Source: Phycisphaerae bacterium | GTDB lineage: Bacteria > Planctomycetota > Phycisphaerae > UBA1845 | Assembly: GCA_963666835.2 (NCBI GenBank) | Contig: CAXXGO010000006.1 | Span: 416,001-480,000, forward strand | Direction of reading: 5' to 3' | DNA: 64,000 bases | Shown: positions 1 to 64,000 of the stretch, one piece after another | How positions within the stretch are numbered: the stretch's first letter is position 1 | How the letters are laid out: each line of letters starts with the position of its first letter | Notes under the pieces: generated by a model | Told to the model about the DNA's origin: nothing | Database searches by the model: none | Seen by the model: only the letters and a program-made list of their open reading frames with translations | Program-made: the position numbers and the translations under genes

Positions 1-1
1 C

Positions 2-742
2 CTGTATCACCACGGAATTCAGTCACACTGTGGGTGGTACGAGGCTTCGGCGGAGTGGCTGGCCGATTCGGGGTATGCGGTTCTTCAGGTCGATCGCCGG
101 GGCAGCGGGCGGAATGAGATTGACCGGGGGCACGCAGAGTCGGCGGACCAGTTGATTGCCGATGCGCTGGCGGCGCGCGATGAACTTGCACGGCGGGTGG
201 GCTTTGCCGAGCACCATGTGGTCGGCGTAAGCTGGGGGGGAAAGCTGGCGGTTACGGCATACGTGACCGACCCGCAGGGAGTGCGAAGTCTCTCGCTGGT
301 GACTCCGGGGCTGTTCCCGCTCGTCGGAGTGTCCAAGAGCATGATGGCCAAGATCGGTTTCGCGATGCTCTACGAACCACGAGAGTTCTTCGATATTCCG
401 CTGGACGACGCAGAGTTCTTCACGTCCGTGCCGCGGTGGAAGGACTATATCGGTACGGATCCGCTCACTCTGCGCCAATGCACCGCCGGCTTCTATCTGG
501 CTTCGCGCCGGATGGACAAGACGGTGGCTCGTTTGGGGGGTGTGGAGGCGGTTCCGATCCACTTGTTACTGGCTGGTGACGAACGAATCATTGACAACGA
601 GCAGACGGAATGCTTCATTCGTACAGTAGGGTGGCCGGATTTCCGAGTAACACGATATGACGAAGCTCGGCATTCCCTGGAGTTCGAAGGGGACCCGGCC
701 GGGTATTTTGGTGATCTGGTCGGTTTCCTTCAGGGGCATTAG
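2..742 (+). CDS. Alpha/beta hydrolase (lysophospholipase-like), 5'-truncated by the window edge
   Basis: The frame is open from base 2: LYHHGIQSH (HG oxyanion motif), DRRGSG, nucleophile elbow GVSWGG, D-x-I-I-D and a C-terminal ARHSL catalytic His. Confidence 0.85.
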   Translation: MYHHGIQSHCGWYEASAEWLADSGYAVLQVDRRGSGRNEIDRGHAESADQLIADALAARDELARRVGFAEHHVVGVSWGGKLAVTAYVTDPQGVRSLSLVTPGLFPLVGVSKSMMAKIGFAMLYEPREFFDIPLDDAEFFTSVPRWKDYIGTDPLTLRQCTAGFYLASRRMDKTVARLGGVEAVPIHLLLAGDERIIDNEQTECFIRTVGWPDFRVTRYDEARHSLEFEGDPAGYFGDLVGFLQGH

Positions 743-897
743 GTACTGGAAAAGCACGCCGGCGGCAGGGTCGCCCGCAACCGGTGGAGGACGGGTCCGA
801 AGCGTGTTCCGTTACCCGTCATTTTGAGTCTTCTCGCCGTCGAGGACGGTGAGTACCGGCAGGCTTGTCAGGCGGCGACGTAGGAGTATTCACAACG

Positions 898-2361
898 ATG
901 GTAAACAGTGCGAGAGAAACTCAAGACAAGAAGCGCCGAGTGCCGGGATCGTCCGGTTTTCGGCGATTTGGGCTTCTAGCCCTTGCGGTGTTGCTGGCCG
1001 CAACCGTATCCACCAGCCGCGCCGCCGCGACGGGGGCGGATTCTCCGGACGGCAAGATGCGTGCGGCATCCGCCAACGAGGATCCGCGACAAGGCAGGCG
1101 TTCCACGGGAAAGGCTAAGGCGCACAAGGCAAAGCGCACGGCGAAGAAGGACACGCCACCGGCACAGGCTGCCCCGGCACCAGCCCCGGCACAGGTTACT
1201 CCCGCCCCGACCCCGGCGGCCGGCGAGACGCCGGCCACTCCGGCTGAGGCAAAGCCCCTGTGGGTTTGCGAGAAGCCGACCGTGTTTGCCGAGCCGGTCT
1301 GGCAGGGTGATCCGGTTGTCTGCAAGTTCGAGTTTTCCAACCAAGGCACGGCCGATCTGGACGTAAAACTGAAGAAGGGGTGAGGTATCCAAATGAGCGG
1401 TCGGTCCGACCGCGTAATTAAGCCCGGCCAGAAGGATGACGTCACGATCACGTTGCAGTCGAAAGGCCGCACCGGTACGGTCAAACGCGATGTCACCGCC
1501 GTGACAAACGACCCCAAGAACCGAAGTGTGCGGCTCTCGTGTCGCGCAGAGGTTCGTAACCAGTTCAAGGGCGGATCTCTGAAGATGAGTTTCGGGAAGA
1601 TCACGCGAGATTCCGGCCCGCAAACTCGGACAATCACTCTGGAGCGCGGCGACGGCAGTGCCATCAAACCATCGGTCGTCAGAAGCGGACTCCCTGCGGA
1701 GGCTACCGCTGTTCGCGAGATCACTCCCGGCGAGAAGTACGAACTCGACGTCACGCTGAGCCCCCCGTGGCCCAACGGACCGTTGACCAGGTCCCTCAAA
1801 ATCAAGACCGGCATGAAGGAGGCTCCCGAAACAGAGCTTCGGATTAACGCCGACGTCGTGCCGCGGGTTGCCGCCGTTCCGAACCGTTTCTCTATTCGCC
1901 CCGGGGCTTCCGAGAAAGCCGAACACACGGCCATGATCGTCTGGGACGAGGGCGTCAACCACAAAGTCACCGCCGTCAGCGCGACCGATCCGCAGCTCGG
2001 GGTGCGGATAGACGAGACCCCGGGCGGACAGCAGAAGTTGGTGTTGACGGTCCCGGCCGGGTTTGTTCGCCCGAAGCGCCTGCCGTCGGTTACCCTCACG
2101 ACGGACGATGACGAAGTGAAGACGTTGGTGGTGCCTATCAGGTATGCCGCGGTAAGAAAGACCCGGGGACCTCAACCTCCACGGGGTGCGGTACCGGCCC
2201 CCAGCTTGCGCTCCACTGCGCCGCCGAAGTCGGCGGGGGAGACCGGTACTACCCAGACTGAGCAACCGGACAAGAAGACTCCGACGACCGGCAAAGAAAC
2301 GCCGAGCGCCGACAAGAACAAGGGCGGCTGCGGCGGTGGTTGCGGGGGCGGCGGCAAGTAG
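898..2361 (+). CDS. Exported DUF1573-like Ig-fold protein with an in-frame UGA at 1381-1383; candidate selenoprotein (about 487 aa if read through)
   Basis: ORFs 865..1383 and 1393..2361 are in the same frame, separated only by TGA-GGT-ATC-CAA. The joined sequence FEFSNQGTADLDVKLKKG-*-GIQ...VIKPGQ...G.VKRDVTAVTNDP matches the DUF1573 pattern FxNxG..L.I..V..SCGC...IxPG...G...K.I.V.TND. An AGGAG RBS precedes ATG 898, followed by a signal-like hydrophobic segment and an Ala/Pro linker. Confidence 0.75.
1397..1413 (+). promoter_or_regulatory. Putative bacterial SECIS hairpin
   Basis: Perfect stem GCGGTC-GGTCC-GACCGC with a G-led apical loop beginning 19 nt after the in-frame UGA. Confidence 0.6.
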
Positions 2362-2743
2362 CCCTCTCGCTGCGAGAGGCAAGTTTGAGTTACCGTGGGG
2401 CAGCGCGAACAACCGATCGCGCTGCCCCGTTTCTATACCGGCGGCGGTGGAAGCCGTATCGACGGGCAAGGACGTGTCTGAACAAGCCCGGGGCCGCGCG
2501 ATCGTCGATGAGTCGGTGTCCCTTACGTGAGGCGCAAGTGCCGGCTTTGAGGAGGGAAGTACGGTTGTGCTCAAGTTCGAGATGGTATTGCCGATAAAGG
2601 ACTCGTAGGGTGGTACAAACCCTAGCAGCCCGCTGCAAAGCGGATGAATACAGACACCTCAGCGCAGGCGTCTCTCGAGATCATAAGCGGAAGTAGGCTC
2701 CGAACATAGGCGGCCGGAGTCTGGCGCGGCGGCACGCGCCGTT

Positions 2744-3049
2744 TTGGCTAACCGGCGGCAAGTCACCCGGACGAAGAGTGTGTTTTTGAGCGTGCCCAGC
2801 GGTGTCAGACATCTTGCCGGTACCACGATTCCGTTTGGGAACATCGCGGAGCCGGGCTGCTATGTAAGCCACTGGGACGGACATCTGCTTCGCGTTCTCC
2901 CAGGCGGTGTGGTTGCGGGGCGTTCCCCGGTTTTGAGTATTGTGGGGCGGCGTACGCTCTACGTGACGAAGATCAGCAGTGATCCGTTCTTGCCGATGAC
3001 GAGAGCGCGCTCGGCGGCAGCCAACTTGGATCTGAACGTGGAATTCTGA
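2744..3049 (+). CDS. Small hypothetical protein (start uncertain)
   Basis: 101-aa ORF with protein-like composition (IPFGNIAEPGCYVSHWDGHLLRV...TKISSDPF) filling the gap between two + strand genes. Confidence 0.55.
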   Translation: MANRRQVTRTKSVFLSVPSGVRHLAGTTIPFGNIAEPGCYVSHWDGHLLRVLPGGVVAGRSPVLSIVGRRTLYVTKISSDPFLPMTRARSAAANLDLNVEF

Positions 3050-3285
3050 AGCTCGGTGGTTCGGTCGGACATCGGGAGTCAGTCGGCGGTGGGCGGTCCG
3101 GAGGGGCGCCTGCCGCCTTTTCTACGCACCGCGCTATGTAACAAGCCGGTCTCTAACCGCACCGAATGAGCCTTTCGATCCGGGAGACGTATAATCCCCG
3201 TAGCTCACCGGGAACCGGGGCGGAGAGGCCGCCTTCGGAACCGTCGGGAACAAAGCGGATTCTAGTCATGCATGCAGGATGGATT

Positions 3286-5634
3286 ATGAGATTCAGGCTA
3301 ACGCGGGTTGTATTGGTTGTGATGTCGGTAGCCCTGGGCTCATCGGGTTTTGCGCAGACCCCCGGGGCCGCCGGATCCAAGCCGAAGGCGAGATTGAGCC
3401 TGGTCTCGGCGGTTGAGGCCGTCACCGCGGCCCAGCCCTTCGAACTCGGGATTCGGATCGAGCTGGATTCGGGATGGCACACTTACTGGCAGAACAGCGG
3501 AGACAGCGGTTTGCCGCCGAAGGTCGCATGGGATCTGCCGGAGGGGTTCTCGGTCGGTTCTCTGCGGTTTCCCGTACCCCAGCGTCACGTCGACCGGCTC
3601 GGGATGTCGACGTACGTGCTGCCCGGCGAACCGGTTCTGCTGGCCACCGTCACCCCGCCGGAGAAGATTGCGAATCCGAAGGTCACGTTCGGGGCGAAGG
3701 TCAACTACCTGGTTTGCAGAGAGAAGTGCCTGCGCGAAGAGGCCGTGATCCGTTTGGAGCTGCCGGTCCAGCTTCCTGGGAGCACCCCGAAATCGATCAA
3801 CGAGGATCTCTTTCACCGAGCCCGCGCTGCTTTACCCCGTACTGCGAGTAAGCGCGTTACCGTCACGGCCACGGCGGATGTAAAGGCGCTTACACAAGGG
3901 CAGATCTTCGAGCTGGACCTGGCGGTAGATATTGCTGAGGGCCTCGGTCTTCCGGTCGGCAAAGACGATCACGGCATGCCGAGGGTCGACGTGTTCATGA
4001 AGCGTATCGGCGGCGTCTACTTCGAAGCCCCGGTACTTTCCGATCCGCAGCAACTCGAACGTGATTACGCGACCGGTCGGTTTACGATCCGCGTCCCTAT
4101 CGAGATTGACGAAGTTCCACCATCCGGAGCTTTGAGTCTAGAGGGTGTTCTTGCTTACACGCCTTGCGAGCGGGTCGAAGAGTGTTATCCGCGGGAAGGA
4201 GCGCTTTTCTCTCTGTTGGTAGGTGATCAAAATGACGTTGCCGCGTCACAACCTGCAGAGAGTGATGCTTCGCCGCCGGTTGCGATTCCGTCAAGCCCGC
4301 CCCCTGCCGCACTTTTGCCGCAGGAAACACGTTCTGAGGAAGGAGCGGGCAAGCCCCCGGGTTTTCTGGATCGATTGGGCGCGATTGGTTTGCTGATCGG
4401 CTGTTTCATCTACGGCCTGTTTCTGAACGCCACCCCCTGTGTTCTGCCGTTGCTTTCGATCAAGGTCCTTGGGTTCGTCCAGCAGGCCCACGAATCGCGC
4501 AAACGCACTCTGGGGCTCGGCTTGGCATTCGGGGCCGGCGTGATCTTGTTCTTTATCGTTCTGGGTTTGTTGGCCGGGGCGGGCACAAACATCTTGCACT
4601 TCCCGGTAGCGGTCATTGCCCTCTCCACAGTTGTCATGGCGCTGGCACTTGGGATGCTCGGGGTCTATACGTTGAACGTACCCACCACCGCCACCAAGCT
4701 CGAGGCCAACATTCAGCGCGAGGGCGGGCTTGCCTCGTTCGGCAAAGGAGCGTTGGCTCCGGTTCTGGGTTTTGCCTGCACCGGACCGCTACTAGCCGGG
4801 GCGTTCGCGTGGGCCACCCAGCAGCCGTGGGGGCTGGCTGTGGCGGCGTTCACCGTCGCCGGCTTGGGCATGGCCAGTCCGTACATAATCCTGGGCGCCA
4901 ACCCCAACTGGCTCAGTTTCTTGCCCAAGCCCGGTCCTTGGATGATCACGTTCGAGCGGATCATGGGTTTCCTGCTGTTGGCGATGGTCGTCTGGCTGCT
5001 CGATCCGCTGGTAACCCAGATCGGGGCGGCGGGGCTGCAGTGGACGTTGGTGTTCATGGTGGCGGTGGCGATGGCCTGCTGGGTGCTCGGACGGATCGAC
5101 GTGACGATGCCCGCAAAACAGCGCTGGCGCTATCGCGTCACCGCATTGCTGATCGCAGGTGCCGCCGCGGTCGCCGTCTACGGTTGGATTTACCCGATAG
5201 GCGAAGCCGCCGAAGCCGCGCGGCAACGGTATCTCGCCCAACATGGCGGATACGCTACGGTCGACTGGTCGACGGGGATACCCTGGCGGCATTGGTCCCG
5301 GGAGGCGGTTGAGCGCGAGGTCGAAGCCGGCAAGATAGTCTTCGTGGATTTCACGGCCGCGTTCTGCACCGAGTGCAAAGCCAACAAGAAGCTGGCCACC
5401 AACACGGCAGAGGTGCGGGCGAAGATGGAGTCGTTGGGGGTGGTCCCGTTCAGGGGCGATTTCACATGGAAGGACGCCGCAATATCCGCCGAGCTGCAAC
5501 GCTTCAATCACGCGGGCGTGCCGTTCAACCTGATCTACCGTGCGAATCAACCGGATAAGCCAATGGTGCTGAAAACGGTCCTGACCAAGTCCTACCTGCT
5601 GGAGAAACTGGACGAAGCCTCCCGACCAGAGTGA
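3286..5634 (+). CDS. dsbD: DsbD-family thiol:disulfide interchange protein (N-terminal Ig-like domain, TM domain, C-terminal thioredoxin)
   Basis: Signal peptide; GWHTYWQNSGDSGLP and CREKC (N domain); TPCVLP and FACTGP (membrane Cys pair); FVDFTAAFCTECK (thioredoxin CxxC). The start could also be 3166 or 3268. Confidence 0.85.
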   Translation: MRFRLTRVVLVVMSVALGSSGFAQTPGAAGSKPKARLSLVSAVEAVTAAQPFELGIRIELDSGWHTYWQNSGDSGLPPKVAWDLPEGFSVGSLRFPVPQRHVDRLGMSTYVLPGEPVLLATVTPPEKIANPKVTFGAKVNYLVCREKCLREEAVIRLELPVQLPGSTPKSINEDLFHRARAALPRTASKRVTVTATADVKALTQGQIFELDLAVDIAEGLGLPVGKDDHGMPRVDVFMKRIGGVYFEAPVLSDPQQLERDYATGRFTIRVPIEIDEVPPSGALSLEGVLAYTPCERVEECYPREGALFSLLVGDQNDVAASQPAESDASPPVAIPSSPPPAALLPQETRSEEGAGKPPGFLDRLGAIGLLIGCFIYGLFLNATPCVLPLLSIKVLGFVQQAHESRKRTLGLGLAFGAGVILFFIVLGLLAGAGTNILHFPVAVIALSTVVMALALGMLGVYTLNVPTTATKLEANIQREGGLASFGKGALAPVLGFACTGPLLAGAFAWATQQPWGLAVAAFTVAGLGMASPYIILGANPNWLSFLPKPGPWMITFERIMGFLLLAMVVWLLDPLVTQIGAAGLQWTLVFMVAVAMACWVLGRIDVTMPAKQRWRYRVTALLIAGAAAVAVYGWIYPIGEAAEAARQRYLAQHGGYATVDWSTGIPWRHWSREAVEREVEAGKIVFVDFTAAFCTECKANKKLATNTAEVRAKMESLGVVPFRGDFTWKDAAISAELQRFNHAGVPFNLIYRANQPDKPMVLKTVLTKSYLLEKLDEASRPE

Positions 5635-5752
5635 TGCGGAACAGGGGGGCAGGTTGGAGTTGCCGGGCCCGCCCCGGCCGGCTTCTTGCCGGAAGACGCA
5701 TCTGTTACGGTGGGTGCGGTGGACAATCGGGGAAGTGGTCGAGGAGGATCGG

Positions 5753-7246
5753 TCACACTTCCGTTCGCGCGCCGGGACGGATCGCGGCGAGAAACTCCTC
5801 TTCCGGAACGCGGCGACTGACGAGTGCCTGGGCCATGCCAGTTTTCGGATTGACCGCGGCGATTTCGGTGACGTTGTCGATCTTCCGACGATCGACCAGC
5901 ACCGGACCCTTCAGCGGCTTGTTCACTTTGACGACGCGGGAGCCGAACACGATTGTCACACCGGCGTGGATCCTCTCGGCGGCGTGAATGGCGGGAGTCT
6001 CCGCCGTTTTGAGCTGGGCAACCAGCTTCTCCAGCCGCTTGCGGGCGGCCTTGATCCGGACCTCCGCCTCGTCGGCGGTTTTGAGATAATCGCGCGCCTG
6101 ATTATGCCGCTCGGACGTCTGTGGTCCGGCCTCCGCAAACGGCTGCAGAAGCTTGCGCATCTCCGCAATCGCCGCGACTTTGCGTTCCACATCCTCCTCG
6201 ATACGGATGATCTCCAACAGAACGCTGGGGGTGATTCCCATCACGATCCGCGTGGCGGCGTTAGCGTCGTTGCCCAGCGACTCGACGGTGATATCGCCGC
6301 CGACGCACACGTGTCCGCCCACGAGGGATCCACGTTCGGCCAGGAGTTCCCCATCAGCGAAAACGGTACAATTGACGAGCCCCTTCGAGACCTTTACGTC
6401 GCCCCCGGCGTGCAGTTCCGCTTCCTGGCAGAATTTCGCAATGACGTCGCCGCCGGCATTGACCATGCCGGCTCCCCGTCCGACGATCCCTCCCCGAACG
6501 AAGACGTGTTCCGCCGCGCGCAGGTCGGCCGCTTCGACCATCCCGCCAACAACCACGGACTTGCCCCCGCGAATAACAGCGCGATTCTCGACGACGCCTT
6601 CGATGTTCACGTCAAAAGGAGAGGCGATCTTCTTCGAGCTGGCCGTGACATCGCCCTCGACGTTGAAGGCCTCGTCTACCTCCAAGTTCATCCCGGCCAA
6701 GACGAGTAACCCGGCCGCGGTGGCAGTCACGGTAAACGGCGTCTTCTCCTCCCGTTTCAGGGACCCACCTACTTCGATTCGGCCGGTCTCGGTGGGGAGG
6801 GGGAGGGCATTTCCGAGAACATCAACTCCGGCCTCCGCCGAACCCGACAAGACGACCTTCCCGACAACGGTTCCCGCCGAAACCGGGACCGTGGCCGAGA
6901 ACGGAGCGTAACTCGGCTCCTTCGGATCGCCCCATTTCAGGACCTTCGGGGCGAGCGCCGGATCCCATTCCACGGACTCGTTGGCCAATTGGGCCGCCGG
7001 TCGAGCCTGGGCGACAACGAACGGCTCGGCGGGGAGCTTGCCCCCGGCCGCGAGCTTGACGAACTGATCGATCCGCGCCCGGACCGCGTCGTTCAAGAAT
7101 ACCCCGGCATACTCCAGCGCCGCCGCTACGCCATCGGGCGTAGGGGAATCACCATTCCCGGTCTGAAGGCTTAGCATCGCCTGCATCTTGTCCGGCGATA
7201 TCTTCACCGAGACTGCGCAGGATGTGGTTGTACCGGTATTCGCCAT
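5753..7246 (-). CDS. FapA / DUF342 family protein
   Basis: N-terminal VKISPDKMQAML, GVDVLG motif, beta-helix repeats (GDV..., AGGDV, GG.V..GG.I), LG...AATRI.MG, a coiled coil and IHAGVTI.FG. Confidence 0.8.
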   Translation of the reverse strand: MANTGTTTSCAVSVKISPDKMQAMLSLQTGNGDSPTPDGVAAALEYAGVFLNDAVRARIDQFVKLAAGGKLPAEPFVVAQARPAAQLANESVEWDPALAPKVLKWGDPKEPSYAPFSATVPVSAGTVVGKVVLSGSAEAGVDVLGNALPLPTETGRIEVGGSLKREEKTPFTVTATAAGLLVLAGMNLEVDEAFNVEGDVTASSKKIASPFDVNIEGVVENRAVIRGGKSVVVGGMVEAADLRAAEHVFVRGGIVGRGAGMVNAGGDVIAKFCQEAELHAGGDVKVSKGLVNCTVFADGELLAERGSLVGGHVCVGGDITVESLGNDANAATRIVMGITPSVLLEIIRIEEDVERKVAAIAEMRKLLQPFAEAGPQTSERHNQARDYLKTADEAEVRIKAARKRLEKLVAQLKTAETPAIHAAERIHAGVTIVFGSRVVKVNKPLKGPVLVDRRKIDNVTEIAAVNPKTGMAQALVSRRVPEEEFLAAIRPGARTEV

Positions 7247-7453
7247 ATTCTACTCCAATCGACTCATTACCGGTGTAGAGGTGAGAACAAACCGCTCGGA
7301 CGGGAAACCGTTGGCCGGCTCCGCGCCGAGGCCGCGAAACTACGATAGCCTCAGCCCGTTACGCCGGGATCTCGGAAGGCAGCGTACTGTCTTATATTAA
7401 GGTTTCGTGTGATGCGGGCGCGGTGGTTTTAATCACAAGAAGGAGCCCTATAA

Positions 7454-8311
7454 TTGGCTCCTGCCATGCTGACGTTGAATAACATTCGAAAGGCCTTCGG
7501 TGAATTGGTCGCCGTGGACGATCTGTCGCTGGAGATCGCGCGCGGGGAGGTATTCGGCCTACTCGGACCCAACGGGGCCGGGAAAACCACCACGGTCAAC
7601 ATGACCGTTGGTTTGCTCGCCCCGGACAGCGGTACGGTAGTGGTGGGCGGCGGCGGTTCTCCGACCAGCCCGGCCGTGCGGGCCAAGATCGGCGTCGCCC
7701 CCCAGGCGTTGGCTTTATACGAAGAGCTGACCGGCGAGGAGAACGTGGTCTTCTTCGCCAAGCTGCAGGGGCTTTCGGGCCGCCGGCTGACCGAACGGGT
7801 CCGCTGGGCGTTGGATTTCGTCGGTCTGTGGGATCGCCGCCGGGACTACCTGAGGACCTACTCCGGCGGAATGAAGCGACGGCTCAATCTGGCGGTCGCC
7901 GTGGTCCACAACCCGCAGCTTCTGCTACTCGACGAGCCCACGGTCGGAGTGGATCCGCAGTCACGCAACGCCATTTTCGAGAACATCCTGGCCCTGAAAG
8001 AAGAAGGGCACACCGTGGTCTACACGACGCACTACATGGAGGAGGCTCAGCGTCTCTGCCAGCGCGTCGGGGTTGTCGACCACGGTAAGCTGTTGGCTTT
8101 GGATACGGTCGACAATCTCATTTCGGATCACGGCGGCAAGAGTGTTCTTACCGTCGAGCGGGAGGACGGCGAGACAACCGTGGAGACCGAAGATCCGCTG
8201 GCCGAGCTGAACCGCCAGCAGGCGCAGGGCCCTCTGCTGCGTTTCCGGGTGGATCGGCCCGACTTGGAGCGAGTCTTCCTGAATCTTACCGGGAGGCATC
8301 TACGGGACTGA
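7454..8311 (+). CDS. ABC-2 type transporter ATP-binding protein
   Basis: Walker A GPNGAGKTT, signature YSGGMKRR, Walker B LLLLDEPT and THYMEEA; AAGGAG RBS upstream of the TTG. Confidence 0.95.
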   Translation: MAPAMLTLNNIRKAFGELVAVDDLSLEIARGEVFGLLGPNGAGKTTTVNMTVGLLAPDSGTVVVGGGGSPTSPAVRAKIGVAPQALALYEELTGEENVVFFAKLQGLSGRRLTERVRWALDFVGLWDRRRDYLRTYSGGMKRRLNLAVAVVHNPQLLLLDEPTVGVDPQSRNAIFENILALKEEGHTVVYTTHYMEEAQRLCQRVGVVDHGKLLALDTVDNLISDHGGKSVLTVEREDGETTVETEDPLAELNRQQAQGPLLRFRVDRPDLERVFLNLTGRHLRD

Positions 8312-9612
8312 TGAGCAAGGTCATTGCCCTGGCTATCAAGGATCTGCGGTTGCTCTTCCGCGACAAGGCGGGATTGTTCTTCACGCTGTTCCTGCCGCTG
8401 ATCTACTGTGTCTTCTTCGGCGCGATCTTCTCCGGGATGTACGGAGGCGGAGGGGTCAGCGGGATGGACACGGCCGTCGTCGACGAGGACGGCACCCCCA
8501 GCTCACAGCTGTTCATTCAGACCCTGGAGAAGGCCGCGGAGATCAACGTACAGACCGCCGACCGGGCCCAGGCGTTGGATTCGGTGCGTCGAGGGAAGAA
8601 CGTTGCCTGCGTTATCATCCCGAAGGGGTACGGGGCGGCGATGGCGAAACCCTTCTGGGGAGGTTCGCCTACGCTCGAGTTGGGTATAGACCCCTCCCGC
8701 CGGGCCGAGGCCGGCATGCTGCGCGGGATTCTCACGCAATACCTGTATCTGGAGATTCAGAAGAACATCTCCGACACGGCCAAGCTGCGGGAGCAGCTCA
8801 GCGGAGCACTGGAGGAGGTGCGAGCGTCTGAGGACACCGACCCGGTTACCCGTGGTGCCTTAATGCTCTTTCTGCCGGCACTGGACGGCTTCCTGGGTTC
8901 GCTGGCTCAGGCGAAAGATGCCGATGGTGACGGTGACGGCTCTTTCGCCGGGTTCCCGCGGGCGAAGATCGAGAGGATCGATATCGCTCGCAAGTCGAAG
9001 GGACCGCTCCCAACCAACGCTTACCAGGTTTCCTTTCCTCAGGGCGTGATCTGGGGCTTGCTGGGGTGCGCGGCGGGGTTCGGTATCTCGCTGGTGGTAG
9101 AGCGCACTCACGGAACTCTGGTGCGTCTGCGCATGGCTCCTATCTCCCGAGCGCAAGTGCTTGCGGGGAAGGCGCTGGCGTGCTTTGCTACGACGGTGGC
9201 GCTGCAGGTCGGATTGTTCCTCCTGGCTCGGGTAGCCTTCGGCGTGCAACCGACTTCGGTGGCCATGTTGGCAATGGCCGTGATCTGCGGATCGCTGGGG
9301 TTCGTCGGGATCATGATGCTCCTTTCCGTTTTGGGCAAGACCGAGCAATCGGCCGGCGGGATCGGCTGGGCGGTGCTGCTGGTGATGGCCATGCTGGGCG
9401 GGGGGATGGTGCCACTGTTTGTCATGCCGTCATGGATGAGAACGTTGGGCAACGTCAGCCCGGTCAAGTGGGCCATAACGGCGATGGAGGGAGCGGTCTG
9501 GCGCGAGTTTACGTTCGCGCAGATGCTCTTCCCGTGTGGTGTCCTGGTCGCCGTCGGCGTGGTGTGCTTCACCGTCGGCGTGTGGGCCTTCCGCTGGACC
9601 GAGGAGGGGTAG
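8311..9612 (+). CDS. ABC-2 type transporter permease
   Basis: KDLRLLFRDK N-terminus, large periplasmic loop, ER..GTLVRLRMAP motif and multiple TM helices; start overlaps the ATPase stop. Confidence 0.9.
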   Translation: MSKVIALAIKDLRLLFRDKAGLFFTLFLPLIYCVFFGAIFSGMYGGGGVSGMDTAVVDEDGTPSSQLFIQTLEKAAEINVQTADRAQALDSVRRGKNVACVIIPKGYGAAMAKPFWGGSPTLELGIDPSRRAEAGMLRGILTQYLYLEIQKNISDTAKLREQLSGALEEVRASEDTDPVTRGALMLFLPALDGFLGSLAQAKDADGDGDGSFAGFPRAKIERIDIARKSKGPLPTNAYQVSFPQGVIWGLLGCAAGFGISLVVERTHGTLVRLRMAPISRAQVLAGKALACFATTVALQVGLFLLARVAFGVQPTSVAMLAMAVICGSLGFVGIMMLLSVLGKTEQSAGGIGWAVLLVMAMLGGGMVPLFVMPSWMRTLGNVSPVKWAITAMEGAVWREFTFAQMLFPCGVLVAVGVVCFTVGVWAFRWTEEG

Positions 9613-9793
9613 CATAGCGGTGGGATCTCTTGCGATGCCGGCGCGGGTGTCATCGGGCCGGCAGCGTAAGCCGGTGTAGAGCGGCATCGGCGTGGTGGCA
9701 CGTCAACGGGCCGCCGCGTATCGGGCAAGAGCGAGTCGTTCACGCTTGCCGTACGGATTACGCCGACCGCTTCGCAGGGTACCGTCGGCGGGT

Positions 9794-10605
9794 GTTGGGC
9801 ACGGCCGAGGCACGAGACCTGCCGCAATGCCGCACGTCGCGCGAGGACCACGTAGGGCACGGTCGAGGTACGAGACCTGCCATCAAGGCCGCACGTCGCG
9901 CGAGAACCACGTAGGGCACGGTCGAGGTACGAGACCTGCCATCGAAGCCGCAATCGACCGAGTTGCACGAATATGTGACACCCGCGTGGCTCGCGGGATT
10001 AGCCCGCCAGGGCGGCAGCTCTGCCTAGCCCGCGGCGTCAGCCGCGGGATCGCCTGCTCTTGAGCAGTGCAGAACCGGCGTTGCCACATGGTTGTCATCC
10101 CGCGTAGGGCACGGTCGAGGAACGAGACCTGCCATAGAAGCCGCACATTGCACGAAGATCTCGCGTTCGGGGCATGGACCGTTCCAGCTTGCCCGTGGAG
10201 TCATGCATCGCGTCAAGCTCCACGGATCAACAAGTTGCCCCAGGACACCCTGGTGGCACCCCTGTGGGGCACGGTTGAGGTACGAGAACTGCCACAGAAG
10301 CTGCACATTGCACGAAGGCCAACGGCAGGTCTCGTTCCTCGACCATGCCCTACACCCGCTATTCCCGCTGGACGTGGGTGAGCCGATGATCAGGTATCGA
10401 CCATTGCGGCAGGTCTCGTTCCTCGACCATGCCCTACACCCGCTATTCCCGCTGGACGTGGGGGAGCCGATGATCAGGTATCGACCATTGCGGCAGGTCT
10501 CGTTCCTCGACCATGCCCTACACCCACCATTCCCGCTGGACATGGGTGAGCCGATGATCGGGCGTCGACTACCGCGGCAGGTCTCGTGCCTCGACCGTGC
10601 CCTAC
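9794..10605. repeat. Cluster of 9 REP-like palindromes (class 1: GTAGGGCA(C)GGTCGAGG(T/A/C)ACGAGACCTGCC)
   Basis: Forward copies at about 9794, 9852, 9911, 10104 and 10264. Reverse copies at 10324, 10408, 10492 and 10576 (84-bp period, near-identical linkers). Confidence 0.9.
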
Positions 10606-10741
10606 GATTGGGATATAACATCGGGCAAGGGATGGGTACCCGCGCTTGATATCAAGAGTCTGTTGGGTATGGGGCACCTGTGCGTACCTAATACGGTTGC
10701 AGACCTGCGTTTGATCGGAGTATTATGATCCGCGCAGACGT

Positions 10742-12424
10742 GTGATCGGGGGCACTATCTTACGGGCCGGACGGCGTCGAATCCGGCACCGTCGCATACT
10801 CCGCCCGGTCGATCGGGAGGCAGCATTGCCAACGGCAGGAACATCCGAACCTCGGCACGTGCGCCCTTTGGTGTCGGATCTTTGGCACCAAGGGATCGGG
10901 GGCCTGATCGTGGCGATTCACGCAACGGTGTTTGTCGCCTCACTGGCCGGGCCGGGGCTGGTGCTGATCGGCACGTTCATCGATGACGGCCGATTCTCCC
11001 TGTCCGCTTGGGCCAATGTGTTCGCCGACTGGGGCCGATGGGGGACGTTGCTGAGCAATACCGCAATCGTCTCCGTCGTAGCCCTGGCAGTGCTGATGAC
11101 GGTCGGCGTCGCACTGGCCGCGTGTCTCTTCAAAACAGACGCCCGCGGTCGCTTCGTAGGTATCAGCCTGCTTCTTCTGGCCGCCGCGATCCCGCTGTAC
11201 GTGGTTGACGGGGCCGCAATCGCGATCTTCGGGGCCGATTCACTCCGCGGCTCGGCACCGGCGGTTGGGTTGATTCATGCTCTCGCACATTTGCCGCTCG
11301 TAGTCATCATTATCGGGATGGCCTTTCGATCAGTGCCCCCGGCCGCGGAGGAAAGCGCACTGGTCGACGGAGCCGGTCGCTGGGGGACTTTCCGGCACGT
11401 GACGCTACGGATGGGGTTCGGCGGGCTCGCGGCCGCGGCGATCATAGTCCTCCTTTGGGTCACAACAGACTACTCCGTGTCGGACACGCTGTTAGTCCGA
11501 ACGTTTGCCGAGGAAGTGTACACTCAATATGCCCTGGAGGGCCGCCCGCAGGAGCCGGCGTTGGTATGCCTGCCGCAGATGCTTCTCTTCGGCGTGGTGC
11601 TGTGGATGTTACGTCGGCACTACCTGACCGGAACCGATGCCCCGCCGCCTGTAACCGCGACGTTTCAGTTCAAGACTCGCCGATGGCGGCCTTTGCTGTC
11701 GTTTGTCGTCCTCGGCATTCCCTTGATCCTGGTGGGTACTCTTCTGTCTGCCTTGGTGAGTCCTCTGCGGGAATCGCCGGAGCCGTTGCACGTGGCCTCG
11801 TGGTTTGTCGAAGAGGTCGGCACGTCTTTGGTTACGGGCGGGCTGGCCGGGGTTATCTCGGCGGCCCTTGGAGTCGGTTTGGCGTGGTACATCGTGAGGC
11901 GCCCGCGATGGCGTCCGATCCTGGCGGCGTATGTGGTGGCGATGCTGGCAATCCCGGCACCTATTCTCGGGATCGGGATGATCCTGCTGTTCAACCGGCC
12001 GGGGATAATGGGCAATGTGTACGACTCCCCCGCGATCCTGACGGTGGCCTATGTCTTCCGGTTCCTGCCGCTGGCGGTCATATTCCTCATTCCAAGTGTG
12101 CGCGCCCTGCCTTGCGACTGCGAGCACGCCGCAAGGGTTGACGGGTGCTCCGAGCTGGGCGTCTGGCTCCGTATCGTCTGGCCGCAGTGCCTTCGGACGG
12201 TGTTTGTTACCGCGTTTGTGATATTGGTGCTGGCCGTGGGCGAGTTACCCTGTTCCCTACTGGTCACCCCGCCGGGGTCGGTTACCGTGGGCGCCCGGCT
12301 TTTCAGTCTCCTCCACTATGGCATGTATCCGGATGCCGCAATGTTGTGCCTGCTGTCAATTGCCGGTATTATCATTCCGTCGTGTATCCTGTTGCTGCTA
12401 TTGAAACCGCGGTTGACAGGGTGA
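10742..12424 (+). CDS. Fe(III)/thiamine-type ABC transporter permease (FbpB-like, two MI domains); start uncertain
   Basis: Two EAA loops (EESALVDGA, EHAARVDGC) and many TM segments. Confidence 0.85.
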   Translation: MIGGTILRAGRRRIRHRRILRPVDREAALPTAGTSEPRHVRPLVSDLWHQGIGGLIVAIHATVFVASLAGPGLVLIGTFIDDGRFSLSAWANVFADWGRWGTLLSNTAIVSVVALAVLMTVGVALAACLFKTDARGRFVGISLLLLAAAIPLYVVDGAAIAIFGADSLRGSAPAVGLIHALAHLPLVVIIIGMAFRSVPPAAEESALVDGAGRWGTFRHVTLRMGFGGLAAAAIIVLLWVTTDYSVSDTLLVRTFAEEVYTQYALEGRPQEPALVCLPQMLLFGVVLWMLRRHYLTGTDAPPPVTATFQFKTRRWRPLLSFVVLGIPLILVGTLLSALVSPLRESPEPLHVASWFVEEVGTSLVTGGLAGVISAALGVGLAWYIVRRPRWRPILAAYVVAMLAIPAPILGIGMILLFNRPGIMGNVYDSPAILTVAYVFRFLPLAVIFLIPSVRALPCDCEHAARVDGCSELGVWLRIVWPQCLRTVFVTAFVILVLAVGELPCSLLVTPPGSVTVGARLFSLLHYGMYPDAAMLCLLSIAGIIIPSCILLLLLKPRLTG

Positions 12425-12715
12425 TGCTTATACTGTTTCTATATGCGGAGAGGGTTGTTGTGTTTCATTCCTGGTCCAACCCCGTTGGAATTGCTCGATC
12501 CCGGGGTAGCCGCTTTGCGGCAGGATTGGGCTTAAGAACGAAACGCCCTCGGCGCATTCCAATGCAAGAGCGCCTCGGTGTTCTTGCGACATAGCAGCCC
12601 GTTGAGGAAGGGGACAGGCTCCGGGGAGATTCCCGCTCAAGATGTCACGATACGCGCTCGGCGTATCCCGATGCGGGAACGTATTGGCGTTCTAACCACA
12701 TAGGAGACCGGTCAG

Positions 12716-13756
12716 ATGAGAAAAAATCTCGTTGGTTCATTCGTTTGCCTGGTTCTGTTGTCGGCCTGCGCGGGATGTGAGAAGGGCGATAGCTCTCCCG
12801 AAGTGGCGACGCGGGAGGTTGTGGTCTATACGGCCTTGGATCGCGGGTTCTCCGAGCCGATTCTGGCGGATTTTACAGAGATGACGGGGATCGAGGTTCG
12901 GCCGCAATACGACACCGAATCTACCAAGACCGTCGGGCTGACCAATCGCATTCGGGCGGAGCGGGACAGGCCGCGGTGTGATGTGTTCTGGAATAACGAG
13001 ATCCTCAACACGTTGCAGCTCAAGTCCGAAGGGCTTTTGGAGCGGTGCAGCCCCTCGCAGGCTGCGAACTACGCCGAAGCCTGGAAGGATCCGGAGGGCT
13101 ATTGGTATGGTTTCGCTGCCCGGGCGCGGGTGATTATCGTCAATACGGATCTGGTGCCGGAAGGGCCTTTCCCTGCTTCCATTTACGACCTGGCCGACGC
13201 CCGCTGGAAGGGCCGGACCGGGATCGCCAAGCCCCTTTTCGGCACGACGGCGTCGCACGTGGCCTGTCTGTTTGCCGCGGTGGGCCCGGACAAGGCGACG
13301 GCGTATCTCGATTCGCTCAAGGCCAATGATATCCAGATTCACGGGGGGAACAAAGGATGCGCCACCGCAGTTGCGGCCGGCACCACCGCCTTCGCCCTGA
13401 CCGATACCGACGATGCCATAATCGAAGTCGAGTCCGGTAAGCCAGTGCGCATCGTGTACGCCGACTCGGACCCGGAGGGCTTGGGCACGCTGTTTCTCCC
13501 GAACACGTTGGCTATCGTCAAGGACGCTCCGCACCGCAAGGAAGCCGAACAACTCGTGGACTATCTGCTGTCGGCAGAGGTGGAGCAGCGGCTCGCGGCC
13601 GGTCGTTCGGCGCAGATTCCGCTCAACCGGAATTCGACACCGAACGAGCGGATCAAAGGCCCTGCCCAGCTCAAGGCCATGAAGGTAGATTTTGCGGCGG
13701 CCGCGGCCGCGTTCAACTCTGCGCGAGAAACGGTGGAGAAGGACTTTCTCGATTGA
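12716..13756 (+). CDS. ABC transporter extracellular solute-binding lipoprotein (FbpA/AfuA-like)
   Basis: Lipobox CAGC, VVVYTALD, DVFWNNE, ARARVIIVNT, GIAKPLFGTT and TDTDD; AGGAG RBS. Confidence 0.88.
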   Translation: MRKNLVGSFVCLVLLSACAGCEKGDSSPEVATREVVVYTALDRGFSEPILADFTEMTGIEVRPQYDTESTKTVGLTNRIRAERDRPRCDVFWNNEILNTLQLKSEGLLERCSPSQAANYAEAWKDPEGYWYGFAARARVIIVNTDLVPEGPFPASIYDLADARWKGRTGIAKPLFGTTASHVACLFAAVGPDKATAYLDSLKANDIQIHGGNKGCATAVAAGTTAFALTDTDDAIIEVESGKPVRIVYADSDPEGLGTLFLPNTLAIVKDAPHRKEAEQLVDYLLSAEVEQRLAAGRSAQIPLNRNSTPNERIKGPAQLKAMKVDFAAAAAAFNSARETVEKDFLD

Positions 13757-14441
13757 GGCACACTCACCCGGCAAGCTTCGGGCGAACGATCGTCGATCAG
13801 CGGGGCGACAGACAGTAAGGCGCTGGGGATGACCTCCCCGGCGGTTTCTTTTGCGCCGTGCGCGTTTGCCGATACCGCTTCCACATAGGTCGTTCAGGAC
13901 CCGACACTGCCGGAAAGACCCGCTGGTCCGCAGGCCAGGCGGGGTATACCCTTCGTTCCGATAGTACCCGCTTGACGGGTCGGCGCGGGCCGCTCGATTC
14001 TCTCGTTGCGCGCCGTTTGGTTCGGGACGGGCGATCGAGCCGGGGGTTCTCCCGCGCCGCCTCCTATCGTCTATCGGGCTTCTCTTTGCCAGCCGATATC
14101 CACTTGTCGAAGCGCGCGCTCACTGGGGGAACCGAATTATCGGGGTGCTTGCTTTGATGGGATGATCTCCGGTGCGAGTCCATCGAGGATTCGGGGCAAC
14201 GGACCTCGTATTCGTCGGTGTTGGCAAAGCGGTCGCTCGTGCGGCCGTTTACCGGTGCCGACGCGCAAGTGGAAGCCCGCGATGTCCAACGGCGATCGGC
14301 AGAATGCGGTCCTAGAGAGGACCGGTCGAGGTTGCTCGTTTCGTCAAAGCCGGAGAATAAAGCGACAGCCCAGGGTAAAACGAAGAGCGGCTCTTTCTAC
14401 CACGGGCGTCTTTCGGGGTTATGTTCTCGGCGGAACCAGGC

Positions 14442-16316
14442 ATGAAGATAGCACACAAGCTGATCTTAGGATCGACAGTCTTAGTGTCGCTGCTCTGGGT
14501 AGTCGGATGGTACTCAGTTTCCGTCGGCCGGCAGTCGCTGCAGACTGCCATCGAACAGGCTTCCAAACAGCTTGCCGTAGCAGGAATCAATGCGGTAGAC
14601 AGCGCCGTCTGCGCCCACATCGACAACTGGCGGGAGTACTGGGCGGGTTCCCTGGCTCAACGTTTTCTTCGGGAATCCAATCAGCGATTCGCAACACTGC
14701 CGGATGCTCGGCATGTTATCGAGCAGCAAGACCGCGATTGGCAAGCAGCGCCCGAGGGTCATGTCATTCCTTTCATGCAGGCTCTTCTGGATAACGAGCT
14801 ATCTGGGGAACTCAGAAGGAAACTGGCCGCCGGCCGGCGATATAAGGGCTATGACGTTTACAGAGAAGTACTCGTGACGAACGTCTACGGCGTCAACACA
14901 GCCCAGAGCGGTAAGACATCCGACTATCGCCAGGATGACGAAGAGTGGTGGCAACATGCCAAACGCGACGGGCTCCTTGTTGAAGATGTCGGATACGACA
15001 AGAGCGCCGGCGGTTACTCAATCGGCATTTGTATGCGGGTGGACGACCCCCACGGAGAAACGCTTGGGGTGGCCAAGGTTGTCCTCAACGTTGAGAGCAT
15101 CCTCGACAGCTTGCGTAGCGAAGCCGCTAAGTTCGAATCCCGGGAAGATGAGTCGTCACAATACACGTTGGCTCTGTTCACTTCCGACAAACGGTTGATC
15201 TACGACGGCGCGGGCTTCGGAGAGTTGGAGGATCGCTCGGACATCCTACATGTCCATCAGAACTCCGGCGAAGAGCGCGTGCGAGTCTATCGCAGACATG
15301 ATCCGAAGTTGGGCGGACTTCTCGGGGCTTGCGCGGTCTCCCGAGGCTACGACGCCTACTCGGGTTTGGGTTGGATTCTGGTGGTCGAGAGCGCCGCCGC
15401 CGAGATCCTCGCACCGGTCACGGCTCTGCGGCGTGATATCCTCCTTATCTCCGCCATGGTCACGATCGGCGGCTTGGCCCTTGGAATCGGCGTCTCGGTT
15501 TCGCTTTCTCGGCGAGTTGCCAAGTTGAGGGATGCGGCGATCGAGATCGGCAAAGGAAACCTACAGGCCGGCGCCGAGGATCATTCAAACGACGAGCTGG
15601 GCAAGCTATCGCAATGTCTCAAAGACATGGCATCGGGACTGAGCAGGCGCTCTGAAAGTCTCCGCGAAAGTGAGGAGCGTCTGCAGACTATTCTGGATAC
15701 CATTCAGGCTGGCGTTGTTATTATCGATGCCGAAACCCACGTAATTGTTGATGTCAATGTCGCGGCACTGCGGATGATCGGGGCGCGCCGCGACGAGTTC
15801 GTGGGGCACGTCTGCCATAAGTTCCTTTGCCCTGCGGATGAAAGGGAATGTCCGATCGCCAAATCCGAAATTCCGCAAGACAACACGGAGCAGATCTTGT
15901 TCAGGCAGAACGGGCAGGCGTTTGCCGTGCTGAAGACGGTTACGCCTTTGAACCTTGCCGGCCGGGAACATCTGCTCGAGAGCTTCGTCGACATCAGTGA
16001 TCGAAAGAAGGCCGAGCAGGAGCTTCGTGAGCTCAATGCCATGATGCTCGAAGGGCTGGAACGCGAGAAGCGGGCCTCGGCGCGGGGGGCGGCGGCCGCA
16101 AAAGAGCTGGAACAACGCGTCAGAGAAGTCTCCGAGGCCAAGCAACGCCTGGAAGTTCTGGTGTCCAACACCACAGAGAGAGAACAACGCATGGTCGCGT
16201 TGAAACAGGAAGTCAACGATCTTCTGGATGAGCTTAAAAGAGCACCCCGATACGAAGCCCCCCGGAAAGTTCGGGAGGTAACTGCTCAAGCTCGATCAGC
16301 CGAGTCTGTCGGATGA
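14442..16316 (+). CDS. Membrane sensor protein: TM - Cache-like periplasmic domain - TM - HAMP - PAS - coiled coil, with no kinase or output domain
   Basis: TSDYRQDDEEWWQ...YDKSAG (Cache-like); IGKGNL...DELGKL (HAMP); ILDTIQAGVVIIDAETHVIVDVN...DISDRKKAE (PAS/PAC); C-terminal REQRMVALKQEVNDLL...PRY. No H-box or G-boxes. Confidence 0.85.
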   Translation: MKIAHKLILGSTVLVSLLWVVGWYSVSVGRQSLQTAIEQASKQLAVAGINAVDSAVCAHIDNWREYWAGSLAQRFLRESNQRFATLPDARHVIEQQDRDWQAAPEGHVIPFMQALLDNELSGELRRKLAAGRRYKGYDVYREVLVTNVYGVNTAQSGKTSDYRQDDEEWWQHAKRDGLLVEDVGYDKSAGGYSIGICMRVDDPHGETLGVAKVVLNVESILDSLRSEAAKFESREDESSQYTLALFTSDKRLIYDGAGFGELEDRSDILHVHQNSGEERVRVYRRHDPKLGGLLGACAVSRGYDAYSGLGWILVVESAAAEILAPVTALRRDILLISAMVTIGGLALGIGVSVSLSRRVAKLRDAAIEIGKGNLQAGAEDHSNDELGKLSQCLKDMASGLSRRSESLRESEERLQTILDTIQAGVVIIDAETHVIVDVNVAALRMIGARRDEFVGHVCHKFLCPADERECPIAKSEIPQDNTEQILFRQNGQAFAVLKTVTPLNLAGREHLLESFVDISDRKKAEQELRELNAMMLEGLEREKRASARGAAAAKELEQRVREVSEAKQRLEVLVSNTTEREQRMVALKQEVNDLLDELKRAPRYEAPRKVREVTAQARSAESVG

Positions 16317-17266
16317 CGGAGACGAATATGACCGCCACATTGTACTGGCTGCAGGGCGGAGGGTGCGGCGGAGACACCTGGTCGCTACTTAACGCCCAGT
16401 CACCTGACATCGTCGAGCTGTTGGCTATGCTGGATGTTGAAGTGCTGTGGCATCCATCCATGTCCAATGGCAGCGTCGCAGAGCATCACGATCTGCGGGA
16501 GCGAATGCTCTCGGGCGAACAGGCCTTGGACGTCCTGTGCATCGAGGGGGCGATAATCCGCGGCCCGAACGATACCGGTATGTTTGACGTGATCGACGGT
16601 CGGCCGAAGAAGGACCTGCTCGCGGATCTGGCGGCCCGGGCGCGCTTCGTGCTGGCCGTGGGGACCTGCGCGAGTTACGGCGGGATCGGCGCCGACGGCG
16701 AAGTGGAGGCCTGCGGAGCCCAGTTCCTCAAATGGGATAAAGGCGGATTTCTGGGTGAGGACTTCGAGTCTCGCGGTGGATTGCCGGTAATCAACCTACC
16801 CGGCTGTCCTTGCCACTGTGACGTTTTTGCCGGGGTCCTGACCGCCCTTCTGCAGGGTGAACCGCCCGCTCTGAACGAGCACAATGCCCCTTTGGCATGG
16901 TACGGCCTGCTGGTACACCAGGGCTGCACTCGAAACGAATACCATGAATACCGAGTTGAGGAAGCGGATTTCGGGGAGAAGGGGTGTTTGTTCTTTCACA
17001 TGGGGTGCCAGGGCCCCCTGGCGTTCGGCCCGTGCAATAAGGTGCTGTGGAACCGGCGAAGTTCAAAGACCCGAGTCGGAGTGCCGTGCTTCGGTTGCAC
17101 CCGCCCGGACTTCCCACAGAAATACGAGTTCTACCGTACGCGCAACATTGAGGGTATCCCGCGAGAGCTTCCCGATGGAGTGGATCGAGCGCATTACCTC
17201 GCATACAAGGGTATGGCCGCGGCGGCGGCCCCGGACAGGTTGAAGAAGAGAGCCACTCACATATAG
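16313..17266 (+). CDS. hupU: [NiFe]-hydrogenase small subunit, HupU/HoxB-like (sensory group 2), cytoplasmic
   Basis: WLQGGGCGGD, GTCASYGG, INLPGCPCH, VHQGCTRNEY, GCLFFHMGCQGP, PCN..LWN and PCFGC; no Tat signal; ATGA overlap with the upstream gene. Confidence 0.9.
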   Translation: MTETNMTATLYWLQGGGCGGDTWSLLNAQSPDIVELLAMLDVEVLWHPSMSNGSVAEHHDLRERMLSGEQALDVLCIEGAIIRGPNDTGMFDVIDGRPKKDLLADLAARARFVLAVGTCASYGGIGADGEVEACGAQFLKWDKGGFLGEDFESRGGLPVINLPGCPCHCDVFAGVLTALLQGEPPALNEHNAPLAWYGLLVHQGCTRNEYHEYRVEEADFGEKGCLFFHMGCQGPLAFGPCNKVLWNRRSSKTRVGVPCFGCTRPDFPQKYEFYRTRNIEGIPRELPDGVDRAHYLAYKGMAAAAAPDRLKKRATHI

Positions 17267-17285
17267 CGACCGGAGGATATGCGAC

Positions 17286-18857
17286 GTGCCCGAAACAACG
17301 ATGATCGATGCCCCGGAGACTCGCGTAGTGAAAAGGACTCTCAAGGTCCCTTTGAACCGAGTCGAGGGTGATCTCGAAATCCGCGTGGAATTGGATGATG
17401 ACTGCGTGTCCGACGCCTGGAGCACGGGAACCATGTTCCGCGGGTTCGAGAATATTCTCCGCGGGCGCGGGGCGCTCGACGGGCTGGTTATTACTCCCCG
17501 GGTATGCGGGATCTGCGGCACGGCGCACCTGACCGCCGCGGCCAAAGCCCTGGATGCCATCTCCCAGACACCTCCACCGGCTAACGCGGTCAGAATCCGC
17601 AATCTGGCACTCATGACGGAGCACATCCAGAGTGACGTGCGCCACGGGCTGTTGATGTTCATGGCCGATTTCGCCAACCCGGCCTACCGGGGCCATCCGC
17701 TCTATGAGGAAGCGCTGAGGCGTTTCGAGCCGTTCAAAGGGGAAGCAGTTATCGAAGCCATCAGGGAGACCAAGGAGCTGCTCGAGATCGTGGCCATCCT
17801 CGGCGGCCAGTGGCCGCATTCCTCGTATATGGTCCCCGGGGGTGTCGTCGCAACGCCGAGCCTGGCCGATCTGCTGCAGTGCCGCCATCTTCTGGCCAAA
17901 CACCAAGCCTGGTATGAACGCCGGATTCTCGGATGCCCAGTGGAACGATGGTTGGAAGTGGACAGCGCCGCCGATCTGGAAACCTGGCTCGAAGAAGACT
18001 CCCATCGTAACAGCGATTTGGGTTTCTTCATCCGCTTTGCTCGCCGAATCGGCCTGGAGAAGATCGGCCGAGGACCTCAGAACTTCATCAGCTACGGTTG
18101 CCTGGATATACCTGCCGACTCGCAAGTTCGCGGCCGGCGCAACGAGGTTACTGATCAACTGGTTCCCGCCGGGTTCGCCCGCGGCACGGACGTCGGTCCG
18201 TTCGAACAAGCGAGAATAACCGAGCATGTCTACCACTCGTGGTTTGAAGACTACGGCGGCGGGCGACATCCCTTTGAGGGCGAAACACGCCCCCGGCCGC
18301 CCGAAACAGATGATCACAAGTACTCCTGGGCGAAGGCGCCCCGATACGACGGCTTGCCCGCTGAAACAGGGCCGTTGGCGGAAATGATCATATCCGGGAA
18401 TCCACTGTTTACGGATCTTGTGGGGCGAGGCGGTGCCAACGTGTTCGTACGCGAGCTTGCTCGCCTGGTAAGGCCGGCCGAACTCATGCCGGCCATGAGG
18501 CAATGGCTGGCCGAAACAGATTGCGAAGGGACGTTCTACATTTCGGCGCCGCGAATCAGCGACGGGGAGGGCTTCGGATTGACCGAGGCGACGCGTGGAG
18601 CCCTTGGGCATTGGGTGAAAATCGCGGATCAGAAGATCCAACACTACCAGATTGTCACGCCAACCGCGTGGCACGCATCGCCCCGCGATTCCAACGGCGT
18701 GCGGGGGGCGTGGGAGGAAGCTCTGATCGGAACTACGGTTCAAGACCCTGCCAATCCGGTGGAACTGGGCCATGTCGTAAGGTCGTTCGACGCGTGCCTG
18801 GTGTGCACCGTCCATGCCGTCAAAGGGGGGCGAAGCGTGAGTCGCCGCACGCTGTGA
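17286..18857 (+). CDS. hupV: [NiFe]-hydrogenase large subunit, HupV-like (group 2c-like) with a cleavable C-terminal extension
   Basis: NRVEGD, L1 TPRVCGICGTAH, KYSWAKAPRY, RGALGHW, YQIVTPT and L2 SFDACLVCTVH followed by 13 extra residues. Confidence 0.92.
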   Translation: MPETTMIDAPETRVVKRTLKVPLNRVEGDLEIRVELDDDCVSDAWSTGTMFRGFENILRGRGALDGLVITPRVCGICGTAHLTAAAKALDAISQTPPPANAVRIRNLALMTEHIQSDVRHGLLMFMADFANPAYRGHPLYEEALRRFEPFKGEAVIEAIRETKELLEIVAILGGQWPHSSYMVPGGVVATPSLADLLQCRHLLAKHQAWYERRILGCPVERWLEVDSAADLETWLEEDSHRNSDLGFFIRFARRIGLEKIGRGPQNFISYGCLDIPADSQVRGRRNEVTDQLVPAGFARGTDVGPFEQARITEHVYHSWFEDYGGGRHPFEGETRPRPPETDDHKYSWAKAPRYDGLPAETGPLAEMIISGNPLFTDLVGRGGANVFVRELARLVRPAELMPAMRQWLAETDCEGTFYISAPRISDGEGFGLTEATRGALGHWVKIADQKIQHYQIVTPTAWHASPRDSNGVRGAWEEALIGTTVQDPANPVELGHVVRSFDACLVCTVHAVKGGRSVSRRTL

Positions 18858-18864
18858 GACGGTC

Positions 18865-19332
18865 ATGAAGCGAATCATCTGCATCGGCAATCGATACCGT
18901 TTTTGTGATGCGGCCGGCCCAATGGTGTACGACCTGCTGGCTCGCCGTGATCTTCTGCCGGAGGTGGAGCTGGTTGACGGGGGATTGGCCGGACTCGATC
19001 TGCTACGGTTCGTTCAGGGAGCCCGGCGGGTGGTTTTTGTGGACGCCGTGGTGGGTTTCGATGAGGCGGACGGCGTATTCGTCTTGAATGCCGACGAGGC
19101 GGCGGTATGTGCGGAGGCGGCCTTCGACCACGCGGCCGGGCTGGCCTATCTGCTGCGGGTCCTGCCTCAGGTTCTCGATGGGCAGCTTCCTGAGGTTTTG
19201 CTCGTTGGAATCCAGGGCGAGCCGAATGACAGTGCCGTCGAAACCGCCGCAGAGTTGAGCCTGAGCCTTGCCGTCGAAGGTGGGGCAAGGGGCTTTCTCG
19301 GGCACGTTGACCTCTCCGGAGTCCGAGGATGA
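18865..19332 (+). CDS. Hydrogenase maturation endopeptidase (HyaD/HybD family)
   Basis: IICIGN...DAAGP, VELVDGG, VVFVDAV and a His motif; directly follows the large subunit. Confidence 0.88.
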
Positions 19333-20912
19333 CAGCTACCAAGCGAGAACTCTCGGCCGAAGAACTGTATGAGGAAAACGCTCTGCTGAGGGAAGAGGTC
19401 CGGGTCGCGCGGCGCGCGTCGGATATCACTGCAGAACTGGTCGTCGAACAGTTTTCCCGAATCGAGGAGATTCTCCAGCGACTTGAGGACAAGGCGCAGA
19501 AGGAACAAGAGCTTGGCCACGAGCTTGCGAAGAAGCTCAGTGAGGCCGAGATCCGCGAGGCCACTCTGGCTAAGGAAAGGCAGCACCTTGAGGACCTGCA
19601 AATCGCCGCTATTAACATGATGGAGGATATCGCGGCCGCCCGAGTGGTTGCCGAAGCCTCCACACGATCCAAGAGCGAGTTCCTGGCCAACATGAGCCAC
19701 GAGATTCGCACCCCGATGACGGCCATCCTCGGGTTCACGGAGACTATGCTGGATCCCCAGCAGCCCGATTCCGAGAGAATAAACGCGATTCACACCATCC
19801 GCCGCAACGGCGAACATCTGCTCCAGATTATCAACGATATCCTCGATATCTCCAAAATCGAAGCGGGCAAGCTCGACGTCGAGCGAATCCGCTGCTCGCC
19901 GGTCGACGTGGTGGCCGATGTCATGTCGCTCATGCAGGTTCGCGCCGACGCCAAGAACCTGCCCTTCAATATCGAGTACATTGGCGTGGTGCCCGAGACT
20001 ATTGATAGCGATCCCACCCGCCTCAAACAGATTCTCATGAACCTGATCGGCAATGCCATCAAGTTCACCGAGACCGGCGGGGTCAGGCTCGTGACTCGTT
20101 TCGTGGATGATCCGGCCGAACCCAAGATGCAATTCGACGTGCTCGATACGGGACTCGGCATGACCGAAGAGCAGATGGGCAGGTTGTTCCAGGCGTTCAC
20201 GCAAGCCGACACCTCGACCACCCGCCGGTTCGGCGGGACCGGCTTGGGGTTGATGATCAGTAAACGGTTAGCCGAGATCCTCGGCGGCACCATCACGGTT
20301 GAAAGCACTCCCGGTAAGGGCAGTATGTTTCGGGTGACCATCGCCACCGGGCCGCGCGACGGCGTGAAGATGCTACACGACCCGACCGCGGCCACTATTA
20401 CCCATCCGGAATCGTCGGAGGCGCCGAAACCGCAAGTCGTCAATCTCGACTGCGGCGTTCTGCTTGCCGAAGACAACGCCACCAACCGAGCCCTCGTGAA
20501 TGGGATCCTGAAAAGAACCGGGGCAACGGTAACGGCAGTCGAGAACGGAAAGCTGGCCACCGAAGCGGCACTGGCCGCATGGTGCAGGGGTGATCCGTTC
20601 GACGTAATACTGATGGACATGCAAATGCCGGTGATGGACGGCTACGAGGCGACGAGCATCCTCCGCCAGAGGGGCTACCGCGGGCCGATCATCGCTCTGA
20701 CCGCTCACGCGATGGCCGGTGACCGTGAGAAGTGCCTCAAGGCTGGATGTGATGACTATGCCACCAAACCCATCGATCGAGCTGCGCTGCTCGAAACCAT
20801 CCAAAAGCACTTGGCGAGACCGCGCCAGGAACGCCCCGGTCCCGAATCCGCGACGGAATCGCAGAACCCTCCCGCCCTCGCCGCGACCGGGATGGGTGGC
20901 CCATCGCTTTAG
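19329..20912 (+). CDS. Soluble hybrid histidine kinase (coiled coil - HisKA - HATPase - receiver)
   Basis: [39 protein letters not shown] and a receiver (LLAEDN...[12 protein letters not shown]...KP); no TM or PAS domain; ATGA overlap with the protease. Confidence 0.95.
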
Positions 20913-22796
20913 CATGATCGCCCCATTGCTTCAGGTTTTGACGGGTGGCCCACCTCTTCAGAGGTGGGGGACTCGATGATCCACGTACAAGATCGCGCGG
21001 ACGCATTGCGTACGAGAGATGACAACGTCCGGACACTACACGGGTCAACAAGTTGCCGCATGACACCCCGGTGTCACCATTTGTAGGGCAGGTCGAGGTA
21101 CGAGACCTGCCGCAACGGCACGCCTCGTGCAAGGATGGGTGGCCCATCTCTTCAGAGGTGGGGAAACCGATGATCCACGTACAAGATCGCGCGGACGCAT
21201 TGCGTACGAGAGATGCCAACGTCCGGACACTCCACGGGCCAACAAGTTGCCGCATGACACCCCAGTGGCACCAGTTGTAGGGCAGGTCGAGGTACGAGAC
21301 CTGCCGCAACGGCACGCCTCGTGCAAGGATGGGTGGCCCATCGCTTTAGCGGTGGGGGAGTCGGACCGCTATAAGAGGGCGCGCGAACTCCGCGGCAGGT
21401 CTCGTGCCTCGACCGTGCCCTACCCATGCCGACCGTGTCGTGCGACATGCTGCACGTACGATGCCCGCATTGCGCGAAGCGGAGTAGAGTCAGCCGATGG
21501 GTGGCCCATCTCTTCAGAGGTGGGGAAACCGATGATCCACGCACAAGATCGCGCCGGCATATCGCATACGAGAGACGCCAACGTCCGGACACTTCACGGG
21601 CCAACAAGTCGCCCCATGACACCCATCCGGTACTACTTGTAGGGCAGGTCGAGGTACGAGACCTGCCGCAACGGCACGCCTCGTGCAAGGATGGGTGGCC
21701 CATCGCTTTAGCGGTGGGGGAGTCGGACCGCTATAAGAGGGCGCGCGAACTCCGCGGCAGGTCTCGTGCCTCGACCGTGCCCTACCCATGCCGACCGTGT
21801 CGTGCGACATGCTGCACGTACGATGCCCGCATTGCGCGAAGCGGAGTAGAGTCAGCCGATGGGTGGCCCATCTCTTCAGAGGTGGGGAAACCGATGATCC
21901 ACGCACAAGATCGCGCCGGCATATCGCATACGAGAGACGCCAACGTCCGGACACTTCACGGGTCAACAAGTTGCCGCATGACACCCCAGTGGCACCAGTT
22001 GTAGGGCAGGTCGAGGTACGAGACCTGCCGCAACGGCACGCCTCGTGCAAGGATGGGTGGCCCATCGCTTTAGCGGTGGGGGAGTCGGACCGCTATAAGA
22101 GGGCGCGCGAACTCCGCGGCAGGTCTCGTGCCTCGACCGTGCCCTACCCATGCCGACCGTGTCGTGCGACATGCTGCACGTACGATGCCCGCATTGCGCG
22201 AAGCGGAGTAGAGTCACCCGATGGGTGGCCCATCTCTTCAGAGGTGGGGAAACCGATGATCCACGTACAAGATCGCGCGGACGCATTGCGTACGAGAGAT
22301 GCCAACGTCCGGACACTACACGGGTCAACAAGTTGCCGCATGACACCCCGGTGTCACCATTTGTAGGGCAGGTCGAGGTACGAGACCTGCCGCAACGGCA
22401 CGCCTCGTGCAAGGATGGGTGGCCCATCGCTTTAGCGGTGGGGGAGTCGGACCGCTATAAGAGGGCGCGCGAACTCCGCGGCAGGTCTCGTGCCTCGACC
22501 GTGCCCTACCCATGCCGACCGTGTCGTGCGACATGCTGCACGTACGATGCCTGCGTTGCGCGAAGCGGAGTAGAATCACCCGATGGGTGGCCCATCTCTT
22601 CAGAGGTGGGGAAACCGATGATCCACGTACAAGATCGCGCGGACGCATTGCGTACGAGAGATGCCAACGTCCGGACACTACACGGGTCAACAAGTTGCCG
22701 CATGACACCCCAGTGGCACCAGTTGTAGGGCAGGTCGAGGTACGAGACCTGCCGCAACGGTACGCCTCGTGCAAGGATGGGTGGCCCATCGCTTCA
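20891..22796. repeat. Composite tandem REP array (BIME-like): 194-bp A and 168-bp B modules, 362-bp period
   Basis: A heads at about 20940, 21134, 21496, 21858, 22220 and 22582. B heads at 21328, 21690, 22052, 22414 and 22776 (the last interrupted by the IS). Each module starts GATGGGTGGCCCATC. A carries a forward class-1 REP and B a reverse one. Confidence 0.95.
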
Positions 22797-24644
22797 GGGC
22801 CTGTCGATTTAATTGGCATGGTTCTTGATGGCAGGTGTTCGTGGCCGAGCGTCAGGAAGAGAGGCGTCGCAGGGAGGCAACGAGCATGAGCAGATGGAAC
22901 CGAGCCCCGCTGCCCAGAGACCAAATACTCCTGATTCCCGAGACGTTGGGAGACCGCATCCCCGAGAATCACTCGGTGCGGCTCTTGATGGAAATCCTCG
23001 ATGGACTGGATTGGGCAAGCTGGGAACAACATTACGTTCTGGTGGTGGGGCAGCCGCCGATTCACCCCAAGATCGTGGCCGGGGCGATTCTATACGGTCT
23101 GACCAACAAGATTCGATCGAGTCGGCGTCTGGAGTGGGCGTGTGGTAACGCTGTTGACTTCATGTGGCTGACGGAAGGACGGATCATCGACCATTCGACA
23201 TTCTGTGATTTCCGCACGAGGTTCAAACGAGAACTGAAGGATCTGTTCCGACAGATCGGCCGCGTGGCTATGCAAATGGGATTGATACGCCTGAATCAGG
23301 TGGCGTTGGACGGGACTCGGGTTAAAGCGAATAGCAGTCCACACGCGACGGCCACTGCCAAGACGCTTGAAGAACGATTACGTGTTCTGGACGAACAGAT
23401 CGATAAGTTGCTGGCCGAGGCGGATCAGATAGATCGTCGCGAGAAGGATCTGTTCGGCGACAGCGTTTCGGTCAACACCCTGCCGTCGGAGTTGGGCGAT
23501 CTGAAGAAGCGTCAGAAACAACTTCATAAGGCCTTGGAGGCTGCGAAGAAGATCGACGCCAAGCATAGCAAGTCCCAAAACACTTCGAAACGTAAGGCCA
23601 AGGTTCCGGTGGCCGATCCGGATTCGACGATCATGCCCAATAAAGAGGGCGGCTATGGTCCGAATTACAATCCGGTAGCCGCTGCGGATGATGAGTGCGG
23701 GATGATCGTAGATGGGGACGTGCTCAACGAGATTAACGAAGCGGAGGCCGTAATCCCCACGGCCGAGCGTATTGAATCCGCTTTTGGTCAGAAACCCGAG
23801 CAGTTGGTGGCAGATTCGACGTTCGGCACAGGTGGCAACCTCTCGGCGTTGGTGGATCGCGGGATTAAACCTTTGATGCCTACGGGGACTTCGCGGTTGC
23901 CGGATGACAATCCGGCGGAACGTTCGGACCCGAGTACCCCGGTGCCGGAGGCGGACTGGGCTAGGCTTCCTCGTCGTCGTCAGACGGGAAAGCTGGACCG
24001 CGCCGCCTTCGTTTATCAGCGGGAAGAAGACTGCTATTACTGCCCACAGGGTCGCCGGCTGACGTTTGATCAAGTCAAGACGAAGGGTCGTGAGAACGGC
24101 GCCGATTCGGAATACCGGGTCTATCGGTGTTTGTCATGTGAGGGTTGCAGGCTGGCGGAAGATTGTCTATCCGGCAAGTGCAAGCGGCGAACGGTTTCAC
24201 ATGATCAACATGAACCGCTTCGCCAGAAGGTTGCGGCGCGGCTGAAGACGGCATCCGGTAAGAAGGACTACGCACGGCGGGCGCATCTGGCGGAGACTCC
24301 CAACGCAGTCATCAAGCATGCAATGGGGCTTCGGCAGTTTCTGCTACGTGGATTGGACAAGGTCCGAACCGAGTGGTTATGGGCATGCACGGCCTTCAAC
24401 ATAAAGAAACTGATAGCGATAGTGGGAGCTCTGCGCGCCGACGGTCGGGTCAAAGCCATTTAAGAGGCCTAAAAGGGCTTGCGCGCAGACAAAACCGTTC
24501 TACTAGGGAAGATAGGGGGTCTGATCTGCCAGGGACACCCACGATGACACGGATTGGATGAGGAGAACGTAGCCGTGCAACAGCGCGAGCCGCACGGAGA
24601 TCGCTCACCCATACTCCGTCTGCTGCGACTAAACCGACAGGCCC
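22797..24644 (+). mobile_element. IS1182-family insertion sequence (1848 bp)
   Basis: Terminal inverted repeats GGGCCTGTCGATTTAAT / ACTAAACCGACAGGCCC, flanked by a TTCA direct repeat (22793-22796 and 24645-24648); single transposase ORF. Confidence 0.9.
22886..24463 (+). CDS. IS1182-family DDE transposase
   Basis: PENHSVR...GQPPIHP...SSRRLE...DHSTFCDFR (DUF772-like), ALDGTRVKAN, DPDSTIM...YN, ADSTF, YYCPQG and RR...E...IK..MGLRQF.LRG; GGAGG RBS. Confidence 0.9.
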   Translation: MSRWNRAPLPRDQILLIPETLGDRIPENHSVRLLMEILDGLDWASWEQHYVLVVGQPPIHPKIVAGAILYGLTNKIRSSRRLEWACGNAVDFMWLTEGRIIDHSTFCDFRTRFKRELKDLFRQIGRVAMQMGLIRLNQVALDGTRVKANSSPHATATAKTLEERLRVLDEQIDKLLAEADQIDRREKDLFGDSVSVNTLPSELGDLKKRQKQLHKALEAAKKIDAKHSKSQNTSKRKAKVPVADPDSTIMPNKEGGYGPNYNPVAAADDECGMIVDGDVLNEINEAEAVIPTAERIESAFGQKPEQLVADSTFGTGGNLSALVDRGIKPLMPTGTSRLPDDNPAERSDPSTPVPEADWARLPRRRQTGKLDRAAFVYQREEDCYYCPQGRRLTFDQVKTKGRENGADSEYRVYRCLSCEGCRLAEDCLSGKCKRRTVSHDQHEPLRQKVAARLKTASGKKDYARRAHLAETPNAVIKHAMGLRQFLLRGLDKVRTEWLWACTAFNIKKLIAIVGALRADGRVKAI

Positions 24645-24769
24645 TTCAGCAATGGGAGACCTGCCGCAACGGTGAATATCGCGTAAGGATCACGGCAGGT
24701 CTCGTTCCTCGACCGTGCCCTACGAAGATGCCGCTTGGTTTCAACGCTTCCCACATGCGCATTCGCAGG

Positions 24770-27700
24770 TCATGGGCGACCGTGTTTATTGACGGCATTC
24801 ATCTGCTGGAGGATCAGCACGTATTCGCGATGCGATATCGAGGGCTCAACCAGCATTTCCTCCGCGACGTACAACGTCTCTAGCACGGTTGCCCCGTCAG
24901 GCAGAACCTGTTGCAGGTCCAGCGTACCGGCCGCGACGTTCAGCCAGGCGACAAACACGCGTTGCGCCAATAATCCACGCATATTCGCCGAGCTCGATGT
25001 TCGGCCCGTGCGATCCCGGGCTCTCCCTCTTTTGGTCTCGCTCACGCCGGCCTGATCCGGCTCTCCGAGCTGCAGTATGGCCGTCGCTTCGGCGATGCTC
25101 CCGGCCGCGCATTGCTCGGAGAAATAGGAGCTGGCGAAGTTCACGTAGTCGAGCAGACCCAGAAGCGTCGGATCGTCCTCGCCGGGGTTGATAACGCTGT
25201 GCTTGCCGTTCCCGGCGAACTGGTGACGCCACTGGCCCAAGGTCAGCGGCCGCGTTGTATCGCCCGACACCAGCTTGGCGCGGTCTGCGCCCACCGCGCC
25301 CCCATCATCGTCGGCGACGCCGACACCCAGAACATATACCCCGGGGATTGAAAACGTCATCACGGCCGTGTCATCTGCGGCGAACGGGAACACGCCCGGC
25401 CCGCTGGGGTATGGATCGGGCCCGTGTCCGTCGTTGAAGTGCATGCTCGCGCCGGACTCGACCGGATCCCCAGTGCGTTTATTCGTCACCGTCCAGGCGA
25501 AGCCGAGGTCATCGGATCCGGGATCCGACGCCGAGAACTGGTGGGCTTGCCCGATGCCGACCCGGCCCATAAAGGCCATGGCATCGCGGAAGTTGATAGC
25601 GCCGTCCTCCTCCAGACCGAGCGACGGAACTACATTGACGACCTTGACCTTGAACGTGCCCGCGGCGCTTGCGCCGTCGTCATCGGTGACGGTGACGGTC
25701 ACGGTGAAGTCGCCGTTGTCGCCGTATTCGTGGCCGCCGTGGACTTCACCGCCGCCCTCGGGATATTGCGTGACCATTCCGTTCTCGATCGGCGAGCCGT
25801 CGCCCCAGTCGATCCTCGCGTTGTGCGTGTCGGACACCCCCGCATCGCCAAAGACCACCGGCGCCAACGCAACCAGTCCCCCCTCCTTGACGGTTTGATT
25901 CGTCCCCATCGACTCGATGGTCGGGGCGACGTTGAAAACCTCGGCGCTGGTGGTTGCCTCCGCAACCCCGCCTTCGCTGTCGGTGATAACGAGATCGACG
26001 ATTACCGTCCCGGGGCCGTCGGCGCCGGACGCGTCAAGGGTAGCCGTCCGCGTCGCCGCGTTGTGGAGCACAAACGGATTCGGCGGATCCGCAGACACGA
26101 TGCTCCACGAGTATTCCTCGATAGCCGAGCTCGTGAACTCCCCAACAAACTTCATCGATCTGGGAAAGTCACCTGCGGAGGCTGTGCCGGAGCCCGGGAC
26201 GCCTATTGATATGGAGTGAAGATCACCCCACTCCCGAACAGTACCGTTTCCCGCAAGAGTAAGATGCGCGCCTTCGTAATCCGCCTTCGCGAAAAGGACG
26301 ACGTCCACACCCGGCGGCGCGTACCACCGCACCGATGACGCCCGGTTGTTGAACCCCTTGAGGCTCTCCATCAGTTCATCAACATAATCATCCAGCAGAT
26401 TGACATACTCGGACAGTCGCGTAATCGCCTCGCGCAGATCGGCCAGAAACTCCGGGAAGTTCTCCGCAAACTCCGGGAGGTTGTTGATGTCGAAGCCGCT
26501 GTAGTGACTCGGATCCAAAACGTCGAGCAGAGGCGGGAGCGGGGGCGGCGGTCCCAGCGCGTCCGCGAAACGACCGCACTCGTTAATGGATGACACCAGG
26601 ATCCCGATCTTGTAGGTCAGCACGCCGAGCTTACCAAAGAAACTCCAAGCCGTTGCGTTGAAGTCCGGTATGGCCCCAACGACGCCGCGAATCCCCGGCA
26701 CGGGGGGGACGGCATAACACACGTTGTTGACCCAGACCCCGCGCACCGCACCTATAGGGTCTACATAGCATATGTTCTTCCAATGGCCGCGCTCGCCGCC
26801 GAAGGCGGGAATCAGCGTGCAGTTCTTGGATTCGTTCGGCAATGCCGGACGGCAAGGGCAACCGAATGAGCAGTCCTTATGCCCCTTGACCGCCGGAGTG
26901 GGAGGCCGCACCCAACAGTTGCTGCCGATCGGAATTCCCGGAACGAGCCCGGCAGAGTCAATGAAACACTGCCGCAGGACCGTACCGCGCTCGCCATCAT
27001 AGGGGAGTTTCGACCAGCAGATACCGTCACGCCACCAACCTATGCAGGCATAGTCAATGAAATCCTCCGCGGTGAGGTTCCGGCTGGCCTCGTCGACCTC
27101 CTTGCCGGCAGCAGTTACATCCGCCACGGCCGTCTCGTCGACGCAGACATCGATCCATAGCTGCCCGTCGAGTTCCGCAAAGTCGTCGTAGTCGTCCTTG
27201 ATTCGGTCGACATAGTCAAACATCACGCTTTGGCCTTCGAAGTTTGCGTGCTCGAACACTTGCGCCCACGGGGCTGCGGCAGCCGGAGTGCCTCTCGCGC
27301 CGTCGAGCATAATAGAGCGGCCTTCTTGGACTCGATAGGGGCCGCCCATCTCGAGCGTCGGATCGTATGTGGGACTATCGTCGCGCACCACGTGGATATG
27401 CCGCAGCTCCGCCATCCGAACGGTGGGGTAACCGCCCAGACCCTCGGGACCATCGCTGTAATGAGATACGGCATACACCAACAACTCGCCGGACGGGGTG
27501 ATGTGCGTGGCAGCCCCGGCCAGCAGGTCTGCGTTGGTGTTTTCCGTCTCAGCGCAGGTGCCGCACCAGGGATCGAGCGGATAGTAGAGCGGAGGTATGG
27601 AGCTATCGTTGATGAAGCTGACCGTGCGAGGGGCCTCGAGCTGGGTCACGGTGATCTGATTACCGTCCTCGAATCCCTCGATCTCGTACAGCACCAGGAA

Positions 27701-29266
27701 GTCATCCCCGGGCATGATCGGCGCCCCGACGTTCTCGTTCCGTCCGCCGATCAGAAAGAGACGGCCGTCAGACTGGTTGACCAGGCTGAGGCTCTGGTGG
27801 GAGGTAGTGCCGATGGGCCACTTCCAGTCGTCGTCGTCCTCGTGCCCGGCGGGGGCGCCTTGCAGGTTCTCGTAGTTCCACCAGTCGTGGAATTCGAACG
27901 CAAAACCCTCCTCGAAGAAGCTGGTTCTGTTGGACCGCCAGAAGCCGATCCACTTGCCGGCCTTCATTCCGTGCAGAAGCAGGAAGTGGCCGTCGGATAC
28001 CTGAGTGATCCCGATGAATCCTGCCTCCGCCATGACGTCGCACGTGCCCGGTGGTGGACTGTCGCACGGCGTGCCGTCGGGGCAATCCTCGTCTCCCCAG
28101 CAGGCCTGCTGGGTCTCCCGGCACGCGCCGTTGCACTCGTCGTCAGTGGCGCACGGTAGGGCATGGTCCTCCCCGCCGTTACAGAACGTCGATTCGTCAA
28201 GGTCTCCGCCGTAGACATTGATAGTGTGAATCAGCGTTGGATTGGCCGGGTTCGACGCATCGAAGAAGAGTATGCGCCCTCCAGGCAAGTTGCGGCACAC
28301 GCCGTACTCCGGGCAATCCTCATCATCGTTACACTCGCTGCCGGCGTTATCTCCACCGTCGCAGAACTTCTTGAAAACACAGGTACCCCCGCCGGGGCAG
28401 CCGTCGTTGAAGGTGCACGGCAGACCATCGCCGTCTCCGCCGTTACAGAGCGCAACGGCCGGACACGTGCCGCCGGGACAATCATCATCTGCGTCGCATT
28501 CCGCGCCGGCGTTGCTGCCGCCGACGCAGGAACCGAGCAGCTCGCAAATGCCGCCGGGGCAGCCGTCGTGGGGTGAGCAGTCCTCGCCGTCCCGGTCGCC
28601 ACCGTCGCAGAAGTTGAGGTCCTTACGCGGACCCTCCAGCGGCACGGCCAGGATGTCGCCGACCATCTGCATTCCGCCCGGGTGTCGGTAATTCGGGGAC
28701 ATTATGTTCTTGACGACGATGTCGTTAATAGACGGTGGTTCCGTACAGCTTGTTTCGTAACCACGCTTGAGCCGATTCGACCGTAGCCGTTCACCGTCCT
28801 CGTCCCGCGAGTACATCTTCACGACCATTATGTTTGCGTCGGAAGGACCGGTCTCCGATTCGGAATCCTCGAAAGACCCAGCGCTACACACGTAGAAGTA
28901 TGGAACACCTATTCGAGGAGAACGAGCAATGCCCTGGATGTGGTTCCCTCGCCCGGTGCAGAATCCGTCCCAAGCTGCGGCCGGGAGGTTCTCGCGTACC
29001 GGTGCCCCGGCTCCGTGGTGGAAGCCCATCCACTCACCATGATGGGGCAGGCTATCAAACGCCTGAACGACATCGTCCACCGTTCTGTTCCGCTCGCTTA
29101 CCGGAGGGCCTGCCACAGCAGGTAAGCCGTACACCGTGAGTGCCGTAAGCACCAACGCGCTGCGAAGCACAGAAGCACCCTCTTTTCGCCCGAGCAAACC
29201 CGGTACAGCCCCTGCGCTCGCAGAATTGCTGCGCCGCGCACGACCAAACGTTCGTCCCGCCTTCAT
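24770..29266 (-). CDS. Large secreted multidomain protein: propeller-like N-terminal domain with Cys-rich inserts, split beta/gamma-crystallin, PKD/Ig-like domains
   Basis: Signal-like segment; C.GG...G..C..D.DC repeats; VFEHANFEG and FNNRASSVRW...LFAKADYEG crystallin motifs; IDWGDGS...HEYGDNG.FTVTVTVTDDDG (PKD). Confidence 0.8.
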   Translation of the reverse strand: MKAGRTFGRARRSNSASAGAVPGLLGRKEGASVLRSALVLTALTVYGLPAVAGPPVSERNRTVDDVVQAFDSLPHHGEWMGFHHGAGAPVRENLPAAAWDGFCTGRGNHIQGIARSPRIGVPYFYVCSAGSFEDSESETGPSDANIMVVKMYSRDEDGERLRSNRLKRGYETSCTEPPSINDIVVKNIMSPNYRHPGGMQMVGDILAVPLEGPRKDLNFCDGGDRDGEDCSPHDGCPGGICELLGSCVGGSNAGAECDADDDCPGGTCPAVALCNGGDGDGLPCTFNDGCPGGGTCVFKKFCDGGDNAGSECNDDEDCPEYGVCRNLPGGRILFFDASNPANPTLIHTINVYGGDLDESTFCNGGEDHALPCATDDECNGACRETQQACWGDEDCPDGTPCDSPPPGTCDVMAEAGFIGITQVSDGHFLLLHGMKAGKWIGFWRSNRTSFFEEGFAFEFHDWWNYENLQGAPAGHEDDDDWKWPIGTTSHQSLSLVNQSDGRLFLIGGRNENVGAPIMPGDDFLVLYEIEGFEDGNQITVTQLEAPRTVSFINDSSIPPLYYPLDPWCGTCAETENTNADLLAGAATHITPSGELLVYAVSHYSDGPEGLGGYPTVRMAELRHIHVVRDDSPTYDPTLEMGGPYRVQEGRSIMLDGARGTPAAAAPWAQVFEHANFEGQSVMFDYVDRIKDDYDDFAELDGQLWIDVCVDETAVADVTAAGKEVDEASRNLTAEDFIDYACIGWWRDGICWSKLPYDGERGTVLRQCFIDSAGLVPGIPIGSNCWVRPPTPAVKGHKDCSFGCPCRPALPNESKNCTLIPAFGGERGHWKNICYVDPIGAVRGVWVNNVCYAVPPVPGIRGVVGAIPDFNATAWSFFGKLGVLTYKIGILVSSINECGRFADALGPPPPLPPLLDVLDPSHYSGFDINNLPEFAENFPEFLADLREAITRLSEYVNLLDDYVDELMESLKGFNNRASSVRWYAPPGVDVVLFAKADYEGAHLTLAGNGTVREWGDLHSISIGVPGSGTASAGDFPRSMKFVGEFTSSAIEEYSWSIVSADPPNPFVLHNAATRTATLDASGADGPGTVIVDLVITDSEGGVAEATTSAEVFNVAPTIESMGTNQTVKEGGLVALAPVVFGDAGVSDTHNARIDWGDGSPIENGMVTQYPEGGGEVHGGHEYGDNGDFTVTVTVTDDDGASAAGTFKVKVVNVVPSLGLEEDGAINFRDAMAFMGRVGIGQAHQFSASDPGSDDLGFAWTVTNKRTGDPVESGASMHFNDGHGPDPYPSGPGVFPFAADDTAVMTFSIPGVYVLGVGVADDDGGAVGADRAKLVSGDTTRPLTLGQWRHQFAGNGKHSVINPGEDDPTLLGLLDYVNFASSYFSEQCAAGSIAEATAILQLGEPDQAGVSETKRGRARDRTGRTSSSANMRGLLAQRVFVAWLNVAAGTLDLQQVLPDGATVLETLYVAEEMLVEPSISHREYVLILQQMNAVNKHGRP

Positions 29267-29507
29267 TAGTACTGCCTCTTAGAAGTGTGAAACCGTTCGT
29301 GAATCCCGTTTCCGGGATTCCCGTCGCATAATCTGCTCAACGGCCATTGTACCGACCGGAACCGCTCGACCGCAAGGAGAATCGGCTTTGCTCGTTGAGG
29401 GTCCACCCGTTCGTCCGGCCCGCCAGGACCGACGCGCACAAGTTCGGCCGTTTCAGGGATCGCGCACGGAAGGCTATCTGGACCTGTCAGCAGGCGCCTC
29501 GCGGCGG

Positions 29508-30545
29508 TCAAAGCAACGTGGCCGCCGTGGATTTGGGGTCTACCGCGTCGCGGAGGCCGTCGCCGAGGAAGTTCAACGCTAACAACGTCACTACCAGCAT
29601 GCCGCACGGGAATACGAGCAACCACCAGAAACCCACGAAAGTATTGACGGCCTCCACCCCGTCTGCGGCCAGGCGACCCAGCGACGGGACCGGCTGTTGG
29701 ACGCCAATACCCAAAAAGCTCAAGAACGATTCCTGCAGAATCGCCTGCGGAACGACCAACGCGGCATACACCACCATCGGCCCGGCTAAGTTCGGCAGCA
29801 TGTGCCACCGGAGAATGTGCCACGAACCCGCCCCGGCCACGCGAGCGGCATCGACGAACGGCTGGGTCCGTAAAGAAAGAACCTGACCGCGAATCACCCG
29901 GGCCATGGTCAGCCAGCTTACTCCCCCAATCGCAATCAGCAGAATCACCAGATCGGCCGCCTTAGCATGCCCGGCCAGGAGCGTCGTCAGTGGGCGGGTC
30001 AAGGCGATCTTCAACAGAATGACCATCAGGATGTATGGCAGTCCATACAGCACATCGACAATGCGCATCATCACCGTATCGATCCGCCCGCCGAGCAGTG
30101 CGGCCGTCGCCCCCCAAGCCGTACCGATGAACAGTGACATAACCGCCGCCGCCAGACCGATGGAGAGACTCACCAGGAAACCCGGTAACAGGCGATAGAG
30201 CAGACTGCGCCCCAGATCATCGTGCCCCAGCCAGGATGACGCCCCATGCGCCCAAGCCTCGCCCATGCCGGCCGGCGAACCGTCGAGGTAGTCGGTCGGC
30301 ACCGATTCGTTGGGAGCATAGTGCGCATAAGACGTTACCGGTGACAGCGCCGGGGCATGGCGCACCGCTTGATCGAGTTCCTGAACGTTGTACCAGCGTA
30401 ATGAAAAGGGGAGAGTCACCAAGCCGGTGAGCAGGATCAGGCCCAACAGCACGGCCCCAACCTGGGCGGGGCGGTGCCGTCGAAAACGTCGCCAGGCGCT
30501 ACCGGGTGGGCTGACGTTTTGGTGAGTTGTTTCCGTTGCCATCAC
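29508..30545 (-). CDS. oppC: Oligopeptide ABC transporter permease OppC/DppC
   Basis: WRRFRRH, WLGHDDLGR, ARVIRGQVLSLR, FVDAARVAGA, ESFLSFLGIG and NFLGDGLRDAVDP. Confidence 0.9.
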   Translation of the reverse strand: MMATETTHQNVSPPGSAWRRFRRHRPAQVGAVLLGLILLTGLVTLPFSLRWYNVQELDQAVRHAPALSPVTSYAHYAPNESVPTDYLDGSPAGMGEAWAHGASSWLGHDDLGRSLLYRLLPGFLVSLSIGLAAAVMSLFIGTAWGATAALLGGRIDTVMMRIVDVLYGLPYILMVILLKIALTRPLTTLLAGHAKAADLVILLIAIGGVSWLTMARVIRGQVLSLRTQPFVDAARVAGAGSWHILRWHMLPNLAGPMVVYAALVVPQAILQESFLSFLGIGVQQPVPSLGRLAADGVEAVNTFVGFWWLLVFPCGMLVVTLLALNFLGDGLRDAVDPKSTAATLL

Positions 30546-31462
30546 AACGCCCCCGTTATTCGCGGATCGAGCCAGGCATATAACAAGTCGATTACCGTGT
30601 TGAACAACACCAGCAGCGTCGAGTACACCAAAACCGTGGCCATGATCAGCCCAGGATCGAGATTCAGCGCCGCATTGACGAAGTGCTGACCCAACCCGGG
30701 CACTCCGAACACCTTCTCAACCACAAACGAGCCGGTCATGGCCTGGGCGGTCGCCGGCCCGAGGTAGCTGAGCACCGGCAGGAACGCGACCTTGAAGGCG
30801 TGTTTCCAAACGACCGTGCGCGGGCTCAGGCCTTTCGCCAGGGCGGCGCGAACGAACTCGCTGCCCAGAACGTCCAGCATCCCGACGCGCGTTAGCCGGG
30901 CTATATAAGCCGTAAACGGCAAAGACAGCGTTATTGCGGGCAGCGGCAGGTGGGCGAGAGTCCCCCAGCCACCTACCGGGGTGATCGGCAGATATACCCC
31001 GAACACAATGAGCAAAGCCGTACCGGCCACGAACGTCGGCAGCGATATCCCCAGCAACACGAACGCCAGGCTAGCGAAATCGAACCACCCGCCCCGTTTC
31101 ACCGCGGCCAGCACTCCGACCGGAACACCGATCATCACCGCGATCAGGATGGCCAGCAGCCCGATGAGAATCGAGACCGGCAGTGCCTCGGCGATAATCT
31201 GGTTGCACGTCCAGTCGCTATAGGTGAACGTCGGCCCGAAATCGAGGTGAATGGCGCCGTCGAGGAACTCCCAGAAGTAGAGCCAATCGTTGTCCATGCT
31301 ATACCGCACGCGGAGAGCCTGTTCCGCCTCGGGGGGCATGTTGCGCTGTGACTGCTGGAACGGATTCCCGGGTATGGTAATCACCATCGTGAACGTGATG
31401 GTATAGATGCAACCGATAGTCATCGCCCCGAGAAGCAGCCGCCGAACGAGTAGGGTCGTCAT
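30542..31462 (-). CDS. oppB: Oligopeptide ABC transporter permease OppB/DppB
   Basis: PGNPF, DFGP, ARLTR..ML, ALAKGL...HAFK, VEKVFG.PGLG and DLLYAWLDPRI; ATGA overlap with oppA. Confidence 0.9.
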   Translation of the reverse strand: MTTLLVRRLLLGAMTIGCIYTITFTMVITIPGNPFQQSQRNMPPEAEQALRVRYSMDNDWLYFWEFLDGAIHLDFGPTFTYSDWTCNQIIAEALPVSILIGLLAILIAVMIGVPVGVLAAVKRGGWFDFASLAFVLLGISLPTFVAGTALLIVFGVYLPITPVGGWGTLAHLPLPAITLSLPFTAYIARLTRVGMLDVLGSEFVRAALAKGLSPRTVVWKHAFKVAFLPVLSYLGPATAQAMTGSFVVEKVFGVPGLGQHFVNAALNLDPGLIMATVLVYSTLLVLFNTVIDLLYAWLDPRITGAL

Positions 31463-33402
31463 CGTTCGATACTCACATAGCAAAACGGAAAACGCAGCCG
31501 GGCGTTGGCGTGCAGGCCCTTTACATACGGCTTGATCGCAATCGGCTGAGCGTAGTGCAATATCGGCAGGATCGGGCAATCCTCCTCCACCAGTATGCGC
31601 TCCGCGCCTTGCAGCAACTCGGCCCGCTCGGTGGGATCGGCTGCGGTGGACGCCCGGCTCATCAGGACGTCATAAGCCGCCCCGCTATACCCGCTGTCGT
31701 TGTTGCCGTTTCCGGTAATCAAGCAGTCTAAAAAGGTGGTCGGGTCGTGATAATCTCCATACCAGTTTCCGCGGGCGATCATGTAACGATGGTTCGCCTT
31801 GTCCTCGGCGAAGGTCTTGCTCTCCTTGCTGCGCAGCTCGACGCGCACGCCCAGGTCGCGCTCCCACATGCGGGCTAAAGCCTGGCAGATTCGCTCGTCT
31901 GCCGTTACATACAACAGCTCGATCGGCGGCAGGCCGCGACCGTCTTCGTACCCTGCCTCGGCCAGCAGGCGGCGAGCTTCGGGCACATCTCGGCGCAAAC
32001 CGATGGGAGGTTCGTATCCGGCGATAGTCCCCGCCGGCACGAACGAACGAGCGACGCGATCGCCGCGCTTCAGCACGTTGTTGACAATCTTGGCCTTATC
32101 CACGGCCAGGCTGAATGCCCGCCGCACCCGCGGGTCGATAAAAGGGTTCGGCTTCCCGCCGACGGTAGCGCTGACGCAGTTGAAGCTCAGAAAGTAAGTG
32201 GCGAATGTCTGGCACAGGTGAAAGTCCGGCCGGGCGCCGCTTTGGGCCAGCCGGGCAATCTCGTGATCGTACGGAACGTCCATAGTCGGCAGAAAGTCGA
32301 GGTCACCCGCTTCGTATGCCATAATAGCGGCACTAACGTTATCGTACACGACCATGTCCACCGTTCGACATGCAATCGCATCTGCCGTCCGATGAAACCG
32401 GTTTACGCCCAGTCGGGCTCGGCGTTTGAAGCGCCAGTCGGCCAGGCGATAGGGCCCGTTGCTGATCAAGCCGGGGTATCCGTTGCGGCGGTAGTCGGGT
32501 TTGGTCCACTGCGGATCGTAAACGACCAGACCCTCGGCCGTGATGGGAGCCTTACGATAACGCTCGCGGAGCCGTTCGATACTCTCGTGGCACGGGAGCA
32601 GCGTCGGGAAGGCGGTGATGTCCAAGAAGTACGGGCAAGGCCGGGCCAGCCGCACGGTCAGTTCCCGTTTGCCGGATGCCCGTACGCCCACTTTGGTGAA
32701 ACGCTGATCCATTTCGGAAATGTGGGCCGCAAAAGCGGCCTCGTAGCAGGCGTTCCAATCTATGGACAGACCGTCGAGCTTATCCGCAAACCGCTGCCAG
32801 GCGAGGTCCGCGGCGTCTTGCGCGGGCGGCTCCGGGATGGAGTCCGCGGTCGCGTGGATCTGACTAAAAGTCGGGCAGCGGGCCAAGGCCCGGGCTTGAT
32901 CGGGCGTGAGGGTCCACCCATCGCGGATTCGCGAAAGGCTGGTCAGCTCCGCGACCCCGGCGCGTCGCCAGGTGAGATACTCCCGTGCCCCTGCAAGGTG
33001 ATCGGTAAACAGGAACTGGTAGTCGCCGGCCGTGCCGGGTTCGAGCCCGCGCCGCCAGCCGCGCACAAAGTCGGCGGCGACGACGGAATCTCCGTTGGAC
33101 CACCGGGCATCGTCACGGATGGTGAACTTGTAGGTGAGCCGATCGGAGGAGACGTCGGGCGGGAACAATGCCGCGCCGTCGATGGGTTCCGTGGTTACGG
33201 GGTCGGAGGTAGTGAGCCCCTCCCAGATGTTCAGCGCGATGCGGAAGTCCGGAGTCCAGCTCATCCGTACCGGGTCGAGGGTGTGGATGCCGGACGGATT
33301 GACGTATGCGAAGTCAGCCCGGGAGTCACCGGAGGACAGCGAGTAAATGGACAATGACGAAACGAAGAGCAGAGCGCAGACCAGCAGGAGGTTGCGAATC
33401 AT
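31459..33402 (-). CDS. oppA: Peptide ABC transporter substrate-binding protein (family 5, OppA-like)
   Basis: TLDP, EGLT, YKFTIR.DARWSNGD.V.A.DF, SNGPY, D.RVRRAFSLAVD and WYGDY.DPTTFL. Confidence 0.9.
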   Translation of the reverse strand: MIRNLLLVCALLFVSSLSIYSLSSGDSRADFAYVNPSGIHTLDPVRMSWTPDFRIALNIWEGLTTSDPVTTEPIDGAALFPPDVSSDRLTYKFTIRDDARWSNGDSVVAADFVRGWRRGLEPGTAGDYQFLFTDHLAGAREYLTWRRAGVAELTSLSRIRDGWTLTPDQARALARCPTFSQIHATADSIPEPPAQDAADLAWQRFADKLDGLSIDWNACYEAAFAAHISEMDQRFTKVGVRASGKRELTVRLARPCPYFLDITAFPTLLPCHESIERLRERYRKAPITAEGLVVYDPQWTKPDYRRNGYPGLISNGPYRLADWRFKRRARLGVNRFHRTADAIACRTVDMVVYDNVSAAIMAYEAGDLDFLPTMDVPYDHEIARLAQSGARPDFHLCQTFATYFLSFNCVSATVGGKPNPFIDPRVRRAFSLAVDKAKIVNNVLKRGDRVARSFVPAGTIAGYEPPIGLRRDVPEARRLLAEAGYEDGRGLPPIELLYVTADERICQALARMWERDLGVRVELRSKESKTFAEDKANHRYMIARGNWYGDYHDPTTFLDCLITGNGNNDSGYSGAAYDVLMSRASTAADPTERAELLQGAERILVEEDCPILPILHYAQPIAIKPYVKGLHANARLRFPFCYVSIER

Positions 33403-33433
33403 ATCCTCGACCGCGCTGGAGCTTGGTTTCGGC

Positions 33434-34501
33434 CTACGGAGCCCCGACCGGTACGTCCCACGGGGCGGTGTTGAGGGCTCCGGCGTCCTTCGTCTGCGGG
33501 TTGCCTACCCAGAGATACGCCTGCTCGACGACCTGGCCACGCAGCTCGTGTCCGCCCTTTTCCAATTCGCCGCGGATGTCGCCGCCGCCCCGACCGCCGA
33601 GAAGGGCTGAAAGGACCTCTTCCGTTCCGTCCAGACGCCGTTCGATGGCAATCGCCTCATATTCGTCGAGTTCGGCTTTGTTGTACCGCTCGGCATCCAA
33701 CCGAAGAAAAACCGCCAACTTGTTAACAAGCTGAGTTTTCTGCGGCTGCGTTAATGGGCCGATTGTTGCGGGATCCCGGAAGAACTCCAGGGCGTTCACT
33801 TCCGCGCGATCGACCACCACGCCGCCAGCCCGCCGATCAGCCAGCCGCTTGTCGAACAACGCCATGTATGCGTCGAACGCAGCCGCCTCACCAGGATACG
33901 CCAAAGCCAAATATATCCGGCCAAGAACTACCGGGCTGGATTCGGCCAGACCGGTGTCTCGAAGAGCCTGAATCGCCTGCGCGAGCTGAGCCCGGTCCGT
34001 GGCGAGTTCGGTCTTGAGCTCCGTCAATCCCCGGACGCACAGGAACCGGCAGGCCGCATCGGCGGTCTTAACGCCGGCCAGGAGTCCGTCAAAAGTCTCC
34101 AGGCGGCGGAAATCAACGAGCACGGTCGCAAACGCTCGCCAGACCACCGGATTCGTGTCCGCCTTCGCGAACCAGCGGGCAGCCACGGCCGTCGTGCGAC
34201 TGGCCAGGTGCATGCGGAACTGCGAGGTATTCCGATCGTTGGAATACTGGGCATTCAAATCGCTACGAAACTTCTTCAGGCCGGCGTTGGGGTCGTTCGC
34301 GATGGCCGCAACTAGATTCGTCGCCTGCAGCTCGACCCAATCCTCGATCTGCCGCTGATCTCCCGATTTGATGTCATCGCGGCTGCGGATCTGCTCCACA
34401 GCGGCATCTTCGAGAGACTCGGTCTGGGCGAACGCGGTGGAAGAGATAAGGCTCGTCAACCCGAGGATCCCGGCAGCGCATAACGTGATGTGTTTCAGCA
34501 T
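33434..34501 (-). CDS. Exported alpha-helical (HEAT-like) hypothetical protein
   Basis: Signal peptide ending AFA-Q; helical Ala/Leu-rich body; lies at the head of the opp gene run. Confidence 0.65.
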   Translation of the reverse strand: MLKHITLCAAGILGLTSLISSTAFAQTESLEDAAVEQIRSRDDIKSGDQRQIEDWVELQATNLVAAIANDPNAGLKKFRSDLNAQYSNDRNTSQFRMHLASRTTAVAARWFAKADTNPVVWRAFATVLVDFRRLETFDGLLAGVKTADAACRFLCVRGLTELKTELATDRAQLAQAIQALRDTGLAESSPVVLGRIYLALAYPGEAAAFDAYMALFDKRLADRRAGGVVVDRAEVNALEFFRDPATIGPLTQPQKTQLVNKLAVFLRLDAERYNKAELDEYEAIAIERRLDGTEEVLSALLGGRGGGDIRGELEKGGHELRGQVVEQAYLWVGNPQTKDAGALNTAPWDVPVGAP

Positions 34502-34722
34502 AGTGTATTGACTCCCACCCCCAACTCGGCCTGACACCATGGCAAGCTGCCGACCAACCGGCAACGACGCACGGTCCCGCTCGGCCGATTACGATCCCGT
34601 TCGGGACTGCTTCAAGAAGGGATGGCGCCGGTAGTGTCCAGAACCATCCCAGGCAATCAGTATGGAGGCTACCGACGGCCCCCCCAACGGTCAAGACCGC
34701 CGACTCCCCAGCTCGCAATCAG

Positions 34723-34875
34723 GTAGGGTCCGCTCCGCCGACCATGCGGACTCGATTACACGTGGACTGCTACGTCTATCAGCAGTCTGTAGGGCACGGT
34801 CGAGGCACGAGACCTGCCGCGATTGGCGTGCGACGCGCGAAGCCGGTAGGGTCCGCTCCGCCGACCATGCGGACT
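34723..34875. repeat. REP cluster: two GTAGGGTCCGC...GCGGAC copies flanking one class-1 REP
   Basis: GTAGGGTCCGCTCCGCCGACCATGCGGACT at 34723 and 34846; class-1 copy at 34789-34818. Confidence 0.85.
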
Positions 34876-35098
34876 ACCAGCAGTCGTAGCAATCATCGTA
34901 ATAGTAGTAGTATCCGTCGTCGTAGTAGTCATCGTAGTAGTAATCGTCGTAGTAGTAATACCCATCGTAGTAGTAGTCGTTATCGTCGTCGCGGAAGAAG
35001 TCGAACGCTCCGGTGTATGGATCGCACGTGCCCACCGTTACCAGTGGGATCCCCGCACAGGCCAGCGCCAAGATTAATCGCTTCGCTCGATGCAACAT
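34874..35098 (-). CDS. Small secreted or lipoprotein-like peptide with a Tyr/Asp-rich tail (74 aa)
   Basis: GGAG RBS; MLHRAKRLILALACAGIPLVTVGTC leader; tail DDDNDYYYDGYYYYDDYYYDDYYDDGYYYYYDDCYDCW with mixed TAC/TAT and GAC/GAT codons. Confidence 0.7.
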   Translation of the reverse strand: MLHRAKRLILALACAGIPLVTVGTCDPYTGAFDFFRDDDNDYYYDGYYYYDDYYYDDYYDDGYYYYYDDCYDCW

Positions 35099-35241
35099 GG
35101 TCTCAATCTCCGTTGTCTCGCGTGCGTTCGCCCGCACTCTGAACAGCCACATATATACACCATCACGATATAGTTGACACACGACAACTAAATTGGTTAG
35201 CTAACCTCGGGGGTTTTCTTAAAATGGTGTCTAATAAGACT

Positions 35242-36501
35242 TTAGCGACTCAGTTTTGCGGAATCCGGTCCTTCGATGGACTGCTGTTGAGCCTTTTGCA
35301 CGCCGGCCGCGAAGAGCCCGACCAAGGCGAACAGAGCTGCTCCGACCCAATAGGGCCAAGAGGGACCGACATCGTATAGCGCTCCGCCGGCCAGGGGCGC
35401 CAACGTACGTGCAAAGGAGCCGACCCCTTGAGACAGACCGAGTACTCCGCCTTGGTGCCCGGACCCGGTCTGGCGGGAGATCAGGGCGTTGAGGCTCGGC
35501 CCGGTCAGTCCCTGGCCGAAAGCCGTGGGTATGCACCCCACGATGAGGCACGTCCAGGCGACGGCGGTAGTACCCACCAGGGGAACGCCCGACAGAATCA
35601 GCAGGCCGAACGCCGCGATAAACGGTCCGGTAGCTATGAGCTTAGCCTCTCCGAACGCTCGTGACAGCCGCCCAACCAGTCCGCCCTGGACGATGACCAT
35701 CAGGATCCCGATGTAGGCGAAGAGGATTCCGGTCCCGGTCTCGGTTATCCCGAAGCGATGCACGCACAGGTAGACGAAGGTCACCTCGAGAAGGACAAAA
35801 GCGAACACATTGAAGAACGAGATGGTAAACAGCTCGCGGAGTCGGGCGTGGCCGAGAACGGATCGCAACTGTCGCAAGAAATCCACGCCGGGATAACGGG
35901 AGCGATTTTCTACAGCATCCGGGCGGCTTTCGGGTAGGTAGCGCCAGACCAGGACCAGGGCGACGAAGGTAATTGCAGCGGCGCCGAAGGCGGGCCAGGC
36001 TGAACCGTGCCCGGGTCCGCTAACCCAACCCCCGATGAAGGCGAGCCCGGCGCCCAGGGCGGGTCCGACGACGAACCCGAAGCCGAACGCGGCGCCGAAC
36101 AGCCCCATGCCGCGAGCGCGATCCCGGGCGGTGGTGATGTCGGCAATGTAGGCTTGAGCTGTCGCAATGTTGGCACCCGTTACGCCATCGCAAACCCGGG
36201 CGATAAATAGCAGGGGCAAAGAAGATGCCAGATCTGCGACACCTAGCAGAACGTGACTGAGCACGCTGCCGGCCAGGCTGAGTAGCAGCACTTTTCGCCT
36301 TCCTACGCGGTCCGACCAGCGCCCGAGGATTGGGTTGAAAATCAGTTGCATCAGGGCGTAGACGCCCATGAGCATTCCGAGCGTAAAGCCGGTGGCGTTG
36401 AGGCGCTCGGCGTACACTGCCTGCAAGGGGATGATCAATCCGAAGCCAACCAGGTCGACGAAACAGATAAGCAGGATTAGTCGAAGGGGCGAACTCTTCA
36501 T
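35242..36501 (-). CDS. MFS transporter (TetA/DHA1-like)
   Basis: DLVGFGLIIP, motif A GRWSDRVGRR, AQAYIAD and motif C GFVVGPALG. Confidence 0.92.
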   Translation of the reverse strand: MKSSPLRLILLICFVDLVGFGLIIPLQAVYAERLNATGFTLGMLMGVYALMQLIFNPILGRWSDRVGRRKVLLLSLAGSVLSHVLLGVADLASSLPLLFIARVCDGVTGANIATAQAYIADITTARDRARGMGLFGAAFGFGFVVGPALGAGLAFIGGWVSGPGHGSAWPAFGAAAITFVALVLVWRYLPESRPDAVENRSRYPGVDFLRQLRSVLGHARLRELFTISFFNVFAFVLLEVTFVYLCVHRFGITETGTGILFAYIGILMVIVQGGLVGRLSRAFGEAKLIATGPFIAAFGLLILSGVPLVGTTAVAWTCLIVGCIPTAFGQGLTGPSLNALISRQTGSGHQGGVLGLSQGVGSFARTLAPLAGGALYDVGPSWPYWVGAALFALVGLFAAGVQKAQQQSIEGPDSAKLSR

Positions 36502-36775
36502 GGTCGATTCCGGGGGAGACGAAGCCCAGCCGCTCGGGGATAATAACGGGCGAGCGGTCGAAGGTCGCCATCTCAACGCGAATCGTTGTCACAGAAGCAG
36601 TCCGGCGGAGAATGGGGCTTCGCGACGTTGGCGGTAGTATCGGCCCCGCTTCGAAAAGATCCTGCAGCACGGCATTGCGTTTCCGCGACGTTTGCGGTTC
36701 GCACTCAAGTTGTTGCTGGCTTTTTTGCTGTCGTTCTTTTCGAAAAAACTTCGCAAAAACCCATGAGGAAGCCGG

Positions 36776-36803
36776 TTGACAGGGTCATTAAGGCCGCTAG
36801 TAT
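36776..36803 (+). promoter_or_regulatory. rRNA sigma70-type promoter
   Basis: TTGACA-16 bp-TAGTAT with an A/T-tract-rich upstream region (36720-36760). Confidence 0.7.
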
Positions 36804-36810
36804 AGCCAAT

Positions 36811-36846
36811 TCGCCACTGACGGTGGTGATGAGTTGTTCTTTGACA
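36811..36846 (+). promoter_or_regulatory. rRNA leader antitermination element (boxB-like hairpin and boxA)
   Basis: Hairpin TCGCCAC-TGACG-GTGGTGA followed by TGTTCTTTGACA (boxA consensus TGCTCTTTAACA). Confidence 0.7.
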
Positions 36847-37077
36847 AGTGAACAGGTTTGTCGTCGTGAGAGTGTGAGTGCTTCGCGGGGCGTGTCTGAT
36901 TTTGCCGCGCGTGGTTCTAAAAGCCTGTTGATCGGTTATCCGGTCAGCGGACGACCCTAAACTAGCTGACCCTACCAGGAGTCGGCGAGCTCTCATTCTC
37001 ACGGACACACGAATGATAGCCCTTAGTCGTATCTGATCGTTCCGGGTTTCGACCCGGGATGTTAGGAAACGAACTTC

Positions 37078-38625
<1,548 letters not shown>

Positions 38626-38752
38626 GAGGATTATCTAGACGTGAATCGCCTATATGGCGGTCATGAGATAGTCAACACACCTCGGTGCTCGCCTTCGGGT
38701 GAGTGCGACAACCCTGTGAGGGGTGGCCGACGACAAGCCTGTACTTGATATT

Positions 38753-38792
38753 AAACGCCCGGCGGGTCCGAACACGATCCGCCGGGCGTTTT
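38753..38792 (+). terminator. Rho-independent terminator after the 16S gene
   Basis: AAACGCCCGGCGGGTC-loop-GATCCGCCGGGCGTTTT. Confidence 0.8.
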
Positions 38793-39470
38793 AATTATAC
38801 TTCGGCCCGCGGGCCTTGCGGTAAACCGACTCCGAGCGGACGGTGCGGGGTTGGGTTGTCATCATGCGCGTCGAGGAACTCGTTCCGTTACACCAAGCGG
38901 AGACCTTCTCGCCGTTCAGGGCCCGCTTGGCCGCCAGACGCCATCTGGACGTCGAAGCTGTCTCAGGGAGAACCGCGCCCCAAAACCGGGCATTACGTTG
39001 CATTTTGACGCCTGCCCCGGGAGCCGGAGGGCAAGGCCTTGTCTTGCGGTCATGCTCCGACCCGGTATCAGGCTTATGTTGCGGTGGTCATACGAGTAGT
39101 CAGGCGTAAAATCGGCACACGCATCCTGCAGCCCGCTTGATGTTGCGTCCAACATCCACGTATCCGACAGGCCCGCATGCGAAGCTTCTGCGGCAGATCA
39201 CGGACCGATAAAGTCGCTTCGGACGATCACAAAGCAGAACTCATGGTACGAATCCGACGTCGCAATTGGTCACACGAATTCCGAACATCCAGGCAGCTAA
39301 ACCTGATACAATGGCAAAGTAACTTGGGGACGCTACCGACAGCGGATCCGGCCCAGGGGTGAGAGGCCATCCTGCCTGTTCGATCGTCCCCTCGTGTTGC
39401 CATTTGCCTGGACGACCGGCGCGCCGGGCTCAGCGAGCGAGAGCGTTGGGGTATTTCGGAGGATGATGAC

Positions 39471-40790
39471 ATGAGATCAACCACAGTGAGCCTACTGTTG
39501 GTTGCCACCGGGTTTTACTTCGCACCTGGATTCAGCGTCCGGGCCGAGCCAGTCGGTACGGCGTTCACCTACCAGGGACAGTTGAAGTTCCAGGGAGTGC
39601 CGATGGATGGTAAGGCGGACTTTTACTTTCGTCTGTGGAGTGCGCAGGAGGGGGGGTCGCTTGCAGGTTCGATGGGGCCGGTATCCACCGACGTCACAAA
39701 TGGTCTGTTCAAGGTCGATCTTGATTTTGGCCATGGCGTTTTTGACGGCTCGGCCTATTGGCTCGAGATTGAGGTGGCGTTCCCTTCCGGTGCAGGGAAT
39801 TGGACCGTGCTTTCTCCGCGCCAGGATATAACGCCGGCCCCTTACGCGTTGTTCGCAGCCACAGCGGAGGGCCTCGCCCTGCCGTATTCTGCTCTCGCCA
39901 ACGGCACTGCGACCCCGTTCGCCATCACGCAGACGGGCGGGGGCCGAGCTGCGACCTTCGCGACCAACAATGTCTCAAGCGATGAGTCTACATTTGTTGT
40001 GATTCACGGGGGGCAGGCTTCTGCCGGCGAATTCTGGATCAATAATCCGTCGAACGACGATGTGGCCCTCTTCGCGTCGAGTGTGGGCGGCGGGGCCAGT
40101 CTCTTCGGGCGGAATCTCTCGAGCGGACCGGCAGTGGAAGGGACGGCCCTGGGCAGCGGTCGAGCCGCATCGTTTGTTACTGAGTCTTCTACGAATGACA
40201 GCCCTACGATATATGCCGAGCAGAAAGGAACCGGACGTTGCGGTCATTTTCGGATCACGAATGCCGCAAGCGACCTAGCAGCGGTTTCTGCTTCAACGAC
40301 GGGTGATGGGCCTGCGGTTTCTGGATACACCGTCGGTGCCGGGTCGGCAATGCTCGCCAAAACCGACGGTACCGGCTACGCACTGCACGCCGATTCGACG
40401 GACGACGTGGAACCGGAGGGTGGCGGGGTCGTTCTAATCGGCCAGGAAAACGGGAATAACGTTGCCATCGACGGCAACGAAATCATGGCCCGCAGCAACG
40501 GAGAGGCATCGACGCTTTATCTCAATATCGATGGTGGCGACGTGGTGTTCGGTGGGGCGATCGACATCGGATACGAGATTGTCTCAGCGGACGAGTACGA
40601 CGTTAACACGATTAGGGTCTATTGTCCAGCCGGTAAGAAGGTGCTCGGCGGTGGTTGTGCGGGCGGCACCGACGGCGATTACATAGAGGAATCTCGGCCC
40701 TACGGTAGCAACGCTTGGGAATGCACCAAACGTTACAACCTCTCGACGCTGCAGATCCACGCCTGGGCGATCTGTGCGAACGTGAAATAG
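39471..40790 (+). CDS. Secreted protein with an N-terminal 'AFTYQG' module and Gly/Ala/Ser-rich beta-helix-like repeats
   Basis: GGAGG RBS and signal peptide; AFTYQGQL...GLFKVDLDFG...WLEIEV...LSPRQ.ITPAPYA; C-terminal CPAGKKVLGGGC...WAICA. Confidence 0.8.
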   Translation: MRSTTVSLLLVATGFYFAPGFSVRAEPVGTAFTYQGQLKFQGVPMDGKADFYFRLWSAQEGGSLAGSMGPVSTDVTNGLFKVDLDFGHGVFDGSAYWLEIEVAFPSGAGNWTVLSPRQDITPAPYALFAATAEGLALPYSALANGTATPFAITQTGGGRAATFATNNVSSDESTFVVIHGGQASAGEFWINNPSNDDVALFASSVGGGASLFGRNLSSGPAVEGTALGSGRAASFVTESSTNDSPTIYAEQKGTGRCGHFRITNAASDLAAVSASTTGDGPAVSGYTVGAGSAMLAKTDGTGYALHADSTDDVEPEGGGVVLIGQENGNNVAIDGNEIMARSNGEASTLYLNIDGGDVVFGGAIDIGYEIVSADEYDVNTIRVYCPAGKKVLGGGCAGGTDGDYIEESRPYGSNAWECTKRYNLSTLQIHAWAICANVK

Positions 40791-40919
40791 TATAGGCAGG
40801 GAGGAGTACACTAGGTGGCAGCGGCACGGCGTGCCGGTGCATGTCCGGGATAACGCACAGGTTTCTTGGTTGCGAGAGAACGTAAAGAGGACAAAGCGAA
40901 GAAGCGAGCAAGACGATGA

Positions 40920-41330
40920 ATCATTACGACCTGTACATCTGTTCGAACACTGCTCGGGCTGCTGATCTTCTCTGCCGGCCTAGCCGTGGCCGATGACTTC
41001 GAGATCGGCAGATCCACGATCGACGGTGGCGGTGTGATGTTAAGTGCTGGAGGAGAATTCGAGCTGTCGGGTACGACCGGGCAACCAGACGCAGGTGTTA
41101 TGGAGGGCGGGGACTTTACCCTGACCGGAGGATTCTGGTTCGAGGAGCCGCGCGGCGACTGCGATGGCACGGGCGGTGTTGACCCGCTCGATTACAGTGA
41201 TTTCGTGATATGCCTAACGGGACCGAGCGCCAACACCGCGGAGGGATGCAGCTGCTTCGACGTGGACCGCAACGGAACCGTTGACCTGTTCGACTTCGCA
41301 GTCGCTCAGACCAGCTTCACGCGATCGTAG
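40920..41330 (+). CDS. Small secreted protein with a dockerin/EF-hand-like C-terminal pair; 5' start anomalous
   Basis: STIDGGG...FELSGTTGQPDAG...LTGGFW followed by GDCDGTGGVD..DY and DVDRNGTVDLFDF. A signal-peptide-like LLGLLIFSAGLAVA is in frame, but there is no in-frame ATG (ATG 40916 is one base out of frame). Confidence 0.7.
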   Translation: MITTCTSVRTLLGLLIFSAGLAVADDFEIGRSTIDGGGVMLSAGGEFELSGTTGQPDAGVMEGGDFTLTGGFWFEEPRGDCDGTGGVDPLDYSDFVICLTGPSANTAEGCSCFDVDRNGTVDLFDFAVAQTSFTRS

Positions 41331-41469
41331 TCCGGTCGGCGGGCCGTCCGGCGCATGAGAGCCCTTCAACGCGCATCGTCACGACCACTCCTGACGATCT
41401 TACATAAAAGATGTTATCATCCACTAAAGCGGCCGGCGCTTCTGATAGCGGCCACTTGCTCAGACCGAC

Positions 41470-41675
41470 GGCAGGTCTCGTTCCTCGACCGTGCCCTACA
41501 CCCGACGCTGACCTACAGGGAGTCTACTAACGACAGAGGTGCCGGGTGTCATGGCCCACGCTTGCGTGGCCATGAAGGTCTTTCGGGTCGGCCGAGCGCG
41601 AGGGTGTCAACTTGGTCGCGCGGCCGTGCGCTCGATAGCCGTTGCGGAAGGTCTCGTACCTCGACCATGCCCTAC
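41470..41675. repeat. REP cluster between convergent genes
   Basis: Reverse class-1 copies at 41470-41499 and 41646-41675, with the palindrome CATGGCCCACGCTTGCGTGGCCATG between them. Confidence 0.8.
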
Positions 41676-41775
41676 ACGCGCGTACGCGGCCCTATCTGTG
41701 CGGTCGGCGTTGTCCGGGTTGCTTCACTTGCCCGGGGGTTTGTTGTTGACGGGCGTACGTTTGAAACCGGCGCGA

Positions 41776-42816
41776 TTAGATGGCGTCGAGGGTGTCGGCT
41801 ACGTTTTCGGGCAGCTCGTTTAGAAACTCGGTGAAACCCGGCTTCTCGTGCAGGCCGAGGTCCTTAACTGCCGCGGTCTCCAGCAGTTTGTACGGCACGG
41901 GCGGAGAGTACTGCAACAAAGACGTAATCATATCGGTAACCTGAAGCTGAAGACGCTCGGTGCGGAGCGGATCGTCCGGTTCGGGGTAGGCGTGATGGGC
42001 GGCGATGATCTGCCTGAGCGTGTCCGGCAGTTTCCATCCCTCGGCGACCAGCTCGCCGAACTCCTGATGGCACTCATCACAAAGATAGTCAAACGACTCC
42101 AGGTCGATGTCGAAACCGGAGATTTTGCAATGATCGGTAGCGATTCGCAGCACGATCACGTTACCGATGTCGTGCAGCAAACCGATAAGAAACGCATCCT
42201 CCTCATCAACGCCCGTGAACCGCGACAGCCCCCGCATCACACACGCGCTGGCCAGCGAGCATTTCCACAGCATCCGGGCCAGCTCCTTGTTGACCACGCG
42301 ATCGTGGAACATCGCCGCCCGCAGGGATTCGTGCATCATCAACGTCCGCAGAGCTTTGGTCCCCAACCGGGTAACGGCCGGACGCAACGCGGTGATCTTG
42401 TGCAAACCGCGGTAGAGCGGCGAGTTGGTCATTCGCAGAACGGCCGCGGCGATCACCTGGTCTTCGGAGATGTCATCGGCAACCGCCCGGAGGTTGCAGT
42501 CTCGGGTACGAAGATGCGCCAGCGTCCGCTCGACCACTTGCGGCAGCGGCGGCATGCTCAGGTCGTGCCCGTCGAAGTGCGATACCAGCACGCTCTCCAG
42601 CGCCCGCGCCTCGGTGGACAGGGTCGGCGGTGACGTATCCCGCTCGAGCACGGTGGGCTCTTCGGGCTCCCACCACGGGGGCTCCGCCTCGGCACCTGTG
42701 GCTTCAGACCCCGGGACCGCCACAGTCGCGGTAGTCTCCCCCGGGCCGGCGGACGCCGCGGGCGCGCTCGCCTGGTCCTGCTGCTTCTCTCCCGTCAGCC
42801 AAGCCCACAGACCCAT
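41776..42816 (-). CDS. HDOD domain-containing protein
   Basis: MPPLPQV, D..IAAAVLRMTNSPLY, AVTRLG, AFLIGLLHDIG, H...GELVA..WKLP and HH. Confidence 0.92.
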   Translation of the reverse strand: MGLWAWLTGEKQQDQASAPAASAGPGETTATVAVPGSEATGAEAEPPWWEPEEPTVLERDTSPPTLSTEARALESVLVSHFDGHDLSMPPLPQVVERTLAHLRTRDCNLRAVADDISEDQVIAAAVLRMTNSPLYRGLHKITALRPAVTRLGTKALRTLMMHESLRAAMFHDRVVNKELARMLWKCSLASACVMRGLSRFTGVDEEDAFLIGLLHDIGNVIVLRIATDHCKISGFDIDLESFDYLCDECHQEFGELVAEGWKLPDTLRQIIAAHHAYPEPDDPLRTERLQLQVTDMITSLLQYSPPVPYKLLETAAVKDLGLHEKPGFTEFLNELPENVADTLDAI

Positions 42817-43546
42817 GGAATAGACTCCTGCCTAATGACGACCTTTGTCTAGCTTGCAGCCCCCTCACTCCGGTGATGCAGCCCTCTCTCGCGTCCGGAA
42901 GCACGGACCCATCGATAACATCGACCATTCGCCCGCCTCGGTTGGGGACGCCGAGCCGGTCGCCTTCACTCACCGGGCGGCGCTCGGAATGGGGCACCTC
43001 TGGGGGAACAAGCGTTGCAGAACGAGTCCGTTTGGGGCTTGCCCGGGCGGGGCCGACGCAGCTCTATCACAGGCTCCAAGTTATAAGACCTTCCCATGCC
43101 GCCGGGCGCCGGACAGCGTGATCGGGGGACACCTCGATCCGCGTATAATGTGCCCACGGATAGCGCCGGTTGGGCTCCGTTTCCTGAGAAACCGGGGAAC
43201 GCCTGATACAGGGCCTTCGGCGAAGCGGCGTCCTATCGGTCCATGGCTGATAAGATCGCGATGCCAAGGGCTCGTATCGATGGCCGTGCGGAACGTATCT
43301 GCAGCCCCGCTGTCTTCCTTGTGTTGATAGGCGCGCGGCGGTAGAATAATGGTCTTTGCCCGGCGTACGTCCATCGGGCGCGTGCCGGTAATGTTGTCGG
43401 CCTTATCGGCCGGCGAGAAACGGACTTGGCCCGGGGGCATGGGGTGGGCCTAGAATACGTTGCCTGCCCGTGCAGGGTGTCTATTGGGCCTGTGAGCTGA
43501 ATTAAGAAACCGTGGTCCTGGATTCGTTGGAGACGGAACCTTGAAG

Positions 43547-46500
43547 ATGAGACGATCCATTGTCGCCGTGGCGTTTGCGGCTGGTGTTGTGTGTGCGGCC
43601 AGTACCTCTTCGGTGTGGGCGCAGTGTGAAACGGCGAAGGTGCATCACCCCGACGGTGCGGCGGACACGCGGTTCGGCTGGGCAACGGCAGTGAGCGGCG
43701 ACTACATGATAGTCGGAGCCCCGGATGCGGACGTGGGATCCAACTCCGAAGCCGGAAGAGCCTTCATATTCAAACATGATGGGCTCGACTGGGTGTCGTT
43801 CCAGGAATTGGAGCTTCCGCCGGTATCCGTGTTGGCCGACTCCGAGTACGGCTACTCCGTAGCGATTGATGGTGACGTTGCGGTAGTTGGGGCCCGGAAT
43901 AACGCACTCGGGGCAGGGGCTGCGTTCGCATGGCGCCGTAACGCTGCCAACGATGAGTGGGAATTCGAGGGCCGCCTATTGTCAAGCGGGAATAGCGGGA
44001 GTGACACCTGTGGTTACTCGGTTGCGGTCGATTCGTCGAGTCAAGATTGGATCGCCGTTGGTTGCCCGGGTCGGTCCGATGTGGCGATCGGTGCGGGGGC
44101 AGTGGCGATGTTTCGGTACAACAGCAGCACCGAGAAGTGGGACGAGCAGGATTCCCTGACCGCCGACGCCGCTCAAGGGGATAAGCTCGGCCGGGCGGTC
44201 GCCATGGATGGCGATTGGCTTGTCGCCGGAGCAGAGGGAACGAACGACGGTGCCGGTGCTGCCGCTGTTTTCAAGCACGACGGAACGGGCACCTGGGAAA
44301 GCGTGCAGCAACTCGTTGCCCTGACCAAGTACGGTTCCGACGACGCCCACGCCGCCGACAGCTTCGGGGCTAGTGTAGCGCTAAGAGGAGACCGAATCGC
44401 CTGCGGGGCTACCGGCTATGATGCTGATGGGGTCAGCAACACCGGCGCAGCCTACGTTTTTGCCCGCAACGGAGATGCGTGGGAGATCGAGGACCGGCTG
44501 CTGGCGGATGATCGCCTTAAGAGCGACAATTTCGGTACCTCGGTGACGGTCGAAGGAGATCGGGTTGTCGTGGGGGCGCCGAGGATTGATCTGCCTTCGG
44601 GAGACAACGCCGGCGCGGCTTATCTCTTCCGATTCAGCGAGGGCAATTGGACGCACGGACCAAGGGCTATTGCTGCGGAGCCGGCAAAGAATCAGTACTT
44701 CGGCAGTGCAGTCTCGGTTGACGGCGACTACCTGGTCGTGGGGGCGTACAAGGAGGAATCGGATACCGGGGCGGCTTTCGTTTTCGCGGTGGAGCTTGGT
44801 GACGACTGCGACGGCAGTGCGGTCCACGATGAGTGCGAGTACTACACCGGCGATATCACCGACAACAATGGGAACGGGTTCCCCGACCAGTGCGAGTGCG
44901 ACAACGACGGCCAGTGTGATGACGGACTGGATTGTACCGCGGATACGTGCAACTGGGAGACGCATCGCTGCCTGTTCACGCCGAACCCGGGGTTCTGCGC
45001 CATCGGCGGCGTCTGTTATGCGGCCGGCACGGAGAATAGCGAAAACGAGTGCCAGGTCTGCGACGAGGCCGACCCCAAAGTCTGGAGCAACAAGACCGAC
45101 GAAACCGGCTGCACGTCGGATGACAACGAGTGTACCGACGATGTCTGCCTGGCCGGCGAGTGCGAACACCGGAGCGTGCCTGACTTGACCGCGTGCGGAG
45201 ATCAGACCGCTACGTTCTGCAATGGGGCGGATTACTGCTGGCAAGGGGAGTGTGCCAACAATAATACCGCAAATGGCACCCCGTGCGATGAAAGCGCTGG
45301 GGATTGCATAAACGACCAGTGCATGAACGGCGTGTGCATTTATCCCGAAAGACTGCCGGGCACAGCATGCGGTGACAGCACCGACGACGAATGCACTGAT
45401 CCGGACACATGCCGGCCTGGCGGAATCTGCTGGCCGAACGATGAACCGGCCGGGACCGTGTGGACGGACGGCTTCGCCTGCAACGGTATCGAAACGTGCG
45501 ACGGCTCCGGAGGCAAGGTAGCCGGTGAGCCGGAGTGCGACCGGGCGGGCCTGACCTGCGAAGAGAGTGATGAAGACCCGTACTTCGTCTGTAAATGCAC
45601 AAGTGCCGCGGCGTGCAACGACGACCTGTTCTGCACGGGGGTCGAGACGTGCGAAGACGGGATCTGCGTTTCCAGCGGCGATCCGTGTCCGCCGGAAGGC
45701 GCTGAATCGAGGATCTTCTGTGTCGAAGACGCCGGGGCGTGTCACGAGTGTCTAACCGCGGCCGACTGCGCGGACGACGGAAACGACTGTACGGACGTGG
45801 AGTGCAATAGTGGAACGTGCGAGTACCCCTTCTTCCTGGAAGGTACTCCCTGCGGTAACGGTGATGACACGGAATGCAGTGCGCCGGACACGTGCGACGG
45901 GGCGGGGCTCTGCCGGCCCAACCACAAGGACGGCGACCCTTGCACCGACGACGGCAACGATTGCACGAATGACGTTTGTGATTCCGGCAAATGCGATCAT
46001 CAGAACAAGGATACCGGTACCGCCTGCGGTGATAGCACTGACACGACATGCAACGGGGCCGATACCTGCGACGGGGCCGGCAACTGCCTGGACAACTATG
46101 CGGCGGCAGAAACACCCTGTCCGGACGCGTCATTCTGCAACGGGGCCGAGACCTGCAACAGCGCCGGTGTCTGCGTTGACCGAGACGACCCGTGCGATAG
46201 GTCGGGTCTGACTTGCGATGAGGTCAACGATGTCTGCAGATGCACCGAGTCGGAAGCGTGCGACGACGACTTGTACTGCAACGGTTCCGAGGTTTGCGAC
46301 AACGGCGTGTGCGTGGCCGGAACGGCGATAGACTGCAGTGACGGAATCGGTTGCACGGTGGACGTCTGCAACGAGATCGTCAATGGGCACACCTGCTCTA
46401 ACAATCCGAGCGACGCGCTGTGCGATAACGATCTGTTCTGCGATGGGGTCGAGACCTGCGATGCCGATTTGGATTGCCAGCCCGGTACGTATCCGTGCGA

Positions 46501-47656
46501 CGACAGCGAGGTCTGCGACGAGAACAACGACATCTGCACCGGTTGCCTGGTGAACTCGGACTGCGCCCAGGACGGCGTGTTCTGCAACGGTCCTGAGATC
46601 TGCGTCGACGGGAACTGTCAACCGAGCGGGAACCCGTGTACCACAGCGCGTCCCTATTGCGATGACGCATTGGATATTTGCAGGGAGTGCCTCAGCAACA
46701 GCAATTGCAACGACGGGAAATTCTGCAACGGGACGGAAACCTGCGGGGCGGATGGGAGCTGCCTGGCCGGTACTAATCCGTGTGCGAGCGGGACGTTCTG
46801 CGATGACCGGGTCGACGCATGCCTGGAATGCCTCACGGATGAGGACTGTGACGACAACAATGCATGCACCAACGACCGCTGTCCGAATGGAGTCTGTGCC
46901 CATACGCCGTTCCCGTGGTGCGAGGACGATGACGCTGACGGCGTGATAAACGCCGACGACGAATGCCCGGACACGAACCCGTCGGCCGACGTGAATGGGG
47001 TGGGCTGTTCGTGCAGCCAGCTCGACGACGATGATGACGGCGTCGACAACTGCCGGGACGAATGCCCCGCTACGCCCGAGGGTGAAGATGCGGACTTCTT
47101 CGGCTGCTCGTGCAGTCAGCACGACGATGACGAGGACGGAGTCAACAACTGTCTGGATGAGTGCCCCGATTCGCTGGAGGGCGTGGCGGTCGATGACGAG
47201 GGCTGTTCCGATGGTCAGCGTGACAGCGATGATGACGGGGTCCCGAACTTCGTCGACTCGTGCAGCGGCACGCCGGCGGGTGCGGAGGTCGACGCAGTCG
47301 GGTGTGCTGAAAGTCAGCTCGACACCGACGAAGACGGAGTGACTGACGACATCGACGAGTGCCCCGACACGGAGGAAGACGCCGAAGTTGACGAAGTCGG
47401 CTGCGAAGTGGTCGAACCGGCAGGGAACGACAACGATAACGCGAACGACAATGACAACGCGAACGATAACGATAACACTAATGACAACGGTGACAACGCC
47501 AACGACAATGGTGAGAGTCCTGCCGAGCAACCTGTGCCCGGCGTGATTCTCCCCTGCACTCCGGGGATGTTACCTTTGCCCTTCATCGGGCTGGGGCTAC
47601 TGGCGATGCGGGTCTCAGTACGACGACGTCCCCGTACGGATCGTTGTCACCGTTAA
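43547..47656 (+). CDS. Large surface protein: FG-GAP beta-propeller, Cys-rich repeat stalk, thrombospondin type-3 repeats, Asn/Asp linker and C-terminal membrane/sorting segment
   Basis: Repeats FG..VA..GD..VVGA; CT.D.C..G.C and D..FCNG.E.C repeats; DDDGV.N..D.CP.T......VD..GC repeats; NDNDNA run; PCTPGM..FIGLGLLAMR..RRR tail. Confidence 0.88.
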   Translation: MRRSIVAVAFAAGVVCAASTSSVWAQCETAKVHHPDGAADTRFGWATAVSGDYMIVGAPDADVGSNSEAGRAFIFKHDGLDWVSFQELELPPVSVLADSEYGYSVAIDGDVAVVGARNNALGAGAAFAWRRNAANDEWEFEGRLLSSGNSGSDTCGYSVAVDSSSQDWIAVGCPGRSDVAIGAGAVAMFRYNSSTEKWDEQDSLTADAAQGDKLGRAVAMDGDWLVAGAEGTNDGAGAAAVFKHDGTGTWESVQQLVALTKYGSDDAHAADSFGASVALRGDRIACGATGYDADGVSNTGAAYVFARNGDAWEIEDRLLADDRLKSDNFGTSVTVEGDRVVVGAPRIDLPSGDNAGAAYLFRFSEGNWTHGPRAIAAEPAKNQYFGSAVSVDGDYLVVGAYKEESDTGAAFVFAVELGDDCDGSAVHDECEYYTGDITDNNGNGFPDQCECDNDGQCDDGLDCTADTCNWETHRCLFTPNPGFCAIGGVCYAAGTENSENECQVCDEADPKVWSNKTDETGCTSDDNECTDDVCLAGECEHRSVPDLTACGDQTATFCNGADYCWQGECANNNTANGTPCDESAGDCINDQCMNGVCIYPERLPGTACGDSTDDECTDPDTCRPGGICWPNDEPAGTVWTDGFACNGIETCDGSGGKVAGEPECDRAGLTCEESDEDPYFVCKCTSAAACNDDLFCTGVETCEDGICVSSGDPCPPEGAESRIFCVEDAGACHECLTAADCADDGNDCTDVECNSGTCEYPFFLEGTPCGNGDDTECSAPDTCDGAGLCRPNHKDGDPCTDDGNDCTNDVCDSGKCDHQNKDTGTACGDSTDTTCNGADTCDGAGNCLDNYAAAETPCPDASFCNGAETCNSAGVCVDRDDPCDRSGLTCDEVNDVCRCTESEACDDDLYCNGSEVCDNGVCVAGTAIDCSDGIGCTVDVCNEIVNGHTCSNNPSDALCDNDLFCDGVETCDADLDCQPGTYPCDDSEVCDENNDICTGCLVNSDCAQDGVFCNGPEICVDGNCQPSGNPCTTARPYCDDALDICRECLSNSNCNDGKFCNGTETCGADGSCLAGTNPCASGTFCDDRVDACLECLTDEDCDDNNACTNDRCPNGVCAHTPFPWCEDDDADGVINADDECPDTNPSADVNGVGCSCSQLDDDDDGVDNCRDECPATPEGEDADFFGCSCSQHDDDEDGVNNCLDECPDSLEGVAVDDEGCSDGQRDSDDDGVPNFVDSCSGTPAGAEVDAVGCAESQLDTDEDGVTDDIDECPDTEEDAEVDEVGCEVVEPAGNDNDNANDNDNANDNDNTNDNGDNANDNGESPAEQPVPGVILPCTPGMLPLPFIGLGLLAMRVSVRRRPRTDRCHR

Positions 47657-48034
47657 GAACCGCTCGGTGATGTTGTAGCCGAGCCCCCCGGGGCGAGCGA
47701 CGGACGAAACCGCGGTTCCGTTCGTCGCTTGCCCCTCTTTTGTGTGCGGCCTACGGCCGGCCGAAGGCCGAAACCCGCCCTACGAGCCTTCTCCCGCAGC
47801 CAGGTAGGTCAGGCTCCGCCCAATGGTACTGACCTTTGTCAGGACGCCATGCGGGCAACCGTCCCGAAGGGACTTTGGGCGCGTAGCCACGGGTGGAGCG
47901 CCTCGTTGTTCTATACATCTTTGCTGGGCGAGCGAAGCGTATCCGTCCGACTCCGCGGTGTCCCGATCCCCAGCCTGAAAGGCCGCAAGGCGCGGCTTCC
48001 TTTTCAGCGAAAGGCGTCAAGCCGGCTCGGTGTT

Positions 48035-48330
48035 CAGGCTGAAAGCCTGCAAGACAATAGCCGGGGGCAAGGCCGCGCAGCGGACGCCGCCCCCGGGTGG
48101 GGGCGACAATCCCAAGCACCCTGAAAGGGTGCAAGAAACGGCGTCGATAAACCCTGTGTCCGTTTCGGCTGCCCGGCTTCTTTGAGAATGCGTCAAAAGT
48201 CCATGGCGAAGCACATTCACTGGGGCTATTTGACCCGTGCAGGGTCAGGCAGGTTGCGGGGACCGGGTCCGGGGGCGGCGTCCGCTGCGCGGACTTGCCC
48301 CCGGCTACTTCATCTGAGCCCTTCGGGCTG
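48035..48330. repeat. About 300-bp inverted-repeat (REPIN/MITE-like) element
   Basis: 39-bp arms at 48058-48096 and 48269-48307 are reverse complements with one mismatch; terminal hairpins CAGGCTGAAAGCCTG and AGCCCTTCGGGCT; internal GCACCCTGAAAGGGTGC. Confidence 0.75.
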
Positions 48331-48500
48331 TAGGACGCAACGCCGTTGGCGTATTCGGGCGGGACGCAGTCCGCACATCAGAGAGGACTCTCTCGTCTCG
48401 CCCTGTTTGCGGTCTAGCCCGGGGGTCCTACGGTCGATAATATGGCCGGAGAGCGAAGCGTTTCGGGGTCTGACGTGCCTGGGAGCAGGTTATCGGACGG

Positions 48501-48584
48501 TTGAAAAAGTGGACTGGCTCCGAGCAGATTCCCGCTCACGGTGGCAATAGAAGCCTGCGGCGAGGTCCCTGTACCCTTTTTCAA
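48501..48584. repeat. 84-bp element with TTGAAAAAG...CTTTTTCAA ends (copy 1)
   Basis: Same length and ends as 51555-51638; a partial relative lies at about 12601-12640. Confidence 0.8.
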
Positions 48585-48601
48585 GAGACTGGGCTCGGCT
48601 T

Positions 48602-49714
48602 ATGCTCAAAGTAGTGTGTGTTTGCGGTGCGCGACCGAACTTCATGAAGATCGCGCCTATCGTAGCGGCCTTGGAACGCACTAAGTCGGTCGAGACCCTG
48701 CTTGTTCATACGGGGCAGCACTACGATCAGCGAATGAGCCGGCTATTCTTCGACGAGCTGGGCATCCCCAAGCCGGATCTGAACCTTGAAGTGGGCAGCG
48801 GTTCCCACGCCGCCCAAACCGCCGAGGTGATGAAACGCTTCGAGCCGGTCTGTCTGGAGCATCGCCCCGATTGGGTCATTGTGGTGGGCGATGTGAACAG
48901 CACCTTCGCCTGCGCCATGGTTGCGGCCAAGCTGGGGATCGGCGTGGTTCACGTTGAAGCCGGCCTGCGCAGCTTCGATCGGGAGATGCCGGAAGAGATC
49001 AACCGAGTTCTGACCGACGCAATCAGCGATCTGCTCTTTGTTACCGAGCCTTCGGCCGTGGAGAACCTCCGCCGAGAGGGCGTTGCGGACGAGCGGGTAC
49101 ACTTCGTCGGCAACGTCATGATAGATACCCTGCTGCGGAGCCGGGAGCGGGCGGGGGAGTCCAAGATCCTCGCGCAGCAGGGACTGACCGCCGGGAACTA
49201 CGCGGCCGTCACCCTGCACCGCCCCAGCAATGTCGACCGAGCGGACGTGTTCGGTTCGATTCTGACGGCGTTCGAGGAAATCGCCGCCGACATGCCGATC
49301 GTCTTTCCGATCCATCCACGATCGCGCAAGAACCTGGAGACGATGGGACTATCGGAGCGGGTGGCGCGGATCAAAAATCTCCAGTTGCTCGATCCGCTCG
49401 GGTATCTCGACTTTATGAAGCTCATGGCAGAGGCGGCCGTCGTTATGACCGATTCCGGCGGGATTCAGGAAGAAACGACCATACTCAACGTGCCCTGTCT
49501 GACCCTGCGCGAGAACACGGAACGACCTGTAACCATCACGCAGGGCACGAACCGCCTGACCGGCAGTTCCACGGAGCGGATTCTGGAAGCGTATCGTGAG
49601 GTTCGCGACCGACCGCCGCGAACGACGACGATGCCGGAAATGTGGGACGGGCAGGCGGCGGAGCGAATCGTAACTCGCCTGTTGGACACGCCGCCGCCGG
49701 GCCGCGGTGGGTAG
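48602..49714 (+). CDS. wecB: UDP-N-acetylglucosamine 2-epimerase (non-hydrolysing)
   Basis: GARPNFMK, HTGQHY, GDVNST, HVEAGLRS, PEE.NR, HRPSN and TDSGGIQEE. Confidence 0.95.
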   Translation: MLKVVCVCGARPNFMKIAPIVAALERTKSVETLLVHTGQHYDQRMSRLFFDELGIPKPDLNLEVGSGSHAAQTAEVMKRFEPVCLEHRPDWVIVVGDVNSTFACAMVAAKLGIGVVHVEAGLRSFDREMPEEINRVLTDAISDLLFVTEPSAVENLRREGVADERVHFVGNVMIDTLLRSRERAGESKILAQQGLTAGNYAAVTLHRPSNVDRADVFGSILTAFEEIAADMPIVFPIHPRSRKNLETMGLSERVARIKNLQLLDPLGYLDFMKLMAEAAVVMTDSGGIQEETTILNVPCLTLRENTERPVTITQGTNRLTGSSTERILEAYREVRDRPPRTTTMPEMWDGQAAERIVTRLLDTPPPGRGG

Positions 49715-49821
49715 GACTCCCAGTCCTCCTTCTTAAGGGAGGGGAAGAAGAAACGTGACTGCCTCTTTGCAGGCGGCACGAGTTTGTCATTGACTGAACG
49801 GATCTTGACGGGAGCTGTTCG

Positions 49822-51147
49822 ATGAAACTATCCGTGGTGGGAACCGGCTACGTGGGACTGGTCGCAGGAGCGTGCTTCTCCGATAGCGGAAACCACGTCA
49901 CCTGTGTCGACGTCGACGAGCGGAAGATCCGCATGCTGTCCAACGGGGAAATCCCTATCTATGAGCCGGGGCTGAAGGAGATCGTGGTCCGCAACGCCGG
50001 CACCGGACGACTGGAATTCACGACCGATCTGGAATCAGCGGTGTTGAAATCCAAGGTCATCTTCCTGGCCGTGGGTACCCCGCCGGCCGCCGATGGTTCC
50101 GCCGACATGACCGGGCTGTTGGACGTAGCTAAGACGATCGGCCGGACGATGGACGGCTATCGCATCGTGGTGATGAAGAGCACCGTTCCGGTCGGTACGC
50201 ACCGCAGGATCTCCGAGATAATCGCGGCCGAGACGGACCACCCTTTCGATTACGTCAGCAATCCGGAGTTTATGAAGGAAGGTGCGGCGATCGAAGACTT
50301 CACCCGCCCGGACCGCGTGGTAATCGGAGTAGATAACCCCGCGGTCGCCGAGATCATGAAGGAACTCTATGCTCCATTCATGCGCCGCGATGAGCGGATC
50401 TTCGTAATGGACCCGGCCAGCGCGGAGATGACGAAGTACGCCGCGAACGCGCTGCTGGCCACCAAGATATCGTTCATGAACGAGATCGCCGGTCTGTGCG
50501 ATAAGTTCGGGGCGGATGTCGAGCGGGTGAGGCGGGGCGTTGGGTCCGATTCGCGGATCGGCAGCGCGTTTCTGTTCCCCGGCGTGGGGTATGGAGGTTC
50601 GTGTTTTCCCAAGGATGTCAGCGCCCTGGTGTCGATGGGGCAGGCCCTGGACAGGCCGATGAGCATTGTGGAAGCCGTTCAGGAGGTCAACCAGCGGCAG
50701 CGGCGGCTCTTCGCCCGTCGGGTAATCGATTACTTTGGCGAGGCCTGCTCAAAAACCACCCTGGCCGTGTGGGGACTGGCTTTCAAGTCGCAGACGGACG
50801 ATATCCGAGAATCGCCCGCGGTGGATGGCGTGCGGATGTTTCTCGAAAGCGGGATGAAGATCCGAGCCCACGATCCGGAGGCAATGCCTAACGCGACCCG
50901 GGAGCTGGGTGCGGCGGTGGCGATGTTCAACGACGGCTACGAGGCGTTGGAGGGTGCCGATGCCCTCGTGGTTTTCACTGACTGGCCAAAATTCCGCACG
51001 CCGGACTTCGACATGATCGGCGAGAAACTCCGCCGGAAGCTCGTTTTCGACGGGCGGAACCTGTACGACCCGCGCTCGCTGGCGAAAAAGGGGTTCGAGT
51101 ATCATTGCGTGGGACGACCGTCCGTACCTTCGGGCGAAGCCGGGTAG
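49822..51147 (+). CDS. ugd: UDP-glucose/GDP-mannose dehydrogenase
   Basis: GTGYVG, KSTVPVGT, SNPEF, KYAAN, GYGGSCFPKD and DD.RESP. Confidence 0.95.
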   Translation: MKLSVVGTGYVGLVAGACFSDSGNHVTCVDVDERKIRMLSNGEIPIYEPGLKEIVVRNAGTGRLEFTTDLESAVLKSKVIFLAVGTPPAADGSADMTGLLDVAKTIGRTMDGYRIVVMKSTVPVGTHRRISEIIAAETDHPFDYVSNPEFMKEGAAIEDFTRPDRVVIGVDNPAVAEIMKELYAPFMRRDERIFVMDPASAEMTKYAANALLATKISFMNEIAGLCDKFGADVERVRRGVGSDSRIGSAFLFPGVGYGGSCFPKDVSALVSMGQALDRPMSIVEAVQEVNQRQRRLFARRVIDYFGEACSKTTLAVWGLAFKSQTDDIRESPAVDGVRMFLESGMKIRAHDPEAMPNATRELGAAVAMFNDGYEALEGADALVVFTDWPKFRTPDFDMIGEKLRRKLVFDGRNLYDPRSLAKKGFEYHCVGRPSVPSGEAG

Positions 51148-51554
51148 GCCGCCGTTTATCCGATAATCGAACCGGCTTGCGGCGGCTTCCGATAGGTGTC
51201 GGACCAGGGGCTTGCCGGGACCGATCGGGCGCCGCGAGATTGCGTTTGCATCACCGGCCCGCGGTATCCTAGACTCAGAAGCTGCCGAAAGCCCGGGAGA
51301 CAATCTCGGTCGGGGGAAAGAGGGTTGTGGATCGTCCGAGAAGGTAAGGCCTGCGCGGTGTGCCCTGAGACGATCTGCCGGGAGATGACAAAGTGAACCC
51401 GTTTCGAAACCTATCAGCCTGGTGCCGGATGAGTGTCAGTGGTTTGGCAACGTCGGAATGCGCTCTTTTGCTCTGCCTGTTGATCGTCGTTTGGGCCTTG
51501 TTGGCGCGAGTTCTCTCGAACGCGGGTTAATCCGGATCAGGTTCAGGAAACCGG

Positions 51555-51638
51555 TTGAAAAAGGGGACTGGCTCCGAGCCGCTTCGCCATCCCGGTGTTT
51601 GGAGACGCCTTCGGCGAGGTGCCTGTACCCTTTTTCAA
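51555..51638. repeat. 84-bp element with TTGAAAAAG...CTTTTTCAA ends (copy 2)
   Basis: TTGAAAAAGGGGACTGGCTCCGAGC...GGCGAGGTGCCTGTACCCTTTTTCAA; it overlaps the stop codon of the DMT gene. Confidence 0.8.
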
Positions 51639-52576
51639 ATCGCCAGCTTGACAAGCCTCTCGACCAGCTCTTGTCCTTTCGGCGTGATAATCAGGACCCC
51701 GCCAAGCGCCAGCACAATCGAGATCAACTTGCGCCGGGTGAACTCCTCTTTCAACACGACCGTAGCCAGCACCATCGCGAAGATGACCGAAGTCTGATTC
51801 AACACGCCGGCTACCGATGCTTTGGTGTACTTGAAGCCCGCGATCCAGAATATCATCGCCAGGTAGTTGCCCAGAATAGAGGCCGACACGGTGAACTTCC
51901 ACGCCCCGGAAGGTCGAAACACCGCCCAATACTCCTTACGCTGCGACGACACCACCGCCAGCACCATCAGCACCACGGTCCCCGAGAAGATCCGCAACGT
52001 CGCGGCCCAGATCAGCGGGAACTCGTTTACGTCCAGGACCGGCTTGGCGATGACGATTCCGAAGGCCATCATCGCGATCGCGACGGCCGTCATGAACATG
52101 CCCAGAGCAATCTGGGCACGCGTCCGGTTGGCCGGCGGAGCGTGCCGTGATGAGAACAGAATACCGATGAGGATCAGCGCCGCGCCCGTGTAGTGATATG
52201 CGTTAAGCTCCTCTGAGAGGAGTATAAACGAGAATAGGATAACGAGCGGACTGTAGATGCAGTCGACGATCGAGATGAGCCCCACCCCGATCAGGTTGAG
52301 AGCCTTGAAAAAGAGCGTGTCGGCCAGGGCGATGCCGACCAACCCACTGAACATAAGCAGGATGAGGTCTTCCTGCGGGTACGCCCGCAGCGTGTCGAGC
52401 CCATCGCCCATCGCCAGCAGGGTGGCGAACAATAGAACCAGGGCGACCGAGCTTTTGAACAGGTTGAGCGGCAACGGCGAGACGTACTCCCCGCTCCGCT
52501 TGAACAGAACCAGGGCCATCGCCCAGGTGAACGCGGCCAGCAAGGCGAAAGTCTGTCCAAGAACGTCATGATCCAT
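51635..52576 (-). CDS. DMT/EamA family transporter
   Basis: About 10 TM helices in two EamA repeats (P...ILFSFILL.E; LA.VVLKE). Confidence 0.9.
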   Translation of the reverse strand: MDHDVLGQTFALLAAFTWAMALVLFKRSGEYVSPLPLNLFKSSVALVLLFATLLAMGDGLDTLRAYPQEDLILLMFSGLVGIALADTLFFKALNLIGVGLISIVDCIYSPLVILFSFILLSEELNAYHYTGAALILIGILFSSRHAPPANRTRAQIALGMFMTAVAIAMMAFGIVIAKPVLDVNEFPLIWAATLRIFSGTVVLMVLAVVSSQRKEYWAVFRPSGAWKFTVSASILGNYLAMIFWIAGFKYTKASVAGVLNQTSVIFAMVLATVVLKEEFTRRKLISIVLALGGVLIITPKGQELVERLVKLAI

Positions 52577-52644
52577 GCCCGGACTATAACGACCCGGCAA
52601 GACCCCCGACACCGGGTTTGTCAACCGGACGGGTGGCTCGTCAT

Positions 52645-52730
52645 GTAGGGCAGGTCGAGGCACGAGACCTGCCTCAATGGCGCGTGTCGCGCGACGACCA
52701 CGGCAGGTCTCGTTCCTCGACCTGCCCTAC
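52645..52730. repeat. Inverted REP doublet (REPIN-like)
   Basis: Forward class-1 copy at 52645-52673 and reverse copy at 52702-52730, between divergent genes. Confidence 0.9.
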
Positions 52731-52851
52731 AAAATACATGCCTCGACTACTTCGAGGCCAACGGACTGGATAATAACACGCGTGGCGTCGGTGCCGGGTT
52801 GCCAACCAACCGCCCCGGTCTACAATCGCCAAGGGAAGGAGCCGCGACCGT

Positions 52852-53862
52852 ATGGATGTCCATCCGCTCATCTTCGAGCCGATCTTCAAACCCAAAATCT
52901 GGGGCGGACGGCGGCTGGAATCGCTGCTGGGCAAGGACCTGCCCGCCGACGAACCAATCGGAGAATCGTGGGAGCTGGCCGACCTGGAGGACGATCAGTC
53001 CATCGTCTCGATCGGTCCGGCCCGGGGTCGCTCGTTGGGGCAGCTTGTCAAGGAATGGGGCACGGATCTGACCGGTCGGGCGCCGCTTTTCGAGGGCCAT
53101 TTCCCACTGCTCATCAAGTTCCTCGACGCCCAGGACATTCTCAGCGTTCAGGTCCACCCAGATGAGAACACCGCTCGAAGGCTGGGCGGACGGGTGCGTG
53201 TGAAGCACGAGGCCTGGTACATAATCGACGCGGAGCCGGACGGCTGCATCTATCGTGGCGTGCAAGACGGGGTCGACGCCGCGGCCTTTGAGCGGGCAGT
53301 CGCCGAGAAGCAGGTCGACAAGGTCCTCCGGCGGATTCCCGTCCGTACCGGGCAGTGCTATTACCTGCCCAGCGGGACCGTACACGCACTCGGGGCGGGG
53401 GTGCTCGTCGCGGAAGTCCAGACCCCGTCGGACATTACCTTCCGGGTGTACGATTGGGACCGCGTCGACCCGTCGACCGGGGCACCGCGCGAGCTGCACC
53501 TGGAGCAAGCTCTGGAGTGCATTTCGTACGATACCGCCCCTATCCCCGGCGAAGACGTCCGGCATGTGGCCAACCTCTGGACGCAGGTGGCCAGTCTGGT
53601 ACGGTGCGGGTCGTTCGTCATCGAACGGGTGCGGATGAACGAGGGCGTAGAGCGGCAGACTCCGTACGAGGAGTTCGCTATCTGGATGGTTTTGCAGGGT
53701 CGAGGCCGGATAGACTGCCCGAGCTTGCCCGAGCCGTTTGAGTTCAAGAAGGGTGATACCGTCCTGTTTCCCGCCGCTTTGAAGGACGCGGGTATCAAGA
53801 CGATGGAAGATTGCGTGTGGTTGGAGGTCACCATCCCGGCTTCCGAGCCGTCGGAGGGATGA
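52852..53862 (+). CDS. manA: Mannose-6-phosphate isomerase, type I
   Basis: IWGG, GESWE, FPLLIKFLDA, LSVQVHP, K.EAW, GTVHA and EVQ.PSDITFR.YDW. Confidence 0.93.
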   Translation: MDVHPLIFEPIFKPKIWGGRRLESLLGKDLPADEPIGESWELADLEDDQSIVSIGPARGRSLGQLVKEWGTDLTGRAPLFEGHFPLLIKFLDAQDILSVQVHPDENTARRLGGRVRVKHEAWYIIDAEPDGCIYRGVQDGVDAAAFERAVAEKQVDKVLRRIPVRTGQCYYLPSGTVHALGAGVLVAEVQTPSDITFRVYDWDRVDPSTGAPRELHLEQALECISYDTAPIPGEDVRHVANLWTQVASLVRCGSFVIERVRMNEGVERQTPYEEFAIWMVLQGRGRIDCPSLPEPFEFKKGDTVLFPAALKDAGIKTMEDCVWLEVTIPASEPSEG

Positions 53863-54031
53863 GCGAGTAGGTCGGGGGCCAAGAATCGAGCCGGTTGTAG
53901 GGTACTGGAGAGACCCGTTTGGCTCGGTCGGTCGGTAGAGTCGGCGCCGCTTACATTGTGGCGCTGGCACACATTAACAGGAGCCGCAACAAGAGGGGTT
54001 TCGCCCCGCTTGTCTGCGAGAGTGATAATCG

Positions 54032-54898
54032 ATGACGCTTGATCCGCGATTGGTTGAAACCAACCGCCATACTAGAAGAACGCTCTACGTAGTTACGGGT
54101 CTGTACGTGGTTGTCGGTTTTCTTATCGCGGCCGTCGCCGCTCTGGAGGGCGACCGGCTGAGTGCTTTCCTCGGGTTCGTGATCATCAGCGGTACGCTGG
54201 CCGCGGCCGTGCTGGTCAATGCCGTGCTCCGAGTCGGGAGCCGTTTGACTACTCTGGTTGAGCGCATCGAGCAGGTTCACGACCGGCTCGGGCAACTGGA
54301 GGAGAGCCGCGTTATCCACGAGACCCGTGCGGCCGCCGCTTCCGCAGATGAGACGTTGAACACGCTCGGGCTGGCCGGGGAGCAGCCGATACCGCCGACC
54401 GTCCTGACGGCCGCCAATCTGGACCGGAGCATCTTCCCCCGTCTGGTTCCCACCGGAGACGAACAGATGGCCGGTGGGGCAGCGAACAAGACGATCGCGG
54501 CCCCTCGGCGCGCGGCGTCACAGCTCCGTGGTGAGCCGCGAGTCACGTCGGACCGGTTGTGGCGGAAGTGGGAAACGGCGGTTCAAGCGGGCGACTTGGC
54601 CGGCGGACGAGCGTTGTGTTCGGTGCTGGTCGACACGGTCGGGCCTGACGCGGTGGCAACTCTGACGGCCGAGATGGACGAGCTGACCGCCCGAACGGAA
54701 ACGTCGTTGCGGGGACAGTTCTCCGGTTATCTTCAGAAACGCGATTACGCCAACGCTCTGGCGATCGGTGCCAAGATCACTCGCCTGCTCCCGGATCGCC
54801 CCATCGCGGCCGAGTTCGCGCGGGTTCGCCCGCTGCTGGAGCGGCACCTCGGCGGCCCGTCCACCCCGTACGCCAAAGCCGGCACCGACGATCGCTGA
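54032..54898 (+). CDS. Hypothetical membrane protein (two N-terminal TM helices, helical C-terminus)
   Basis: 288-aa ORF with two hydrophobic segments followed by a coiled-coil/helical region. Confidence 0.7.
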   Translation: MTLDPRLVETNRHTRRTLYVVTGLYVVVGFLIAAVAALEGDRLSAFLGFVIISGTLAAAVLVNAVLRVGSRLTTLVERIEQVHDRLGQLEESRVIHETRAAAASADETLNTLGLAGEQPIPPTVLTAANLDRSIFPRLVPTGDEQMAGGAANKTIAAPRRAASQLRGEPRVTSDRLWRKWETAVQAGDLAGGRALCSVLVDTVGPDAVATLTAEMDELTARTETSLRGQFSGYLQKRDYANALAIGAKITRLLPDRPIAAEFARVRPLLERHLGGPSTPYAKAGTDDR

Positions 54899-54971
54899 CG
54901 CGATGCGGCGCCGCGTATCGAGCGAGGGCAAGTCGCTCACGCTCGCTGTACTGATTGCGCGGACTTGCTCA

Positions 54972-55452
54972 GCAGGGCAGCGTCGAGGTACGAGACCTGC
55001 CACAACGGCGCATGTCGCGCGAAGACCGATTGCGGAAGAAGATTACCTCTCGGGTCTCCATCCGTCCCCCACCCAAGCCGGCGGCGGGGCAATGCGACTG
55101 TTCGAGCGCGCTGAACGCCGGCATGGGTGGGGCACGCGCCGAAGACGGCGGCAGGTCTCGTACCTCGACCTGCCCTACCGAGGGTGCCACGCAGGTGGCA
55201 TGGGTCAACTTGTTGTCCCGTGGAGCAGCGCGACTTCGCTGTTTCTCGTAGGTGAGGCGTGGGCACGATGTTGCGCGCAGATCATCGGCTCCCCAATCGC
55301 GGCAGGTCTCGTACCTCGACCTGCCCTACCGAGGGTGCCACGCAGGTGTCATGGGGCACCTTGTTGACCCGTGGGGCAGATGTGATTCGGCGGGTGTAAT
55401 GCGTTAACTTGTTGACCCGTGGAGCAGATGTGGCCCGCAGAGCGGACCCTAC
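54972..55452. repeat. Mixed REP cluster
   Basis: Class-1 copies at about 54972 (+), 55150 (-) and 55301 (-); CATGGG.CAACTTGTTG.CCCGTG-type palindromes; a reverse GTAGGGTCCGC copy near 55432-55452. Confidence 0.85.
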
Positions 55453-55883
55453 ACGCTCCGGCGTATGTTCGGAACCCTGGCGCGTGCTCGGAATCCCGGG
55501 CGTTTTCGGAACCCTGGCGCGGGCTCGGATTCTCTGGAGACGTTCGGAACGCCGCCGGATGTTGTGGCATCTAATCTCGCTTACCCTGGTCGCCATGAAA
55601 ACCAGACTGGAGCCGGCAACAACGAGCAGCCGCCCTCTGGTATGACAACGCCGCTTCGCAAGGCGAGCCCGTCTGGTGACGCCGAAACTACCGGTCGCGA
55701 GCGGCGCCGAATCCCAGAGAACGCCGAAACACGGCAAGGCGGCGCTGTCATATTAAGCCCCATCTGCCGGGTCATTTTCCTTGCAATTCGATTCTCATAT
55801 TGCTACGTTGGGGAAGGGTGTTCTCCCGTGACTACAGCGGAGGGGGTCTCACCTCAGCATACCTGGCTTTGGGAGGACGAGCC

Positions 55884-57854
55884 GTGTTGAAGCTAACCGG
55901 ACAACGGATCTGGGCGGCGGTGGTCGCGCTGCTGGCGGGGGCGGCCTCAGCGGATACGGTGGTTTACGTTGATGCGAATGCCACCGGTCCTACTTACGAC
56001 GGGCTGACCTGGTGTACGGCCTATCCGGATTTGCACGTTGCTCTAGGCGGTGCGGCGGCGGATACCGAGATCCGCGTGGCGGACGGTGTGTATCTGCCCG
56101 ACCCTGCCGGATTGCCCGACCCGCGCACGGCAACGTTCCAATTGGTCAATGGGGTAACGGTTAACGGCGGTTTCGCCGGCTGCGGCGCACCGAATCCGGA
56201 CTTACGCGACCCCACCACCTACGAAACCGTTCTGAGCGGCGATCTGAACGGAGACGACGGCACCGGCGGAGGTAACTCGGACAACACCTACCACGTGGTG
56301 ACCACCGGCGGTACCGACCGCACGGCCTGGTTGGACGGAGTGACCATAACAGCCGGTAACGCCTCCGGTCCCTCGGAGAGCAGTCACGACCGGGGCGGCG
56401 GTGTCTTCAATGACGGCGGCAGCCCCACATTGGGCCAGTGCATTATCACGGACAACGAGGTCACGTTTAATGGGGGCGGTATGTACAACGCTTCCGGGGC
56501 GGCGCCGCTGCTGTCCGGATGCACTTTCACCGGGAACTACTCGGGGCAGGACGGGGGCGGGATGTGCAACATCGCCAGCTCACCCGAACTGACCGACGGG
56601 GTTTTTGAGGGGAACTGGTGCGCCAGCCTGTCGGGTAACGGCGGAGCGGTAGCCAGCGGCGGCGGTGCCCCCACGTTCACGGATTGCACCTTCCGAACAA
56701 ATCGGGGCAGGATCGGAGGGGCGATGATCAACTACGGCAGCGCGCCTACCTTGACCGGCTGCGATTTCATCGAAAACACCGCCGAGCAGTCCGGCGGGGG
56801 AATGTACAACAACGACCACAGCGACGCGTTTCTGACCGATTGTCTCTTCGACGGCAATAGCGCCACGGGTGCCGGCGGCGGGATGCGGAACTACGACAGC
56901 AGCCCGGTTCTGGAGGATTGCACCTTCGACGGCAACGAGGCCGAGTCTCTCGGGGGCGGAATGGCTAACACCGGCGGCAGCCCCGTCCTGACGGATTGCC
57001 GTTTCATCAGGAACTGGACGATCAGCGACACGCTCGACGCAATCGGCGGGGGAATGCACAACGCGGGCGGCGCCGCGCCGGATATGACGGATTGCCTGTT
57101 CCTACAGAACTTCGCCACCAACCACGGCGGGGCGATCTACAACGACGACGCGACGGACTTGGAACTTATCAACGGCCTGTTCCTGGGCAACGAAGCAGAG
57201 CACGACGGCGCCGCGATTTATTCGTTTTCGTCGACTCTTGCCTTGACCAACGTGCTGTTCTCCGGGAATACCGGCGGCGGTGACGGCGGCGCGGCATTTA
57301 ACGACCTGACAACCGTTACCCTGGCAAACTGCACGGTCTCCGGAAACCACGCGGGAAGCCAGGGTGGCGGTATTTATGATTACGTGGGCTGTGGCGTTAC
57401 GCTCGTTAACAGCATATTCTGGGGCAATACTGATGGCAGCGGCGGAGGCGAAACCGCTCAGGTATTCAACAACCCCAGCAACTTCCTAGAGGTGGACTAC
57501 AGTTGTGTGGAGGGCTGGACCGGCGGGTTCGGCGGAACCGGCAACCACGGCGACGACCCGCAGTTTGTCGACGCCGACGGGCCTGACAACGTGATCGGGA
57601 CGCAAGATGATAACCTCCGGCTGCCCGCAGATTCAACCTGTGTCGACGTCGGCGACAATGCGGCCGTGACCGTTGCCACCGATCTCGACGGCAACCCCCG
57701 CGTGGTTAACGGCATTGTGGATATGGGGTCGTACGAATACCGGAGCCCGGCCGTGCCGGCGACGTCCGCCTGGACGCTGCTCGTGATGCTGTTGGTTCTT
57801 CTGATCGCCGGCACCGTCGTTTTCGACCGGAACCGAAGAGGCGCCGGCTCGTAG
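55884..57854 (+). CDS. Secreted right-handed parallel beta-helix repeat protein with a choice-of-anchor-Q-like end and an IPTL-CTERM-like sorting signal
   Basis: GGAGG RBS; YVD.NATG..DG.TW..AY; many GGGM.N...SP.L..C.F..N repeats; DLDGNPR...VDMGSYEY; VPATSAWTLLVMLLVLLIAGTVVF.RNRR. Confidence 0.88.
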   Translation: MLKLTGQRIWAAVVALLAGAASADTVVYVDANATGPTYDGLTWCTAYPDLHVALGGAAADTEIRVADGVYLPDPAGLPDPRTATFQLVNGVTVNGGFAGCGAPNPDLRDPTTYETVLSGDLNGDDGTGGGNSDNTYHVVTTGGTDRTAWLDGVTITAGNASGPSESSHDRGGGVFNDGGSPTLGQCIITDNEVTFNGGGMYNASGAAPLLSGCTFTGNYSGQDGGGMCNIASSPELTDGVFEGNWCASLSGNGGAVASGGGAPTFTDCTFRTNRGRIGGAMINYGSAPTLTGCDFIENTAEQSGGGMYNNDHSDAFLTDCLFDGNSATGAGGGMRNYDSSPVLEDCTFDGNEAESLGGGMANTGGSPVLTDCRFIRNWTISDTLDAIGGGMHNAGGAAPDMTDCLFLQNFATNHGGAIYNDDATDLELINGLFLGNEAEHDGAAIYSFSSTLALTNVLFSGNTGGGDGGAAFNDLTTVTLANCTVSGNHAGSQGGGIYDYVGCGVTLVNSIFWGNTDGSGGGETAQVFNNPSNFLEVDYSCVEGWTGGFGGTGNHGDDPQFVDADGPDNVIGTQDDNLRLPADSTCVDVGDNAAVTVATDLDGNPRVVNGIVDMGSYEYRSPAVPATSAWTLLVMLLVLLIAGTVVFDRNRRGAGS

Positions 57855-57948
57855 CAGGGCTCTCTTCGCGGACCGATTCTCCCCGGCACAGTGAACCAGA
57901 TCCTCCGCGCGCCGCGAGGCCTTTGACTCCGGCCGGTGAAGCGAAATT

Positions 57949-58257
57949 GTAGGGCACGGTCGAGGAACGAGACCTGCCGCAACATCGGGCGAAGACATCA
58001 CGCCGCGTTGCGGGCCAACAGGTTGGCGGAGGACACCAAGGTGACACCTTGCGTAGGGCATGGTCGAGGAACGAGACCTGCCGGAACATCGGGCGAAGAC
58101 GTCACGCCACGTTGCGGGCCAACAGGTTGGCGGAGGACACCAAGGTGGCACCTTGCGTAGGGCATGGTCGAGGAACGAGACCTGCCGCAACATCGGGCGA
58201 AGATATGTCGCCAGCGTGGCACTTCACGCAGGGCATGGTCGAGGTGCAAGACCTCTC
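57949..58257. repeat. Tandem REP array, 104-bp period
   Basis: Forward class-1 copies at 57949, 58053 and 58157 and a degenerate copy at 58228; the linkers are near-identical. Confidence 0.9.
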
Positions 58258-58314
58258 CCGCCTTCGTGCGATGCGAGTTCTGTGAACTTGCGCCCTTCAC
58301 ATAACGCCGGCGCT

Positions 58315-60189
58315 TCAGAAGTGACCCGGTGCGGCGGATTCTCCCTCCTCCGCGCGGTAGGCCGCGATGGCCTTCAAAAAGGCCTTTCCGAAGTCGGCGA
58401 GCTTCCTTTCCCCCACACCGCGGATACCCCGGAGATCGTCGAGTGACGTCGGATTGGACGCCGCCATTTCGCGGAGGGTCACGTCACCAAAGATGATGTA
58501 CGGCGGTACCCCTCGCTTGGCCGCCAGCTTGCGGCGGACACTGCGGAGGTGCTCGAACATCCCGCGATCCACACCTTCCCACGATACGCGGTCCGCTTTC
58601 GACTTGGTCACCGGCTTGGACGGCGGTTGCCGTAAGCGCACCGGACGCTCGCCGCGCATTACTTCCCAGGATGCCTCATTAAGCATGACCACCGGACGGT
58701 CCCCGGCCGTGCGGACTAGAAGACCGAGATCGATGAGCTGATACAGCATACTCGTCACCGCCCCGCGCGGCATATCATCGAGAATACCGTGGGTGCTCAG
58801 CTTGTCGTGTCCGCGCTGGCGGACCAGCTCCGGATTCGTCCCCAGCAGCACATCCACGACATAGCCCACCCCGTACCGCTCGCGCACCCGGGCGACGCCC
58901 GAGAGGATCTTCTGGGCGGTTACCGTAGCGTCGGACAGCCCCTCGATCTCGTCCAGGCAGACATCGCACGCCTGGCATGTTTCGCCATCGTACGGCTGGC
59001 CGAAATACTCGGACAAAAGCGCGTGTCGGCAGCGCAACGAGCTGCAGTAATCCCTCATGTGTTTGAGCAGCTCTAGTGCCGCTTCGAGGCACTCTTGGGG
59101 TTCCTTAGCTTCCATGGAGCTACGGCGGATGAGGGACTCCCATTTCAACGCCCCCGCCGCCGAGTAGAACAGAACGCACTCCGCTTCCAGTCCGTCGCGC
59201 CCGGCCCGCCCGGTCTCCTGCTGGTAATGCTCGACCGACTTTGGCATTGCCGCGTGCACCACGCAGCGGACGTTGCTGCGGTCGATCCCCATCCCGAAGG
59301 CCACCGTGGCCACGACCACATCGAGCCGCTCCTGTGCGAACGCATCCTGGGTTCGATGCCTTTGTTCGGAATCGAGTCCCGCATGATAGGCCTCGGCGGG
59401 CACGCCGTTGTCCTGCAGCCATAGCGCGATTCGTTCGGTGTCTTTGCGGCTGATGCAGTAGACGATCACCGCTTCACCTCGATGCCGGCGGACGACTTCC
59501 AGTATCTGCGCTTTCACCTTAACCGCGGGGACCACCCGGTAGACGAGATTCGCCCGGTCGAACCGCCCGACCAGGACGGTCGGATCTGTAAGCTGCAACT
59601 GGAGGGCAATATCGTCGCGCACTCTTTGAGTTGCGGTGGCCGTGTAAGCGTGGACCGAGGCCTGCGGGAACCGTTCTTTGAGCAACGCAAGTTGGCGATA
59701 CTCCGGCCGGAAGTCGTGACCCCAGTGGCTGATACAGTGGGCCTCGTCGATGGCGAACGCTCTGATGTCGGCCTGGGCGAGGGTATCCATGAACGGCGGA
59801 GACACCAGACGTTCCGGGGCAACGAACACCAGGCGGTACTGCCCGCGGGCGATACCGCCTTCCACCTCGCGTCGGGCGCCGGGGTCCATCCCGCCGTGAA
59901 TCGCCGCGGCCGGGTACCCGCATGCCTGCAGTCCGTCCACCTGGTCCTTCATCAACGATATGAGCGGTGACACCACAATGTCGGTCCGCTCCGCGATGAT
60001 CGGGGGGACCTGATAGCACAGCGACTTCCCCCCGCCGGTCGGCAGGACCACCACCGAGTCGTTCTGATTGATTCCCGCCCGGATCGCTTCTTCCTGCAGC
60101 GGGCGCAGGGACTCGAAGCCCCAATAATGCTTCACGACACGCGTGATCCGCTCAAGCGTCACGGGGGTTTCCGATTCGGAACGGTCCAT
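58315..60189 (-). CDS. recQ: ATP-dependent DNA helicase RecQ
   Basis: PTGGGKSLCYQ, DEAHCISHWGHDFRPEY, TATAT, ATVAFGMGID, QETGRAGRDG, RQC Cys cluster and HRDC (VPPYIIF.D.TL). Confidence 0.97.
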   Translation of the reverse strand: MDRSESETPVTLERITRVVKHYWGFESLRPLQEEAIRAGINQNDSVVVLPTGGGKSLCYQVPPIIAERTDIVVSPLISLMKDQVDGLQACGYPAAAIHGGMDPGARREVEGGIARGQYRLVFVAPERLVSPPFMDTLAQADIRAFAIDEAHCISHWGHDFRPEYRQLALLKERFPQASVHAYTATATQRVRDDIALQLQLTDPTVLVGRFDRANLVYRVVPAVKVKAQILEVVRRHRGEAVIVYCISRKDTERIALWLQDNGVPAEAYHAGLDSEQRHRTQDAFAQERLDVVVATVAFGMGIDRSNVRCVVHAAMPKSVEHYQQETGRAGRDGLEAECVLFYSAAGALKWESLIRRSSMEAKEPQECLEAALELLKHMRDYCSSLRCRHALLSEYFGQPYDGETCQACDVCLDEIEGLSDATVTAQKILSGVARVRERYGVGYVVDVLLGTNPELVRQRGHDKLSTHGILDDMPRGAVTSMLYQLIDLGLLVRTAGDRPVVMLNEASWEVMRGERPVRLRQPPSKPVTKSKADRVSWEGVDRGMFEHLRSVRRKLAAKRGVPPYIIFGDVTLREMAASNPTSLDDLRGIRGVGERKLADFGKAFLKAIAAYRAEEGESAAPGHF

Positions 60190-60257
60190 ACTAAGAGCCT
60201 ACCCGGAGCCCTTATTCTTTGCTATATCATCGACGTTCCGAGCTCCCGGACAATTCC

Positions 60258-60321
60258 GTAGGGCACGGTCGAGGTACGAGACCTGCCGCTGGCCTTCGCG
60301 TAGCGCAGGCATCCTGCCTGC
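60258..60321. repeat. Two REP-like palindromes immediately 5' of the intron
   Basis: Class-1 copy at 60258-60287 and GTAGCGCAGGCATCCTGCCTGC at 60300-60321. Confidence 0.8.
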
Positions 60322-60331
60322 ACTCGCGCGG

Positions 60332-62328
60332 GTGCCCGATCCATTCCGGCGTTTGCCGGGCCGGAACAGCCGCGCCGGTTCCCCGCCGGAATGGGTGGGG
60401 GGAAAGCGCCGGTAAGCCGGTGAGGAGTAGTGGATGAGAGAGCCATACGGTGAAGGAATAGCGAACCACACCGACCCCGAGTCATACTGTGGTGTCCGCA
60501 AGGGCATGGCGGGAGCGTTGACAGGGGCACGTGCGGGCCGGCCATTGAGCCGTGAAAGCCTTTTACTCCGGAGTGCCGACGCCGTCCCCCAAGGCGGAAG
60601 GCAACACCGGAGGGCGTCGTTAACGCGAGACGCCTTTCGGACTCCGCGCGGTCTTAGAACCCGAGCACGCACGGAAACTCCTCACGCGGAACCCGGGAGA
60701 TCCCGCGTTCGGCCTCGAACATGGCATCGAGGTCCGCAGTGTGAATCCATAGGAGCACGACACTGATGCACGGGCGCGGGAAGTCGGACAGGCCCATAGT
60801 ACCGAAGAAGACTGCGAACAACGGTGATCCCCCGGCGGGGAGGTCGTCCGCGGAGCAGTTGGAGGAAAGGGGCCTGGCCAAGGGCAACTCGATTCGACAC
60901 GACAGGCACCGTACGCAGAGCCGGGATCGTCTGCAAAGCGGGTTGGATCGGGTACGACAGGCAGCGGTAAAGGATAAGGATTTACAGTTCACCACGCTTT
61001 GGCACCATGTCTATGATGTCGCTCGCCTCCGGGAGGCGTACTTGAGCCTCAAGCATGCTTCGGCACCGGGGATGGACGGCATGACATGGGAGGCGTACGG
61101 CAGGGACCTAGAAGAACACCTCTTGGATCTGTCGGCACGTCTACAGCGCGGAGCGTACCGAGCGAGGCCGGTCAAGCGGGTCTACATTCCGAAACCCGAT
61201 GGACGGCAGAGACCAATAGGGATTCCCGTGTTGGAAGACAAGATCGTCCAACGGGCGATGACCGATGTGCTCTCGGCTGTCTACGAGGCAGACTTCCTCG
61301 GGTTCTCCTACGGATTTCGACCAGGACGGGACGCCCATCAGGCGTTAAGTGCCCTGACTGTCGGCATCGAGAGGAAGAAGGTGAATTGGGTGCTGGATGC
61401 AGACATTCGTGGATTCTTCGATGCCATAGACCACGATTGGCTGATCAAGTTCGTCGAGCACCGGATCGCAGACCAGCGTGTCGTGCGTCACGTGAAGAAG
61501 TGGCTGAACGCCGGCGTGCTGGAGGACGGGTGTCGAAGGGACACGGAGACGGGGACGCCGCAGGGGGGCAGTATCAGCCCGCTATTGGCGAACATCTATC
61601 TCCATTACGCCTTCGACTTGTGGGCCCGCCAATGGCGACGGACGCAAGCTCACGGAGATGTGATTATCGTGAGATATGCGGACGACTTCGTGGTGGGATT
61701 TCAACAGCGAGAGGATGCCGAGCGGTTTCGGGATGAGCTGACGGATCGCCTCCGGAAGTTCAAGCTGGAGCTACATGCGGACAAGACTCGTCTGATTGAG
61801 TTCGGCCGTTTTGCGTCGACCAATCGCAAGCGAGAAGGCCGCGGCAAACCGGCGACCTTCGAGTTTCTGGGTTTTCGCCACATCTGTGGCAAGACCCGGC
61901 GTGGGAGGTTCACGGTACTACGGCAGACTGTCGCGAAACGACGGCGTGCGAAGCTCAAAGCGATTAAGCAAGAGCTTCGGCGACGTATGCATGCCCCCGT
62001 CCGAGAGGTGGGCGCGTATTTGCGGGCGGTGGTTCGCGGGTACTATCAGTATTATGCGGTACCGCGGAACTACCCGGCCTTAACGGCATTTCGGGATGAG
62101 GTTGTCCGTCTTTGGCGCTGGACGCTCCGGCGTCGCAGCGAGAAGACTCGGATTACCTGGGCCCGCATGAACCGTTTGGCCAAGCAGTGGATACCTGCTC
62201 CCAAAATCCTACATCCTTACCCCGACCGACACCTGGCCGTTATGACCCAAGGCAGGAGCCCAGTGCGGTAGTCCCGCACGCTGGGATCTGTGGAGGGGGT
62301 CCCGGGTAACCGGGATTCCTACTCCGAC
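60332..62328 (+). mobile_element. Group II intron (probably bacterial class E); 5' boundary tentative
   Basis: Domain V GAGCCCAGTGCGGTAGTCCCGCACGCTGGGATC (about 62256-62288); domain VI hairpin ending ...CTACTCCGAC (62328); GTGCCCG candidate 5' end; RT ORF in domain IV. Confidence 0.88.
60766..62271 (+). CDS. ltrA: Group II intron reverse transcriptase/maturase, no endonuclease domain
   Basis: FTTLWHHV, APGMDG, RPIGIP..EDKIVQ, SYGFRPGR, DADIRGFFD, GTPQGGSISPLLANIYL, RYADD, FEFLGF and domain X (RGYYQYY). Confidence 0.95.
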   Translation: MHGRGKSDRPIVPKKTANNGDPPAGRSSAEQLEERGLAKGNSIRHDRHRTQSRDRLQSGLDRVRQAAVKDKDLQFTTLWHHVYDVARLREAYLSLKHASAPGMDGMTWEAYGRDLEEHLLDLSARLQRGAYRARPVKRVYIPKPDGRQRPIGIPVLEDKIVQRAMTDVLSAVYEADFLGFSYGFRPGRDAHQALSALTVGIERKKVNWVLDADIRGFFDAIDHDWLIKFVEHRIADQRVVRHVKKWLNAGVLEDGCRRDTETGTPQGGSISPLLANIYLHYAFDLWARQWRRTQAHGDVIIVRYADDFVVGFQQREDAERFRDELTDRLRKFKLELHADKTRLIEFGRFASTNRKREGRGKPATFEFLGFRHICGKTRRGRFTVLRQTVAKRRRAKLKAIKQELRRRMHAPVREVGAYLRAVVRGYYQYYAVPRNYPALTAFRDEVVRLWRWTLRRRSEKTRITWARMNRLAKQWIPAPKILHPYPDRHLAVMTQGRSPVR

Positions 62329-62477
62329 ACGGATGAGGACCCGAGAAGCACTCGCGTTGGGCAATCGATTCCCCACCCTTCGCCTGATGCGTGGCGCGTA
62401 TCCGGCAACTGCGCCTATGTACGAAAGCTCTCCGTCTAATGCGACACAATCCAGGGCGAAGGACGGGGCACCCGCAA

Positions 62478-63998
62478 TCAGTCTTCACACGTCACGGGCC
62501 AGCAAGTTGGCCGGGCGCCCCAATCACCCGTTGCCTCCGCGGTGTCGACCGTTATTTCACCCAACGTACAAAGCTGGAACTCGGCATAGTCGCGCAGGTC
62601 TACGTCGCCGTCTGCGTCCATATCGGCTGGCGAGTCGGACGCAATACCAGGCCCCTCTAAGGCGTTCCACAGCACCGCAAAGTCAGCCAGATCGGCGCCG
62701 CCCTGGCCATCGAGGTCGCACATCGACTGTGCGGCGGCGATGCTCGCCAGCAGGTCCGCATGAAGCCGATGAAAATCCAGAATACTCATGCTGTCGTAGG
62801 CGTCGCCGCCGAACGGATCGAAGGCATACCCGGTGTGATCGCCGTACCGCTCGCTGAGCGCGCGAGCCACCCGCGTACGATTCCACCCTTCGCAGCCGGA
62901 CAGCACATTCAGATGCTCCGCAAGCTGGACCCCGTGCCGCATGCCCTTCAACCGGATCGTGGCAATACGCCCGTCGAACGATCCGTGCCCCGGCACGTTG
63001 TCGCCGGAGGGCAGCACGGCCAGCGCGTCGGCGTTGGCCCAATCCGTGTGGTAGTTGTCCCAATAGGGCAGGGCGCCGTCGAGGCCGTGCGACCAATGCC
63101 GTAGCGTATCGGCGCTATGCCCGGTGAGCGGATCGGTCGCGGCCGGTCCGGTTCCGTACCACCACCAGCTCTCGTCGATCGGCTCGGCGAAACGGCGATA
63201 GCGTGCCTGGCGGTAGTACCACTCGATATCGCCGCCCATCACCCGGAGGTCGCAGGTGCCACGCAACTGTCCCCAGTTCTGACCCCAGCGCGTACTCGTG
63301 TCGATTCGCCACTGCCAGTCGACGTCGGGCGCGTCCGCCGATTCCGCGCCTTGTTTAGCCAGATTCAGGAAGTAGGCCGTGGCTCGGAAATCGTCGGCCA
63401 CAGCGTGCTCCTCCAACGTCCAGAGGGAGATACACGGGTCGTAATAGTACTTGTTGTTCAAATACATCTGAAAGGCGGTATCGTGCCAGCCGCGGTCCTG
63501 AGCATACTCAGCAAACTCCCGCGCCACTTGGCGGTAGCCGGTTTCATATTCCGCGTCGAACGCGTCGAAAGCGTCCGGCATATCGTGCCAGGCCGTCGTG
63601 TCGTCACTATCAACCAGTCCGTTCCAGTAAGCCCATCCCGAACCGCTCGCGTCGAAGCCCCACACCGAGTCCGTCAAGCTGACCGGCCAGCCCTCGTGAA
63701 ATGCCGTGTAGAAGTCAGCGACGGGCGTGTTCTCGCCGGGCCCGTGATAGGGATACGTGGGGTGCGTAGGAGAGAATCCGGTCCCGTCTAAGAACGGTCC
63801 GTAATGGTCGGTGAACAGACTCCAGTCGTCTATTGTGGTCGATGCCCCGGTCCCACTCAGCACCGGAGCCCGGTCCTCGTTAACGCCGCCCGTCCAGCCG
63901 TAGGGCAACGTGTTGGGCACCGCCCGGTGCTTATGGCAAAGCTGAAAGACCTGATACCGCGAGCTTTCGCTGCTCCATTTATTGCCGTACCCGTTCAG
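62478..63998 (-). CDS. C-terminal part of a large, probably secreted protein (glycoside-hydrolase-like region plus dockerin/EF-hand-like pair); 5' end outside the window
   Basis: The frame is open to the window end; Trp/Asp-rich body; CDLDGQGGADLADF...DMDADGDVDLRDYAEFQ. Confidence 0.7.
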   Translation of the reverse strand: MNGYGNKWSSESSRYQVFQLCHKHRAVPNTLPYGWTGGVNEDRAPVLSGTGASTTIDDWSLFTDHYGPFLDGTGFSPTHPTYPYHGPGENTPVADFYTAFHEGWPVSLTDSVWGFDASGSGWAYWNGLVDSDDTTAWHDMPDAFDAFDAEYETGYRQVAREFAEYAQDRGWHDTAFQMYLNNKYYYDPCISLWTLEEHAVADDFRATAYFLNLAKQGAESADAPDVDWQWRIDTSTRWGQNWGQLRGTCDLRVMGGDIEWYYRQARYRRFAEPIDESWWWYGTGPAATDPLTGHSADTLRHWSHGLDGALPYWDNYHTDWANADALAVLPSGDNVPGHGSFDGRIATIRLKGMRHGVQLAEHLNVLSGCEGWNRTRVARALSERYGDHTGYAFDPFGGDAYDSMSILDFHRLHADLLASIAAAQSMCDLDGQGGADLADFAVLWNALEGPGIASDSPADMDADGDVDLRDYAEFQLCTLGEITVDTAEATGDWGARPTCWPVTCED

Positions 63999-64000
63999 AT

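Follow-up and report, generated by a model that had tools for sequence, protein, structure and literature searches.

Within the 64,000-nucleotide stretch analysed here (the window), five forward-strand genes encode, in order, an output-less membrane receptor, the small and large subunits of a [NiFe]-hydrogenase, a maturation protease and a hybrid histidine kinase (Table 1). All five open reading frames, and the coordinates given for them by an earlier sequence-only reading, were confirmed: ATGA overlaps join the first two genes (16313-16316) and the last two (19329-19332), and the remaining gaps are 19 and 7 bp. The hairpin at 13821-13843 that ends the upstream ABC solute-binding gene suggests that the five genes start a separate transcript, although it is a consensus match only, since 7 terminator-like sites were found against 6.3 expected. 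A promoter scan gave matches at chance level. In run X4, a contig of 615 bases (depth 2) covers the sensor stop and the ATGA overlap without a differing letter, and therefore the break there is unlikely to be an assembly error; contigs of runs X1 and X3 reach only the kinase end. On the 3' side of the kinase lie a repeat array and a transposase. No regulator, cyclase or phosphodiesterase gene follows the kinase in this operon, so no output is in sight.

Table 1. Features of the cluster, with positions counted from the first letter of the window
Feature	Position	Strand	Description
Intrinsic-terminator-like hairpin	13821..13851	+	ends upstream ABC solute-binding gene; consensus match only
Output-less membrane receptor	14442..16316	+	TM - dCache-like periplasmic domain - TM - HAMP - PAS - helix - C-terminal plug
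Plug helix	16095..16274	+	RExRM-x-x-LKxEVN-x-LL...Y; about aa 552-611 of receptor; single genome copy
[NiFe]-hydrogenase small subunit	16313..17266	+	proximal CxxD motif; no Tat signal
Group 2c large subunit	17286..18857	+	L1 RVCGICGTAHL, L2 SFDACLVCTVH
Hydrogenase maturation endopeptidase	18865..19332	+	TIGR00072 over cut-off
Cytoplasmic hybrid histidine kinase	19329..20912	+	N-helix - coiled coil with socket - HisKA (His124) - HATPase - REC (Asp430)
N-terminal helix (N-helix)	19353..19490	+	ENxxLRxEVRVARxAxxITAxLVVxQF; 45 residues, 2c-specific; candidate hydrogenase docking site
Socket insert	19572..19634	+	AAINMMED; 21 residues = three heptads, in kinase coiled coil

The receptor had been described as a membrane Cache/HAMP/PAS protein without a kinase domain, and this holds. 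Pfam finds HAMP and PAS and no kinase domain, and hydrophobic segments lie at aa 3-22 and aa 331-356, with a weaker one at aa 311-329. The periplasmic part matches Pfam dCache_1 with E=8e-4, under the curated cut-off, and its predicted model matches the dCache domains of Tlp3, PctA and DctB (E~3e-10). The first ATG of the frame is at 14421. The input half is 35-40% identical to a complete Cache-HAMP-PAS histidine kinase in the same genome (C6:860116-863808), which carries neither plug nor socket and belongs to a different kinase class from the operon kinase. A periplasmic-ligand input, proposed earlier, would be specific to this genome: in relatives the same plug tail follows GAF-PAS, sCache2-PAS-GAF, MASE3-PAS or PAS alone.

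The plug has no Pfam or PDB match. Its family comprises 13,605 sequence clusters, likewise without a Pfam match, and it forms the chain end in 148 of 150 proteins. Pfam and PDB searches gave no name for the plug or the N-helix, and an ESM Atlas search with both returned only unnamed hypothetical clusters. Reading the plug as a degenerate DHp helix was unsupported (hhalign probability 0.25 against DHp; no conserved His in the plug alignment), and hhalign gave no support for homology among plug, socket and N-helix.

Assignment of the hydrogenase to group 2c

As the sequence-only reading had noted, the small subunit has no Tat signal, and no hydrophobic segment was found in it either. Its second ATG, at 16328 after GGAGA, agrees with the start in most relatives. 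The protein shares 41% identity with HoxB across 313 aa, and the aligned C-terminal segment is homologous to part of the HoxB tail, including part of the region that in HoxB binds HoxJ. The large subunit ends in CTVH followed by a 13-residue cleavable extension, and Asp15, Asp60 and His89 of the protease occupy what we take to be metal-ligand positions.

In a quick tree with a single 2c anchor, the large subunit groups with the enzyme of Ideonella dechloratans (SH-aLRT 99), which matches the HydDB 2c entry WP_022980127.1 letter for letter over its first 45 residues. The 2b sequences (3 rows) and the 2a sequences (4 rows, which we labelled as 2a largely from similarity to Huc) form clades separate from 2c. 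The L2 motif SFDxCLVCTVH defines 2c according to Greening et al. as quoted in PMC4853749; the SFDACLVCTVH found here fits it, and so does a mycobacterial 2a reference, so the motif alone is not discriminating. The enzyme is cytosolic, with neither Tat signal nor membrane anchor, as 2c enzymes are described. The operonic diguanylate cyclase or phosphodiesterase of that description is found in many relatives and is missing here; hence we regard the locus as a variant of the 2c clade and not as a cyclase-linked system. Judged by tree and motif, and in a scheme that is primarily sequence-based, the large subunit is a member of HydDB group 2c and not of group 1, 2a or 2b, as the earlier 2c-like assignment had proposed.

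Like HoxBC-HoxJ-HoxA of Cupriavidus necator (group 2b; HupUV-HupT), the cluster has a cytoplasmic NiFe enzyme adjoining a histidine kinase. Unlike the 2b enzymes, its large subunit lies in a separate clade (37-39% identity) and keeps the cleavable tail and the adjacent protease, whereas HoxC ends at CTVH in the account of PMC8229454. After L1 it has His where HoxC and HupV have Gln (SVSQ), and no HoxA-like regulator is present. Large-subunit residues Ile76 and Met124 occupy the positions of HoxC Ile62 and Phe110. The gas-channel pair is thus Ile/Met and not the Ile/Phe of HoxC; the shared Ile is also found in 2a uptake enzymes, and the pair counts against an H2-sensor reading.

HypA/C/D/E motifs occur in the genome, alongside a Tat-type hydrogenase, a group-3-like large subunit, an [FeFe]-like protein and proteins with an Hpt motif; searches with simple motifs did not turn up HypB or HypF.

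Gene neighbourhoods and the N-terminal helix of the kinase

HydDB names group 2c 'diguanylate cyclase-linked (putative)', gives Ideonella, Desulfobulbus and Magnetospirillum as examples, lists its role as undetermined and, in the table and rows consulted here, names no kinase or docking helix for it (PMC5037454). In our neighbourhood survey the kinase stands directly behind the hydrogenase in 22 of 25 GTDB loci (Pfam was run on 53 of their 266 ORFs), and an output-less sensor is kept in front of the hydrogenase in one subclade. The hydrogenase-(protease)-hybrid kinase order is thus the norm for 2c and not unusual. Most relatives have the same hybrid kinase followed by REC-GGDEF or REC-HD-GYP, the diguanylate cyclase usually lying one gene beyond the kinase as REC-GGDEF (L006, L010, L011, L012, L020, L021, L023, L067). 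The present operon shares with HydDB 2c the large-subunit clade, the L2 motif, a cytoplasmic Tat-less small subunit and an operonic protease; it differs in having no cyclase or phosphodiesterase and in adding the upstream receptor and the kinase socket. The nearest named relative loci (L001, L002) are from Phycisphaerae, which makes a planctomycete host likely.

The kinase was first read as a hybrid kinase with no sensor domain. It indeed has no Pfam sensor domain, no PAS and no Hpt, yet it is not without an input region: two conserved helical modules, both unannotated, make up its first 110 residues. HoxJ contains PAS, is not matched by the N-helix at its N-terminus, and so differs from this kinase at both points. 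The N-helix was found in 86 of 106 2c-like loci; among the other 20, 14 have no more than 116 bases left after the hydrogenase or protease and two more have a divergent copy. In the host's class it occurs in 2 of 391 genomes (G000, G269); of 401 genomes searched for a 2c large subunit, the same two have one. It is the sole element before the DHp in the L020 and L023 kinases, and the 2c-linked cyclase of Ideonella starts with a divergent copy (score 22.3, against maxima of 16.4 in 200 shuffles and 14.9 in 33 control linkers). Because the N-helix is confined to the neighbourhood of 2c enzymes, it is the likely docking site for the hydrogenase. A relationship to HucM found no PDB or HMM support.

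Co-occurrence of plug and socket

The socket, consensus AAxNMMED, is missing in sister kinases whose loci lack an upstream receptor. Setting aside 6 duplicates and 43 loci that were cut off on one side or gave no N-helix match left 57 testable 2c loci: 9 have both plug and socket, 48 have neither, and none has only one of the two (L001 later became a tenth with both). Among 2c loci, 1-2 changes on the tree suffice to account for the combined state, so this table may record a single event. Kinases with a socket (83) have a motif-to-His spacing of 91 and those without one (7) a spacing of 70, and all spacings obtained (63, 70, 77, 91 and 119; 101 of 120 measured) differ by multiples of seven; the spacing from N-helix to phospho-His thus preserves heptads.

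The association extends beyond hydrogenase loci. With 8 training matches removed, 13 of 21 socket matches have a plug 1.0-2.5 kb upstream on their own strand. Of 20 plug regions that were fetched, 17 show a socket after the plug (4 of these belong to the training set), and three (L148, L155, L156) show none. Where the plug is internal, a socket-like motif follows in the same chain in 18 of 30 proteins, one of these matches (P0353) looking spurious, and 12 have no match; the count is 0 in 120 other proteins, many of them short fragments, and the background is 8 per 1.72 million residues. Fused proteins often read plug-PocR-socket-kinase in one chain, and two plugs found later (L200, L201) are both followed by socket and HisKA in cis. 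No plug lies near two sockets that look genuine (G274:C31, G209:C30). Close relatives (family f6) are among the class-level pairs, and the genomes surveyed also served to build the plug profile. In the 6.0-Mb host genome there is one plug and one socket, both in this operon. Because plug and socket co-occur in this way, the receptor and the kinase very probably belong together.

A complex prediction of two copies each of kinase aa 45-185 and plug, run without controls, scored 0.12 against a mark of 0.32, a value that speaks neither for nor against contact. The AlphaFold monomer of a natural plug-PocR-socket fusion has pLDDT 89, with the plug as helix 2-48 and a long helix at 219-290; Foldseek with this model returned nothing at E<=0.001.

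A putative two-input kinase

Our best reading of the cluster is a kinase that would join H2 or redox state with an external ligand. In its specific form, to which we give an even chance, the 2c hydrogenase would dock on the N-helix and report H2 through its own redox state while the receptor plug sits on the kinase socket. The enzyme would be matured by Hyp proteins encoded elsewhere and the operonic protease, as established hydrogenase biology would predict. By analogy with HoxBC-HoxJ, H2 oxidation may shift the coiled coil and so change autophosphorylation. The C-terminal RExRM helix of the receptor, judging from co-occurrence, would plug onto the 21-residue NMMED insert; if this binding is direct, both signals would converge just upstream of the DHp. 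Phosphotransfer would presumably run from His124 to Asp430 and on to an Hpt and a regulator encoded elsewhere.

Alternatively, the hydrogenase-kinase sensor could hold while the plug never touches the NMMED insert, serving receptor oligomerisation or binding a third protein in a co-inherited module. Such an arrangement would accommodate the three plug regions without a nearby socket and the 11 of 28 plug-bearing genomes without one at E<=0.001 (G146 and G340 do have one by regular expression or local profile), the plug-socket link being known solely from co-occurrence. We nevertheless consider it unlikely: the socket adds exactly three heptads and is confined to loci that have the tail gene, the plug-then-socket order is kept across genes and in fused chains despite many different domains in between, and the invariant residues appear to be mostly basic in the plug and acidic in the socket. 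Somewhat less probable again is the same wiring with a hydrogenase that senses O2 or redox conditions and whose Fe-S chain reports cytoplasmic redox state and not H2 as such. The unusual CxxD ligand set of the proximal cluster would suit this role, as would 2c hosts that include sulfate reducers and Gallionella/Sulfuricella, and a passage of PMC6978683 calls the HoxBC mechanism unsettled and possibly tied to Fe-S oxidation. However, the NiFe ligands, cleavable tail and protease are kept, which would be superfluous for a pure Fe-S redox sensor, and expression of the other hydrogenases that the host encodes could be tuned to H2.

The sequence-only reading had taken sensor and kinase as halves of one split kinase; read literally, this would be an ancestral Cache-HAMP-PAS histidine kinase into which hydrogenase genes were inserted and whose parts reassemble. 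A complete kinase with the same Cache-HAMP-PAS half does exist in the genome, as do fused proteins running from plug to socket and kinase. The paralogue, however, is of another class and has neither helix, the operon kinase begins with the 2c-specific helix common to sensor-free 2c loci, the domains before the plug vary by locus, and the fused forms have another domain between plug and socket. Socket-less sister kinases have no upstream sensor, and elsewhere a socket-bearing kinase has its own input domain. This origin is largely refuted and we regard it as quite improbable. We expect even less of the view that the hydrogenase is a cytoplasmic uptake enzyme like the group 2a Huc of Mycobacterium smegmatis (PDB 7uus/7utd), with signalling genes that merely regulate it or are co-regulated. 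Huc is the nearest solved structure (E~1e-129), is likewise cytoplasmic and shares the cleavable tail and protease, but the tree puts our enzyme outside 2a (41-43% identity to four 2a-type references). Its neighbours are signalling genes, with no HucM-like stalk, cytochrome or other electron-acceptor gene in the operon, and the kinase is translationally coupled and carries the 2c-only helix.

The plug/socket pair of orphan receptor and kinase is what is new here; the hydrogenase-(protease)-hybrid kinase layout is already ordinary. Returning to the two-input kinase, the RExRM plug and AAxNMMED socket could form a widespread, undescribed pair of docking helices (>13,000 clusters) by which receptors without a catalytic domain, singly or chained head to tail, feed laterally into the coiled coil of a kinase with its own input, here making a logic gate for H2 and an external ligand; this generalisation seems to us evenly balanced between right and wrong. 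If true, it would account for thousands of 'PAS domain S-box' proteins whose chains stop short of any output domain and would offer a general route to multi-input histidine kinases from separate chains, of use in synthetic sensing. H2 sensing has been predicted for group 2c since 2016, and the 45-residue helix offers a concrete candidate docking site. The 21-residue insert, naturally deleted in sister kinases, makes the claim testable with two short constructs.

A literature search turned up no work on a 2c enzyme, on its kinase or on the motifs described here; subscription journals and the operon figure and supplements of Greening et al. 2016 (ISME J) lay largely outside its scope. Two described elements bear comparison with the plug. 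The S-helix is also a conserved coiled coil between sensor and output domains, as presented in PMC1592074, with a central ERT signature and almost always within one chain between two domains; the plug lacks that signature, nearly always ends its chain and co-occurs with a motif carried by a second chain. The archaeal 'HisKA, no HATPase' sensors (PMC5847659) are PAS/GAF sensors that likewise end in a helical module without a catalytic domain, but they keep the phospho-acceptor His, whereas the plug has neither a conserved His nor DHp profile similarity. In all three helices (N-helix, plug and socket), synonymous changes outnumber non-synonymous ones.

The operon and its hydrogenase

The sequence contains all five co-directional genes, the two ATGA overlaps and the gaps of 19 and 7 bp, just as the sequence-only reading had described them. 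Its domain assignments were borne out by Pfam and NCBIfam: the receptor, claimed to have no kinase domain, carries HAMP and PAS and indeed no kinase, and the genes after it encode the small and large subunits of a NiFe hydrogenase, a maturation protease and a HisKA-HATPase-REC hybrid kinase. The periplasmic part of the receptor is dCache-like, judged by a weak Pfam match and its fold. One contig of sequencing run X4 covers the receptor stop codon with zero differences, and the gene upstream of the operon closes with a terminator-like hairpin. The five-gene feature is real and conserved. The genome hosting the window (C6:416001-480000) is 6.0 Mb at 61% GC.

The closest solved structure to the window hydrogenase is the 2a enzyme Huc. 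In a quick large-subunit tree of 49 rows, including four 2a-type and three 2b references and a long Ideonella branch, the window enzyme lies outside 2a, in line with the proposed 2c-like identity, and sits in one clade (SH-aLRT 99) with the enzyme of Ideonella dechloratans and 37 close relatives; the 2a-type and 2b references fall apart from this clade. Residues 1-45 of the Ideonella protein read identically to a HydDB 2c row (within rows 1-15 of 20, supplement s2), and the L2 motif of the window enzyme matches the 2c consensus cited in an excerpt of PMC4853749. The enzyme almost certainly belongs to the 2c clade. In the I. dechloratans operon the gene for the small subunit is followed by those for the large subunit, the protease and a DGC/PDE.

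Elsewhere in the host genome are a Tat-type hydrogenase, a group-3-like large subunit, an [FeFe]-like protein and HypA/C/D/E motifs; simple motifs gave no match to HypB or HypF there. The operonic protease has no match in many 2c loci (L003, L005, L075, L076, L080/L107-type loci), though the L003 large subunit retains its C-terminal extension, so a protease from elsewhere in the genome must act. At L080, L081, L098 and L016 a second, group-1-like hydrogenase lies a few kb from the 2c operon and is a possible regulatory target.

A conserved helix opens the kinases of 2c loci

The expected conservation of the kinase beside the hydrogenase was found in the neighbourhood survey, where 22 of 25 GTDB loci have a hybrid kinase behind the hydrogenase or its protease; two of the others are truncated, and in L007 the kinase is upstream. 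The cyclase behind the 2c group name is mostly the next gene on, as REC-GGDEF, in these loci. The description of the kinase as sensorless did not hold: a conserved 45-residue helix (N-helix), which we read as input, starts all 22 kinases. Between it and the DHp lies a PAS domain or a linker, except in L020 and L023, where nothing intervenes.

Across the GTDB loci, genome G269 and 80 metagenome loci, the N-helix is present in 86 of 106. Among the 20 misses, 14 have ≤116 bases remaining and one has 581; the copies in L137 and L143, of a divergent 2c lineage, are themselves divergent, L138 is a borderline case, and the helix is absent from L007 and L140. Within the host's class, the N-helix occurs in 2 of 391 genomes, and these two are also the only ones among 401 in which a 2c large subunit was found. 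The Ideonella cyclase bears a divergent copy; a search of HoxJ for the helix gave none. We infer that the hydrogenase docks on the N-helix, probably via the C-terminal segment of the small subunit, and signaling to this kinase through the helix is quite likely.

Plug and socket occur together

The final 60–70 residues of the receptor are 55–65% identical among relatives with wholly different input domains, and an output domain is listed in none of 19 receptor homologues. This tail ends in a helix, RExRM...LKxEVN (the plug). In kinases of tail-bearing loci, AAxNMMED lies just upstream of DHp, within a three-heptad coiled-coil insert (the socket), which spans residues 82–102 of the window kinase. 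The nearest sister kinases are shorter by exactly 21 residues, and those with upstream DNA to examine (L076, L085, L088, L093) have no tail gene there. Measured spacings differ by whole heptads, without exception. Among 57 deduplicated 2c loci with both sides present, 9 have both elements, 48 neither and 0 one of the two; a tail fragment at the contig start makes L001 a tenth with both. The hydrogenase tree shows only one or two state changes, so further, independent evidence is needed.

Plug and socket were searched separately in the same set of 401 genomes. The plug occurs in 28, the socket in 22 and both in 17. Outside the training set, 13 of 21 socket matches have a plug 1.0–2.5 kb upstream in the same orientation. 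The remaining eight comprise two at the ends of contigs, four in which no clear motif is visible by eye, and two that appear genuine yet have no plug. Non-2c socket kinases mostly carry their own input before the socket (CHASE, MASE3, Tll0287, PAS). Searched with the plug profile, 1.84 billion representatives yielded 13,605 plug-bearing clusters (E≤0.001). In the best 150 of these, the plug is ≤45 residues from the end in 148, a kinase or GGDEF motif is found in none, and 30 have a second, internal plug. A socket-like motif follows the internal plug in 18 of these 30, versus 0 of the remaining 120, usually in the order plug-PocR-socket. The two last-found plugs are both plug...socket-HisKA fusions. 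Trans pairs and fused chains together give a grammar of inputs-plug, then another input-socket-output, where another plug may stand in place of the output, carried on a single chain or split between two; here the second input slot is filled by the hydrogenase and its docking helix. As a genomic rule drawn from sequence, the pairing is well supported, and direct plug-socket contact is somewhat favored.

Proteins P0260-P0283 are sensors without output that have two plugs and one socket, and might link several receptors in a head-to-tail chain. Locus L044/L148 (G329:C12) encodes a dCache-HAMP input like that of the window receptor (34% over 413 aa) with a plug at its end; a socket was not found within about 6 kb, nor a 2c hydrogenase match in genome G329.

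A two-input model and known systems

Mature hydrogenase on the N-helix, when reduced by H2, would shift the kinase coiled coil, while a periplasmic signal would pass through HAMP and PAS of the receptor dimer to the plug, packing on the socket ~25 residues ahead of His124. Both signals would jointly set the autophosphorylation level. The phosphoryl group would move to Asp430 and then to a partner, placed elsewhere because the operon has no Hpt or regulator. Locus L067 has an attached Hpt and a REC-GGDEF gene, making c-di-GMP one natural output. As the signal, H2 is modestly more probable than redox; the whole two-input picture stands at about even odds, and the odds of its components (clade, helix signaling, H2, contact) are not independent.

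The system would work in the manner of HoxBC-HoxJ; the mechanism of HoxBC is called unsettled in a passage of PMC6978683. Tail, protease, clade and PAS-less kinase set the window system apart from 2b. It falls in the 2c clade but lacks an operonic cyclase, and is thus a variant of 2c. Identity of the plug with the S-helix was rejected on comparison with excerpts of PMC1592074, as was identity with the His-bearing end of archaeal 'HisKA, no HATPase' proteins (excerpts of PMC5847659). The sections of PMC13725321 treating a PocR-GGDEF linker do not mention the plug/socket motifs. A literature search turned up neither an account of the plug/socket pair nor one of a 2c enzyme that had been tested; Greening et al., 2016 may show the kinase. 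The hydrogenase-kinase link concerns the predicted class 2c, and the surprise lies in the plug/socket pair.

Features in related loci, the source genome and the operon flanks
Location	Strand	Feature	Remark
L096:3723-6801		N-helix copy opening each of two successive proteins	Downstream
L137:9021-9359; L143:4311-4739		Small Rieske-like Cys/His protein (by eye)	Between protease and helix-bearing signaling gene
Source genome C6:855218-863808		Complete Cache-HAMP-multi-PAS kinase, input half that of the window receptor	Then five consecutive receiver-domain genes
Window 9797-9952; 10323-10605		Shorter arrays	Motifs related to the 20943-22794 array
Window 10742-13756		ABC permease and Fe/thiamine-type solute-binding protein	5' of operon; adjacency not kept in relatives
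Window 20943-22794		Long-unit tandem array, period 194 then 362 bp, 4.6 copies, 96% alike	Immediately 3' of kinase
Window 22835-24463		IS-type DDE transposase	Array stops here
Window 24770-29266	-	1498-aa protein, probably exported; PKD domains and Cys-rich repeated stretches	Mostly without Pfam match
Window 60766-62271		Reverse transcriptase (RVT_1, E 1.6e-40), possibly group II intron	Adjoins RecQ helicase gene
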